A stretch of DNA of 64,000 nucleotides from Blepharisma stoltei ATCC 30299 (GCA_965603825.1 CBFDEM010000016.1:186001-250000), one strand, 5' to 3'. Positions 1 through 64,000 are shown, counted from the first letter of the stretch. Numbers and translations are program-made. The notes: a model not told the origin generated them from the letters alone.

Positions 1-3000
1 GTTTATTAAATGCATAACTCTGGAGCTGAGGTCCACCCTGGTCATAAGGACGTCATTATTTTGCAAGAAAGCCATAAGATTTTTTAAGAAATTTGTCTGG
101 TTGTTCACAAGTCCGGGTGTGTCCATATTTGGGCTGCTTTCAATACAAGAAATGATGCTTTCAACCAGCCTTGCTCGATACTCATCAGCATCAATTGTTT
201 TATTCAGCCAATGTATGAATTTAATTGCTTTAGGTGCCCTGTTCATGTCGAAATAGCAGAGCCTTGTAACGACTTTGTAAATTTGGAATAAGTGCTTATC
301 GTCCCTTGGCCTTTGGTAAAATCCAATTGGCTGCTGCTCATCAGATTTAACTAGCTTAGCACACCACGTTAAAAATGGAACCTCAAGCAGCTTTTCACAG
401 TTTTCTGGGTCAAGAATGATTTCTATTGATCTGAATACGTCAGAAATAAGCTCTTCATTGGTTTCTTGCTTTAACAAATCTATTAAGACTTCTAATGCTT
501 CAGGAAACACAATTCTTTTGACTGGCTCTGGGCCTTGGTTTGGAATTGCTTTGGCTGCAATAGAGGATAGATTGATAATTGTTTTTAGAATCCCTGACTC
601 TGGAGGATATAACAAGCCTACTTGGTTAAAACCATTTTGGGCAAGTATAAGGAGCATTTGGTAAGTGTATTTATTATTTTTTTGTTTCTGCAGAACACTG
701 TTTATCATATCAAAGCCACGGACTTTGAAAAACCAGCTCCTAAAGAGCTTCACTGACATATGGAGCAGCAGCCCAATAAACTTGATAGCTGCACATCTAA
801 TAGCTTCAGAAGGGCTCGAAAGAATACCAAACAGCAAAACCCCCCCATCTGCATTTAAAAACTTCTCTAAAAGTGCTTGATTCCCAATAAAAATATGAAG
901 ACTTATTATGCTCAGCATAGACACAGCTGAGTTTTCCATACATGCAAGATGAGTTTTAAGCTCTTGGAAAGTAAAAAGATCAAGCAAGTTATCAAGATGC
1001 TCCTGTCCCATCGAAATAACTAAATGTTCAAACAAAGAAAGTGAATGATACTCTAAACAATGGTATTCTTTTTCTGTCTGTTTTTTTATTAAATCAATAA
1101 GGACTTGGAAACCATTCACTTCAGAGCTTAAAAATATTTTTGCATTTTCTTCATGGCACATTAAGTTGCTGATTTCTTCAATGACGCCTGATATGAGATT
1201 TGGAGGCAAAACACATATTAAGTTAAGCAAAGCACACAACCCGCCAATTCTGTTTTGAGGGATAACTGGGATTGTTTCGATTTTCATAACAATCATTTTT
1301 CTCAAAGATATATGAGCTTGAGGAACATTTGAGATCGCAGATATGAGGCATTCTATTGAGTCAGCACTGGCGTATTCTTTGTAATTTGCGACTAAAGTCA
1401 TGACTGAGTTCCAGCCTCCTATATCTAAGAAATTTTGGTAATTATTTGGCGATTTTGTAATGAGCTCACAAATATATTCAATTGCTCTTGGCTGGAGCTC
1501 AGTTTTCATTATTGCGATAAACTCTGGGAGGGCTTGGATTTCATAGAGTGACTGCTTAATTGTGGTGGCTTGGTAAAAGTTTGAATTTTCAATTTGGTTG
1601 AGAACACCTTTATGAGTAAGCCAAATATTGCCAACTTTTATTGTGCCTTCAGGTGTTTCTTCTGGCAATTCATGGGCGATTTCTATCAAATTTGAGAGTT
1701 CTTGCTTTTTTTCTTCTTCAGGAAGCTTAAACACTGATTTTGTCTCAGAGAAATTGGTTTCTCCCAATAATCCTTCAGAATACATTGATGAAATTACAGC
1801 TGGATCTAAACAGCCTTCTAGGCAATTTATTTTAGACACCATAGATATCATTTCTTTGTCCCCAAAAATCCCTGTTATTGCATATTTTTCTTTTAATCCT
1901 GCAAAATAACTGCACTTAAACAGTGCGTATTGTTTACCATTTATATAAATTGTGACCCCTTGTTTACCATGGACTAATACAAAATGCTGCCACCTATCAG
2001 TAAACTCAAAATCAAATTGACAAGAGCTGTCAGCTGACTGTAAAAATGTTTGAATTGGGGCATTTACGATAATTTGTGACTGGATTAGGCTTGAATTTTT
2101 TATTAAGTCAAATGGTAAAAGTTTTTTATCAGAGTTGTGGCAATTTTTATATGAAAGCTGAAACAGCACAAGCCCTTTGTTATGGTCGACCCATGAAAAT
2201 ATAGGAATTTGGTCAGAGCTTGATCTTTTAATTTTGATCCAGAAAGACAGTGAGTACCCGTTTTTCGGAAATGATACAAGTTCTGGGGAGTCTAGTCTGG
2301 TGTTGTCAAGATAATAAAAAGAACTAGCTAATTCAAGCTGTAAACACTTAGACAATATCCCTTGGACTTGTTTCTGATAAGGATGGTTTTCATTTTTAAT
2401 AATCTGTAACAGAAGCCCGGCCTCTTCTTTGCTTACTGAGTATGTCAAAGTTGACTCTAAAAGTTTCAAGCAATGCTCAGCTGCAGGCTGAGAAAATAGT
2501 TCTAGGGTTTTCAATAAAATTTTGGGGACCTGCAGCAAATATAAAATTTTCTTATTCAAGTAAAATCTTGATAAAGCATGCAAGCATTTAATCCCTTCAA
2601 CTTGTATATCATGTGCTGACTTAAGCAGATAAATCAATAAACCTACTATTTGAGGAGTATTAAGTAGCTTTAAGTTACTATGGCTCATTTCAAACGCATT
2701 GCAGCAAGAAATCGTCGGAGTAAAAGGCTGAGCTATAGAGCTTGATGGAGCAGTACTGCCATGTCTACTATTAGTATGAGGGTCGAATAAATATTTAGGA
2801 TGAACAGCAGAAAGAATCAGATCTGATTGATAGGTAGGTAATGTACTTAAAAGCTGAGAAATATACCCGGAGTGCTCCAAGTACCCTGACTCTATGCTAA
2901 GATCTAACAATAAATGCAAAGATAGGCTTGTAAGTGGCAACGTATTTGCTAGCTCTTTATGGGAAATTAAATTATTGATCCTTAGTTTAAGCTCTCCAGA

Positions 3001-5136
3001 GTTCTTTGTAGACGCAAATAACAAGTTTTGATAAGGTTCTTCTGTGATGTGCTCTATGATCAATTCAAATCCTCCACTGCTTAAAAACTCTTCTCTTGCT
3101 GCAAATCCTCTAAATTTGTCAATATTTGCATAATCATCCAGTATAAGAATTTTAGTTGCAAATTCGACTTCTCCAGCTTTCACTAAACTGACTAAGACGT
3201 CAGAAATATTTTCAATACCCACTTTAGTTAGAAGAGACCTTTCAAATATCCATTCTCCAGTAGGCCCAAAGCCCCTCAGTTTAGAAAACTCGCGGACTTG
3301 GTCTGCTGTGAATAAGGTTAGCTTGGAATCTATAGCCATTGGAGAAGATAATATAAGCTCAGTATATAAGAGCTCAAACTGGATTAAGTGGCATAGGATA
3401 GGCAACGCGCACTCTTCTGAAACATTTAAAACTTCTAATGACGCTATAGCTGCAATTCTCATCCCATCAAATGAGGAGAGGAATGCGTTTTTCGCTAGCA
3501 AAGTCCTATTTGAGCATCTAGCATTTAGATCACTTATCATACTTGATAAAGTCTCACTTAGGATTGCTAAGTATTCTTTTTCTATCTCTCTCGCGTTATT
3601 TTTTATGCAGCTCCCATATATCTTAATCATCGCAACATTTTTTTCCCAAGCATTTCCCATTATGAAGCTTAAATTCCTGGTTAAATCGTCAAATGATTTT
3701 AACAAATCCAGCCTTTCCTCAGCCAAAATGTCTTGAAGTTCTCCATCTTTATAAAACCCTATAGGATTCTCAGTTCTCAGCACAATTCTTTGTAAAGCAA
3801 TTTCTAGATTTTCTAGGTTTTCTTTTTCATAGAAGCATAGCACGTTTTTCCAGTTGACTTCAATGATATGCCTTAAGGTCGAAATTGCTCCTTTTACTAT
3901 CCATATATTAGGTGAAGTGGCAGATAATTTTCCTAATAATTCAAATGCTTTGAGGTTTCCAATATGGTCTGACTTTCTTCCATCCATAACTATGGTTTTC
4001 AGGATTTTGAAGCATCCACCAAGGAATTCAATACTGCTGGTGGTTTCTGTTTTAATTTTGTTAAAACAGTCACAAATTAAGTCATAGCCTTCAACTTTTC
4101 TGAATTCTTTTTGATTTTTCACGTTATGCTCTAAAAGAATACTCAATGTTTCCATTAAATCTAGTTGAACCTCTACAGCAGCTTGATGCAAAGCTGTAAC
4201 AATAGTGGTAACTGCTCCTTGGACTTGTGAAAACTCATCAATAATTTCGTTTTTGGATTCTTCTTTAACAGGAGAATTTCCTGCTGAGAGACATCTTTCA
4301 GCCTCTTCTATTGCTTGAAATCGTTCTATATAGTTATTTGTAGCAGCCCTTATCATGGACTCAGAGGGTGGGAAAATCGTCGGCTCATCCTCTTCTTCCA
4401 TAGACTGATTAACTGATCTCTGAGAGTCATCATTCGGGAACAAGCTCCATGCAAGTTTGGTGACTCCTCCTATCACTTTTTTAATTTTGACTCTAATCCC
4501 TTCATTGTTTTCCACAATTTCAATAGGTTTGGCGTCCAAAAACTGTTTTATTGTCTTTATGACCTCCCTTGTCAGCTTTTCATTTTTATCCAGCAGCAAT
4601 TGCATGATTTTTTGTAAGCCTCCATTTTTGCATACTTCTTTTTTCCCTTCAATGCTAAAGCTGTTCACTAATCGCAATGCTAAGACTCGGGCTTGTTCAT
4701 CGTCAACTCTTTCGAAAAGCGTGATAATATTGTTGATCATCTCAGGGGAACGCTCTACATACTTACGATAGTGCTCGCTACGTACTAATAGTTCAAGAGC
4801 TTCAAGAAGTTTGTTGAGAAATATGCCTAAATTCTGTTCATTTGGCTGTAGACCTTCTTCTTCGAGGTAATGCTTTAAATGCTGAAATAAAAGGTCGAGC
4901 AACTCGGTACAGTCTCCGAATATTTGCTCAATTTGTGCTCTACGGTCAGAAGAATTGTAAAACTCCTTTACCGCATTTTGGAAGGAATCTAAAAAGTTGC
5001 TGAGAGGCGCTAAATCTTTAATTTTGGTACTAATTGGAGCTTACTCTATGCTTGCTAATGCTTTGTATTCGTTCCATAGTTCTTGAAGTCTTCGATAAGT
5101 TCGAAAATTTTGCCACTTTCGCCTAATCGATTGCAT
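1..5136 (-). CDS. Large BEACH-family (WDFY3/LvsA/neurobeachin-like) protein, N-terminal ~1700 aa; runs off the window start
   Basis: ATG at 5136 (MQSIRRKWQNF). A 15-nt intron at 5030-5044 removes an in-frame TAA, then the frame stays open to position 1 (no minus-strand stop-terminated ORF in the track). Mostly ARM-like helical sequence, plus a ConA/LamG-like segment FPKNGYSLSFWIKI...DRWQHF (~1980-2280) typical of BEACH proteins. The BEACH/WD40 part would lie outside the window. Confidence 0.7.
5030..5044 (-). other. 15-nt spliceosomal intron (GTAAGCTCCAATTAG)
   Basis: GT..AG, A at position 10, contains an in-frame TAA; removal restores the ORF (GA|T = Asp). Confidence 0.9.
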
Positions 5137-5672
5137 TTTATTATAAAGCCAAAGTGATAATTTAAAGTTATTATGGCTTAGGAATTATTACTGATATACT
5201 TTAAAAATGCAAATTACTGAAATTTAAGTTTGACTTGGAGTTACAATTCACGATGGGCATTATAAATGAGATTAATTAGTAGATAAATCATATTTTAATT
5301 TATAAATTTTCAAAAAAAAAATAAAATCATAAATTAAGGAATTCGGGTAAAAAAAGTCACATGTCTATTTTTCTTTAGGTATTGAATTTAGTTTATTAAA
5401 TAATTAATTTATTTAGTACACGCTATCGCTTTCGAAACTTTCATTCCCAGATTTATCCGATCAGGATAATTAAATTAATTGAGCCATAATTTTACAGTTC
5501 AAAAAATAAATAAATATATGCCTGCATGCATGCAAATGTTTTGGGAAAAGTCTAAGACTTTTGCTAAACTTTTAAGATTTATAAAACATAAAATACAAGC
5601 CAAGCAATAGACAAATTTTTATTAATACGAAACATTAAAGTCGTTTTTACTCGTGACTAGATCTTGAATAAA

Positions 5673-7094
5673 TTAGACTATTATACAGAATTCACATGCA
5701 GTTGCTTTAGAGTTATTTTCTATAGACAAAGCAACTTGAGAAGTAAGTTTTCTGTGTCTTTTCACTTGAGCTTCATCTCTTAACCTTGCCAAAATTCTAT
5801 GTCTGTGTCCAACCTTCTCAATCCCAATGTCATTTTTGAGTACCTCATCAGTAATTGGGTAATTAGAGTGCATTAGCATCAATAAATGGTCCATATCATC
5901 ATAGCCTGCATCTTTAAAAAATCGATGAAAATATCCTAAGCCCATCTGTTCTAATCATTCTTGCAGAGTCGGTAATAAATTAATTCCTGGAGCATAATTC
6001 GGGACAGAACAGCACGAAAAAGCAGATTTTTTAGGCTGCTTAACTTTTTTCTCTTTTATTTCTAGCTCCAAAAGTGCTAAAAACCTAGCAATATATCCCG
6101 GTTTCCTTACCCCAATATTCTCAAGCGTTTTTATATTAAGTGGCTCCGAAGATTTCATCAGCTGAAAAATACATTCAATATCATCATACCCATTATGTAT
6201 AAGCGTTTGAAATAAAGCTTCAAGTCTTGCATTGCATAGCCACCTATACAAGTTATTTTTACTCAAATCTCCTCCAAATGAAAAAGTTCTCGATGAATTT
6301 ATAATATTGACACTCCCAGTGCTAACTCTTTCACATTCAGGCTCAAGAACTGATTCAGACTTTGTCACTTCATTATCCTCTTCAAATGAAGGAGTGTCTT
6401 TAAGAATATATCTTAATTCGTCCATACTGTGATCTAGCCCTTCATCAATAGTTTCTGTTTTGCATTCAATAATGGGATAATCAATTTTCTCATTAAAATC
6501 TAATCCTAAGCTGGGGTTTTCGATAGCGTTATTTAATATTTTCAAAATTTCTTGGCTGTGAGTATAATCTATTGATGCTTTCCCAGAACGATCTAAAATA
6601 AGAGGAGAGGCATTGAAATATAGGAGTTCTTGGACAACTTGAAAATTCCCAGCTTCAACAGCCAGATGAAGCGGAGTTTTGCCAAAAACAAAATTTTGTA
6701 TGTTTGGGTTTGCCTTATGCCTCAACAAAAGCTTCACTATTTTCAAATGGCCTTTATATGCTGAATGATGCAGAGCTGTATCACCGTCATTTTGCTGTAT
6801 ATTTGGATCACTTTTATAGTTGATAAGCAATTCAGCTATTTTATATTGGTCATTATCAGCAGCTTGGTGAAGCGGAGTTTCACCTAGACGATTTTGAATA
6901 TTTGGGTTTGCGCCTTTCGATAGTAAAAATTGTGTTGCTTCTAAGTGCCCGCAGATAACAGTTCGATACAAAGGAGCTCATCCAAGTTTTTTATCAAGTT
7001 CATCTATTATCTCAGGTGATTGATCTAGTGCATTTCTAATTAATCCGATGTCTCCCAGTCTGGATGCTTTTTGTAACTCTTCAGAAAAGTCCAT
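5673..7094 (-). CDS. Ankyrin-repeat + tandem SAM-domain protein with C-terminal CaaX (473 aa)
   Basis: ATG 7094. TGA=Trp at 6978-6980 (LG-W-APL, ankyrin) and 5955-5957 (QE-W-LEQMGL, SAM). GETPLH/GDTALH/GKTPLH repeats, two SAM-like units, ends CEFCIIV-TAA. Confidence 0.9.
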
Positions 7095-7189
7095 AGAATA
7101 GAAATATGTTAAAACTTAACAATTAAAATGTAAAAAGATTATCCATAATAGCACATAAAATTTGATAAAAAAGATTATTGATAGATCAA

Positions 7190-7954
7190 TTAGGTCATTT
7201 TTTCAATCACGTCATTGATTTGTTCAGCTCTGAACCCATAATCTCCTCCTTTGTTGAATGGAGTTTTAAGGAATTGTTTAGGTGGAACATTAAGTTTGAA
7301 AGGGCTAAGTAGGTTTTACCATAAGAAATTGGTGACTTTGCTAAAGTTTTCTGCAGGGTGACTGATTTCATGAATAATGTCATCAATGCAAAGAACTCCA
7401 GCTTCCCCAAGCGCGTCTTCGACCATTGTGTTATCTTTTAAAGGAATTTCCAAATTATCCTTCATGACTTTAGCTCGTTTTCTGATAAGCTTGTCAATCA
7501 AAGCAGGGCTTGGATTCCCAAATGTAATGAATGGCTCAGCTGTTTTCAAGAGCAACTGAGTAGCTTCATCACAAATTAGAAATATACCTGTATATCTTTG
7601 TGTGAGTCTTAAGGTGTTTAATGCTTTCTTTATTGGGTTTGCAGCATTCACAGAGCTAAATAACCATTACATGTGGATCCTTATGGCAAAAATTAATTGA
7701 CCATCAGAAGGGATATCTGTATACTTTCTTTTCATTCTTACTAGCAACGCTTTTTCTGATTTGTTTTTAGTTCTTTGAGAAGCGATAAATGAGCCAATGG
7801 ATTTGATTTTTGGAACCCTTTCCTTTTTCCTTCTCATCTGTTCTTCTCTTTCTTTAGTTATTTGGTCCCTGATCCTTTCGTCATCAGCTCTTTCTCTTTT
7901 TCTCAGCAATGTCTCTGGCTTGCTTTCTGCTTTGAGCTGGCTGATTGTTTTCAT
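7190..7954 (-). CDS. RLP7: Ribosome biogenesis protein RLP7/RPL7L1 (uL30 family), 3 exons
   Basis: PETLLRKR, LIFAIRI, LRL, EPFITFGNP, DNTMVEDALG..CIDDIIHEI, spliced NFLCPFKL, GGDYGFR. Two 15-nt introns join ORFs 7667-7954 and 7316-7651 to a last exon ending TAA at 7190. Confidence 0.85.
7305..7319 (-). other. 15-nt spliceosomal intron (GTAAAACCTACTTAG)
   Basis: GT..AG, A at position 10, in-frame TAA; splicing gives NFLC-PFKL. Confidence 0.9.
7656..7670 (-). other. 15-nt spliceosomal intron (GTAATGGTTATTTAG)
   Basis: GT..AG, A at position 10, in-frame TAA; splicing gives RIHI-SVNAAN. Confidence 0.9.
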
Positions 7955-8048
7955 ATTTTATGGGAGGTGGAAAATGAGTATCATTATGCCACGATGGCTA
8001 TTTCGATCAATGAATAAGTAGAAGTTAATTTTTTTTAAAATAAGGTGC

Positions 8049-8981
8049 TTAATTAGTTTCAAATCTAAATATTTTTTCAGGAGTAGATCGATGTAATGGA
8101 GAATTGAAAAAGCTTCTATCTTCTTCTCTATGTGTTTTAGGTCCAGAAAGCTCAACTTGCTGCTGGACATTTAAAGTCAAATTCGAAATGTTTTTCGGGC
8201 TCAATTTGATTTTACGCTGATTTAGGTCTTGAATTACGAGAGGAATGTTTTCGACTTTTGATAAGCTTTCCAAAACGGGGATGATCTTGGATAACTCTGT
8301 GTCAGATGGATCGTCGAACCATGAAGTTATAGGAATAGCGTTATTTGGGTGCATGGAATATGCGATCGGTGAATTATCGACTATAATTACATCTTTTATA
8401 TTTCTGCCAAGATGGTCTAAGTTTTTAACGTAACTCCCATTATACACAACACAGCTATCTCTAAATAGTCTGGCATTTATATAGCCGTTTGGATCTAATA
8501 GATCGATGACTGGATTGGCATATTTAGCCAGGCTTGCAGTGAAGAGTACGACCTCATAGAGTTCAGAAACTTTGGCTAAAAATTCTGGGACTCCTGGTCT
8601 TATTTTGACATAAATCAAGTGGGAAATTCCTTCTATTGTAAGATTGATAACCATATCCGGGCTATCAACTGGCTTAAGTGAGCTATGGACTAAAGTTTCA
8701 TCTAAGTCCAATACAAGCGTTTTTGTTGCTTTTAGTGCAAAATCTTTTGGAGGGAGAAGTATTGTTTCTTCGGTTACTTTTGATGGCTCTCTGTTTTTGA
8801 CTTTTAAACAGGAACAAAATGAATATATGAGTCGAGCAACGGAATAAAAATTGAAGGATCTCCGAGGAGGTTTGTCACCTGGCTTCACTTGGGTGATTAT
8901 TTCTTCAAGCTGGACTTCTGAGTAGCTGTCTTCTGCGTCATCCTCAAAGCGTTGTTGTTTTTTCTTGCTAGTTTTATCCAT
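8049..8981 (-). CDS. CTD small phosphatase-like (SCP/CTDSP/Psr1, NIF-type HAD phosphatase), 310 aa
   Basis: LVLDLDETLVHS, RPG, FTAS, RLFRDSC, IIVDNSP, NAIPITSWFDD motifs. Confidence 0.95.
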   Translation of the reverse strand: MDKTSKKKQQRFEDDAEDSYSEVQLEEIITQVKPGDKPPRRSFNFYSVARLIYSFCSCLKVKNREPSKVTEETILLPPKDFALKATKTLVLDLDETLVHSSLKPVDSPDMVINLTIEGISHLIYVKIRPGVPEFLAKVSELYEVVLFTASLAKYANPVIDLLDPNGYINARLFRDSCVVYNGSYVKNLDHLGRNIKDVIIVDNSPIAYSMHPNNAIPITSWFDDPSDTELSKIIPVLESLSKVENIPLVIQDLNQRKIKLSPKNISNLTLNVQQQVELSGPKTHREEDRSFFNSPLHRSTPEKIFRFETN

Positions 8982-9622
8982 TTATAAGTAAGTAACCTGA
9001 ATTTAAATGGTTTTTTACAAGAATTAACCTCTCTAGAATTAATAAAATGGAAACTCATCAGATTTATTTTAATTTCCATAATAAAGTCAGCAGCTTTGAA
9101 GTGCTCCGTTACTACTTTTAATAATCTGTTTAAAGCTAAAATAATGCTTAGCATAGGATAAACCTATTTCACTCAGGCTAATTTGATGAAGGTTAAGTTT
9201 ATAAATGAAAATTTAAATATATACAAGGTAAGCATTTGATAATATGTATAGGACTTGATATGCTTGATGTTTAAGGCTATATAATTTTTTTGAAATTATT
9301 TTTTTAATAATTATGGAATTAAATTTTTAATCATGTTGATACATTTATGATACCAAATATCAAATACACCTAAATATTCTAAATATTAAATTTAAAGAAA
9401 ATTCAAAATAAATGTATCTTTCAACAAAAATTATCAAGTATTAAATGATTATAGAAAAAATATTAGAAATTTTTTTTATGAGATAGAATTAACCTTGAGA
9501 ATTAAAAAAAAGTATTTTATTCGTTAAATTTTTTTATAGAGGTGTGCTAAATTTAATAAAATATTAAATTTTCTTTAAAATGTCAATTTGCGAGCTAAAG
9601 CATGACTGTTATGTAAAATCTA

Positions 9623-9638
9623 ATATATATATATATAT
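9623..9638. repeat. (AT)8 microsatellite
   Basis: atatatatatatatat within the long AT-rich spacer. Confidence 0.9.
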
Positions 9639-9875
9639 GCCAACATTTTACAACAAATATATATTCAAATAAAAGAAATATTAAAGCATATTCTTATTTA
9701 AGCAATGCAATATACTTTGTTAAGTAAATAATCTAAATTTTGGTTATAATCAGCTTATTCGAGTTTCAATTATATTAATACAACCAAAAAAGCACTCATT
9801 ACAATTTATAAAATTTTGAAATTTCATTTGTTTTTAATACTAAAAAACACTTTTACGATATCAACTATAAATGAA

Positions 9876-10559
9876 ATGGAGTCTAAAGGAAAAAGAAAAA
9901 TGAGCAATAATAGCACAGCATACGAAGTGGATGATGATATTTGGATGGTTCCATGCAAGATCGATGATATCTCAAAAAAATTTATCCCAGTCTGTAGGCC
10001 AGATCTAAATGATGGAGCAAATGCGCAAAGGCAATCATGGTCTGAAAGAGAAGATGAAGTGTTAATGGAACTCGTTCACGCTAGAGGAACCAAAAAATGG
10101 ACTGCAATTTCTAAAGAACTTAATGATATTATGTATAATGGAAGAAAAATAAGGCATGGAAAACAATGTAGAGAAAGATGAGGGAATCATTTGAATCCTT
10201 CTCTCAAAAAAGGAGGCTGAACCGCAGATGAAGATATGTACATTCTAAAAAGACACCAAGAAATTGGAAGTAAATGAAGTCAAATTGCTAAAGAGCTTCA
10301 AGGAAGAACTGAAAACAGTGTAAAAAATAGATGAAAAAGTATAATACGTAAAGGAGAAAAAGCAGGGCTTGAGGCAAGTGAGTTATTGGGAACTATTAGA
10401 ATTGAAAGTGGAGGAGAGACTGGGGAAGGAAATGGGTTTTATAGTGAAGAAAATAATTTTACAAATGGAGAAGAAGGAAGGAGGAATTCATTTTCCTCCT
10501 ACGATAGTAATGAATTCAATGACATTGATTCGCCTTCCAATTTTTTGGTTGATTTCTAA
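9876..10559 (+). CDS. R2R3-type Myb transcription factor (227 aa)
   Basis: WSEREDEVL..KKWTAIS..RHGKQCRER-W-GNHLNP..GG-W-TADED..GSK-W-SQIAK..GRTENSVKNR-W. Four Trp are encoded by TGA (10179, 10218, 10275, 10332). Ends TAA at 10557-10559. Confidence 0.95.
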
Positions 10560-10895
10560 AGGTGTCTACCACAATACTTTGGTTTATATATTTCACATAA
10601 TTTAATCATTTTTGTAATTACAGACAAGTCTTATTTTAAAATTAATTAATTAAATACATATTTTTCACTTATTTCATTATTTATCTATTTAAATCAGCCT
10701 GCGAAAAAATTAATTTATGAGGAGAATAATCATACAATACTGCTGTATGAAGCCAATAAAGATATATATTTGCATTATATATGCTTGAATGTAATATCTT
10801 TTGATTAGCTCAATTTTACTTTAAAAAGTTGAAATTATTAAATCTCTGGCTAATTAAAAAATTTGATTTTATCAATCTTGGCAATTAAAAATAAT

Positions 10896-11228
10896 TTAAT
10901 AAATTATCACAGAGTCATCAAGTGCTTCAAGTCCATATTCATTCTCTTCATAATTAAAGAGACCGAACTCAAAGTCTTTTTCATACTTCTTGCTGATAAG
11001 CAAGGGAAATGCTTCACTCTTCAGTTCGCAGACTTTCTGGATCTTAATCCTCATAAAATATTTCTGTGCATGGCTTCGGACCTGCATTTTTCCTCTTGTT
11101 TTAATAATACCAGACACCTTTTGCCAGTTCTCACCAAACTCTCCTAAGCCTTTCAAGAATAATTCATGCTCTTCTCTTGACCATCTGCCCTTATTGAAGC
11201 TGATTTTAGGACTTTCAATTGACTTCAT
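10896..11228 (-). CDS. Single-repeat SHAQKYF-class Myb (CCA1/REVEILLE/MybSt1-like DNA-binding domain), 110 aa
   Basis: GRWSREEHELFLKGL..W..V..IKTR..QVRSHAQKYF. Confidence 0.92.
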   Translation of the reverse strand: MKSIESPKISFNKGRWSREEHELFLKGLGEFGENWQKVSGIIKTRGKMQVRSHAQKYFMRIKIQKVCELKSEAFPLLISKKYEKDFEFGLFNYEENEYGLEALDDSVIIY

Positions 11229-11485
11229 AGCTATTTAATTATTATATTGAAAAAATAGGATACTCAGACAAAGCGTATCCTACCGATCCATTTTTGCATT
11301 AAGAAGTATTTGCATCCTATAAAAATTTTAACTGAAATTTTAATTTAATCAATAATTACCAGCAAATAATAAAGCTTCATGCAATTTATTTATTTTTTCT
11401 ATAGATTTCAAATAAAATTAAACACTTGTGGTTTATATGAATATAATTATATAAAGCATTATCATTCACTTTAATAATGAGTTAT

Positions 11486-12736
11486 CTAATTTCTAGAAAA
11501 GTATTCCTTGATCTTATCAAGAAGATCAGGCCCCAAGCTTTCGATTTGTTCTATACATGCTTCAAGCGTCGTGACATAATAGCCCATTGACCCATGTTGA
11601 ACAATTCGTCTCCCAAACTCATAAATCAGTTTTACATGACCTCTTAAGTTATAAATTTTGGCTTTAAGTACAATATAAAGAAAGATGCTTAAAATCTGAT
11701 CAGCGTCAATAACAAGCTCTTTCGGGTTGATATCAGGGTCATCTCTCCAATAATCGTCAACGCACTCACATATCAGTCTTGTGGTGCTAATAATCACGTT
11801 CACTTTATTCAGTGGAGAATAGCATTGCTCTATTTCCTTTAATTTATCAATTGCTTTCTGGTATCCTTGATCAATCCCTTTTCCTCTTTCAACATCAAGC
11901 TGAAAAGGTGTTTCCAGACCCAAATCCGCACAACTTAAATTTCCAAACGTTTCAAGCTGCTGTCGATATTTTTCTTCTGCTTGCTGGTTTAGAAGTCTAA
12001 AAGCAGCCATTAGCACGCTGTGCAAATTTTCTGAAAAAACCTCTTCTAAGATCCAGTCATACATTTCTCCAGGTTTTTCTTCCATCATTCTGGCAACAAC
12101 TCCACCATAGTAATGTATCATTGACTGAAGAGTGACCATAATAAAAGCTTTGACTTCTTCTACAAGCTGGCTGGTAACCTTTTCGGGGTCAGCTAAAACT
12201 TCTGCGTTTAATTTTAGGTCAGTGCTTGAATTGGTATTTGGATCTAAATATTGTTGAGTGAAATAAATATTGAACTTAGAAATCATGGCTGCAATAAAAT
12301 GGTCTTCTTTGGATTTAAAGTGGCTTTTTAAGAAATCAATCAAGCTTTGGGCCTCAAAAGTATTCACAAAGTTAGAAGGCATCGGGATTTTTAGGGTTAC
12401 TTGAGGTGTGGCCTGACTTTGGGGAGTTTGGACTTTGTAAGTTTGAAGGTAATCGTACCAGAGGACGTTGGACCTCCATTTGTGGTCTTTAATTGTATTT
12501 CAATTTCTGCAGAGCTTTTGGAGCTTTGCTGGCCAAGTTGCTTCTGGGAATTTCTGCTTGGCTGTCTCGATTTCTTCGATGATAAAGTCTTTCCAGTTCT
12601 ATTTGGAAGTTACTCTGAAATCGCACGCGTTAATTACTTCTTCATTCTTTTTATAATATTCTCGCTTTTTGTTTTCAATTATTTTTAGATATTCGTCTTT
12701 GATACTGCTTTTCTTTCGGCTGTGCTTTCCTCCCAT
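11486..12736 (-). CDS. VPS9-domain Rab5-family GEF with N-myristoylation-like start (MGGKHS), 2 exons
   Basis: ATG 12736, 15-nt intron 12599-12613, TGA=Trp at 12500-12502, in frame with ORF 11486-12382. VPS9 motifs SPLNK, DADQILSIFLYIVLK, GYYVTTLEAC. Confidence 0.88.
12599..12613 (-). other. 15-nt spliceosomal intron (GTAACTTCCAAATAG)
   Basis: GT..AG, A at position 10, terminal TAG is an in-frame stop; splicing gives DFR-NWKDF. Confidence 0.9.
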
Positions 12737-13012
12737 TTTATATTTCGATTGATCAGGCAGTAGCTATTTTTATATATAATATCGAAAGATTTTCTAATAA
12801 ATTCTTGGAGAGAGATATAATGCTAAAAGAAAATTATATACACGACTTAAATATTTTTTAAATTAAATTGAGGAATATATTTTTAAGATTTTAAAAAAAT
12901 TATTTCAAATTTTGCTTATTGATAATTTATGCATAATGCTAATTTGAAGAAAATGCTTGATTATATAAATTTTGAATTTATTATTTTATTTATGGATGCT
13001 TAATTTTGTATT

Positions 13013-13429
13013 TTATAGATCCTGGATATCAAATCTTACCCTTTTAGGTTTTATATCTTTTTGAAGGCTGTGTGAAACAGGGGAGTTTGCTAAAGATTTG
13101 GAGACTCCTATATCAGCTGAAAAATTAGGTTTATGATGAAAGGCGTTGTCATAAGCTTTATTATGTGTTCTTCTAACGTTATTCTTTTTTTCTGTGCGTT
13201 CTTCAGCTATTACATCTTTCCACAATGGAGATGCTTTAATCCCGGTTTTTATCCTAATATCTCCATCCTCACAAATCTCTATACTTTCTGAATCTTTTTG
13301 AATCCTCACACTTTTTTTCCCGTTTTTATCAAAAAATACAAGATTTTCCTTGTTATTGTCAAATTGATCTTTGATATCATCCAAAATTCTGCCTCCATAT
13401 CTTAGCATAAACACTACATAATCTTCCAT
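13013..13429 (-). CDS. Hypothetical protein (138 aa) with C-terminal RVxF-like motif KRVRF
   Basis: ATG in TAAAATG context, open frame, TAA stop; no recognisable family. Confidence 0.65.
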   Translation of the reverse strand: MEDYVVFMLRYGGRILDDIKDQFDNNKENLVFFDKNGKKSVRIQKDSESIEICEDGDIRIKTGIKASPLWKDVIAEERTEKKNNVRRTHNKAYDNAFHHKPNFSADIGVSKSLANSPVSHSLQKDIKPKRVRFDIQDL

Positions 13430-13451
13430 TTTATTTATATTTTAAGGCGAA

Positions 13452-14783
13452 TTATAAAGAATTTCCTGTTAAAAATGAATTGATCATATAGTGAGCTTGA
13501 GGTCTTTTCCATTGTGGAACCATATGACCAGCTCCTTTTACAGTTACCCAAGTTAAGCCTTGATATTCAATGTAGTAGCCAGCTACTTGTTCATCGACAT
13601 ACCATGATGAATAACTTTGTTTTACTCCTAGATTTAGGCTGTTTATCCAGTCCCTAGTTCCTATAAAAGGAACTGAGCCATCAACATCACCAGAATAAAC
13701 CATAATTCTCAATCCTGCTCTAATTAGATATGGATACACATAGTAAGATCCATGCAAATAATCTGAAATGTAATCCAAATTTACACAAAATTCCCAATCC
13801 TGGACACTGCTCGGAATATTAAAAGCTTTCTTAAAAGCAGGAGTTCTGAAATACTGATAAGCGCCATCCCATGCACAGCAAGGAGGAATTTCCCCTAGCA
13901 TTGGATTTTGATCAAGCAAGTATTTTAATCTGATTTGGTTGTCTTTATAAGCTTGGGTGTCATTATGATAAATGCAAGTCCCATAGATATCATATACATT
14001 GATATTGGCTAATAACACGTTTGAAATGTAATTAATATCGTTATTGCAGGCTTCACTCGTCCACTCATTGAAATTGTCACAATCATTAACTATTTTTTCA
14101 TACCAATCATAGCCAAATAGTGCATGACTCCAAGCCAATTTGATAAAGGCAGGGTTACAGTCAACAGTTCAGTCTGTGCAGCCATTTCCAACAGCGATTC
14201 CTTTCAGGTTGATGCTGTTATGAGGACTATAAGAATTATACATCAAAATGTTGTAAGCCAACGTTGGAACATATATACCGGCATAGCTTTCTCCTGAGAT
14301 GAAAAAATCGTGGTATCTGTACTCAGGGAATTTTCTGAAAAATTGTAAAAGTGCTTGAAGATTGTCATGAGCTGTTGTTTCGTCATCTGTTAAATTATTT
14401 TGGAGATCGCCCATTACTGAAAAGCCTACACCTGCAGGAGCTTCAAGGTAAAGGACACTTGCATTTGTGTTCCATGAATATTGGTTCTTAAAAAGAACTG
14501 TTCCTTCATCAGGAAATACATAAGGTCCATGCTCATAAATGAAGCCATCTAATGAAGAACAGCCAGGACCTCCATTAAGCCATAGTAGCAAAGGATCAGT
14601 CGCTGGGTTATTTTGGCTTTCGACTAAAATGTAATGCAAAGATTTTCCACCACTGTTTGGAATATCAAGATACCCAGAATAGGTATCAAAAGTTGCAGGT
14701 GTTGGCAACCCTGGCTGGCCTATTACTAAGTCTGATAAGGGAGCAGCAAGAGCAACTGCTAAGAGCAAAACATAAAAAGACAT
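13452..14783 (-). CDS. Serine carboxypeptidase (S10, cathepsin A-like), 443 aa, with signal peptide
   Basis: Signal peptide, [38 protein letters not shown]=Trp at 14169-14171 joins the two ORFs. Confidence 0.95.
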
Positions 14784-14961
14784 TTATTAATTCACCATAA
14801 TAAAACCATAACTAGCAATGAATGAGGATGGGCTTTATTAAAAGATATGGATTTATAAATCTCAATCATACATTTTGTTAAAAATCGCTAATTTATCTTA
14901 ATTAAACAGTTCGAAATCCTTAAAATAATCAAGAAGATTTGTAGCTCTGGTAAATAATAAA

Positions 14962-16434
14962 ATGGAATGGGGAGATCTAAACTCAGCAGTTAATGACGCA
15001 ATAAATTCAAGGATTGAAGGGATATGCACAAGCTTAGCCTCTCAACGGAACACAATTGAGCAAATAATTCAAGCAATTCAAATTATTGAAGAAAAAGTTC
15101 GAAACAATAAGCCTGAAAAGCATAAGTTAACAATAGATCTCAATGAAGATACTTCGTCAAAAATTATTGATAATAGGCCTCAAACAACTAAGGTCCAAGT
15201 TCCCAGAAAATCATTTGGGACGCCTGAAAGGCCAAGCACTACAGACAGCAAACTCAAAAAACAAAATGAGGAAAAATTAAAGAAAGAAGAAGCCAAAAAA
15301 GCAGCTGATGAGGCAAAAAAAATAGCAGAGGAGGCGAAAAAAAGGAAATTTGAAGAAGCTAAAAAGAAAAAAGAGGAGGAAGAAATGAAGAAAAAAGCTG
15401 CTTTTGCAAAGAAAAAGGAAGAAGAAGCTAAGAAAAAAGCTGAGGAAGCGAAAGAGAAAAAATTAAAAGAGGAAGCAAAAGCAAAACAAATTGCAGATAA
15501 AAAAGCTTTATTGGATGAAGAAAAGAAAAAAATCGAAGAAAGCAAAAAAAAATCTGAAGAACTGAAGAAGCATGCAGAAGAATCCAAAAAAAAGCCAGCA
15601 GAATCCAAAAGCAAAGCTGAAGAGGAGAAAAAAAAGAAAATTGATATCAAACTTAAGCCAGAAATTATAAGAACGCATAGAAATACAATTGAAAAGGATT
15701 CAAATATCCAAGAAAACCATGAAATATTTAATACAAACGGGCATAATTCGCCACCGTCAGTGAATCCTTTTGATCCCAGAAGATCTGTAGTAATTGACCA
15801 CCAGGAAGAGGCAAAAATTACTCGTAGAAGTTGTACAATAGATGAATCTTCCAAAAGGCGCTCTTCATTATATCCAATAGAAATCGATGCTCAAATAGCC
15901 CAACTACAAGCATTGCATAGTATGGAAGACTTAACAACTGAAAAGAAATTTGAATTATCAGTAGGAGCAAAAAGCGCTTTAAGCCTCCTAACCACTATGG
16001 ATGACGATAAATTCTACTTAGACAGATATCCTAGCCCTGATGTCGTATGGGCATTTAGAGTATTTTTCCAATTATTAAATCTAGCTGTGCCTGAAGATGA
16101 TAATGAGGCTTGGAATTATTGTAGAGAATTTTTAATTGCTGCAAGAAATAAGGATAGTAATAAGAAATCAATTGATAGAGTTTTTATTGAAAAAGTCAAT
16201 GAATTTGATTTTTCGGAAGATAATATTGATGTGATTGAAAATATGATAATTGGGAATGACTCAAAACTTAATCCTCAATATTTTACTGATTTTTGCCCTC
16301 TTACAGGTCTGCTAATGTTTGCGATTAGAGAGGCTGCTTTGTATGGAGGAGCGATTAAAGGGAAAACACCTGCGTGGAGACAGTATAGGCGATTACTTCA
16401 CAAAAAGCAAAAATCTGAACAGATAAAAGAATAA
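14962..16434 (+). CDS. K/E/A-rich charged-helix protein with C-terminal dynein stalk MTBD-like domain (490 aa)
   Basis: Intact ORF. Central EEAKKK repeats. C-terminal AL..L..D....P..V....LL....W....L...F...FD...NP..F...C..L....Y pattern resembles the dynein microtubule-binding domain (by eye). Confidence 0.75.
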   Translation: MEWGDLNSAVNDAINSRIEGICTSLASQRNTIEQIIQAIQIIEEKVRNNKPEKHKLTIDLNEDTSSKIIDNRPQTTKVQVPRKSFGTPERPSTTDSKLKKQNEEKLKKEEAKKAADEAKKIAEEAKKRKFEEAKKKKEEEEMKKKAAFAKKKEEEAKKKAEEAKEKKLKEEAKAKQIADKKALLDEEKKKIEESKKKSEELKKHAEESKKKPAESKSKAEEEKKKKIDIKLKPEIIRTHRNTIEKDSNIQENHEIFNTNGHNSPPSVNPFDPRRSVVIDHQEEAKITRRSCTIDESSKRRSSLYPIEIDAQIAQLQALHSMEDLTTEKKFELSVGAKSALSLLTTMDDDKFYLDRYPSPDVVWAFRVFFQLLNLAVPEDDNEAWNYCREFLIAARNKDSNKKSIDRVFIEKVNEFDFSEDNIDVIENMIIGNDSKLNPQYFTDFCPLTGLLMFAIREAALYGGAIKGKTPAWRQYRRLLHKKQKSEQIKE

Positions 16435-16595
16435 CACATGAGTAAATTATATGAAACTCTTAGAGAATTATTAATATTTGGGTTTAAACATTTAACATCA
16501 TATTCCTAGATGCAATCTTTACCTTTTAATTAAATAAAAATAAAATAAAAAAGTATTAATATAAACAACTAATGTCTAAAAATAATAATTAAAAA

Positions 16596-16883
16596 ATGTT
16601 TTCTCTACATGAATACAATGACAATTCCGTTTATGATGCAGAAACTCAAATTCTCGAGCAATTAAAAACCTTGCAGAGAGACGTCCAGACAATGAACAAT
16701 CGACTGAGCACAAGAGAAGAAATTTTGAAAACAAAAGAAAAGGAGAATAAAGAACTTAAAGAGGCTATCAAAAAGCTAGAGCAAAATATCAACCAACTAG
16801 CAGGCACTGCTGCAACTGATTTTTCTGATCAAGAAGAAGAAAATATAGTATGCTCTTGCACAAATAAATGCGAAATTCTTTAG
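16596..16883 (+). CDS. Small coiled-coil protein with CaaX (CEIL), 95 aa
   Basis: AAAAATG start, heptad-rich body, ends CSCTNKCEIL-TAG. Confidence 0.75.
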   Translation: MFSLHEYNDNSVYDAETQILEQLKTLQRDVQTMNNRLSTREEILKTKEKENKELKEAIKKLEQNINQLAGTAATDFSDQEEENIVCSCTNKCEIL

Positions 16884-16972
16884 ATTAAATTCTTCCTGCT
16901 AAAGATCAATTTTTGTAAGTTCAAATAAGAAATTATTTAATAAATTGTCTTCGATTTAACAGTAAAAATATA

Positions 16973-17167
16973 ATGGGGAACTGTATGAAGTACCTGGATC
17001 AAGAGAGCCAACTTTGCTTACTTTCTTCTGCAAAGACCAATAACGCCCCTATACTTCAGCCTATAATACAAAACAGGCTTTATAAAAGAAGAGCATCACA
17101 AATAGATAGAGAAAACGAAGGAAAAATCAAGCCTCCTATGGAAAACCAGATCGATTGCTGCTCTTAA
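16973..17167 (+). CDS. Microprotein (64 aa) with MGNC acylation-type N-terminus
   Basis: MGNC start after an AT-rich spacer, coding-like composition, ends DCCS-TAA. Confidence 0.55.
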   Translation: MGNCMKYLDQESQLCLLSSAKTNNAPILQPIIQNRLYKRRASQIDRENEGKIKPPMENQIDCCS

Positions 17168-17276
17168 TCTAGCCAATTGTGCATAAGTTAAACTAATGCT
17201 TTGTACTCTTTATTTGATAAAAATATACAAATTACTGGCAATTAAATTTCTCATTATTAAATTGACTATTGATAAC

Positions 17277-20200
17277 TTAAAATTTGGATTTCTGCTTTTT
17301 CAGCACCTTGCTGGTCCCTCTTTTCTTTTTCCCAGAGTGCTCACGATTCTTCGGTCTTTTCCTTTCTTCTTTCACAGTTTTCTTTTCCTCTTCCTCAGCA
17401 AGCTCTTCGTCTGACCATCTAAGCTCATTTGATTCAGTCATTTTTGACAAAAGAGGTGGAAGTGAAACAGGCGAGTCATTGCTTTGTCTCCTTTTGAATT
17501 CCAAAACTTTGAAATTTTCATGGGTCAAATTTGCAGCGAGTTCTTTGATTTTTGAAGGTAAATTCATGCATTCTTTTAGAAGGGCGGACTCAGTTAAGTC
17601 TTCAGCGATATTCATTTCTTTGTTGTAGGGAATGATTTCTTTCCTCTCGATATTTCTTTCAACGTATGCTAGAAGCATTGAGGCTGACTCCAACGGAGCC
17701 AAAGGCTGAAGCTCGAATCTTTCGCAAGGATATCCAAGCTCAACTGGATAGCTTGTAATAATTAAGCTGAGCTTGTATTTACTATGCAAAGTTTCGATTA
17801 AATTGTGGAATTGGGCGTTTGAGTCTTTAATGATATCATCACAGTCATCTAAAATCAAAAGAATGCTTTTATTAGTAAGGTTCTGCTCCATATCATTGTC
17901 TTCGAATGACATGAATAAGCCTTCTTTTTCTAAATTTTCGTTAAATTGTGCAAGACTTCCTTGGGATTTCATGTTGATCCAGAAGACACCATCATGATAT
18001 TTATCTCTGGCGTATAAGTAATACCCTATATGCTTCGCTAATGAGCTTTTCCCTATACCTTTTTGTCCGACAATATGAACTAGTCGGGATTGAAGCAGTT
18101 TTTCAATAATCTCAAATGCTGCCCTGTGCCTTCCGACTAGGCTACTATTTGTTTTCTGAATATTCACAAACTGTCCTTGCTTAGATGTATGCAGCACATG
18201 TCCAGGAAATAGCACAGACTCATGAGAAAGGATGTCACTTGAAGAGTCACTGAATAACGCTGTGTCCCCTTTTCCTAATAAAATTGGGCCTTTACCTTCA
18301 TATAATTCTTCAATATTAAAATCATCATCATTTAAGTGCTCAAATAGCTTTACATTAGAATCAACAAAATCGTCGCTGATTTGTTTGGCAACTTTTCACG
18401 CATCTCTAACTGTTTTTCCTTCTACCAATAAGGTATAAAATTTTTCGCAGAATATTTCTATTGCTTTTTCAAACATCAATTGGAGCTGGGTGAGATATTT
18501 GCATAGTGGGAATTCTTTGTAGTCAAAACAAATCACAAAATTTATTCCTATATGGTTGATTAAGTATTCGCCAATTTTTTCAGAAAAAGGCATTGCTAAA
18601 ACTACAAGATCAAGGCCAGGTCTTTCTGTAACAGAGCCAAAGAGTTCATGCAATTCAGATATGGGGACTTTATCAGCGCTAAAATTGCTGCTCTCTAAGA
18701 CTAGAGATTCCATTTGTGGCATGCATGTAGATAGATGCAACACTTTGCATCCTTCTTTAATATACTCTATAAGCTTTTGTCTGTTTCCTACATCGAATTT
18801 CATATAAATTAATTTTCTCTTTTGATATAAAGTATCCAGAAGGCTTTTTTTGAAGCTCGAAAAATGAGTACAAACAACTGAATCTTGAGCAAAATTTTCA
18901 GTGTTTACATCGCCTGAAACTAGAGGAAATGCTCTTAGAACAACAATAACGTTGCCACTTCTTCTTCTAATCCTTTCAAATATCAAATTAAGCTGCTCAT
19001 TGATTTCTACTTCATATCTTCTGTCCTTATATTTTCTAGCCATTTCTAAAGCAAATCTTCAAGACTCCTCAGCAGCTATTAACCTTTCCATATTTAAATA
19101 TACTTTCCCCAAAAGATAAAGTGATCTTTCTTCTAGGCCTTTCAAGTTAAGTTCTTTGAATGTTTTATATGAGTACTGGAGTTTTCTGGCTATATCTTCG
19201 TCGCTATGGCTATTGGAAATTTTCCAGTCACAATAAGTTAAATATGATCTTGCAAGACCTGCACTCCCAATAGAAAATCTGAGGTCCTTAAATCGATTAA
19301 TTGCTTGCTCTAAGTGTTCTTCTATTTCTTCAATTCGGCTTTCTGTCATTTCTTTTGGTTTTAAAGGAGCATTGATTGAGATAATTGCTCTTAATAAATA
19401 GCTTTCAGCCAGACAGTCAAGCAGGCCATTGATTTCGAAATGCTGAGAAGCTTTTTCAGCTTGCTTAATAGCTTTTTCGATTCTGAATTTATTTTTAAAT
19501 TCTATTTTCATAGCGCTCCAAGATAGTCTCAGCTTATGCTTTAAAGAATCATTTGTCGTAAAAGTTTTTAAACATTTTTTTACGCTATCAATTGAATTAA
19601 ATGCTTGATTTTTCTTTCCCAAAAGCAAATATATGCACATCACACATTGCCCCATTTCAAAAATAAGATTTCCTATTTCAACTTCTCTCCGATTATTAAA
19701 TATTTGTCTTAAATAAGTTTCACTTAGAAAATCCCAAAAATTGCGCTCCATACTTTCGAATAATTTCTGAGGCGAAAGCTTCGAATTTGTAACTGTAGTT
19801 AACACTTCAGCAATTATTTCTTCACAGTTACAGAGCTTCCAGGTAGGAGATGGAGTTAAAGCATTAAAATTACTAACCGATTTCATCACATTAGAGCAAG
19901 CCATAGATGGCTGCTGACTAATAACCTGCATAAGTACTCTCGACAAAGACGTTAAGTATTCCATACAAATAATTGCATCATCCGCAGATGAAGAGATTTC
20001 AGATTTTATGTATTTTTTAACTGGCTCTGAAACCATCAAGATTTCTTCAGAAGTCGCTGAATCACATTTAACTAAATTGATATTCTCATACTCATCCAAA
20101 GAAATACTAGATCGCAAGTCATGGTTTTGTTCTTCCTCATCACCCATTGCATTATTTCCTTGGTGATCGCTTAAATGTATTTTCACAAGCCATTCTTCTC

Positions 20201-22394
20201 CTTCATGGGATTCTAAAAGATTCAGGGCATCTCTTCAATTGCAAGCTTGCTGGTGACATACAAGGTCTAAATTTTCTCTAAAAATTCCTGCAGGGAGTAA
20301 AGAAAGCAGTTTTATAAGACTGACAGATTCTGGCTTTCTATTCTGAAGATATGTAAGTGACAAATAAAGTGAGCGGCTTTCTTCACTGGCTGTAGGATTG
20401 GAATGATGAGACTGGTAGTCAATTAAAAACTCGTCGACTGATTTCTCCATAAGTACAGGCATCACTTGAAATAGCTCTGTAGGAGACTTGCCAATGCAGT
20501 TTAGAAGCTTTAAAATATCATTGCGAATTTTTTGATAGACTTCTGTCCTTGTTTTTATAAGCTTAGCTGCAGCTCTTTTGCTTAGCTCTTCAAGCTTAAA
20601 CTCGGCAGCTCTATCAAGCTTTATATTGCTTTCTCCGCTTAGAACAATCCAGAATTTCGGAAATTGAGTTCTCTCTACCCATGACGCGATTTTATTTTTG
20701 ACTTTTTCTTTGTTATGGGCGATTATTCCGCCAACATTGTCAATGATTATTAAAAGGTGCATATTTTCAATTATTCTTGCGATTTCTTCTTTACTTTTCT
20801 CCCAAGGGACGTTAAGGCTTTTAGCTATCATTTGGTTGATGGTGCTGGAATTTGTTTTGCCTTGAAGGTTCAAATATAAAACTCCATGCTTGAAAATTCT
20901 TCTTTCACAGGCATAATGGGCGACACTTTTAACTAGAAGAGATTTTCCTATTCCAAGTTTCCCATTTACTATCACTACTCTATTGTTTTTGCCGAGCTCC
21001 AACAGCTCTTGCATTTCTTTGTTTCTTCCTATTATTTTCTGGCGAACTGGAGGGGGTTTAAATAAGGTTTCATATGTGTAAGGCTCTTGGATTTCTTTTT
21101 GAGCCCTTTCAGAAAACAGAACTTTATTTGCAGCTTCTTTATCTTTCATTAGCAGCTTGAATTTCATAGCCTCATTGTGAGGAACTTCTGGTGAACAGCA
21201 GCAAATTACTCAGCTTCCATCTTTGACTTCTTGATCATTTGGAACTCTTGTTTTATTATACTTAGCTAAAAATTTCAAAGCCCACTCGCAGTTTAATTTA
21301 TGGACAGAATCATTATTTCTCTTTTCACATACACACTGCTCATTCGGAGTGTGCTCCATATGATCATTTTTCACTTTCCAAGTGCAATGTCTCTTATGAT
21401 TGTGTGCACAGCAACAAGTAGTTCTCATTGCTGCTTGCTCAAAGTTCACATTTTTCTTTGCTTCAATAAAAGAATTTTTTATTGTTTTGCCTCTGAGCAG
21501 ACTTCTATAAAAAGTGACTGCAAACGAAATTGCAGCATCATCCAATATTTTGCATTGGTCATGAATTGCAATTACGCAGTCAATTCCAGCATCCAAAAAT
21601 ACATGTCCAATGGCTTGTGAAAAGCAAGCGCTGACTATGACTATATTAAAGTACTGGCTTTGGGTTTCCAAAACTTTTTTCAGTCGGCTTTGGTTCACTT
21701 CATCCCTCATACCAAGGCATTTACTATCTTCAAATGCCAGTACAAACTCATTTGGTGAATTTCTTTGATAATACCCATGGCAGCTTATATGTATAATTCT
21801 CGGTTTCAGTTCAATTATTTCTCTTAAATGCTCCAGCGTAGCAGTCTCAAATCGTATTGAAGCATGGATTTGGCTTCTTTCAAAAGCTTCTAGCAGTTTT
21901 TTCCGCTCCATATCAAAATTCAAATTTCAATTGTCACATTCTTTGATTTTGATGCCATCTTTTCGAGTAAGCGGCGCTGCATATAGCATCGCTATATCAA
22001 GCGGTTCTGAGTTTGCTTTGACTTGATTTGTAGGCTTGAATTCGATATCATTTTTGAAGACAGAATGGAGTTGAGAAATATTGTTTTCTAAGTCTTCTAC
22101 TCTTTCTAATAGACTGCCAATTTCGCTTATTTGGGATCTTTGGATAAGGAGTTGGATTTCAGAATCGGTGGAGAGCTCTGTGCTTGAGGAAAGAATTTTG
22201 TAGGCCCCTATTTCTTCGTCGTAGTAACTCACAATTGTGCTTGAATTAGTCAATGCTTGATACTCTTGAAGAAGATTTCAAAGATCCAAATAAGAAATTT
22301 TATTACTAGTAACTAAGTTTTCAGGGATTGGGAAGCCGAATAGCTCAGAGCCTGAGCTTAGACTTCCTACGTCATATGAATAGCTTACCCACAT
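17277..22394 (-). CDS. CHAT protease / STAND NTPase tandem-duplicated NLR-like protein (1705 aa)
   Basis: One continuous frame from ATG 22394 to TAA 17277 with six TGA=Trp (22278, 21927, 21210, 20235, 19059, 18396); all gaps between track ORFs translated by hand. CHAT motifs IIHISCHG and IVIVSACFS. Walker A/B GKLGIGKS/LIIIDN. Second CHAT-like VLHLSTC/LVVLAMPFS. Second Walker A/B GQKGIGKS/LLILDD. Confidence 0.9.
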
Positions 22395-22619
22395 TTCTAT
22401 TATAAAGAAAATATCTAAATTTTAAAGAAGATAAATATTATTGATTTATTCATGGATTTAGCTGATATTTTAAGGTTTGGGTTTATAATGCAAGTCTTTA
22501 TTAAAAATAAAAATAATAGGCTTTTCTTTAGGACTATATGTTATTTATTATTTTTTCAAGTTTAAATAAATTTCTATTGAAGACATATACAAAAAAACAA
22601 TACAACGACATTAAATATT

Positions 22620-24476
22620 ATGAGAGGGTTTAAAAAATTTTTTGCTAAAAAGGATAAAGACCCTAAAGAAGCCGATCCAGAAGGAAATCAAGCTGCTCAA
22701 GTTCAAGATGGATACGTTGTTATGGAGAGCTCAAATCTCTATAATTTATCTACTTCAGACCTCTGCGAAATAATTTATAAATTTGATAATGAAGTCAAGC
22801 TTCTAAATTCTCAAAACACAGTGCTGACCGAACAGCTCTCAACGTCGAAAAAAGACCTCACAAATGTTCAAGACCAAACAAAGTGCTATAAGGAACACAT
22901 AGAAGCCTTAGAGCTCGAGCTAACAAAAGTTAAAGCTGACTTGGCCAATACACAAAATTTGTTTGAGCAAAAAGGAACAGAAATTCAATTACTTAAGGAG
23001 CATCTAAATTCTAAGGATGAGCTGGTTAGCAATTATAAAAAACAAAATGAAGATTTGCAAGATCAAATTTCAGCATTGAGATCAGAAATTGCTATGAGAC
23101 CTGAGAGCAGTGGAAACTGTTGTGTGGATAAAGAAGTAGAAATCAAAAATCTAAAAGCAGAAATAAATAAGCTCAGAGCAAATATATTGGAAAATAATAA
23201 ACTGGGCCAAGAAATTCAAGAATTGAAACTTGCGAATAGAATGCTTGATTCAGAAAACCAAAAAAATATTTTGCAACTTGAAAATCAAGTAAATCAAAAC
23301 AAAAATCTAAACGAAAAAATCTTCAGCTTAGAAAAACTTCATCAGGAAGGTGAAATAGAAAATCACAAAAAAACTATTGAAATTGAATCAATTAAAAGAG
23401 AAAATGCTAGGTTGATGTTCCAAAGAGACTCATCAGAAACTGAAATAAGATCACTTAAGGACAATCTCGAACAAAAAGAAAAAGCACTACAGAAAAAGCA
23501 AGCTAAAATTGAAGAGCTTCAAGAAAAACTTGCTCAAAAATCCCGGGAATATTCAGCCGCTGAATATACATTAGAAACCCAAAAAAAAGAAAGTATTGAT
23601 TTAAACGGAAAATTATTAAAAAAAATAAGCGAAATAGAGAGCTCTTACAAAGAAAGTCTTGAAAATGCTGACATTCAAATTCGAAACTTGAAATCACAAT
23701 TAGAAGGGATAAAGGAAACAAGCACAGGCAACAATGCAAAATTATTCAGTGTTGAAAGTGAAAATAAAGATTTTCAAGAAAAATTGAAAAATTACCAAGA
23801 AGAATGCGCATCTTACCAAGCCAAAGTTCTGGAATTAGAAGTAGAAAATAAAAAAATTTCTGATAAGTTGAACAAATCAAACCAAAAGAGAGACCTCGCC
23901 AGAAAAGAAATAATAAAATTATCACAGAAACTAGACCAAAAATCTGAGGGTAATAGTAGCTCTTTTTCCCACAACCCTGAAGACGCTCTCAATGTTAGTG
24001 TTAAAAGCATTACACCCCCAGAATTTCACATCATAGAGGTATTCAAATCAGAATTAGAAAATCTATACAAACTTCTTATGAAAATGATGATGGAGGGAAA
24101 TCAACTTTCAAAAAAAGGAGAAACGATTTACACAATTAATTCTGCTGACTTTTCTACGTTTGAAAGAAAATTAAATGATATTGTCATGCAGATTCACGAA
24201 ACTATGGATATTTATGAAGCTTCATCACATAATCGCCCATCATCTGAACGATCATGGTCTTCAATGCTAAATGGGGCAATTTCAAGGATCACTAAAGGGG
24301 TTGGAGACCGAGGGCCGTCAAAAATGTTTTCTTGTATGTCGAATCAAGAAGACCCGAATGAGAATCTTGTTTTAAGACCTCAGCCAAACAGAAAGCAGCC
24401 AGTCCGAGGCATGCGCAGAGACCAAGTTAGGAACCATAAAAGTTTTGCTAATGATTATCAATCAGGTGGCTTATAA
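22620..24476 (+). CDS. Long coiled-coil protein (618 aa)
   Basis: Intact ORF with extended E/K/Q/L heptads; no catalytic motifs. Confidence 0.85.
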   Translation: MRGFKKFFAKKDKDPKEADPEGNQAAQVQDGYVVMESSNLYNLSTSDLCEIIYKFDNEVKLLNSQNTVLTEQLSTSKKDLTNVQDQTKCYKEHIEALELELTKVKADLANTQNLFEQKGTEIQLLKEHLNSKDELVSNYKKQNEDLQDQISALRSEIAMRPESSGNCCVDKEVEIKNLKAEINKLRANILENNKLGQEIQELKLANRMLDSENQKNILQLENQVNQNKNLNEKIFSLEKLHQEGEIENHKKTIEIESIKRENARLMFQRDSSETEIRSLKDNLEQKEKALQKKQAKIEELQEKLAQKSREYSAAEYTLETQKKESIDLNGKLLKKISEIESSYKESLENADIQIRNLKSQLEGIKETSTGNNAKLFSVESENKDFQEKLKNYQEECASYQAKVLELEVENKKISDKLNKSNQKRDLARKEIIKLSQKLDQKSEGNSSSFSHNPEDALNVSVKSITPPEFHIIEVFKSELENLYKLLMKMMMEGNQLSKKGETIYTINSADFSTFERKLNDIVMQIHETMDIYEASSHNRPSSERSWSSMLNGAISRITKGVGDRGPSKMFSCMSNQEDPNENLVLRPQPNRKQPVRGMRRDQVRNHKSFANDYQSGGL

Positions 24477-24867
24477 TTGTAATTTGCATAAATTTATTAT
24501 TTAACTTTCTTGATCTTCAACTCACGCAAGCCATTTTGTTTAGAGGATTCAGGTTTTAATACTCAGGGATGTCTTCAGCATGAACAGCTTTTATCTCCTC
24601 GGTTCCAACGCGAGCAATATTTTTGTATTGCTCACGAGGAGAAGTATTGATAAACCTATTCTCGATTCAAATTTAGGATATCTGATGGAAAATTGATTAT
24701 AATAAATCTTTGTCTTCTCTTTATTCTTTATTCAGAGAGTATAAATTCTTTAAGCAGCTTCATTTCTGAGAATTTTAAATCAGCTATACCTTCTTTATCT
24801 TTAGGCTGAATGATTGATGAGTTTATCAACCATTTAATATTTATTACGAAAATATAATTAAATCAAT

Positions 24868-26292
24868 ATGCTTTCAAAATTGAGAATATGTAGGAAGTTC
24901 GCATCCTTTGATTATGATTTAGCAGTCATTGGTTCAGGCCCAGGAGGATACGTAGCAGCAATCAAAGCAGCTCAGCTTGGTTTGAACACAGCATGCATTG
25001 AGAAAAGAGCAACGCTTGGAGGCACTTGTCTTAATGTAGGATGCATCCCTGCAAAATCACTGGCTAACTCCACACACAAATACGCTGAGGCCTGCAAAGA
25101 TTTTCAAAAGCACGGCATCATCGTAGAGAACCCAAGGTTTGATCTGTCTCAAATGATGAAAGCAAAGCAAAAGGCTGTAGATGGCCTTACAAAAGGAATT
25201 GGATCCTTATTTAAGAAAAATAAAGTCACTCATGTCCCTGGAACAGCTACATTTAAAGGAGCTAATGAAATTGAGGTAGATGGCAAAAAACTCACAGCTA
25301 AGAATTTCATAATTGCGACCGGATCAGAGCCAGCAAATCTGCCAGGAGGAATTTTACCAATTGACGAAAATAGAGTTTTGAGCTCAACAGGAGCAATGCA
25401 GCTTGCAGAGGTCCCTAAAAAACTTTTAGTTATTGGAGGAGGTGTCATTGGCCTTGAACTCGGAAGTGTTTGGAGTAGGCTTGGCTCTGAAGTTATTTTT
25501 GTGGAATTTTTCAATAGAATTGCAGCAGGAAACGATTTAGAAGTAGCCCAGGCTTTACAAAAAATTTTAGAAAAGCAAGGCATGAAATTTTATTTGAGCA
25601 CAAAAGTTGTAGGAGGAGAAAGTACCAGCAATGGAGTAAAATTAAACCTGGAAGGCACAAATTCACCAACTACTCTCGAAGGAGACTATGCATTGGTCTC
25701 TGTAGGAAGACGTCCAAATACAATTGGACTTAATCTAGAAGGATTGGGCATTACAAAAGATAAACAAGGCAGAATTGAAGTAAATGACCAATTGCAGACT
25801 GCAGTAAAAAACATCTATGCTATTGGAGACGTCATTAAAGGTCCTATGCTGGCTCATAAAGCTGAAGAAGAAGGGATTTTTGTAGCAGAAAACCTAGGAG
25901 GAGGTAAAGGACATATTAATTATGAAGCAATTCCTGGGGTCATTTATACACACCCAGAAGTAGCCATGGTAGGAAAAACTGAAGAAAATTTGAAAGAAAT
26001 GAATGTTGAGTACAATAAAGGAACTTTTCCATTTATGGCGAATTCCAGAGCAAGAGCTAATAATGAAACAGAAGGGTTTGTCAAAGTTTTGGCAGATAAA
26101 AAAACTGATAGGATATTAGGAATCCATATTATTGGGCCAACTGCTGGAGAATTGATTATGGAAGGAGTGATTGGAATGGAATACAAAGCGGCATCCGAAG
26201 ATCTTGCAAGAACAACACATGCTCATCCAGGATTTTGTGAGGCTATAAAAGAAGCATGCTTAGCTGCCTTTTCTAAGCCAATCCATTTTTAA
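24868..26292 (+). CDS. DLD: Mitochondrial dihydrolipoamide dehydrogenase (E3), 474 aa
   Basis: Presequence MLSKLR, GSGPGG, GGTCLNVGCIP redox disulfide, GGGVIGLE, MLAHKAEEEG, HAHP..E. Confidence 0.98.
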   Translation: MLSKLRICRKFASFDYDLAVIGSGPGGYVAAIKAAQLGLNTACIEKRATLGGTCLNVGCIPAKSLANSTHKYAEACKDFQKHGIIVENPRFDLSQMMKAKQKAVDGLTKGIGSLFKKNKVTHVPGTATFKGANEIEVDGKKLTAKNFIIATGSEPANLPGGILPIDENRVLSSTGAMQLAEVPKKLLVIGGGVIGLELGSVWSRLGSEVIFVEFFNRIAAGNDLEVAQALQKILEKQGMKFYLSTKVVGGESTSNGVKLNLEGTNSPTTLEGDYALVSVGRRPNTIGLNLEGLGITKDKQGRIEVNDQLQTAVKNIYAIGDVIKGPMLAHKAEEEGIFVAENLGGGKGHINYEAIPGVIYTHPEVAMVGKTEENLKEMNVEYNKGTFPFMANSRARANNETEGFVKVLADKKTDRILGIHIIGPTAGELIMEGVIGMEYKAASEDLARTTHAHPGFCEAIKEACLAAFSKPIHF

Positions 26293-26677
26293 CTTTAATT
26301 AATCTTATTGGAGATATCAATCCAAATTATTTTAATATAATTGCCCAAGCCCTAATAAAATTCTATCAGTTTTCAATTAGAAGAAATATTTATGTAAGCA
26401 AATACAATAAATCAATACCAAAATTAAAAATATTTTATCAGCAAACCAAGCAAGGATTCGCATATACAAGACAAACTTAAATAATGCAACACACTTAAAA
26501 GACAAAATTATATGCAGTCTTGAATTATTTATGAGCATTACCATAATGCTGTTTTAAATAATCTTCGCTGTATGGACACTATAGACATAAGACAATTTTC
26601 CGGAGCATTTTCAGACAGTTTGGTGTCAAAATGACCCAAAAATTGTTAAGAAAAATAAATTGAATTTTTACATACAT

Positions 26678-28027
26678 TTAAGGACATCTTCCAGCTTCAA
26701 ATGGAACATAGTTCATAACTTTCTGTAAAAATAGATCTTTGTGTCTTTCCACATGTGGTACCAGCTCTGGCATAGCAGGCATGACTTTGTTTGACTTCTC
26801 AACAGTTGGCTCTTCTAGGTATGAGTCGTTTTTGTCTTTGTTGAGATCTAAAATAATACAAGAAATGTCGTCAACTGTTACTTTTTTGGTTGAGGCTATT
26901 TTAAGTCACCTTAATCTTGCCTCTTCACAAAGGAGATGGGCAATGCATGCATTGCTAGGGTTTGGCTCAACATCTAAGGAGTGATCCAGTTCTTTTTGGC
27001 ACTTATCTCTATAAGCAGCAACGAAATTAACAACATCGTCGTTTGACATAACATTTCAAAGGCCATCAGTAGCAATGATGACGAACTCATCGTACTCGAA
27101 TTCAAGGTCATGGGTGCTGATTTCAGGGTCACAAATAACCCCCACCTGCCTTGCTACTTTGTCTCCAATGGTTCGCGAAGTGGCGAGGCCTGGAACACTT
27201 TCAGTTAGTTTATAGACCCTATAAGGCCCATGTTTGAAGCCTTTATCGCACTTTTTCTTAATACAGCCTCCACTCTCAAGGATCCTCATCATTTCTGTAT
27301 CTGAATCAGGCTTATGGTCAGAAGTCAGCTGAAATGGCTTAATTGGGTATGCGTCTGGAATTGATCTGTCTTTTCGGCAGTCTTCTAAGGTTGATTCCCA
27401 ATCTTCATTAGACCCTCCAGACATAGTTGGTCTAATAGGTCCTATAGCCCCAGATGCCAAAAGTGCTCTGGAGTCACCTACATTTGCAAAGTAAATTTGG
27501 CTTCCTTGAATTAAAACTGCAACTTGGGTTGTCCCTGAAGTACTGATCGGAATCCCACTTTGGCAGAGAGCTTGATCACAATGCTGAGTTGCTATAGTTA
27601 GTGACTGTTTTGGAGAGTGTAAGAAGTCTTGCTTGTGCTCTTGGTAGTAAAATTCAAGTTCTTGGCTGCAAAAGGCGCTTACTTTATGACCTTCATTACC
27701 ATGGCCATCATAGATAACCATGAGAATGTTGTTGCCGTCCTCAGATATTAGCAACTGGTCTTGGCATATTTTTGGGGCAAGGGTCTCTGATTTAAGGCCT
27801 GGGAGGATGCAGGCTGAGATGAAATACTTCCTATTCCTATGTCTGACTTCCCTAGCGAGGACCAGACTAGGGTTTGTGAGTTCAACGTGTTGTTGAATTA
27901 AATCTTCAACTTCTCCTCGTTTATTTCACTTTGGCACCTCGATAACTGTACTCCTAGGGTAGCTTAACTCAAAAGTCTTGGTAGTTTTTGAACTGTCTTT
28001 CTTGATGCAGCTGAGGCATGATCCCAT
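26678..28027 (-). CDS. PP2C/PPM protein phosphatase with MGSCLSC acylation-type N-terminus (449 aa)
   Basis: CQD, YDGHG, SGTT, NVGDSR, DHKP, LATSRTIGD, ATDGL-W (TGA 27056), DDIS. Further TGA=Trp at 27926 and 26906; stop TAA at 26678. Confidence 0.93.
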
Positions 28028-28615
28028 TTTATAGTTTATAGTTACCATCAAAAATGTCAAATAAATTCAACGCCTTGCCAGTATTCATAATTACAAATAT
28101 TAAGACTTAGACCGAATTAGTGCCTAAATTTTAAGATATAGATGTGGTGATACTTATTGTGTCGAATGCTGTGCAAATTAATAATTATAAATTATCCTAT
28201 CAATTTTTTATTAATTATATCTCTGGCGTTAGGCCATTTCTTAAGCTTGAAATTAAGAATTACGCCTTAATTATCCATAAAACGGTTAATTAGTCCAGAG
28301 GAAGCATGTATCAGGCTCTCAGAGGACTGCTAAATAAAACCCCTTCTCTTAATCGTTCAAACCAAAATTTTTTTGAAAAAAATTTTCTTCCAAAAAAAGA
28401 AATAGCGTCTAGATCTAGACGTATTTAATAAACAAAGATTTTTATAATCAATTTATATGATCAAACCTTAACTGATTATGCCTAAAACCTATCCATAAAA
28501 CCAGAAAAATGTCTATTATAATTAGGTATAAAGACATATAACATTTTTGAGTATTTCATTGAAATAGCATCTAGAATGATTATTAAGCTAAATCACGATC
28601 AATTGTAAAGAATAA

Positions 28616-30754
28616 ATGGCAAACATAGACTGCTGGGTCTGTGCCCGAGAACTTGATTTTCATGCAGTTGGAAGCTGCGGCCACAACGATATGTGCCTTT
28701 ACTGCTCTTGCAGACTTAGGATCCTCATGAAAGATATAAAATGCCCAATTTGCAAGACTGAGTCACCAAAAGTTTTAATTACCAAAAATCCTAATGCAAG
28801 ATTTGAAGACTATCCTGGTCTCGAGTCAAACGAAAACGAGTACGGGATAATCTGTGAAGACGAAGCAGCCCAAAACGCATTTAGTCGCATAACTAGCTAC
28901 AATTGTTGGCTGCCAAACTGTAGGGAAAGCAAGCATAGAACTCAAGCTCAGCTTAAAAAGCATATAGAGTACGTCCATAAGCTCAGATTTTGCAAGGTTT
29001 GCTTGAACTCTAGGCTAATATTTATTTGAGAACAAAAACTGTACCCTCCAAGTGATATAGCCCGTCACATTGAATTTGGGGAAATCGATGAGATCCCTCC
29101 ACATAGAACTTGCTTGTTTGACAACAAGTTATTTTATGACGAAAGCGAGCTTAAGCTTCACTTAGATAGAGAGCACTATTTTTGTAATATCTGTGAAGGG
29201 GAAAATTATATTTTTTATGCAAACCATGACAAATTGAAAAAGCATTTCCAGAAGGCTCATTATGTATGCCATGACCCGATTTGTACCGATAGTAGGTTTT
29301 CTGTGTTTCGGACACCTTATGATTTACAAATGCACACTGTGAGTGTCCATATGAGCAATCAAAAACTAACAAAAGCTCAAAAAACGCAGCTAGCGGCTAT
29401 TCAGGTGGGCACTGATGAAATGCCTAGCAGACCTAATAATGAAGGAGTGGACTTCAGAGCTCAATTTAAGCCTAAAAAGAATGAAGAGGAAGAAGTCAAA
29501 GATCAACCCAAGCCAAAACCGAAAAATACAAAAAAATACGTCGTCAACAAAAGACCTGAAAAAATCGTAGACTATAAGACACTACCAAAAAGGCCTGATA
29601 AAGAAGTGATAAATATGATTAAAGAGGCATTAGATAACGATGAAAACAAGTACACGGAATTCAAAACCATAACTGTTGACTACAATAAAGGCTACATCAC
29701 AGCTGCTGTAATGCTTTCTAGATTTATCGATTTATTAGGAAACGTTCAAGGAGAAGCTTTATTTCCAATACTTATAACAACCGTCAGGCAAAATGAAAAG
29801 CAAGAAGAGCTTTTTGCTGAGTATATTCATTATATGGAATCAAGACAAAACGTCACATCTGATGGCAGATGTCACAACTCCCTCGCGGATTGCTCCAATG
29901 AAGCTTCAATTTTGAAAACTCTGCTTGAGATTGTTTCAAAAGAGCTAGAAAGAAGGAAAAATGAGCCAAAAGAAAAACCATTGTTTATCCATACTGCCCA
30001 TCTATTCCAAATGGCTGCGGTTGTTGATCGCTTAAAAGACCAGGATATGGTCAGGCTTATGTTTATAATGAACTTTGGAGTAACAGACAAAACAAAAGGC
30101 GCAATATTAAATATGATTGACAAAGCAAATGACAGAGCTTTTAATGAAAAACTTACAGTTAAATATGAAGACTATTTTGTAAGTGATTTAGAGCCACAGC
30201 AGCTATATATTTTGCATAAGTACTTTGAAATGTGTATAGCAAAACTTAAAGGGCTGCCTTTTAAAGACGACCAAAAGCTATTATCGAATTGGGAAGAAGA
30301 AAAAGCTCAAGAAGAAGTAAAGAAAGAAGAGACTAAAAATGAAGAAGAGGAAAAAGACGAGAGAGTAGGATGGGGCAATGTCTTGATGAAGAAAAAAGCT
30401 AAAGCACCAAGAGTAAATGAACCAAATTTCCCATCTTTAAGCGGAAATAGCCAATCAGGGCCTAATGATAATTGGTCAAGAGCTAAAAACTCACCTTTTC
30501 CGCAAAGGGCCAATAATGAATTTCCAAGTCTTGGGCAAAACCAAAACTTCCCAAGCTTGGGAGCACCACCAGCAGATGATTTTCCAAGCTTGAGCCCTGG
30601 AATGAAAGATCCTCTAGAGCCAACCCCAGTTCCAGAAGAGAAGCCTGTAATTCCAAGTATTCCTGAGCCTGTTAAGCAAGATGAACCTTTAGACTTTTTA
30701 AGATCAAAAGGGATTATTGTGAAGCAAGGAAAAAACAAAAGGAAAAGAAAGTAG
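28616..30754 (+). CDS. ZNF598: ZNF598/Hel2-like RING E3 ligase (ribosome quality control), 712 aa
   Basis: N-terminal RING CWVC..CGH..CLYC..CPICK followed by C2H2 fingers. TGA=Trp at 29027. C-terminal FPSL repeats. Confidence 0.85.
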
Positions 30755-30928
30755 TAAATTTTATTCTAACCTTTAGAATAGAATGAATAGTAAATAATTT
30801 GCACAAGCACTTTAAATAAAGTAGTTATATATAAAAATTATATATTAATTTTCATTAATTATTATTGCATAGTAGCTATCAAAATAATTATAATAAATTA
30901 ATTAGCTAAACTTTTATTGTAAGCTTAT

Positions 30929-31807
30929 TTAATTTTCGTTAGCTTGTTGATCGACTAAAGTGTCCATAGATTCTTTTTTGACTAAAGTGTCCATAGCTTC
31001 TTTTTTAATACTTTGAGAATTTGAATTCAAATTTATTTCCAAAAATGTATGAGCCGTGGATGTAGCTATGTTTTGTTTATATTTTTCTAAAAATTTGTGA
31101 TCTATATCTTCTTCAGCTGTAGATATAAAAGGGCTTTTAACATTATTTGCTATGCCTACAGAAATAAATTCAATATCCCTCATGACATCATTGTTTCCAA
31201 ACTCATTTACAGTTTTAAAAGCTTTATTTCCTGCTTCTCTAATTTGATTAAATTTTCTGACAAACCAACTTCTAATCCCAGTTTCTGGCGGAGGACTGAA
31301 AAACATCTCACGTGGGGTTTCCTTTGGAACTGATGCTAAAGCTTGAGCTTCTGGTGCTTGCTGAGCAGGAGGGGGAGGAGAATTAATATGTTCTTCTTGA
31401 TCTGGACGATTTCCATCTTCAAAGGATAAAAAACTTCCTTCAAAATTTCCTTCTCTTGCTATTTCTGCTAGCATGTTTCTATAAAATGCAGCTGCCCGCG
31501 TTTTGTATTTCAAAAGCATCGGAGTTTCTATGGTGATTCTATAGTACTTAAAATAGTCGCGTAAAGCTGCATTTCCTCCAGCAATCATAACTTTAATCTC
31601 GTCTACATCCCAGACTTCATCAGCTAGCACTTTAATTATACTGTCTACATTAATTTCTCGATGTAAAGCCACACATTTATAGCATATAAACGTTCCATAG
31701 TCAATATCTCCAAAGCCTGCACTTTGAATGTTGCAATCAGCGCAAAATCTATTAAACTTATCGTTCTTTAAAATTTCAAACACTTTTGATGCTAATCCTG
31801 GCTCCAT
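30929..31807 (-). CDS. ArfGAP-domain protein (292 aa)
   Basis: NRFCADC-x16-CYKC..HR, GGN, KYKTRAAAFYR. Confidence 0.9.
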   Translation of the reverse strand: MEPGLASKVFEILKNDKFNRFCADCNIQSAGFGDIDYGTFICYKCVALHREINVDSIIKVLADEVWDVDEIKVMIAGGNAALRDYFKYYRITIETPMLLKYKTRAAAFYRNMLAEIAREGNFEGSFLSFEDGNRPDQEEHINSPPPPAQQAPEAQALASVPKETPREMFFSPPPETGIRSWFVRKFNQIREAGNKAFKTVNEFGNNDVMRDIEFISVGIANNVKSPFISTAEEDIDHKFLEKYKQNIATSTAHTFLEINLNSNSQSIKKEAMDTLVKKESMDTLVDQQANEN

Positions 31808-31862
31808 ATCAATAAATTTTTATTAAATTAAGTATTATGGCTAAACAAGCTAAATTATAAAA

Positions 31863-32078
31863 ATGATTATTCCTGTAAGATGCTTTACCTGCGGCAAGGT
31901 TGTAGGGAACAAATGGGAGCGCTACTTGAACTTGTTGGAGCAAGACATCACTGAAGGCGAAGCTCTAGACAAACTTAACCTGAAAAGGTTCTGCTGCCGA
32001 AGAATGCTGCTAACACATGTGGACCTGATCGAAAAGCTTTTGAACTACAATATTCTTGATAGAACTGTCTCTGCTTAA
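31863..32078 (+). CDS. RPB10: RNA polymerase I/II/III shared subunit RPB10
   Basis: [39 protein letters not shown]. Confidence 0.99.
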
Positions 32079-32207
32079 CCCTTTAAATTCATTCACCCTA
32101 ACTCTTACTTCTTAAGACTTTCACCTCTTTATATGATCCTCCGCGCTGGCGTATAAGTTTTTTGTGTTTATGTTTTCACCATTTAAGTAATAGATAGCAT
32201 CCATAGA

Positions 32208-32690
32208 ATGGTAAGGATTACATAGTCATCTCTGGTGGTAACTCAAGAAAGCGAATTCAATTTCATCTTACGTATTCTCAATACCAACATTGACGGTCGC
32301 CGCAAGGTTATGTACGCTTTGACTGCAATTAAAGGAATTGGGAGACGCTTTTCGAACCTCATTCTCAAAAGAGCTGGAGTTGACCTTACCAAACGAGCTG
32401 GACAACTGACTGAGGAAGAAATCGAGAAAATCGTCACCATCATCAATAAGCCAACTGAATATAACATTCCAACTTGGTTTTTGAACAGAAGAAGGGATAT
32501 TGTTGTGGGGACTGATTCACAGATAGTTGCTAACTTTTTGGATGCAAAAATGAGAGAGGATTTGGAAAGGATGAAGAAAATGATGCTTCATAGAGGGCTG
32601 AGACATTGGTGGGGAGTCAAATGTAGAGGACAGAAGACCAAAACTACAGGCAGAAGAGGTAAGACTGTTGGTGTTGCTAAGAAGAAGTAA
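32208..32690 (+). CDS. RPS18: 40S ribosomal protein S18 (uS13), 2 exons
   Basis: ATG 32208-32210, then a 15-nt intron, then [46 protein letters not shown]. Confidence 0.98.
32211..32225 (+). other. 15-nt spliceosomal intron immediately after the start codon (GTAAGGATTACATAG)
   Basis: GT..AG, A at position 10, in-frame TAG; supplies the otherwise missing ATG for RPS18. Confidence 0.92.
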
Positions 32691-32889
32691 GCCAATAATA
32701 TTTTATCGTCAACTAGTTCGTGATTATAAGACAAATGGTTTGCAAACAAATAAAATATCAGCATTATTTTTTGCTTAGATTGTTCATAGAAAATGAAAAT
32801 CTGCTAATTCTTTTTCATATACATTCCTGATAATGAAAAAAAGAATTTAATAACCCTGAATAATTAAAAGTTACACCAAACTTTCTGCC

Positions 32890-34251
32890 ATGATAAAAAC
32901 CCAATCACCAAGAAAGCATGAGATCAGAAACTTGCTAATTCAACGAACTCAACGAATTGGAAAAGCAAAGACGGGCGCAGATAAAACCAAAAAGACTGCA
33001 GCATCGGGAGCAAAGGATTCTAAAATTTCTCACAATAATCCAATTTCAATAAAATACACAAACCGTGCCCCCAAAACTCTTACCTCCAAAAACTCCCTTG
33101 CAAATACCACAGTTCTATCAGATCAAATGAACTTTGACAGCCTCGAAGAATTCACCAGCAAGGACAAAGATGGGCTTGAAAAGATGATGCCCCATTTACA
33201 GCTAAAATCTCCAGGATTTTTAAGGCAAAATCCACCTGACGAGCCAAATCAGAAGCAAGAAATAGTATCATCAATTTCCTCCAATAAACTTGCTCAAATC
33301 TGTTCCCCTCTCAAAGAAGCAGGCAGCAGTATTTTAAAAAATAAGACACAAGAAGAAAACGAAAAATCACCAACCCAAATATGTTTTGGGCCTAGACTAA
33401 GGTTTGAGCAAGTTTCACACTCAGACCAGAACACAGCAAGGCAGCAAGTTGAAGAAAAAGAAGGAACTGTTGATTCTTATATAATTGGGAATCAAATTGG
33501 GAAAGGAGCTTATGCTATCGTCAAAGAAGGAATCCACAAAGAAACAAATAAAAAAGTGGCAATTAAAATATACGATAAACTGAGTCTTCTTGAGCCAAAT
33601 AAAAAGAAAAATGTTCAAAGAGAAACAAGGATTTTGTCAAAACTTAATCACGAGTTTATAGTAAAACTTCATGAAACAGTAGAAACACCTTCAACGATCA
33701 ATTTGGTGCAAGAGTTCGTAGATGGGTGCTCACTTCATGATTATATTAGGAAAATGCCAGGCAGGAAGCTTCAAGAGGACGAAGCTAAAAGGATTTTTAA
33801 AGAAATCATGCAAGCAGTATGCTATTTTCATAGTCGAAATGTAAGTCATCGAGATATAAAGCTTGAAAATATTTTGCTCACTTCACAGCTAAAAGTAAAA
33901 ATAATTGACTTTGGCTTTGCTATTTTATTATCAGACACCAAAAAAATAAAAGCATTCTGCGGAACTCCAAGCTATATGGCTCCAGAAATAGTAATGAAAA
34001 AAGAGTATTTAGGACAGCCTGCCGATATATGGGCATGTGGGATTTTATTATATGTTCTGCTCTCAGGAGAATTTCCATTCAGAGCCGCACATCATGGTGA
34101 CTTATATATACAGATCCAAAGGGGATTTTATGTAATGCCTGAAACCATATCTGAAGGAGCGAAACAGCTTATTCAGAAAATGCTTAATTATGATCCAAAT
34201 TTAAGATCGACAGCAAAAAGTGTACTAGAAGAGCCTTGGTTCCAAAGCTAA
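32890..34251 (+). CDS. Ser/Thr kinase, CAMK group (MARK/AMPK-like), 453 aa
   Basis: GKGAYA, VAIK, HRDIKLEN, DFG, CGTPSYMAPE, DIWACG. Confidence 0.95.
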   Translation: MIKTQSPRKHEIRNLLIQRTQRIGKAKTGADKTKKTAASGAKDSKISHNNPISIKYTNRAPKTLTSKNSLANTTVLSDQMNFDSLEEFTSKDKDGLEKMMPHLQLKSPGFLRQNPPDEPNQKQEIVSSISSNKLAQICSPLKEAGSSILKNKTQEENEKSPTQICFGPRLRFEQVSHSDQNTARQQVEEKEGTVDSYIIGNQIGKGAYAIVKEGIHKETNKKVAIKIYDKLSLLEPNKKKNVQRETRILSKLNHEFIVKLHETVETPSTINLVQEFVDGCSLHDYIRKMPGRKLQEDEAKRIFKEIMQAVCYFHSRNVSHRDIKLENILLTSQLKVKIIDFGFAILLSDTKKIKAFCGTPSYMAPEIVMKKEYLGQPADIWACGILLYVLLSGEFPFRAAHHGDLYIQIQRGFYVMPETISEGAKQLIQKMLNYDPNLRSTAKSVLEEPWFQS

Positions 34252-34278
34252 TGTAATTAAGATAATTATAAGAATAAA

Positions 34279-34725
34279 TTAATTATTTCTTGTCATGTGT
34301 ATCCAAAGCCAGTGTAGAATTCTGTTTACTAGATCCGTGATAAATTTAGACTCGTCGTTATTTGGCTCATTTGTCTTTTTGACTCATTTTATTGTAAGCT
34401 GAAGGGTTAATCTATCAAGAATCAAATATACAAACAAATTCAGTGAAGGGAAAATCAAAAGTTCGATAGTGTCTTCTCTGATCAAGATTCTGCATTTGTC
34501 AGGATAAATTTCAGCAAGATAGTCAAAGCAGGAAGCCGTGAATACGTTCGTTAAAGAGACTAGACCTTCTATTCGTTCATCAATAGTTTCTAGATCTTCA
34601 ATATAAGATGATATTAAAAGTAGCCTGAAGTCCATGTCAGAAATCGTCTTTGAAGAGGTTCTGATAGTTTCCCATAATAAATCATTTCTTGGATGCTTTT
34701 TTACATTGTTATTCATCTCTTTCAT
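34279..34725 (-). CDS. Hypothetical protein (148 aa)
   Basis: ORF 34384-34725 extends through TGA=Trp at 34384 to TAA at 34279 (..LHWLWIHMTRNN). Confidence 0.65.
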
Positions 34726-34877
34726 AATTCTTTTTCATAAAAGTTTATTTATATCTATTTATTTTGGTTCTATATTTATGTAATTGATAGCCTGGAGAGA
34801 TGCTGGGTTTGAATTTATAGCGACTTATTAAATATAATTTGATATTAAGATTTCATTATTTAATTAATTGCATGCAG

Positions 34878-35729
34878 CTAATGCTGATACAATGAGTCTT
34901 CTTGATCTAAATCATCCCAAGCTGAAATTGCTTCATATGTAATTGAGTTGCTGCTCTTTTGAATTTTTGGCCTTTTAATTTTAATTTTTTTCTCATATGG
35001 CACATTTACCAATCTGCCAGTTAATTTTGACTCAGAAAAAGACTTTGCTCTTACTGCTAAGTACCTTGTAGCATTCCTTTCCCTTCCACCATTTAATATC
35101 TCCTTTGGATTAATTTTTACAGACTTGCAAGCAACACTTCCAACATCGTTCAATGTATGGGAAGGAACTATCCCTACCTCTTTAATTTTTAACTTACTCC
35201 TCCTTGGTAAATGCGAAATTATTCTAATATGCTTTGAATTATTCACTTGGGTCCCTCTAGGTGTCAATTGTTTTGAGATTTCATTTGTCTCAACCTTTTC
35301 AATTTTAGGAGATAGTTTGGTTTGAGGAATTGGACTAGCGTTTCCTTTGATAAATGTAAGAGTACTTGAAAGGCCAGCACACGGCTCAGGAAGTAAATAG
35401 TTTCTCTTAAAATTGTGAAATATCTTTTGATTGTTTTTGGAAGGTCCGAGCTTGGAAAGCAGTCTAATTTTGTTGAGTTTAAAGTGATATTCTTTACTTT
35501 CAGAAGGCTTTAAGGACGAATAATGGCTCACAAGAGGCAGTTTAAGCTGCTGATTATTTTTTGATGGTATGACTCCTTTTGTTGAAGTATGTGAAGTTAT
35601 TCCCATTGGAACATATTCGAGCTTAGTTGTATTTGATAGCCGGGATAAATTTATTTGCTCAGTTAGCTTAATAGTTTCTTTATTTTGAATGTTTGCACTT
35701 GTTTCAGTGTTAAAATTATGTATAAGCAT
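34878..35729 (-). CDS. Hypothetical basic low-complexity protein (283 aa)
   Basis: Long intact ORF ending TAG; no family recognised. Confidence 0.7.
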   Translation of the reverse strand: MLIHNFNTETSANIQNKETIKLTEQINLSRLSNTTKLEYVPMGITSHTSTKGVIPSKNNQQLKLPLVSHYSSLKPSESKEYHFKLNKIRLLSKLGPSKNNQKIFHNFKRNYLLPEPCAGLSSTLTFIKGNASPIPQTKLSPKIEKVETNEISKQLTPRGTQVNNSKHIRIISHLPRRSKLKIKEVGIVPSHTLNDVGSVACKSVKINPKEILNGGRERNATRYLAVRAKSFSESKLTGRLVNVPYEKKIKIKRPKIQKSSNSITYEAISAWDDLDQEDSLYQH

Positions 35730-35967
35730 CTTTATTTGTTCTTATAAAAAGATAAATATTTTTAATGAAAATAATATTTAATTAATTGCTAAGAGAATTG
35801 CAATGATTTCATATAAAATTATGTATTTTATAGCATATATGTAAGAAATAATAAAAAATCTAAAATTAACTAATTATTTAATGAACTTCAAACCCATTTA
35901 TGTTATTTTTACATTCATCTAACTTTGCAAAAATTCAACGCTCTTATATTATCTCTAAAATAGAAAA

Positions 35968-36852
35968 ATGGAATCAGTTAGAAGGAAAAATAGACTAGAC
36001 ATCTCAATTGGTGATCATTCTTTTAATAAGGAAAATATTTCAAAAACCTCATATGATTATAAAATAAGATCCGAAAAATCTTTAAACTCATCATATCTTC
36101 AAATCTCTCCAAGTAAAAGTCCTACAAGGAAGCCGACGTTAAACTTAAATAATTTATCATATTGTCCAACATCAAAAGGATTGATAAATTCTCCTATAAG
36201 CCCAATAAGAAAATCATTTTTTCTATCTCCTTGCTCGAATCATATACAATTACCATTAGAAATTTATCATCGAGAAAGAAGAGAAATTAAAAAGCCATAT
36301 AGCAATGAATTTTGCAATCGATCACCTAATAGAAATCGAACCCCTAGTCATTCTCCAGTAAGGCTTCAAAAGAAAGTAGGTGAAAAAAGTCCCTTACAAA
36401 TACCAAAGTTAGAAATAAATAAAACTCCAAAAAATGAGGAAGATAATTTTTCATCAAAGCTATGTGAAAGTGTGGATAACGGAGAATTAACTTTTAATCC
36501 GTCAGTTCTTTCATCCAGATGTAGTGCTAGTCCTAGATGTATAGAAAATAAAGAAAATGATTTGAATTCAATATCTTATAGATCTAAAAATTTTATAGGG
36601 GAAACTGATTTCTTTAAAAAATGTCATGCAAATAAATTCTCGGAAAAAGAATCAGAAGAAAATGAGATAGATTTTTCTGAGATGAAGACACAACGAAGAA
36701 ATGAACCTTCAATTGTATTAAGTAATGAAATGCAGTATAATGAGGATTTTAAGGAATCTAGCTCTTATAGCCCAAAATATAAAGTAATCAATTCAGATGA
36801 TTTCTTAAATGCTCTTAGGCAGTTAGCTTTACCTAAACCATCATTTCTGTAA
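35968..36852 (+). CDS. Hypothetical SP-rich disordered protein (294 aa)
   Basis: Intact ORF, AAAAATG start, many SP/TP sites. Confidence 0.75.
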   Translation: MESVRRKNRLDISIGDHSFNKENISKTSYDYKIRSEKSLNSSYLQISPSKSPTRKPTLNLNNLSYCPTSKGLINSPISPIRKSFFLSPCSNHIQLPLEIYHRERREIKKPYSNEFCNRSPNRNRTPSHSPVRLQKKVGEKSPLQIPKLEINKTPKNEEDNFSSKLCESVDNGELTFNPSVLSSRCSASPRCIENKENDLNSISYRSKNFIGETDFFKKCHANKFSEKESEENEIDFSEMKTQRRNEPSIVLSNEMQYNEDFKESSSYSPKYKVINSDDFLNALRQLALPKPSFL

Positions 36853-36913
36853 CTTAATAAAGGAACAGAGCTTTTATGTTCAATTTATTGTTTAATTAAT
36901 ACATCTAATTATT

Positions 36914-39900
36914 TTAAATTCCAGGAATACGCAGCAATCCAACTTTAAAAAATTGAGTTGGCTCAGCAGCACTAATTTTTTCTATTTCCCTGCTTCTTAA
37001 ATCTTCAATAATCATATTCATTCTGTTCGAAAACAATCGAACTTGACTCGAAAGAATCTCTTTATCATTACAATTTTCTTGACCAAAACTAATTCTCTTT
37101 TTATTATAAACAAATGGCATGTCCGAATAAGAAGAGTTAATAGAGGGATCATTTTTATAATTTTCTCTCATTTCTTCAAGCTTTCTTTCTGTCTCTTCTA
37201 TAATTTTTTCTTTTTCTTGTGCATGTTTTGATTTTAACCTATCCATTATTTTCTTATAATATTCTTGTGTTTCTTTTTTAACCTGAATTTCAATTTCATG
37301 AGCTTTATCTTCTATTGCAGCTTGTTTAAGCTCTTCAAAATATTTTTTATAATCGTCTTCTCTTTTCTTAAACTTCATTTTTAATTGATGAGAAAGTTGC
37401 TTTAAGGAGTCACTTTTTTCTTTTTCAAATTCTAAGCGGATTAGTGTTTCTTTATCTTGAAGTTCTTTTTGGTGCTTGGATGTAAGAATATTTATTTTTT
37501 GCTGGAGTTTTTTGTCTCATTCTTTTCTTTCTTGGTCAAGTTTTTCGCTTTCAAATCTTTCCAAATCTTTTTTGGCGAGCTCTAAAGCGTTATGAGATGC
37601 TTCTTTTGATTTTCTAACGTCGCTTTCCATATCTCTTTTTTGCTTTGCAAATTCTTCTTTCATTTTTTTGATTTTTAATTTAAACTCTTCTTTAATTTCT
37701 TCTCTAATTTTATTAGTTTCAAGAGAGTTCAGTTCGCTAAGGTCTTCTATTTTTATGTCTTTTGCTCTGATTTCTCTTTCATACTGAAGTTTTTGTTTTT
37801 GCAATTTTTCTTCTCATTCCCTTTCTTTATCTTTGAAATTTTGTAGAAGTTCTTCTTGTGCTCTTTGGACTTCGGCTTTGGTATTTTGCTCTTTTAAATT
37901 CATTAATTCGTTGTGCCTAACTCTTTCAATTTCAAGCTGCTTATCTAATTCTTGATGAATTTCGTGAATTTTATCTTCATATTCTTTAAATAGCAATTTT
38001 TCTCGATCTTTTAATTTTTGTGTAAAGGCTTTGCTGTTCTCTAAATTTTCTCTTTCAAAATTTCTTTGCATCTCTTCTATTTTAGATTGGTATTCTTTTT
38101 CTACTTCTTCAAGCTTATTTTCCAATATTTCGTCTTTGCTTAAAAAGTCTTTTTCTAAGTTTTTATAATTTTTCAATTGATCCAGTGCCTTTTTATAATC
38201 ACTTTTCAGCTGTGATATTTGCTTTTCGTAATCGTTTCTTTCTGTTTCAAATCCATTTATTAATTCTGATTTTTCTTTATTCAATTTTTCTTCAGCTTCT
38301 TCTTTTTTGTTTTTTAGTACCCTTTCCATTTCATTTAACTTCATATTCATTTCAGCTTCATATTGTGCCCTCAATATTTTTTCTTTATTTTTTAGCTCTC
38401 CTTCTAGCTCTCGAGTTTTATTTGCCATATTTTTTATTTTTTCTTCATACGATTCTTTCACATTCTGCAGCTCCTCTTTTGCTTCATCATACACATTTTG
38501 ATTGGCTTCTTTTTGCTCTCTAATTGTTTTTAGATTTAAATTGTAGTCACTCTCAATTGACATAAGTTTCTTTCGGAAATCTTCTTCCATATTATTTGCG
38601 TTTTTTTCATATTCACTTTCAAGGCTTTTTACTCTTTTTACATAGTCTTCGCTAAGCTCATCAACTCTTTTCTGGTAGCTATCTTCTAACATCTGTTTAG
38701 CTGAGGCAAATTTTTTTTCAAATTTTTCTTTGATTTCTTTTTCTAGCTGTGGCTGCAAATTTTGAGTGCATTCTTTTTTCCATTTATCTTCTAACAGCTG
38801 CTGCTTCTTGTTCATTTTATCGACATATTCTACCTCTAGTTGATGCTTTATTTCTTCTTTAAATGAGGCTATGTCAAAGCTTGTTTGTGTTGATCTTTGG
38901 TTTTTTCTTAAAAACTCAGTTCTTTCAGCCTCCCAGCTTTCTTTTAGTTTTTTAAGATTTTGAGCAGCTTTTTCTTCGCATTCTTTTCGAATTTCATATT
39001 CAAGCTTTTCAGGGTCAGGGTAAGCCCTTATTTCGTCCTCTAATTCCTGGATTTTTTTTCCATAATCTTCAATTTGATATAAAAGCTCTTCTTTTTCTTC
39101 TTCAAATTGAGCATTCATTGATTTTATTGTAGACTTAAGCTTAGCAATCTCCTTTTCAGTATCCCGAGCCTTTTCTTTATTGACTTTAAACTCTCTTGAC
39201 GTCCCAACTTTTGAGTCGTCCAGTTGCTTCTTATAAGTATCTACCAATTTTTCTGCTTGATCCCTTGCAAACCTTAGGCTTTCCATTTCTTCTTTATATT
39301 GTCTATTCAAATCTTTAGACTGCTGCAGCTCTACTTCAATTTTCCTAATTGCTTTATTATGATCTAACTGCATTTTTTCAGTATTCCTCAGATCTTCTTT
39401 TCTTTTAGCTTTATCATCTTTGATCTGTTGAATTAATTCTTCTCTTTCTCTTGTTATTGCAAATCTTTCCTCATTCAGCTGCCTCTCAGCATTTTTTAAA
39501 TCAGTGACTTTATCTGTCAGCTCAGCAATCTCAGTTTGCAGTTTTTCAATTTCTGCTTGCATAATTGCAACTGTTTCTTTGGCTTCAGATTCATCAATAG
39601 AAATTTCTTTTTTTTCGCCTTTCATAAGCCTTTCAATTTGTACCTCGAAACCTTTTACTCTTTCTTCAAGATTTGAAGTCTTTTTCTTATATTGCTGGGT
39701 TTCTTTTTGTGCAGCACTTAGTTTTTCTTCATAACTGGATTTGATTTTGGCAAGCTGAGAGTCGTAATCTGCAGCTCCTGTTCTTCCAGCTTGAACATCA
39801 TTCAGCTGACTTTGTAAAGTTTCAATCATAATTTTTGCGTTCTGTATGTCTTCAAATTCACTCATTTTAATCTGATTTGCTTCTTTAATTTCATCTTTGG

Positions 39901-41320
39901 CAGCGTTTAATTCGTTTTCAAGTTGTTCTATTTCTTCATTTTTCTCTTTTATAATATTTGCCAACTCGTCTACCTGAGAAGTTAAATTTTTAATCTTTGA
40001 TTGATATGATTCTGATTTAGCCATCAATTCATTTTTGTATTTATCATTCGATTTTGATGACTCTTCCTTTTTTTCTATCAAATCTTGGATTCTTTTGTTC
40101 TGAGTTGAGTTCAAGATTTTCATTTTTGCGAGCTCTGATGTCAGCTCTTCTATTTCTTTTTCTCTCGCAGTATTGCTTTCTATCATATTTTTCTGTGAGA
40201 GTGCGTGTGCTAAGTCTTGTATTTTTTTATCCCTTTCAGATAAATATGTTTTAAGCTGTTTTATTTCAATTCTTGCATACTCAAGAGCTTTGCCTCTCAA
40301 TTGGTCAAGACTCGAGTTGTCTTTAGTTTTTGCCTGGATCATTTTTAGATGCTCTTCAAGCTCTGCCTTTCTTTGTTCACTGTCACTTTTTTCAGCTTCT
40401 AGCTGTTGTAAATAGTTACTGCAGTCATACAGCTCTTTTTTTGTGTTTTCATGAAGATCTTGTTCTGTTCTCAGCGCAATTTTTATATTAACCAGCTCAT
40501 TTTTCAGTTTTTGCATTTCATCACATATAACTGCATTGTCTCTAGCTTGGGCTAAAGAATACTCTGAGGCAAAATGGTGGTTCCCTGCATTTGCCAGAAG
40601 TGCGCTGCCTTGCGCGACAAGTTCTGTAGACAAGCTTGATCTTTGATAAGTCCTAAAGCTATGATTAGTTGAAGATCTCTTCGAAATTATGGTACCTGGA
40701 TTAAAATACCAATTTTGGTCTTGATTTCCAGGAGAAAACGTTATAACTTCTCTGCTCGGCATTTCTTCATGAGTCGGCAAGTCTAAAACAGGCAATCCAT
40801 GGGATGAGTCTGATCTTTTTTGTTCTTTTTCAAAAGAAGTCCGAGATCTCATATGCTGCACCATTGAAGAATCAGCGGCAGACTCATCCCACATATCTTG
40901 GTCCTGGTCGATGCTCATACTTGGTGCTGAAACCTGTGGAAATATCCCTTCAGTCGGAGTAATATGGCTTTTGCTCCAATCCATCATTCTAGACACTTGT
41001 TGTGAAGTAAATGCTTGAGAATGGTGCTGTGAATAATTGCTGTTATCTCTCGATTCCTCTTCAAACGGCAATTTAACATTATCAATTGGCGAAGTGTGAA
41101 GCGCTATTGAAGAATTTATCGAATTATCAAAATACTCTTCTAATTGCCTAGGAGGGGAATTCGGAGTTCTAGCATATACCTGAGACTCAGGCTCATAATT
41201 TGAACGGCCTGATACCATTGAAGAAAGATCACTCATACTTTCTTCAGGAACCTCAATCTGGTCAAGAAGGTCATGAATTTCTCTATTTCTTTGAATATCT
41301 CCTGTACGTTGACGTTCCAT
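36914..41320 (-). CDS. Very long coiled-coil protein (1468 aa)
   Basis: ATG 41320 (MERQRTG). TGA=Trp at 37814 and 37517 join three ORFs to TAA at 36914. S/P-rich head followed by about 1100 aa of heptads. Confidence 0.85.
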
Positions 41321-41377
41321 TTTATACAAGCCCGCAATGAAATTAGTGCGAATTATTTTAAATTGCAAAAAGGATTA

Positions 41378-41896
41378 TTAGTCTAGGTTTAGCTTCCTTC
41401 GGGTTTGCATTAAGACGTTTGAAATTCTTGTAGTCGCACTTGGGTTTCCTGTGACGTTCTGGTCATTGGAATAAGGAGGACTAATTTCGACGTCTAGGTC
41501 GACCAAATATATATTGAGCCCATTCCAGTCACATTTATATGTTCTGGAAATTTCATTGAAAATAAGCTGGCCTTCAGGACTTGCCAAACTATTTATTTGT
41601 TCTAAGCTTTGGGACTCTTTTTGCATTTGCTTATCAAGCTCTTCAAGGTATTTAGTGACATCGATATAAGGTATCTCTGTGTCGATTTTATGACGTTCCT
41701 GGTCAAGTATAACGATATCTTTGATATAGTCTGCATTCAAAAAAACATAATCTCTTGAATTCTCATTTCCTCGATAAAGTATGACTACATTTGCATCTTC
41801 GTCAATTGTGTAGATTCTCCCTTTATGCTCTTCATCAAGAGTTGTGACGACTTTGATCTCCATCCCAACCATCTCTGTATAACTCAAAGATGACAT
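41378..41896 (-). CDS. LSM12: LSM12-like protein (LSm + AD domain), 172 aa
   Basis: N-terminal Sm fold; C-terminal SPEGQLIF..I.RT..C.W..I..V.ISPPY. Confidence 0.8.
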   Translation of the reverse strand: MSSLSYTEMVGMEIKVVTTLDEEHKGRIYTIDEDANVVILYRGNENSRDYVFLNADYIKDIVILDQERHKIDTEIPYIDVTKYLEELDKQMQKESQSLEQINSLASPEGQLIFNEISRTYKCDWNGLNIYLVDLDVEISPPYSNDQNVTGNPSATTRISNVLMQTRRKLNLD

Positions 41897-42161
41897 TTTG
41901 GATTTATCATATTCAGATTTTTTAATTATGCATTATCAAAACAATTTTACTATTGATTGTGTTATTAATAAGTTAATTGTTAAAAGTATTAGTGCGCTAT
42001 GCTAATTTTTTAATTCATTATTAATAAAGCCTTTAATCTTAAATTAATTAAATCAGATCCAAATTACTATTATATTCGGAATAAAAATAGAATCCTATAT
42101 TTAAGTAATATTGGTGACTAATTCATATAGATATCTTTGAAATCATGAGCTAGAGAATAAA

Positions 42162-45100
42162 ATGGCACATTCCTTCAGATTTTCAATAGATCGAGGTGGG
42201 ACTTTTACAGACATTTATTGTGACTATCTCTCTGCTGATGGAAGTAGAATGTGCAAAATCATGAAGCTTTTAAGCGTTGACCCAGCAAACTACCCTGATG
42301 CGCCAACTGAAGGGATTCGTAGAATCCTCCAAGAAATCACTCAAATTGAATATCCAAAAAATATCCCAGTCAACACTCATCTAATCAGTTCAATAAGAAT
42401 GGGAACAACTGTGGCTACAAATGCTCTTCTTGAACGTAAAGGGAAACAATTTGCCTTATTAATCACTAAAGGCTTTAAAGACTTAATGATCATTGGAAAT
42501 CAGACTCGCCCTCACATTTTTGCACTAAATATCCAAAGAGGACAAAAGCTCTTTTCTGAAGTAATTGAAGTCAATGAAAGAGTTCAAATTGTCTCAAACC
42601 CACAAAATGCAGAAATTGGGACTACAGGAGAATATTTTAATGTCATAACTCCATTAGACACCCAACAGCTCACTCAAGACTTAGAGAACTTAAAACAGAA
42701 AGGAATTGAATCTATTGCTATTTGCTTTGCTCATTCTTATGCTTATAGGAAACACGAAATCCAAGCAGCTGAAATCTGTAGAGCACTAGGCTTTAGTCAT
42801 ATTTCAGTATCCTCAGAAATAATGCCAATGGTTAAGATGTATCCGAGAGCGTCTACAGTATGCATTGATGCTTATTTAACCCCTATTATAAAAGAATATA
42901 TTCAGAATTTCTGCAATGGCTTCGACGCACATTTGTCAGAAATTCCAGTTTTATTCATGCAGTCAGATGGAGGGTTGTCATCAATCGAAAATTTTTTGGG
43001 GAGTAAAGCAATTCTTTCAGGGCCAGCTGGAGGTGTTATTGGATTTTCACAGACTGCTGCTTCTCCACTTATAGGATTTGATATGGGAGGAACATCTACA
43101 GATGTGTCAAGGTATGCAGGCCATCTTGAGCATCTTTTTGAAACTGAAATCTCAGGAGTCCATCTTCAAGGTGCTCATCTGGATATTACAACAGTGGCAG
43201 CAGGAGGTGGATCAAAACTATTTTTTAGAAGTGGGCTCTATGTTGTAGGTCCAGACTCCGCTGGAGCACATCCTGGCCCTTTATGCTACAGAAAAAATGG
43301 CTATGCAACTATTACTGATGCTAATTTGGTTTTAGGAAGATTGATTCCAAAGTTTTTCCCCGAAATATTTGGCCCGGACCAAAATTTGCCAATTGATTAC
43401 AATGCTGCGAGAGAAGGGCTTCAACAGTTGACTAATGAAATAAATGCTTTTCAAAATTCTAATTTGACATGTGAAGAAGTTGCACTTGGATTTGTAAAGG
43501 TTGCTAATGAAAGTATGTGCAGACCTATTAGAGCACTTACCCAATCAAGAGGGTATGACCCAAAAAAGCACACCTTGGCTTGTTTTGGATCTGCAGGTGG
43601 GCAGCATGCTTGTGCTATTGCGAGATCTCTTGGGATTACAAAAATAGCTGTTCATAAGTATTCAGGGATTTTAAGTGCGTATGGCTTAAGCATGGCAGAT
43701 GTTGTTTTAGAAGATCAGCAGCCTTGTGCATTATATCTAAATGAAGAAAATATAATGCTTTCTATTCAGAAACTGAATGAAATGAGTTTGAAAATAGTTG
43801 ATAAATTCCAACAGCAAGGGTTCGTCAAACCAAACATAAAAATAGAAAATTTCATGCACTTGAGATTTGTGGGGACTGACACAGCGATTTCAATTCTTTA
43901 CACTGAAGGTCTTGATCTCAAACAAGCTTTTTATGAAATATACCTAAGAGAATATGGATTTGTTCTAGGAAAGAGAGACATAGTTATTGATATATTAAGA
44001 GTTAGGGGCTCTGCAACCTTAGATTCTATTCATGAAATAGAAATACCAGATAGAGCTGAAGCTGAGCCAATAGCAGTTACAAATGTATGATTTGAAACAG
44101 AAACTGGTTTTGAAAATCTCCCAACAAAAGTCTACAGACTTGAGTCTCTTGCGCACAATCAAACGATCAATGGCCCAGCAATAATTTTAAACGAGACATC
44201 AACAATAATAATTGAATATAAATGCACAGCAACAATTTCCCCTCATGGAAACGTCGAAATCCACGTTTCAAGTCTCAATCCCTCCTTCTCTGAAATTGAA
44301 TGTGATCCCATCCTTTTATCAATTTTTGGTCACAGATTCATGAGCATTGCAGAACAGATGGGAAGAGTCCTACAACGAACTGCAGTTTCTACAAACATAA
44401 AAGAAAGACTCGACTATTCATGTGCCATTTTTGACCCTAAAGGTAGCTTAGTAGCAAATGCTCCGCATTTGCCAGTTCATCTAGGATCAATGCAAGAAGC
44501 AGTAAAATCACAAATAAAACTTCTAGGCGATGATTGGAAAGAAGGCCAAGTAATTATGTCAAACCATCCATCAGCAGGAGGTACCCATCTTCCAGATATT
44601 ACGGTTATAACTCCAGTTTACTTCAAAGGAGAAGTTGTATTTTATCTTGCTAGCAGAGGACATCATGCAGACATAGGTGGATCCACACCAGGGTCCATGC
44701 CTCCTTTTTCACGATATCTGACTGAAGAAGGGGTAAGCATTAAATCATGCAAAATTGTGGTTGATGATGAGTTCCAGGAAGCAACTGTTAGAGATTTATT
44801 CAGAGAAAGCAGAGGCCTTGAAGACAATGTGAGTGATCTTAAAGCACAAATTGCAGCAAATAATAAAGGGATATCATTATTGAATGATCTCATAGAGGAG
44901 TATAGTCTCCCAGTTGTTCAAGCTTATATGCTTTATATTCAGCAAGCAGCAAGCCAAAGTGTAAAAGATTTGCTGTCAAAGGTCTCAGAAACTTCAGTTG
45001 TATTAAGATCTGTAGATTATATGGACGATGGGTCTCCTATATCTTTAGTGATAACTATTGATAAAGCTACAATGACAGCCCATTTTGACTTTACAGGGAC

Positions 45101-45824
45101 AGGACATCAAGTATTGAGCAATTTAAATGCCCCATACTGTGTATGCAGATCTGCAGTCATATACTGTTTGAGATGCCTCGTAGATACTGATATTCCTCTA
45201 AATCAAGGATGTCTAGACCCTATCACAATTACAATTCCCCCAAACTCTATTCTTTATCCTTCAGAAGATGCTGCAGTTGTCGGAGGAAATGTTCTTACAT
45301 CTCAAAGAATCACAGATGTGATCTTAAAAGCCTTCGAGGCTTGTGCAGCTTCTCAAGGATGTATGAACAATTTTACCTTTGGAAATTCAAAATTCGGGTA
45401 CTATGAAACTATATGTGGAGGTAGCGGAGCAGGATTTGGGTGGGATGGAGCAAGTGGAGTCCAAACTCATATGACAAATACCAGAATTACTGATGTAGAA
45501 ATAATGGAAAGGAGATACCCAGTTTTAATTAAGCAATTTAGCATCAGAAATGGAAGTGGAGGTGCAGGGAAATGGAGAGGCGGAGATGGAGTGGTGAGGG
45601 AGTTTCAATTTTTAGAAGAGCTACAAGTTAGCATTTTAAGTGAAAGAAGAGCGATGAGACCTTTTGGACTTAAAGGCGGTAAAGATGCCCAGCCCGGACT
45701 GAATTTATTAATTAGAAATGATGGAGTTACCATAAACTTAGGAAGTAAAAACACTTGCAAAGTGAATCCAGGCGATATCGTAAGAATATGCACTCCAGGA
45801 GGTGGAGGGTTCGGGGAGGAATAA
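42162..45824 (+). CDS. OPLAH: 5-oxoprolinase (ATP-hydrolysing), 1220 aa
   Basis: IDRGGTFTD, MGTTVATNALLE, SGPAGG, FDMGGTSTD, ERLDYSCA, HLGSM, SQGCMNN, YYETICGG, TPGGGGFG. TGA=Trp at 44088 joins the two halves. Confidence 0.97.
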
Positions 45825-45835
45825 TTTACATTTAA

Positions 45836-46414
45836 TTAGATGTTTATCATAGATCCTCTTATAGGGTTCAGACTTGATCCTCCTACTTCTGTTGATACTT
45901 TTTCAATTGTTATACCAGCATCATAAGGGTTTCTTTCATAGCTTTCTAAATTCCTATTGTAAATAATAGCACTAACCGAGCATCACCAACATATTGGAAT
46001 TGAAGCAACAATTATTAAACCTAAAGCAACTCCTATAATTCCATCTTCAGCAGCATTGTTTGAAGACATTAAATATGATATGAATTCAAGAAGGCCTGTA
46101 GCAATAGTGCTGGCAATGAAATAAAATGCGTAAATAATGATACAGAATTTGTAGCGCTTTACAATATGTAGCTTTTGAGACTGCACTGCGTGCAGTCCTA
46201 AAATTCCGATAGCAATTCCGACTAGGCTTGTAAATAATTCGATTATTCATGAATACAGGTTATGATAAGAGTATGTGATTAAGTTGGCTATTGTAATTAT
46301 CAGGGTAATAATGGAAAATATTATAAGTAGCAAAGCTTGTCTTCTACATCTTAATGATATGTCTAGAACTTCATGTGGCAATCCTTGTTTAATAAAATGA
46401 GCTTTTTCGTCCAT
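45836..46414 (-). CDS. Four-transmembrane membrane protein (192 aa)
   Basis: ATG 46414, TGA=Trp at 46247 and 45983, TAA at 45836; four hydrophobic stretches. Confidence 0.75.
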
Positions 46415-47007
46415 TTTAATATTAAAAGCAAGATTTAAATTGATTCAACAATTATATATGATTGCTCTTTCTCGAATATGACTAAATATTCAACCCAACT
46501 AAGACTATTTGCTCGTCTATGAATAATGAATACAAATGTTCGCTATTTTTGAATTAAATTTTAATCAAAATTATATTTCTATTAACTATTGTGAGAAAGA
46601 AAATTAAATTAACAGCAAATAATGAGAAATGTAAAATTTATTATTTATTAAATATAAAAATTTTTGTTTAGCTATTTCATAAAAAAATCATGCAATACCC
46701 AAAAATAGTCCACCTTAGTTCACCAAGCAATTGATACTCAAAAGCATGCTATAAAAAAAGTAGTTCTTTATATTATGTATGTGCGAAAAAAATCTGTTTT
46801 GAATTTATCATCATAAAATGAAAATAAATTACTTCGAGTAAATGTTTCTCTTTCTTCAATTTAATTACAAAATTAAAACAATCTAAGTCTTTTATTACCC
46901 AAATTATAATTTCAGATTTGAACTTATAAATAGATCAGTAATTTCAAATTAAGTGATTTTATTAAAACAGCCTATTTCTGATTGCAAGGCATATAATTAA
47001 ATTGAAA

Positions 47008-47625
47008 ATGTTTGACCCCAATATATTTTTGAGCGAAAGAGATGCTAATGATGCAGAAGGAAATGGTCAATCTTTTCTTCCAGATCTTCAGCAGTTTTTC
47101 ATGGCGAATATGCCCTTTGATACAGACAATGTAGACTTCCAAAAGAGAGAAGACATGATGGAAACAATGTTTCCTCCTCGCCAAGACCTAGACCCTTTCG
47201 ACCCAAGTGTATTTTTCTCATTTGACCCCTCGTTTTTAGCACCTGATGCCCAAGACATCCATCGGTTCATTAGCCAGCCATTTGAATTTTTTCCAATGGT
47301 GAATTCAGACAACTCGGCTAGAGAAAAGCCTGAAAATATAAAATTCGAAAACCAATTACTTCCCAAGCCTCAAATCATGTACTCGAAAACTGCTAAAATT
47401 GGAACTCTAACTATCGAAGAAAGACATTTAAAGATAGAAAAATATCTAGAAAAGAGAAAGAGAAGGAATTTCTGTAAGAAGATCTCCTATGAGTGCAGAA
47501 AAAGAGTTGCTGATGACAGAATAAGGATAAGAGGTAGATTTGTGTCAAAAATTCAAGCTGAAGCATTGAGAGGCTTGGAAAATGATAAGAATAATGTGCA
47601 ACTCCCTATCAAGAAAGAGAGCTAA
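47008..47625 (+). CDS. CCT-domain protein (205 aa)
   Basis: ERHLKIEKYLEKRKRRNFCKKISYECRKRVADDRIRIRGRFV matches the CCT motif; first ATG at 47008. Confidence 0.9.
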   Translation: MFDPNIFLSERDANDAEGNGQSFLPDLQQFFMANMPFDTDNVDFQKREDMMETMFPPRQDLDPFDPSVFFSFDPSFLAPDAQDIHRFISQPFEFFPMVNSDNSAREKPENIKFENQLLPKPQIMYSKTAKIGTLTIEERHLKIEKYLEKRKRRNFCKKISYECRKRVADDRIRIRGRFVSKIQAEALRGLENDKNNVQLPIKKES

Positions 47626-47680
47626 TATTAGATTATTTATAAATTTAAAAGATTAATCAGCATATTTAGGTCATGCGGGG

Positions 47681-49843
47681 CTATGCAGAGATATCAGAGT
47701 GTATTAATGAATTGATTTCTTCAGGAGCTGGTGAGTCAACTTCTTCAGCAGCTGGTGAATTAGCTTCTTGATTGGCTGATGAATTGGATCCTTCAAGAGC
47801 TGATGAATTTTCTTCATCAGGAACTGGAGAATTGGCTTCTTCATAAGCTAATGAATTAACTTCTTGTGGAATTGAATCATGTTCAGGGATAAGTGATTCT
47901 TCTTTTGGCTCAGTATCGATTTCTTCAAGCTGTTTTTTAGTATGCTTTTCTTTAATTTTTTTTATAGATTTAGTCACTTTGGTTCCAATCCCCACAATTT
48001 CTCCGTTTTCCCACTGTCCAGCATATCCTGTCCCGTCTGGCCAAAGAATAGTTCCATATCCCTTGATTATTCCTTTTTTAAAATTTCCTTTAAAAATCCT
48101 TCCATCATTATAAATCAATTCTCCATACCCATGCTGCTGATTATTTTTTCAGCTTCCAGTATATTTTGCATCTACAGTTTTTAAAATGCCTTCCCCATGA
48201 AATTGGTTAGATTGCCATTCTCCTGCATAGCTTAAATTTTGAGTCTTAGAATGCAAAACTCCGAATCCATGTTTTTTGTTATCTATTCAATATCCTTCAT
48301 AAATATCCCCTTTTGATGAAATTTGTCTTCCAAGTCCACATTTTTTGCCAGCAAAAATGTATCCCTCATATATTTTTCCAGTTTGCAGGAGCACTCCTCT
48401 AACAAATGAATTATTTTTATGATTCACCTCTCCTCTATACCATTGATTATCCCCAGTTTGAGCCCAGTCATTCCTAAACACAGTTTTCTCAGACAACTCG
48501 AAATCTGGCTCATAATAATTAAAAGCTGGCAAGGCTTCTCGTGCTTTCATTGCCCTTTCAAACAGCTGTTCTGACCCTGGAGGCAAATTAATGGCACTTA
48601 GCGATAGCGTGAGTTCTTTGTCATTTTCCATTCTCATTCTCTTCTTTTTCTTTTTTTCTTTTCGAGTTTCTACCTTTCTCTCTTCTTTTTTCTTTTTTAC
48701 TTCTTTTCGTTTCTTATCATGAATCTGTTCATATTTGATATTTCTGGTTTCAACAATAGCATCAGCCAGATTTGTCATGACGTCAGAGTTTGCATAATCT
48801 TCATTCATTCTTTTCTGTTTTCGCATTTCTTCAACTTTCTTTATCAAATCGTTCATATTGCCAGGAACATCTTCGACACCATCCATTCCTGTGTCAGTTG
48901 AGCCTGCTTCGCTACTGCTTTCTCCTAATTTCTTTTTTAATTGTCCAAATCTTCAAAGTCCGGTCACAATTATTCCTGATTCAGTTTTTTCTTTACCGAC
49001 ACCGTCTTGTCTTCCTTTTTCCCAATATCCTTGGTACCACCTGCCATCTGGGTATCTCATGATTCCATAACCATCTCTGAATCCTTCTTTGAATTCTCCT
49101 TCATATTGTTGGCCATCTGGCCAGGTATAAACTCCTTTTCCATGAACTTTACTTTTTGACCAGTCTCCAGAATATTCATTGCCGTTGACTCCATGATAAG
49201 TGCCTTTTCCTTCAAGCTTGTTCATAAGAAAATGCCCTTTGAATCAGCTTCCGTCTGTGCAAATTACTTCGCCATACCCATTTCTTTTTCCTCTTGTGAA
49301 CTCTCCTTTATAAGTTTCAGTTGCTGTCTCTTCCTCTCCTTGTCCGTGGGGTACATTTTCCTGGACTTCTCCTTTATATAACTTATTTTCTCCTGCAAAG
49401 CAAATGATCCCAGTGTTTTTTAAGTAGATTCCTTCGAATTCTCCTTCATAAACATCTGCTGCTATAGTAACTAGTCGGCCAAATCCTTTTATAGCTCCAT
49501 TTTCAAAGTGTCCTTCAAAAATAGAGCCATCCTTCATAGCTAATAGCCCAACACCATGTCTTTGATTTTTATCGTTTAGTGTTCCTGTATATATTCCGTT
49601 GTCAGTACCTTTTACAGCTTTTCTGTGCTTTAGAGTATCGCTTAGCGAAACTTCAAGGTTAAGAGGAGGCAATTCCATGTATTTTGATACAATTTTTTCC
49701 GTTTTCATCATAGGATAAAGAGAAAAGATGTGGCCTAATGGGGTTTTCTCGAACTTAGTTGGCTTCATGTTCGGCATGTTTGGCTTTGGCTCGGGTGATT
49801 CTGCAACAGCATATTCCCCGTCATCAATTTCCTGCCCACTCAT
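47681..49843 (-). CDS. MORN-repeat protein with two repeat arrays (720 aa)
   Basis: YEGEF..G.RHG.G repeats. TGA=Trp at 49244, 48953, 48287 and 48149 (e.g. YEGY-W, YTGS-W) join four ORFs. Confidence 0.92.
47705..47865 (-). repeat. Degenerate 24-bp (8-aa, EEANSPAx-like) tandem repeat in the MORN protein tail
   Basis: EVNSLAYE EANSPVPD EENSSALE GSNSSANQ EANSPAAE EVDSPAPE EINSL. Confidence 0.8.
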
Positions 49844-50123
49844 AATTTCTGAAATTAATTATTGGATAAGATGTTCATAAAACAATATGTTTTTCTAAGG
49901 AGCTTATTATTTTAATTATCATTTAAATAGCACAAGGAGACAAATTAGCAAGCAAAATAACCTTTTGCATCTGAAGGATATTTAAAAAAAATTTTATCTA
50001 TTTAAATCTGCCTTTACCGACATTTTAATTTATCAATTCTTATATGTTGAGAAAAAGCATCCTGCTCTTGCTCATTATCATTCTATTTAAAAACAAGTAC
50101 ATTTTTTATTTGTAAAAAATATA

Positions 50124-51596
50124 ATGGGGTGTTCAATCACAACTAAATTCAAAAATAAGCCTATCTCTGATGGTACAGATGAGAAATCAAGCCAAGTTAT
50201 CGAAATAAACGTACAGCCTGGTACATTTGTCCAAGAAAATGAGCATCATTTTAACAATGTATATCGGCTTGGACAGCTGATATCTTCAGGACCACTTGTG
50301 ATGCTTCATGCTTGTTTTAACCGAGAAACAAGCTTAAAAAGAGTCGTAAAAATTTACAGAAAAGATCTAATCACTAATGAAGCTTCAAAGTTTGCTATTG
50401 AGCAAGAAATAAGCATTTTAAAGTCTTTAGACCATCCTAATATTGTAAGGATGCTAGAATTTTTTGAAGAAGTCAAGCGAATTTATTTAGTGATGGAGTA
50501 CTGCAAAGGAGGAGATCTATTTACAGAGCTATTAAGTAGGCCAAGCTTTGATGAGCAGAAATCAGCACAAGTAATGGAACAATTGTTTGCTGCAGTTGCA
50601 TATATGCATGAACATCATATAATGCATAGGAATTTGAAGCCTGAAAACATTTTATTAGAAGAAAAGCATGAGATTTTGAGCATAAAAGTGCATCATTTTG
50701 GGTCTGCGAGAAATTTTTATGGAAAGAAACTGATATCAGGTCAAGTAGGAACTTCATACTATATGGCACCTGAAGTAATTTCGGGAGAGTATAATGAAAA
50801 ATGTGACCTTTGAAGCTGTGGAGTAATACTTTATATTTTGCTTTCTGGAAAACCACCGTTTGCAGGAAAAAATAACGATGAAATTTTAGAAAAAGTAAAG
50901 ACTGGTGTTTATAGCTTGGAAGAAGACCCATGGCCTCTTATTTCAGCTTCAGCAAAAGATCTTATTAGAAAGCTTTTGTGTCCGCAAAAAAGACGAATAT
51001 CTGCTCAAGAAGCTCATTCTCATTCATGAATTGTCAGAAGATCAGAGATATTACCTCCTAGTGAAGAATTAATTCATTTGGTTCTGTCAAATTTAAAGTC
51101 ATTTCATTCAACAAATACACTTAGAGATGCAGTTCACACTTTTATTACTTCCCAATGCCTTTCATCAAAAGATACAAAGGCTCTAAGAGAAGTTTTCCGA
51201 GCTATGGATTTAAATGGCGATGGGAGACTAAGTAGACAAGAACTGCTTCAGCAATACTCAATTGTTATGAGCCCTGCAGAAGCTGAGCTAGAAGTAAATA
51301 AAATCATGTCAGAGGTAGATACAGACAACAGCGGCTTCATTGATTATACAGAATTTCTAAAAGCTTCAATTGATAGTAGAGTTATGCTCTCAACTGAAAA
51401 TCTGAGATATGCTTTTCATATGTTTGACAAGGATGGCAGTGGAACAATATCACTAACAGAGCTCAAAAGAGCTCTTGAAGCCGAAGCAAGTGATGATCGA
51501 GTATGGGCACAAGTTTTAGACCAAGTCGATAAAAATGGAGATGGGCAGATTGATATTGAGGAATTCACAAATATTGTTCTCTCTAAAATTGAGTAA
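50124..51596 (+). CDS. Calcium-dependent protein kinase-like protein with degenerate catalytic motifs (490 aa)
   Basis: MGC start, kinase fold, TGA=Trp at 50811 (CDL-W-SCG) and 51027, four canonical EF hands. HRD is replaced by HRN and DFG by HFG. Confidence 0.92.
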
Positions 51597-51761
51597 TGTA
51601 AAATGTTCAAATCTTTATTTACTTATATTCAAAATTTTTTTTAAATATGGCTAACTTCTTTTTGCTTTATATTAGCCTTCAACTACTTGCCTAAATTCTG
51701 ATTAATTTTTTCAAAATAAAAATTATTTATATATTTACATTTTGTAGCCTTGATCATGCAA

Positions 51762-52235
51762 TTAGAAAGGTTGGATCTTATCTAATCCAAGCACTTTTGC
51801 TTGCTCTTTGGAGATAAATCTCCCTTTGATTCTTAATCTTTTTTCAGCAACTCTTCGTCTTCCGCTGTAGTCAAACTTTTTATGCCAAGGCCTTTTTCGT
51901 CTTTTAGCCAAGAATTTCTCCACTTTTTCCTTCCTTTGCTGTAAAGAAAGCCTCTCTGCCTTCGGTGGGATTTGAGTGATGTCCAACTTTACTGCTGTTT
52001 CACTCGATTTTGTGTCATTTTCACTTGGTTTTGTGTCAGTTTGTACAATTTTTACAGGATCGCATATAGGGATGTCTTCTGGATCCAGTTTTAAAATGTC
52101 TGAAGGAATAGAAGATTCCAAATATTGATCCATATCGCAAAGAAGGTTGACAAAAGAGCCGAATTGCTCATGCTGAGTGAACCCTTTGCATTGGTTTTCA
52201 AATTCCCAGTCATCGAAATAGCTTTGATACTCCAT
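51762..52235 (-). CDS. CCT-domain protein (157 aa)
   Basis: RKEKVEKFLAKRRKRPWHKKFDYSGRRRVAEKRLRIKGRFI. Confidence 0.9.
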   Translation of the reverse strand: MEYQSYFDDWEFENQCKGFTQHEQFGSFVNLLCDMDQYLESSIPSDILKLDPEDIPICDPVKIVQTDTKPSENDTKSSETAVKLDITQIPPKAERLSLQQRKEKVEKFLAKRRKRPWHKKFDYSGRRRVAEKRLRIKGRFISKEQAKVLGLDKIQPF

Positions 52236-52620
52236 ATATTTTATTTACTGTTCATTAATTTTGGTAGCTTTTTCTCTATTAGATTAATTTAAGATCTGAT
52301 AATTTCATAAATAAGTTACGAGAATGTAAACAATTAAAAAAATGGGAACATTTAGCATTCTTTTTTATAAAATTTTTTATAAGAATTTTATCACTAAATT
52401 CGTTCAAAATTCTTTGTTTGCGAGTTTTATCTGCCATGATTGCTTAAGAAAATAAAGAAATAAATTTTTAATTTATTTTATTTAGTCTATATATTAACAA
52501 ACTTATTTTTGCTAAACACATATGAAATTTTATAAAAGGAAATGCTTATAAATTTAATCTAATTATAAAATTTAATCTTCCATTTATTTTATTATAATCT
52601 AATTTTATCAAACTAAGATT

Positions 52621-53070
52621 ATGAGCGATCCCCTGGAAATAGAACTCCATAAAAGAGAACTTATTTATTCACAAGCTGCATATCAAGAAGACTTAAATAA
52701 AAAAATTATCTTGAAAAAACTAGAAGAAGACCATAAGAATATTATGACCAAAGAAGACTCTCAATTATTTGAATATTACTTAAAGGTAAATGTGGTAAAA
52801 TCTAGCATATTAACAATTCCAGCTGGTGTAGCAATCTTACTATTAAAGAAACGACTCTTAAATTATTCAATGATTCAGCGAAGCTTTATTTTTTTATCAA
52901 TTGGATCCATTCCTTTATTTTATTATCAATTTTGATTTCCGCCAAGAGGTTTCAGAGAATTGAGTGAATTTTATTATTATAAGTATTTTGAAAAAGTCTC
53001 TGAGAAGCTGGCCCAGCAAGATAAAGAAAATAAAGATACAAAATCTGTAAGTAAGGTAACTAGCTCTTAA
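52621..53070 (+). CDS. Small protein with two predicted TM helices (149 aa)
   Basis: ORF extends through TGA=Trp at 52933 to TAA at 53068-53070; two hydrophobic segments. Confidence 0.7.
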
Positions 53071-53263
53071 ATTTCCACACATAAATTACTATCATATCGT
53101 TTTAATTATTAAAAGCTTGAATAAAACATATTTCTGAAGGTGAAGCTGCCTCTAACTTTCATAAGGGATCGAATTTAATGAAAAATATCCAGATTTCTTC
53201 TTAATTTATTGAAAATGTTTAATAGAATAGCTTTATTAATTTATTTGATAATAGAACATTAAA

Positions 53264-53743
53264 TTATTTTAGACTGGATGATCTCCAATTATTAAAGTTT
53301 GTCTCACATTTCTTTTTTGCTGAACTTGTGAGAGGAAGACTGTTAATTGTTTCTGTAGCCTCATACGGATAGCATGGATGGACATTGCTAACTTGATTTG
53401 TGTGGTATGCTTCTTTTTGATTTCCACACTTACATCTGAACACAGTTGCCAATTTATAATAAAAATAAGCTTTTTCCAAATCCTGTTCTATGTATTTTCC
53501 CTTTTGGTATAATCTCCCTAATCTAAACGCTGCTTCAGGGCTAGTTTTGCAGGCTTTCCTCAGCCAATATATAGCTTGCCGAATATCTGGTTCTCGATTT
53601 CCGCTTCCATGGAAAAGCAACTGTGAATAAATCAGCATCGCTTCAGTATGCCCTTTCTCTGACTCTTCTCTATTTTCCTCAAACCAGTTATCTACACACA
53701 TTTCAATGCATTCACTTAAATTAACTGAGCCATAATCTTGCAT
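53264..53743 (-). CDS. SEL1-like repeat protein (159 aa)
   Basis: GHTEAM..Y...G..D..QAIYWLRKA..EAAFRLGRLYQKG..QDLEKAYFYYKLA. Confidence 0.85.
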   Translation of the reverse strand: MQDYGSVNLSECIEMCVDNWFEENREESEKGHTEAMLIYSQLLFHGSGNREPDIRQAIYWLRKACKTSPEAAFRLGRLYQKGKYIEQDLEKAYFYYKLATVFRCKCGNQKEAYHTNQVSNVHPCYPYEATETINSLPLTSSAKKKCETNFNNWRSSSLK

Positions 53744-53759
53744 TTTATAATTCTATGTA

Positions 53760-54416
53760 TTAAAGATTATCACATCTAAGGATAACATTCAAGCCTTCTG
53801 TAATGCTTCCAGACCAAATCAAGTGTGGCTCTCCTCCATATACCGTGGTTACTTGATCAAATCTTGTAGCGACTGTCCTGATTGATTTCAGTTGGTAGTC
53901 TAATGTTTGAAATGTCACGTAAATGTGATTATCTTCAGACTTTACAACCTTAAGTAATACAAAATTATCGTCAATCTTCAATCCTTTCTCTTTTTTCTTT
54001 GATTTTATGTTTTTTATTTTGATAGGCTGGCTTTTTACTCTAAATTTAACTTTGTGGACTGATTCAATGTGCTTCACAATGATGTCAGGAGGAAAAGTGA
54101 CAAAACCTCAACATAAGCTGCACTGGATTGCTTTGAATTTGCAGACTCTTTCGTGAGATAGAATATCTTTGCAGGGGAAAGCATCTTTACATTGCTTTCA
54201 CTTGCAGGGGATCGCAATTTCAGATGTGATTTCTTCAATGACGCGATTCCTGATTGACAAAATTGGAGTCTTACAGAGATGGCAATTTACCCCTTCGCTG
54301 TGACAAGATTCGCAGAATGAGTGCCCTTTGCTGCACTGATAAACTGAGGCAAAGAGATCACCCAGGCATGATGTACAGACTAAAATATCTATTGCTGGTA
54401 TTCCCCGCTTTATCAT
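53760..54416 (-). CDS. SINA/Siah-like RING + zinc-finger E3 ligase (218 aa)
   Basis: CTSC..QCSKGHSFCESC..CHLCK..IRNRVIEEI..PCK-W..C..HERVCKF..C..C..H...H. TGA=Trp at 54198 and 54108. Confidence 0.85.
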
Positions 54417-54707
54417 TTTGAACTTATTTATAAAATCAAATAAAGTTTTTCGCTTACATAGACAGCTGAAATTTTTTTTCTATTTTTATTAAGGTAGCTT
54501 TTATTTTTAAAACTCTTGCAATATAAATATTAATAAACTTGTTATGAAATATGTTTAATTTTATTAGTTAATAATAAAATTTGGCTCTAACTTCCTAATT
54601 ACCATTTTAGCTTACAACAATAAGCAGGGGCATGATTTCAGGTTAAGAGCTAAATCCTTATTTTTCGAAACTATAAATAGCGGGGGCTTATTTGATTTAT
54701 AAAACAA

Positions 54708-56477
54708 ATGTCTGCAACTACTTTTGACAACGCTCCATCTTGGGGATCAACAGCAACAACTACTGCAGCTGGGTGGGGAGATGGGACCTCCAAACCTTCT
54801 GACCCTGAAGCTGTGCCTGAGAACAAAGAAAACCAAGACCCCAATGCTAAACCTCAACTTCCTCCTCTTAACTATGACACACTAGGTGAAAAGCTTCAGC
54901 CAATCGACTGGGATTCAGAAACTCTGGTTCCCATCATTTCGAAAACTTTTGAATTAACTCTTTCACAAGAAGAAGTCACTAACTTCTTTGCACAGAATAC
55001 TTCAATTGTCAAAGGCACTGAAGTAAAGCCAATGCTGTCGTTCACTGAACTAGGATTTCCTGAAGCAGTGACTGCTCAATTTGAAGCTTGCAAATTTGCA
55101 AAACCAACTTCAGTTCAGTCTTTAATGTGGCCCACTGCACTTAGTGGAAAAGATATTATTGGAATTGCTTGCACTGGGAGTGGGAAAACACTTAGCTATA
55201 TTCTTCCAGCTTTATTGCATATCACAGCCCAACAGCCTATTCAGCCTGGCCAAGGTCCAATAGTCCTCATTTTAGCACCAACCCGTGAACTTGCCAAACA
55301 AATAATTTTCGAAACAAACCGCTTTGGCAAATCTCTTGAAATTCGCAGCGTATGCCTTTATGGTGGCAACGGAAGACAGTTCCAAATGAAAGACTTAGAA
55401 GCACTTCCTCAGCTTGTAGTAGCAACTCCTGGAAGACTCCTTGACTTTCTCGAATGTGGCGCTATAAACCTTAAACGAACAAGTCTTATCGTGGTTGATG
55501 AAGGTGACAGGATGCTCGACATGGGCTTTGCTCCACAGCTGAGGAAAATCTTAAGCCAAGCGCGGCCGGATCGCCAAACAATTACTTGCAGTGCAACCTG
55601 GCCAAGCACACTTGAAGAGCTTTCCAAAGAATTCATGAAAGACCCAGTTGAGATCCACATCGGCAAAGAAGGCGGAGTCACTGCAAACCACAACATAACC
55701 CAAGTCATCAATGTCGTCGACTCAGAAGAAAAAATTGAGAAGCTTATAGAAGTCATCAAGCCTTTAGCAGAAAAAAGAATCCTCATATTTGTTGACACAA
55801 AGGCTGAATGCGACACTCTGGCAGCTGAGCTAACTGCAAAAGAAGTCAAAGTTGCCACGCTTCATGGTGATAAATCAATGAAAGATAGGATGACTGCACT
55901 ACTTGATTTCAGGGCTGGGAGGAACTTTGTGGTCATTTCGACTGATTTGGCAAGCAGAGGCCTTGATGTGAAAGATTTGGACTATGTCATTTGCTATGAT
56001 TTTCCTAAAAGAATTGAAGACTATGTGCATAGGATTGGAAGAACTGCAAGAGGCATGAATAAAGGAACTGCTATTTCGTTCTTTACAAAAGATAACGCTA
56101 AGTCGGCACAGCAGCTAATTCAAGTTTTAGAAGAAGCCCAACAAAACGTTCCCAGAGAACTTAGAAGATTGGCAAGAAAGCCGAAAGGAGAAGGAGAGCA
56201 GGCAGAAGAAGGCCAAGAAGGGGAAGAAAAGCCAAAAGGAAGAGGATGCTTCAAGTGTGGAGAAAATGGACATATGTCTAAAGAATGCCCAAATCCTAAA
56301 AAGGATAATGGAGGAAACAAAGGATGCTTTAAGTGTGGGCAAGAAGGTCATATGTCAAGAGAATGTCCAAATCCAGGCGAAAATAGAGGAAGAGGCAGAA
56401 GAAGAGAAAACGGAGACAACGAAGGAAATAATGAAAAAATAAGTTTTGATAGGTCAAGAAGTCCAAGGTGTAATTAA
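54708..56477 (+). CDS. DEAD-box RNA helicase (DDX5/Dbp2-like core) with two C-terminal CCHC zinc knuckles (589 aa)
   Basis: Q motif PTSVQ, TGSGKT, PTRELA, TPGR, DEGD, SAT, RGLD, HRIGRTAR; CFKCG..GHMS.ECP occurs twice. Confidence 0.95.
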   Translation: MSATTFDNAPSWGSTATTTAAGWGDGTSKPSDPEAVPENKENQDPNAKPQLPPLNYDTLGEKLQPIDWDSETLVPIISKTFELTLSQEEVTNFFAQNTSIVKGTEVKPMLSFTELGFPEAVTAQFEACKFAKPTSVQSLMWPTALSGKDIIGIACTGSGKTLSYILPALLHITAQQPIQPGQGPIVLILAPTRELAKQIIFETNRFGKSLEIRSVCLYGGNGRQFQMKDLEALPQLVVATPGRLLDFLECGAINLKRTSLIVVDEGDRMLDMGFAPQLRKILSQARPDRQTITCSATWPSTLEELSKEFMKDPVEIHIGKEGGVTANHNITQVINVVDSEEKIEKLIEVIKPLAEKRILIFVDTKAECDTLAAELTAKEVKVATLHGDKSMKDRMTALLDFRAGRNFVVISTDLASRGLDVKDLDYVICYDFPKRIEDYVHRIGRTARGMNKGTAISFFTKDNAKSAQQLIQVLEEAQQNVPRELRRLARKPKGEGEQAEEGQEGEEKPKGRGCFKCGENGHMSKECPNPKKDNGGNKGCFKCGQEGHMSRECPNPGENRGRGRRRENGDNEGNNEKISFDRSRSPRCN

Positions 56478-56654
56478 TTTATAACAGTTTTGTTACCAAC
56501 AAAATTTTGCAATTAAAAGCTTATTATTTATAATTTAAATAGTCATATTAGAAAATTAATAAAAAATATAAATGCCGAGCAAAGTGATTTTACTTATAAT
56601 AAAAATACATATTTTTTTATTTATCACCATTAATGTGGCTAATTTATAATAATT

Positions 56655-57713
56655 ATGGAAGGTTACTTCGCTGTTGAAGCAAAACCAAGAAGCTGGAAAA
56701 AAGGCTTAGCTATTTTTGGAGCACTTGCAATTATAGGTACAATTGCAGCTCTTGCTGCATTTTCAGCCCAAAAACAAGTTCCACTTGCTTTAGCCCAAAT
56801 TGAACTTGAAGAGGGAGAATTCAAGTCCTTCATGGCATTTTACAATAAACAATACTCCACTGAAGAAGAATATCAAAGACGCTTCAGAATTTTCCGCGAC
56901 AACGCGGCATATGCCAGAGTTTTCAATACACTTGGCGAGACTTACTTACTCGGGATAAATGAATTTTCAGACTTAACAGCTAAAGAATTTTCAGATAGAG
57001 TCTCAAGACCTTTTGACCATTCAAAAGTGACTAAAAACGTAAAATGGATTGAATCACTTTCAATTCCTTCCTCAATCGATTGGACTCAACAAGGAGCTGT
57101 AACTCCAGTCTTAAATCAAGGACAATGTGGAAGCTGCTGGTCTTTTTCAGCTGCTGGGGCTATTGAAGGAATTTGGAAGATTTCTAGGGGTATACTTATA
57201 GCTGTCTCAGAACAGCAATTGATTGATTGCTCAACACTTTATGGAAATAAAGGATGCGAAGGTGGAACTGTGAATTATGCTTTCGAATATGTCATAAAGA
57301 ATGGTGGCATTACAAGCTCTTCAAACTATCCATACATTGGTAAGCAAGGAACTTGCAAGAATTATTTGGCTTCTCAAAAATTTGTAGCTATTTCTTCATA
57401 TGCAAATGTGCCTGCAAATAACGTTGATCAACTATACAAGGCAGTAGCCCAACAGCCTGTTTCAGTAGCAGTTGATGCCGGCCAAGCCTTCTGGCAAAGC
57501 TACAAGTCAGGGATTGTTAGCAGTGGATGCGGAACCCAACTTGACCACTCAGTTTTAATTGTTGGATACAACCAAACTAACTGGCAACCATACTGGAAAG
57601 TTAAGAACTCATGGGGAGCATTTTGGGGAGAGGCTGGATATATTAGAATTGCTGTTGTAAATGGCAAAGGAGCTTGCGGCATCCAAATGATGCCTTCATA
57701 TCCAATTTTTTAA
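56655..57713 (+). CDS. Cathepsin L-like papain-family cysteine protease (352 aa)
   Basis: N-terminal TM anchor, I29 propeptide (INEFSD), QGQCGSCWSF, LDHSVLIVGY, KNSWG. Confidence 0.97.
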   Translation: MEGYFAVEAKPRSWKKGLAIFGALAIIGTIAALAAFSAQKQVPLALAQIELEEGEFKSFMAFYNKQYSTEEEYQRRFRIFRDNAAYARVFNTLGETYLLGINEFSDLTAKEFSDRVSRPFDHSKVTKNVKWIESLSIPSSIDWTQQGAVTPVLNQGQCGSCWSFSAAGAIEGIWKISRGILIAVSEQQLIDCSTLYGNKGCEGGTVNYAFEYVIKNGGITSSSNYPYIGKQGTCKNYLASQKFVAISSYANVPANNVDQLYKAVAQQPVSVAVDAGQAFWQSYKSGIVSSGCGTQLDHSVLIVGYNQTNWQPYWKVKNSWGAFWGEAGYIRIAVVNGKGACGIQMMPSYPIF

Positions 57714-57780
57714 TTTAATCAATGGATTATTTATAACTATCTTTATTAATTTATTGAAATTAAGATTTAATAACAGTTAT

Positions 57781-60141
57781 ATGGCATCATATTCATTTAC
57801 TTCAGAGCCTCGAGTTGTAGCAAACCGTACAGAAAAATACAAGCCAGAAGAGCGCATGACAATGAACCTCATGTACGACAAAAGAGTCTATCGTGGGCAC
57901 GTCCATGATATCCACAATATTCGAGCTGACATAACTCCTCAAGAACAAGAACGAATCCACCTAGAAAAAGAAAAAGAAACAAAGCAGCTCCAAATGATGC
58001 AGTCCCAGTTAGACGCTTTCAAGAATTCCAAAGTTAAACAAACGCCTTACGACATTCGTCCAGCAGCTGCAGCCCGCATTGAGGTAGATCTCACGTACTT
58101 TTTGACAGACCAAAAAGACATCAAGCCAGACGAAGCTGAAATCAACACTCAAACTGATGCATTTTTGCCTAAGCCGCCCTCTCCAAAATACGTCCCAAAG
58201 AAAACTGGTATTGATGTGACCACGCAGATTGAAGACGGCGATTTATTTAATTTTGATGAAGCAGTTGAGCCTATTTTGAATGTTTTAGTTTACAAAACGC
58301 TTGAACAGTCACTCCTAGAAGTAGAAGAAGAAACTGAATTTGATACTATGGAAACGTACAAAGAACAAAATAAGCAGAGAAAACATGAAGAACAAGCAGA
58401 GTGGGCAAAAGAAGTCAATGAAGAAATTGAAAGAATAAAAAAGAAGGATGCTGAGGTCCAGAAAGGAAGGACAAAGTATATGAAAACTGAAAACTTGGTA
58501 ATCAAATTTCAAAATTTGAACTTAGCAAAAACCTATTTAAGCCAGCTGATCCCAAAGACTGTTCGAAAGATATATGAAGATAATGTTTACCCAGAATATT
58601 TCCCACACTTATTGCATACTCATTATTTGCCGTTTTTGCTTGATAAAACTGTTGAAAAGATCAAGACAAAAGAAGCAGCCTCACAAGTTCCAGACTCAAT
58701 ATTAAGCTCGGCGGCCACAGATTTGATTAATTCAAGAAAAGAATTAATTAAAAGCCACAAGATAAAAGCTGCAAAGCAAAAATTGAGGCTTCTTAATTTC
58801 AGTGATGATGTGCGCTTTGTGAGATTTCTATATGTGAATCCTAGATATATAGCTCAATCAGAATTCACAATGAGAATTGAAACGAAAATTAAAGGGGAAG
58901 AATACAGACGCCCTGAAGAAGACTCTTTGCTATTAAAAGATATTGAGCCTCAAGAAGAACAATCAAGCATGTCGATTCATGAAGAAGAGAAATCAAAAGT
59001 GTATAGCGAAAAGCCATTGGAAGAGCCTAAAGAGATCCAAAGACCAGAATGGGCTAAGTTTACTACTATTCAAATTGATAATTTCAAACGTATAGGTTTT
59101 GCCTTAGCAAATCACCCATTTTTAGATACTCCAAAGGACGGAAGAAAATATGGAGTTAAAGCTGAGATCTATAGTGAAAATGGGCATCTAATTGGCAGAG
59201 TAGATATTAATAGCTCTCAAGTGCCCCAGGGATTTAAAGTTTATAGCAGCTGCCGTAATGCTAGCCTTAAAACATCTGATGATGAAAAAATTGTGATTAA
59301 GCTTGAGGAGCTTCCTGATGCAGCCCATCACATTATTCTCTATGCTTCTACAGTCAGAAACATTGCTACAGAATTCAAACACGCCAAATATCATATCTTT
59401 GACTTTGAAACTTCTCAAGACATAGATTCTAAGTTCATCAATGCTGAAGAGTTCCAGCCACTTGAGGAGCAAGGCATAGCTCCTCTATATCTAGCTTATA
59501 AAATTTCCAAAACTGAATGAAACCCTCGCCTTATACAAGTCACTTTAAACCCAGATAACACTCCTAATATTGAGTATCCGAAAACTCCTCAACATTGGGT
59601 ACTTGAGATATTTAACTTGCCAGTCAATAAACCATTTGAGGGAGCCAGCAAAACGATTCAGGAAACTATTGAGGAAGGATATAAATATTTGAATGAGTTT
59701 GGAGAAGAGCTCTCTCAATATAAAACTCGCAAATTAATAGAGGAGGCTGAGTATAAAAAACTTCAAATGGAAGAAGCTTCAAAAAAGAAGAAAAAACGAA
59801 ACAAGAATAAGGAAAAGCAGATTGTCGCACCTTGGAAAATGGCTGAGTATGTTCCAAGGCCATATGAGTACCCTAATACTTCATTTGGTCCATTCCATCT
59901 AGATATTAGGAAGATATCAATAGAAGAAATCAATGAGCTAGTGAAATCAGGGACAGACCAAGAGCTTTTAAATAAGTTTGAAAACGGTTTTTGTTTGAAG
60001 ATAAGAAATCATGAGCTCAAAGAGCCATTACTTATTTTAAAGGCAAAAACTCTCTGCGATCTAAAAATATTGGAATATTTCCCACCACCTCCTCCTCCAG
60101 AGCCAGAAATGGCAGAAATAACAATGCGAGAAGAAGATTAA
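57781..60141 (+). CDS. RSP3: Radial spoke protein 3 (RSP3) paralog with C-terminal TerD-like extension (786 aa)
   Basis: NLMYDKRVYRG, KTGIDVTTQIEDGDLFNFDEAVEPILNVLVYKTLEQSLLEV. TGA=Trp at 59518 joins ORF 59617-60141. First ATG at 57781. Confidence 0.88.
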
Positions 60142-60193
60142 ACAACTTATCTATAATTTTTAATTATTCATAAAGCTTTTAAATATATCACAT

Positions 60194-61819
60194 TTAACTT
60201 ATCAGAAACTTATAGAGCTTTCTTGTTCTAAATCCTCTGAAAACAGACTGTATAAAAATAGCAGCTCCAAGAACTGCTTTATATAAGCTCTGTATTTGAT
60301 ACCTTCTTACATTTTTCTGAATGATAATAGCTGATTTTTTTATTCTTAAATATCTTTTCCTTGCCAGCCACATTCTTATATAGGCTTGAATCATTTTTAT
60401 ACTTTCATTTTGGTCTTCCAGCCTTGACTCTGGTATTGTCTGCAGCACCCTCATATCTTTGCAATATAAATTTGTTTTACTTTTAAATGGAATAGGTATC
60501 AGCTGCTTATATTTCCTCATTTCCTGCTTTATTACAACTTTTTGTTTTTCTCTCCTGAGATTTTCAAGCTCATCCATTGCTCTTTGAGCTTTAATTTGGG
60601 CGCTTTGGATTTTCCTGTTGAAAATTCTTAGTTTGATTTTTTTTAAGGCTTTATATTTTCTCCACGTTCTTTGGATTGCAATTGCAGCTTTTGACTGATG
60701 CATTTTATAGTTCTCGTGGCTTCATTCTTTATTTAAATCAGCTTGAATTCCAACTGATGGCTTTTGATAATCTACTGAGCTCGATGTTGATTTTGAGTAA
60801 ATTGTAGTGGAGTTTGTATCTTCAGAGCTATTTCTCAGCTCGTTCTCTATTAAGCTTAAAGCTTCATATTTTCTTTTTCTAAATGAATTACAGCTAATTG
60901 GAGGAACCAATGGAGGAGTCACTAGTGGCCGATATAAGGGAGCAGTAAATGTGGGACGAGCTTGAAGCTCAGGCTCAAAGTTCCAATATTTGCTCATTTC
61001 TGAGTCAAATGAATTTTCTTTGTAATATACAAGTTTCTTACTATTTCTTTTACTATTTGATCATGAAGTGTTGATTCGTGGTAGAAATTCCAGACTCTTT
61101 TTCGCAGGGACTGAATGTGGCACTTTTTTGTTTCCTCTCTTTCGAGGTGTAAATTGATCAGTTCTGGGTGACGATGAATTCCTGCTGCTATTTTTCTTTC
61201 TTTTTACCATCACACTATCTAATGACTGCGCATGCTCAGTTTCTGCAAGGCAGCTTCGTTTCAAACTAATTGTAAGCTGATGCGACTCCCCAAGGTGATT
61301 TTTTGCAAGCTCCCAGCCTGTCCTATATGCTTTTAGCGACTCCATTCTCTGTGAAAGATAATCGTACTCCAAGCCCATACTATGATATGCGATTGCTACA
61401 GAAACTCAATGGTTGGTCTTTTTGTCATTTTGTGTGTTTAGAGCTTTCAAAGCTTTCACTGCATGAGATAAGGCTTTGTCGTGGCTGCCAAGCTGAGAGA
61501 GAATTGCAGACATATTCAAATGGGTCCCTGCAAGATTAGCCACATCATGAGAAAAACGGTTTTCTTTTTCTAATGCAATGGTTAAATAGTTGAGGGCTTC
61601 TGGCAGTTGCCCAATTCTTTTGAAATAGCATCCGAAATTATTTAATGTGATTGATCAAAGCTGGTTGTACTTAGGAGCATCATCTAGCTTTTCTAATTTT
61701 TCCTTGGCTTTGATTAATTGGAAATGAGCTTGCTCGTAATTTTTATCCCGAAGGGACTCCATGGCTTGTTTGTTGAGTTTGAGAATGATTGACTCAGTAT
61801 TTTCTTTTGATTCTGACAT
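60194..61819 (-). CDS. TPR + IQ-motif protein (541 aa)
   Basis: ATG 61819. TPR-like ITLNNFGCYF..ALNYL..AL, THLNMSAILSQLG.H..AL. IQ motifs IQRTWR, IQAYIRMWLARK, IQKNVRR, IQSVFRG. TGA=Trp at 61655, 61406, 61061, 60722. Confidence 0.8.
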
Positions 61820-62016
61820 TTTAACGTTGAGTTCAACCTTTGTATGTAACAATTAATAGATTTATAAATTATTAAATTATCTTATCAACTTAGGAAGCTT
61901 TTAATATTAATATAGCTATTATAATGGATATTTTTAAAACAATGTTGGCTTATTTAAAAACTTCTGGAGCTTTTGATTTATTAAATTAACTTTCTTGGAG
62001 AAGTAATTTGCTTAAT

Positions 62017-63636
62017 TTACTTCCATATCATTGCAGATGTAGAAGAGGGCCGTTTAGTAGGGTTTGCAACATCTCCAGACGTTTTTGATGGTTGTGCTTG
62101 TCTAGAGCTTGATCTATACTTTAAAGAATTATATTTTGATGAATGATTTTTTGTATTCTCTTGGTTGGCTAAAAACTTTGCTTCAATATTATGAGATGCT
62201 GCAGGCTTAATTGAAGTGGAGAGATTGTTTATTGATTTAATTGGAACGGGTTTTGATTTAAAATTTAATTCAATAGGATTTTTGAGCATAAGTTTATGAA
62301 TTGTGCTATTTAAATTTCTTGGTGAAACTAATTCTTTTTCGATGAATTTCATAACATTATTGCTGATTTCGCCCTTATCTTCAGGTTTATTTCTGTTTTT
62401 TACATAAGAAACATTTTTGACCTCATCTTTGTGTTGCAAATTGTCAATTATAATTGTGCCATTAAAGTCTTTTGTTGTATAGTGCTCTTTTTCGGTAAGT
62501 TTCACAAAAGTATTTCAAGGAGCATGTGTAATCTCACCTTTGAGTTGTTTTGGTGATTGATTTTTCTCAATAGGTAGTGGCCCAATTTTATTTATTTTCG
62601 AATTATTCCTATTCCTTTCTCCAGGTGCTAAAGATTTGCTTCTATTGTTTTTGTTATTGTCTATATTATATGTTAATTCTTTTTTTTTACGATTGTCTTT
62701 GGTGTCATTTTCTTTAATCCTGTTAGTAATGCTTTGGAATGATAAATTATACCCTGCTCGTGTTTCAGCCTTATGTGCAGAACTTGAACGTCTAGGGAGA
62801 TTTTCGTCCTTATTCTTAAGATTACTTCTTGCTTGATTCTGATTCAAATATGATTCATACTTACTTTTCATTTCAACTGGGCTTTCAGTTTTATGCAATT
62901 TTATCTTTTTTATCAGATCGATCTCATATGTATACAAATTGGAGTTGCATTTAGGGCATTTTGTAAAGAAAGTATCAATAGTTTCTAATTTGCATCCACA
63001 TGAAAGCGTTATGACTCTAGACTCTTGAGCTTTTTTCTCAAAATCATTATTATTCAGATGAGCCAAAAGTTTTTGGAATGAGTCAAGAATCAAGAAAAAT
63101 ATATTATTTTCCAATATAACTAGCAAAATAATGTTAGCTGCATGAGAAGTCATTTCAATTACTCTGTAGTTCCTATCTCTTGACTCAGCAGTAATTATTA
63201 TCATACGGATCTTGAAATTCGAAAAATATGTTCTAAATGATTTCATGTTCTCATAAATGCTGCCTTTAATGTTTGCTGGTTGATTATCATACATTATTCT
63301 TGTTACTAAATTTTGTAAAAACGTAGAATACTCCATATAGTCTGGTTTATCAAACATTGATGATAAACTTTGTTGATGCTTCAATTTTAGCTCCTCGAAT
63401 TCATCTAATAGTCCAATTTCAAATACCCTTTCTTTATCTACGTTTATGAAGGATTTAGCTAAATCGTTCTTTTGTAGCTGTTGATTTGTCAAAAAGATGA
63501 GAAGCCCATTCAATCAGACTTCATCTATATTTCTTAAAACACAAAACTCAGTAATATTCGCTTTAATAAATCCTAAATGATCTTCAATGAATTTTTTTAG
63601 AACTAGGTCTGCTTCATTGATGCTTCTACGATTCAT
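62017..63636 (-). CDS. Hypothetical protein with a Cys cluster (LSCGC..CPKC) and low-complexity tail (539 aa)
   Basis: ATG 63636; TGA=Trp at 63514 and 62515 join three ORFs to TAA at 62017. Confidence 0.7.
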
Positions 63637-63774
63637 AAATTTATTATCTATACATTTTAAACAATAACTACCCAGCAAAAGTGCCAAGCAATATTTAAGT
63701 CTTTCAAGAAGAAACAATAATTTAAAGCCAATTTATAAATTTCTCACTTTAATATACGCAGTTAAAACATTAAA

Positions 63775-64000
63775 ATGCTTAACATGGAAGAGTTTTCACG
63801 AGCTGAATTTTGAAAATATGCTTCTCAAAAGATACAGAATTTATTGGATTTTTCTTTAAGAGTCAACAATGAAGATCTCCTTTACAGCGTTAATGACCCT
63901 GGATCTCATCATCTTTATACTCCACAACCTTCAACAAAAATTAATCTCAAGACTTCCAAATTTTGTAGGAATTACAAAATATATAGCCCTCTGTCGGATA
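63775..64000 (+). CDS. 5' part of a hypothetical gene running off the window end
   Basis: TAAAATG at 63775, MLNMEEFSRAEF-W(TGA)-KYASQKIQ...; open to 64000. Confidence 0.6.

Follow-up and report, generated by a model that had tools for sequence, protein, structure and literature searches.

Proteins in which a CHAT protease effector is joined to a STAND switch in an NLR-like layout have already been described from fungi and bacteria (PMC8851545). The fungal representatives, the HET-Q2-like CHAT and CHAT/S8 NLR-like proteins (PMC8851545), resemble the protein analysed here in being eukaryotic and in having a CHAT effector joined to NOD/STAND or TPR/WD40/ANK modules. Cleavage of gasdermins, downstream executors of cell death, has been proposed for the CHAT-bearing NLR-like proteins of fungi and shown for the TPR-CHAT protein Q2L-6 (Clave et al. 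2022, PMC8851545). In the bacterial SAVED-CHAT protein of Haliangium ochraceum (8tl0), a CRISPR/CBASS protein whose SAVED sensor binds cA3, the CHAT protease is turned on by ligand-induced oligomerisation and filament formation (bioRxiv 10.1101/2023.06.23.546230). A TPR region followed by a CHAT domain is present in Csx29 of Craspase (7zoq, 8eey) and in the anti-sigma factor DdvA (8rw5), where the CHAT after the TPR is an active protease, and single-unit CHAT-NB-ARC-TPR proteins occur in prokaryotes (e.g., P0123, from an archaeal-type contig). The Apaf-1/caspase-9 apoptosome and NLRC4/caspase-1 inflammasome of animals likewise combine a STAND switch and a repeat sensor with a caspase-fold protease that acts by induced proximity, the protease being a separate chain recruited via CARD domains. 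In separase, with its pseudo-protease and active domains, and in cFLIP with caspase-8, an inactive caspase-fold copy beside an active one serves as a regulator.

The protein considered here is encoded within a 64,000-nucleotide stretch of Blepharisma stoltei ATCC 30299 DNA, which in its entirety is referred to as the window. Pfam, BLASTP, profile-profile and Foldseek matches showed that it is composed of an N-terminal domain, a coiled coil, an active-type CHAT domain (CHAT1), a Cys/His-rich insert, a NACHT-type NTPase, a TPR-like solenoid, a dead CHAT (CHAT2), a second STAND NTPase and a basic tail, the domain order being that of the original prediction. It has two units, the second with a dead CHAT, a ciliate host and no gene cluster, whereas the fungal proteins have one unit, adjoin gasdermin genes and are without the Cys/His insert. 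SAVED-CHAT, which is the best match in both sequence and structure for CHAT1 and CHAT2, differs in having one CHAT and neither a STAND NTPase nor a TPR. Compared to Csx29 and DdvA, the CHAT that follows the TPR is dead and the active CHAT is upstream of the STAND NTPase; DdvA aligned over the entire TPR and CHAT2 model in Foldseek. The layout of the prokaryotic CHAT-NB-ARC-TPR proteins is that of the first unit of the Blepharisma protein, but without the Cys/His insert, the N-terminal domain or a second dead unit. Unlike the inactive and active copies of separase or of cFLIP/caspase-8, the two Blepharisma CHAT copies are separated by ~900 residues that include an NTPase and the TPR. No leucine-rich repeat was found, the repeat region being TPR-like in the models and by Foldseek, and because of this the modelled protein should be termed NLR-like or STAND and not an NLR in the strict sense.

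The complete coding sequence is located at 17277..22394 on the minus strand (all coordinates below are window positions of minus-strand features) and has 1705 codons followed by TAA. Within this frame the sole stop codons are six TGA codons read as Trp, at aa 39 (22278-80), 156 (21927-29), 395 (21210-12), 720 (20235-37), 1112 (19059-61) and 1333 (18396-98); its translation has no TAA or TAG, and the other two minus-strand frames of the same interval have 141 and 171 stops. The published B. stoltei genome has a size of 41 Mbp, 66% AT and UGA as a Trp codon (PMC9942806). Four paralogs were identified in the genome searched (41.46 Mb, 64 contigs). When they were aligned, 14 columns within the protein contained a TGA codon, and at 12 of these the three closer paralogs carry W or TGA, while the fourth has W, Y, F or another residue there. 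Under the standard code the frame is split into seven ORFs, as would be expected if the interval held several short genes or a degenerate pseudogene and the TGAs were true stops. That reading is highly improbable and was rejected on sequence evidence, namely the matches of TGA columns to TGG in the paralogs, the run of 1705 codons without TAA or TAG and an overall dN/dS of ~0.07. Further points against it are the published code of this genome, an identical 1705-aa model in a public protein collection (P0158) with W at all six TGA positions, and homologs that are single ORFs in standard-code organisms (1650 aa) and on one-gene nanochromosomes. Judged from its sequence, the interval is one intron-less gene of a B. 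stoltei-type macronuclear genome, and the proposal of a single gene from a heterotrich with UGA=Trp holds. The description of the gene as hidden does not, as P0158 is already public. Similarly, its 79%-identical paralog is available as GenBank CAG9327374.1 / UniRef A0AAU9JN10, a B. stoltei 'CHAT domain-containing protein'. The gene is therefore publicly annotated, but no study of the family was found: literature searches on CHAT/STAND in ciliates returned nothing relevant, in line with the original prediction that no such system has been described in ciliates, and the supplement of the B. stoltei genome paper mentions neither CHAT nor NACHT.

The N-terminal alpha/beta domain (aa 1-85; 22140..22394) has seven short strands and one helix in model 1, with block-mean pLDDT values mostly of 83-93, falling to 64 and 77 in places. 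Profile searches of Pfam and the PDB with this domain gave coiled-coil matches only, and a protein-atlas feature search was blank. The coiled coil that follows is one long helix in model 1 (aa 88-116; 22047..22133), and the family profile matched GCN4-type coiled coils (E 1e-4). The caspase-fold and STAND matches that were sought were obtained, in the form of Pfam CHAT, NACHT and NB-ARC hits and caspase-fold neighbours in Foldseek. CHAT1 (aa 131-320; 21435..22004) scored 56 bits on Pfam CHAT PF12770, a profile of clan CD caspase-hemoglobinase fold proteases (E 5e-15; cut-off 24), and had a PDB sequence match to the 8tl0 CHAT (E 1.3e-4). Foldseek with model 1 returned 8tl0 for CHAT1 (E 4e-9), followed by Csx29, DdvA, MALT1 and caspase-9, as well as a metacaspase. 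The putative catalytic residues are His206 (codon 21777-21779, within HISCHG at 21774-21791) and Cys257 (codon 21624-21626), exactly where they had been placed at the outset. In model 1 His206-Gly207 is just after the strand 200-204 and Cys257 just after the strand 251-255; this strand-end topology and the fold matches support a predicted His206/Cys257 active site on a caspase fold, as had been proposed for the first CHAT. The His-Cys dyad is conserved across the clade of the window protein.

Between the protease and the first NTPase is the Cys/His-rich insert (aa 327-406; 21177..21416), which has the pattern CCCxHxHx3C ... HxxH ... CxC ... Hx3C ... CCC ... H and matched nothing in Pfam or among PDB sequences. 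Fourteen of its Cys/His residues do not vary among 20 family members, and the majority stay fixed or nearly so in 25 sequences that include the nanochromosome and foraminiferan ones. The insert presumably binds metal; it has no known counterpart and could be a metal-binding regulatory element of a new kind.

STAND NTPase 1 (aa 455-720; 20235..21032) was matched by Pfam NACHT (E 4e-10; 40.1 bits versus a cut-off of 26.7) and more weakly by NB-ARC and nSTAND3. It has a Walker A motif, GKLGIGKS (20940-20963), a Walker B motif, LLIIIDN (20736-20756), and a winged-helix-like motif, KLLSLLPAGIF (20259-20312). STAND NTPase 2 (aa 1415-1640; 17475..18152) was matched by both NB-ARC (E 1.6e-7; 31.3 bits, cut-off 23.5) and NACHT (E 7e-7; 29.6 bits, cut-off 26.7), and its Walker motifs are GQKGIGKS (18045-18068) and LLILDD (17844-17861, with LLILDDCDD beginning at 17861). 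The Walker A and B motifs of both NTPases are conserved across the family, and neither region had a significant match among PDB sequences. With motifs assigned by eye, NTPase 1 ends Walker B in 'DN' and in this paralog reads DNVGG, without the acidic pair downstream, where most relatives have DNIDP, and NTPase 2 has DDCDD, but an 'IITSYP' with Tyr in place of the usual 'TSR'; an obvious sensor-1 arginine was seen in neither, again by eye and not by structural alignment. Nucleotide hydrolysis, which requires both the second acidic residue(s) after Walker B and a sensor-1 arginine, may be weak or absent because of the 'DN' without an acidic pair in NTPase 1 and the lack of an obvious sensor-1 arginine.

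The first NTPase is followed by an acidic, Ser-rich disordered linker (aa 743-782; 20049..20168; pLDDT <50 in model 2), whose length varies between paralogs through indels, and then by the TPR-like alpha-solenoid (aa 804-1145; 18960..19985), with ~17 helices of pLDDT 80-96 in model 2. Foldseek matches to the solenoid were the TPRs of LGN, Pins and Rap and the STAND-TPR protein 6mfv, and the paralog on contig C62 has a weak Pfam TPR_12 match. The solenoid is presumed to be a sensor or interaction arm.

CHAT2 (aa 1149-1340; 18375..18950) has no Pfam match, and its relationship to CHAT1 was detected by BLASTP (E 4e-6) and by hhalign profile-profile comparison (95.8% probability, E 7e-9), while the CHAT2 part of model 2 matched the 8tl0 CHAT in Foldseek (E 2e-4, probability 1.0). 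Both catalytic residues are absent, the His position reading LHLSTCMP (18717-18740) and the Cys position VLAMPFS (18582-18611), and neither the His-Gly nor the Cys was found in the CHAT2 of any family member examined, although an 'A-x-P-F/W-S' motif is conserved in the family. CHAT2 is thus a predicted catalytically dead pseudo-protease. NTPase 2 is related to NTPase 1 (BLASTP E 6e-12), and since a genome search with the first NTPase gave the second NTPases as next-best matches, the comparisons showed an internal duplication of the CHAT-NTPase unit; the two STAND NTPases and this duplication, both foreseen in the original prediction, were recovered by Pfam, BLASTP and hhalign. A head-to-tail fusion of two equal receptor units was not what was found, as the second unit has a dead CHAT and lacks both the Cys/His insert and sensor repeats of its own. 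The C-terminal tail (aa 1641-1705; 17280..17474) is an acidic run with a K/R-rich end and is poorly conserved, with a dN/dS of 0.25 versus paralog C43 and no basic character in the C62 paralog.

The two-unit layout is conserved at 20–40% identity in dozens of proteins of 1600–2200 aa, including those of a spirotrich-type ciliate with single-gene, telomere-capped nanochromosomes and one foraminiferan protein. Homologs of 1898–2068 aa fill whole nanochromosomes capped by C4A4/G4T4. These comparisons showed the asymmetric layout to be shared by a foraminiferan and two or more lineages of ciliates, and on the same basis the asymmetry between the units is ancient. In a sister clade to which the C62 paralog belongs, CHAT1 has lost its His and in most cases its Cys as well, yet the complete layout and the Walker A motif of each NTPase are kept; in the tree these dead-CHAT1 proteins form a monophyletic group whose sister is the active clade. 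In B. stoltei Pfam CHAT matched only the four paralogs, with no sign of a lineage-specific expansion in the genome, and the neighbours of the window gene are housekeeping genes. Synonymous sites of the paralogs are saturated and dN/dS is 0.05 in the TPR and 0.024 in CHAT1, the most constrained domain of the window paralog, values which indicate that the four old paralogs are under strong purifying selection.

We consider it probable, at roughly 60%, that the 1705-aa protein is a STAND-gated, caspase-like protease with one active and one dead CHAT that serves as a conserved switch, rather than as part of a pathogen-receptor repertoire. By analogy with apoptosomes and NLRs, its most likely mode of action is that of a nucleotide-gated protease activated by oligomerisation. 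Binding of a ligand or protein partner to the TPR arm would free NTPase 1 for nucleotide exchange and oligomerisation, as modelled on Apaf-1, NLRC4, Avs and bacterial NACHT proteins, and the assembly would gather the N-terminal CHAT domains and so turn on proteolysis in a manner comparable to SAVED-CHAT filaments. Potentially, the dead CHAT and NTPase 2 form a built-in regulatory unit, perhaps by pairing in cis with the active CHAT, by serving as its decoy or by adding a second layer of assembly, and paralogs with a dead first CHAT, such as that on contig C62, may be non-catalytic partners. A scaffold or NTP-dependent assembly factor without proteolytic activity, in which the CHATs are interaction modules and the dyad is a relic, would account for the sister clade that lost its CHAT1 catalytic residues and for a second CHAT that is dead in every member examined. 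This possibility seems unlikely given the constraint on CHAT1 and the retention of His-Gly and Cys in 81 of the 121 CHAT1-model domain matches scored, a set which includes some second CHATs.

The original prediction favoured innate immunity, cell death or nuclear death, roles which were pure inference, and the selection values, the few old paralogs and the housekeeping neighbours are not what an arms race would produce. An innate immune receptor analogous to NLRs or Avs, whose TPR recognises a viral, bacterial or endosymbiont molecule and whose protease triggers abortive cell death, would be in keeping with the effector-NOD-repeat layout of the fungal and bacterial CHAT-NLR-like gasdermin controllers (PMC8851545) and with the bacterial conflict-system proteins that are structural neighbours of CHAT1. 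Matches to anti-phage P-loop models were also obtained, but in PADLOC these were weak and at P-loop level only (mad8, PDC-S01 and TRIP13, all <30 bits) and the NCBIfam DS8 model gave 22.9 bits against a cut-off of 790, so that family-specific models of Avs and bacterial NACHT anti-phage proteins do not appear to describe this protein. No Pfam gasdermin (PF04598) match was found in the B. stoltei genome, an uninformative result as the control genomes were blank as well. A diversifying immune-receptor repertoire is unlikely because there are only four old paralogs under strong purifying selection, and we regard the pathogen-sensing role as doubtful overall. Low copy number and purifying selection fit better with a conserved switch in stress, cell fate or development than with a fast-evolving set of pathogen receptors.

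The molecular basis of regulated cell death and innate sensing in protists is poorly known, and here one chain carries a protease and two STAND switches in a layout conserved between distant ciliates and a foraminiferan. Ciliates are not known to have canonical caspases. Caspase-like activities are reported in ciliate nuclear death, and if the protease is gated by oligomerisation, it is a testable candidate for them and would represent a natural active/dead protease pair wired into a double NOD. More speculatively, the two-unit proteins could make up an ancient machine resembling the apoptosome, so far undescribed, in ciliates and one or more foraminiferans, in which protease-coupled STAND signalling arose separately from that of animals and fungi. 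The dead unit, and the paralogs of the wholly dead clade, would pair with the active one and thereby gate a caspase-like protease that carries out a regulated cell-fate event, e.g., encystment, death triggered by infection or the programmed death of nuclei at conjugation. Even as a housekeeping scaffold, the protein would define an uncharacterised and widespread protist family. Homologs of ~770 aa with an apparent single unit were not counted as a separate architecture and may be truncated gene calls; one of these (P0026) is directly followed by another ORF that reaches the contig end.

The window gene (17277-22394, minus strand) was translated as a single frame of 1705 codons that ends in TAA and contains no internal TAA or TAG, compared with 141 and 171 stops in the other two frames of the same strand. 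Its sole internal stops are six TGA codons (aa 39, 156, 395, 720, 1112 and 1333), and across the whole window many ORFs of either strand become longer when TGA is treated as a sense codon. The macronuclear genome of B. stoltei ATCC 30299 has been described as 41 Mbp, 66% AT and gene-dense, with 15-16 bp introns and UGA reassigned to Trp (PMC9942806); the assembly analyzed here has 64 contigs totaling 41.46 Mb, and the GC content of the window is ~34%. Three paralogs of the window gene were identified in the genome, on contigs C43, C27 and C62, and the four copies were aligned with an X placed at every TGA. Of the 14 alignment columns within the protein that contain a TGA, 12 show W or TGA in each of the three closer paralogs, and W, Y, F or another residue in the fourth. 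Since the TGA columns align with W or TGA among the paralogs, the sequences show directly that TGA encodes Trp in this genome. The proposal that six ORFs form one frame under this code was therefore borne out, and all motifs quoted in the original prediction were located where it had placed them. The gene had also been called hidden, but a database protein encoded by the window itself (P0158, 1705 aa) matches our translation residue for residue and has W wherever one of the six TGA codons falls. In addition, the C43 paralog is GenBank CAG9327374.1 / UniRef100_A0AAU9JN10, a Blepharisma stoltei "CHAT domain-containing protein", and the one on C27 is listed as "AAA+ ATPase domain-containing protein". 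Because of this identity and these existing names, the gene model is right but the gene is not hidden: it was annotated publicly under the right code and without introns, and automatic naming recognized the CHAT domain.

The Pfam CHAT profile matched the window protein with an E-value of 5e-15. Structure models were built for aa 1-420 (model 1) and aa 721-1340 (model 2) from alignments of 20-21 family members, with mean pLDDT values of 81 and 82, respectively. Model 1 begins with an 85-residue N-terminal alpha/beta domain, for which no relatives were detectable beyond the family, and continues through an extended helix at aa 88-116 into an alpha/beta domain of caspase-like type (CHAT1, aa 134-320), after which the Cys/His-rich stretch at aa 327-420 is less regular. 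Foldseek matched this model to the SAVED-CHAT filament 8tl0 (E 4e-9), Csx29, DdvA, MALT1, caspase-9 and metacaspases. Strands 200-204 and 251-255 end just before His206 (in HISCHG) and Cys257 (in VSACFS), which in the model is the canonical caspase arrangement. Together with the Pfam and Foldseek matches, these positions support the predicted His-Cys dyad on a caspase fold in the first CHAT domain. Between CHAT1 and the first NTPase lies an insert (window 21177-21416, minus strand, aa 327-406) in which 14 Cys and His residues, two CCC triplets among them, are invariant (C327-329, H331, H333, C337, H348, C356, H365, C369, C398-400 and H406). The insert is conserved among ciliate and foraminiferan homologs and had no Pfam match and no PDB sequence match. 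We infer that it is a putative metal-binding module; alternatively, its CCC motifs could be acylation sites.

Both predicted STAND NTPases were recovered by Pfam, NTPase 1 as NACHT (E 4e-10) and NTPase 2 as NB-ARC (E 1.6e-7) and NACHT (E 7e-7). In model 2, a run of ~17 helices (aa 804-1145) resembles the TPRs of LGN, Pins and Rap and a STAND-TPR protein, and is followed by an alpha/beta domain (CHAT2, aa 1149-1340) for which the 8tl0 CHAT was again a match (E 2e-4, probability 1.0). DdvA was aligned by Foldseek across the TPR region and CHAT2 jointly. CHAT2 had no Pfam match, but it is homologous to CHAT1 (BLASTP E 4e-6; profile-profile probability 95.8%, E 7e-9). The prediction of two tandem CHAT/STAND modules thus held for the second CHAT fold and the second NTPase, but not for a second catalytic site, as His-Gly and Cys are both missing from CHAT2, where the two sites read LHLSTCMP and VLAMPFS. 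The two NTPases are 26% identical to each other (E 6e-12), and the next-best genomic matches of the first NTPases are the second NTPases. This similarity, with the homology of the two CHAT domains, indicates that the CHAT-NTPase unit is internally duplicated. In the window protein the Walker B region of NTPase 1 is atypical (DNVGG), and a clear sensor-1 arginine is absent, as judged by eye, from both nucleotide-binding modules (NODs), one or both of which may bind rather than hydrolyze nucleotide.

A full HMMER scan of 1.84 billion representatives, queried with the half of the C62 paralog that is N-terminal and free of stops, identified 649 proteins at E <=1e-3, 58 of them at E <=1e-30. Domain HMMs made from 21 full-length family members recovered the complete order, from N-terminal domain through CHAT1, Cys/His insert, NTPase 1, TPR and CHAT2 to NTPase 2, in many proteins of 1600-2200 aa. 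One such homolog is a single standard-code ORF of 1650 aa on a 41.8-kb metagenome contig dense in eukaryotic genes. Another two, of 1898 and 2068 aa, take up whole contigs of 5.9-8.7 kb that end in C4A4/G4T4 telomere repeats and are one-gene nanochromosomes of a spirotrich-type ciliate, GCA_003202625.1 being one of the records. Homologs were located on telomere-capped contigs of this kind at L024, L025 and L026 (5.9 kb) and at L020-L023 (6.5-8.7 kb; NCBI GCA_003202625.1 and runs SRR23300978-85), with a GC content of 56-58%, an unusually high value among spirotrichs. In the foraminiferan Nonionella stella, a 2333-aa protein (EukProt) combines a CHAT domain, a partial Cys/His module and an NTPase with a further CHAT and a further NTPase. 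At the sequence level, the standard-code ORF, the nanochromosomes and the foraminiferan protein independently show that the whole architecture belongs to one polypeptide. As the majority of homologs were recovered from metagenome or Logan contigs, taxonomic assignments are inferred except for B. stoltei, N. stella and the "C4A4-telomere nanochromosomes".

His-Gly and Cys are kept in 81 of 121 matches to the CHAT1 model, the second CHAT is dead wherever examined, including the nanochromosome and foraminiferan proteins, and both Walker A motifs are retained throughout the family. In a quick phylogeny of 33 full-length members, built with FastTree alone (midpoint root), members that have also lost the CHAT1 dyad form one clade (support 100), sister to the clade of the window protein (support 95), with both apart from the nanochromosome group. 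This doubly dead clade, in which both Walker A motifs are kept, includes the C62 paralog (G000:C62:197090-202138; L015 1590-6638, plus strand), whose CHAT1 has lost its His (YISSQG) and whose CHAT2 is dead. The C62 paralog, the fourth of the set, has only two in-frame TGA codons. Prokaryotes have single-unit CHAT-NB-ARC-TPR proteins of ~950 aa without the Cys/His insert; one of 956 aa (L027 4236-7106), encoded on a contig with genes of archaeal type (ribosomal S17e, Pcc1), may be related to the first unit.

The layout of the first unit is that of prokaryotic and fungal protease-STAND proteins. CHAT-bearing NLR-like proteins and gasdermin-cleaving TPR-CHAT proteases have been described in fungi (PMC8851545, PMC12881547) and also in bacteria, and corals are known to carry TPR-CHAT expansions (PMC12314368). 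The searchable library yielded no paper on ciliate CHAT or STAND proteins, in agreement with the statement that no ciliate system of this type is known to have been described. The window gene itself is already known from public annotation; the new features are the conserved pairing, in tandem, of active and dead CHAT domains with a NOD behind each, the insert with its invariant Cys/His residues, an N-terminal domain specific to the family, and the occurrence in both ciliates and a foraminiferan.

Nucleotide-gated oligomerization is established for Apaf-1, NLRC4, Avs and bacterial NACHT proteins. In SAVED-CHAT, the CHAT is activated via ligand-induced filament formation (bioRxiv 10.1101/2023.06.23.546230). 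By analogy with these systems, the most likely mechanism (probability about 0.6) is that nucleotide gating and oligomerization would switch on the protease of the window protein. The dead CHAT2 is maintained, because its pN against the closest paralog, C43 (79% identical), is 0.12, near the gene-wide average, with dS saturated; the conserved dead CHAT2 and second NOD are best read as a built-in regulator. For the whole gene, pS is 0.70 (saturated), pN is 0.12 and dN/dS is ~0.07, with domain values of 0.024 for CHAT1, 0.05 for the TPR region, 0.06 for each NTPase and 0.25 for the N-terminal domain and tail. In the B. stoltei genome, the Pfam CHAT profile matched only the window gene and its paralogs, and NACHT matched about eleven places. 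So few copies under such strong constraint speak against a diversifying repertoire of pathogen receptors, and fit an Apaf-1-like conserved switch or a regulated protease without a role in death. A search of the genome for Pfam gasdermin gave no match, and the control was equally blank.

The locus is not a defense island, since the neighbors of the window gene, a coiled-coil protein and a pyridine-nucleotide disulphide oxidoreductase, are classed as housekeeping. The locus of the window gene (C16) and the C43 locus are an old inverted segmental duplication that carries ribosomal protein S18 and other genes (window 26678-28090, 30929-31819, 32183-32803 and 16593-16883 versus G000:C43, L017 2347-6066 and L013 7138-7803). 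Several flanking genes common to both copies have 45-88% protein identity, and synonymous sites of the CHAT pair are saturated. Ribosomal protein S13/S18 (uS13; window 32226-32687, plus strand) is 100% identical in protein sequence to its C43 copy, the surrounding duplicated genes having diverged, and the long ORF on the opposite strand (32183-32803) is probably spurious. Further very long ORFs with few or no TGA codons occur at window 1-5040 (minus strand, at least 1680 aa, running off the window start), 36914-41374 (minus strand, 1487 aa) and 42105-45824 (plus strand, 1240 aa).
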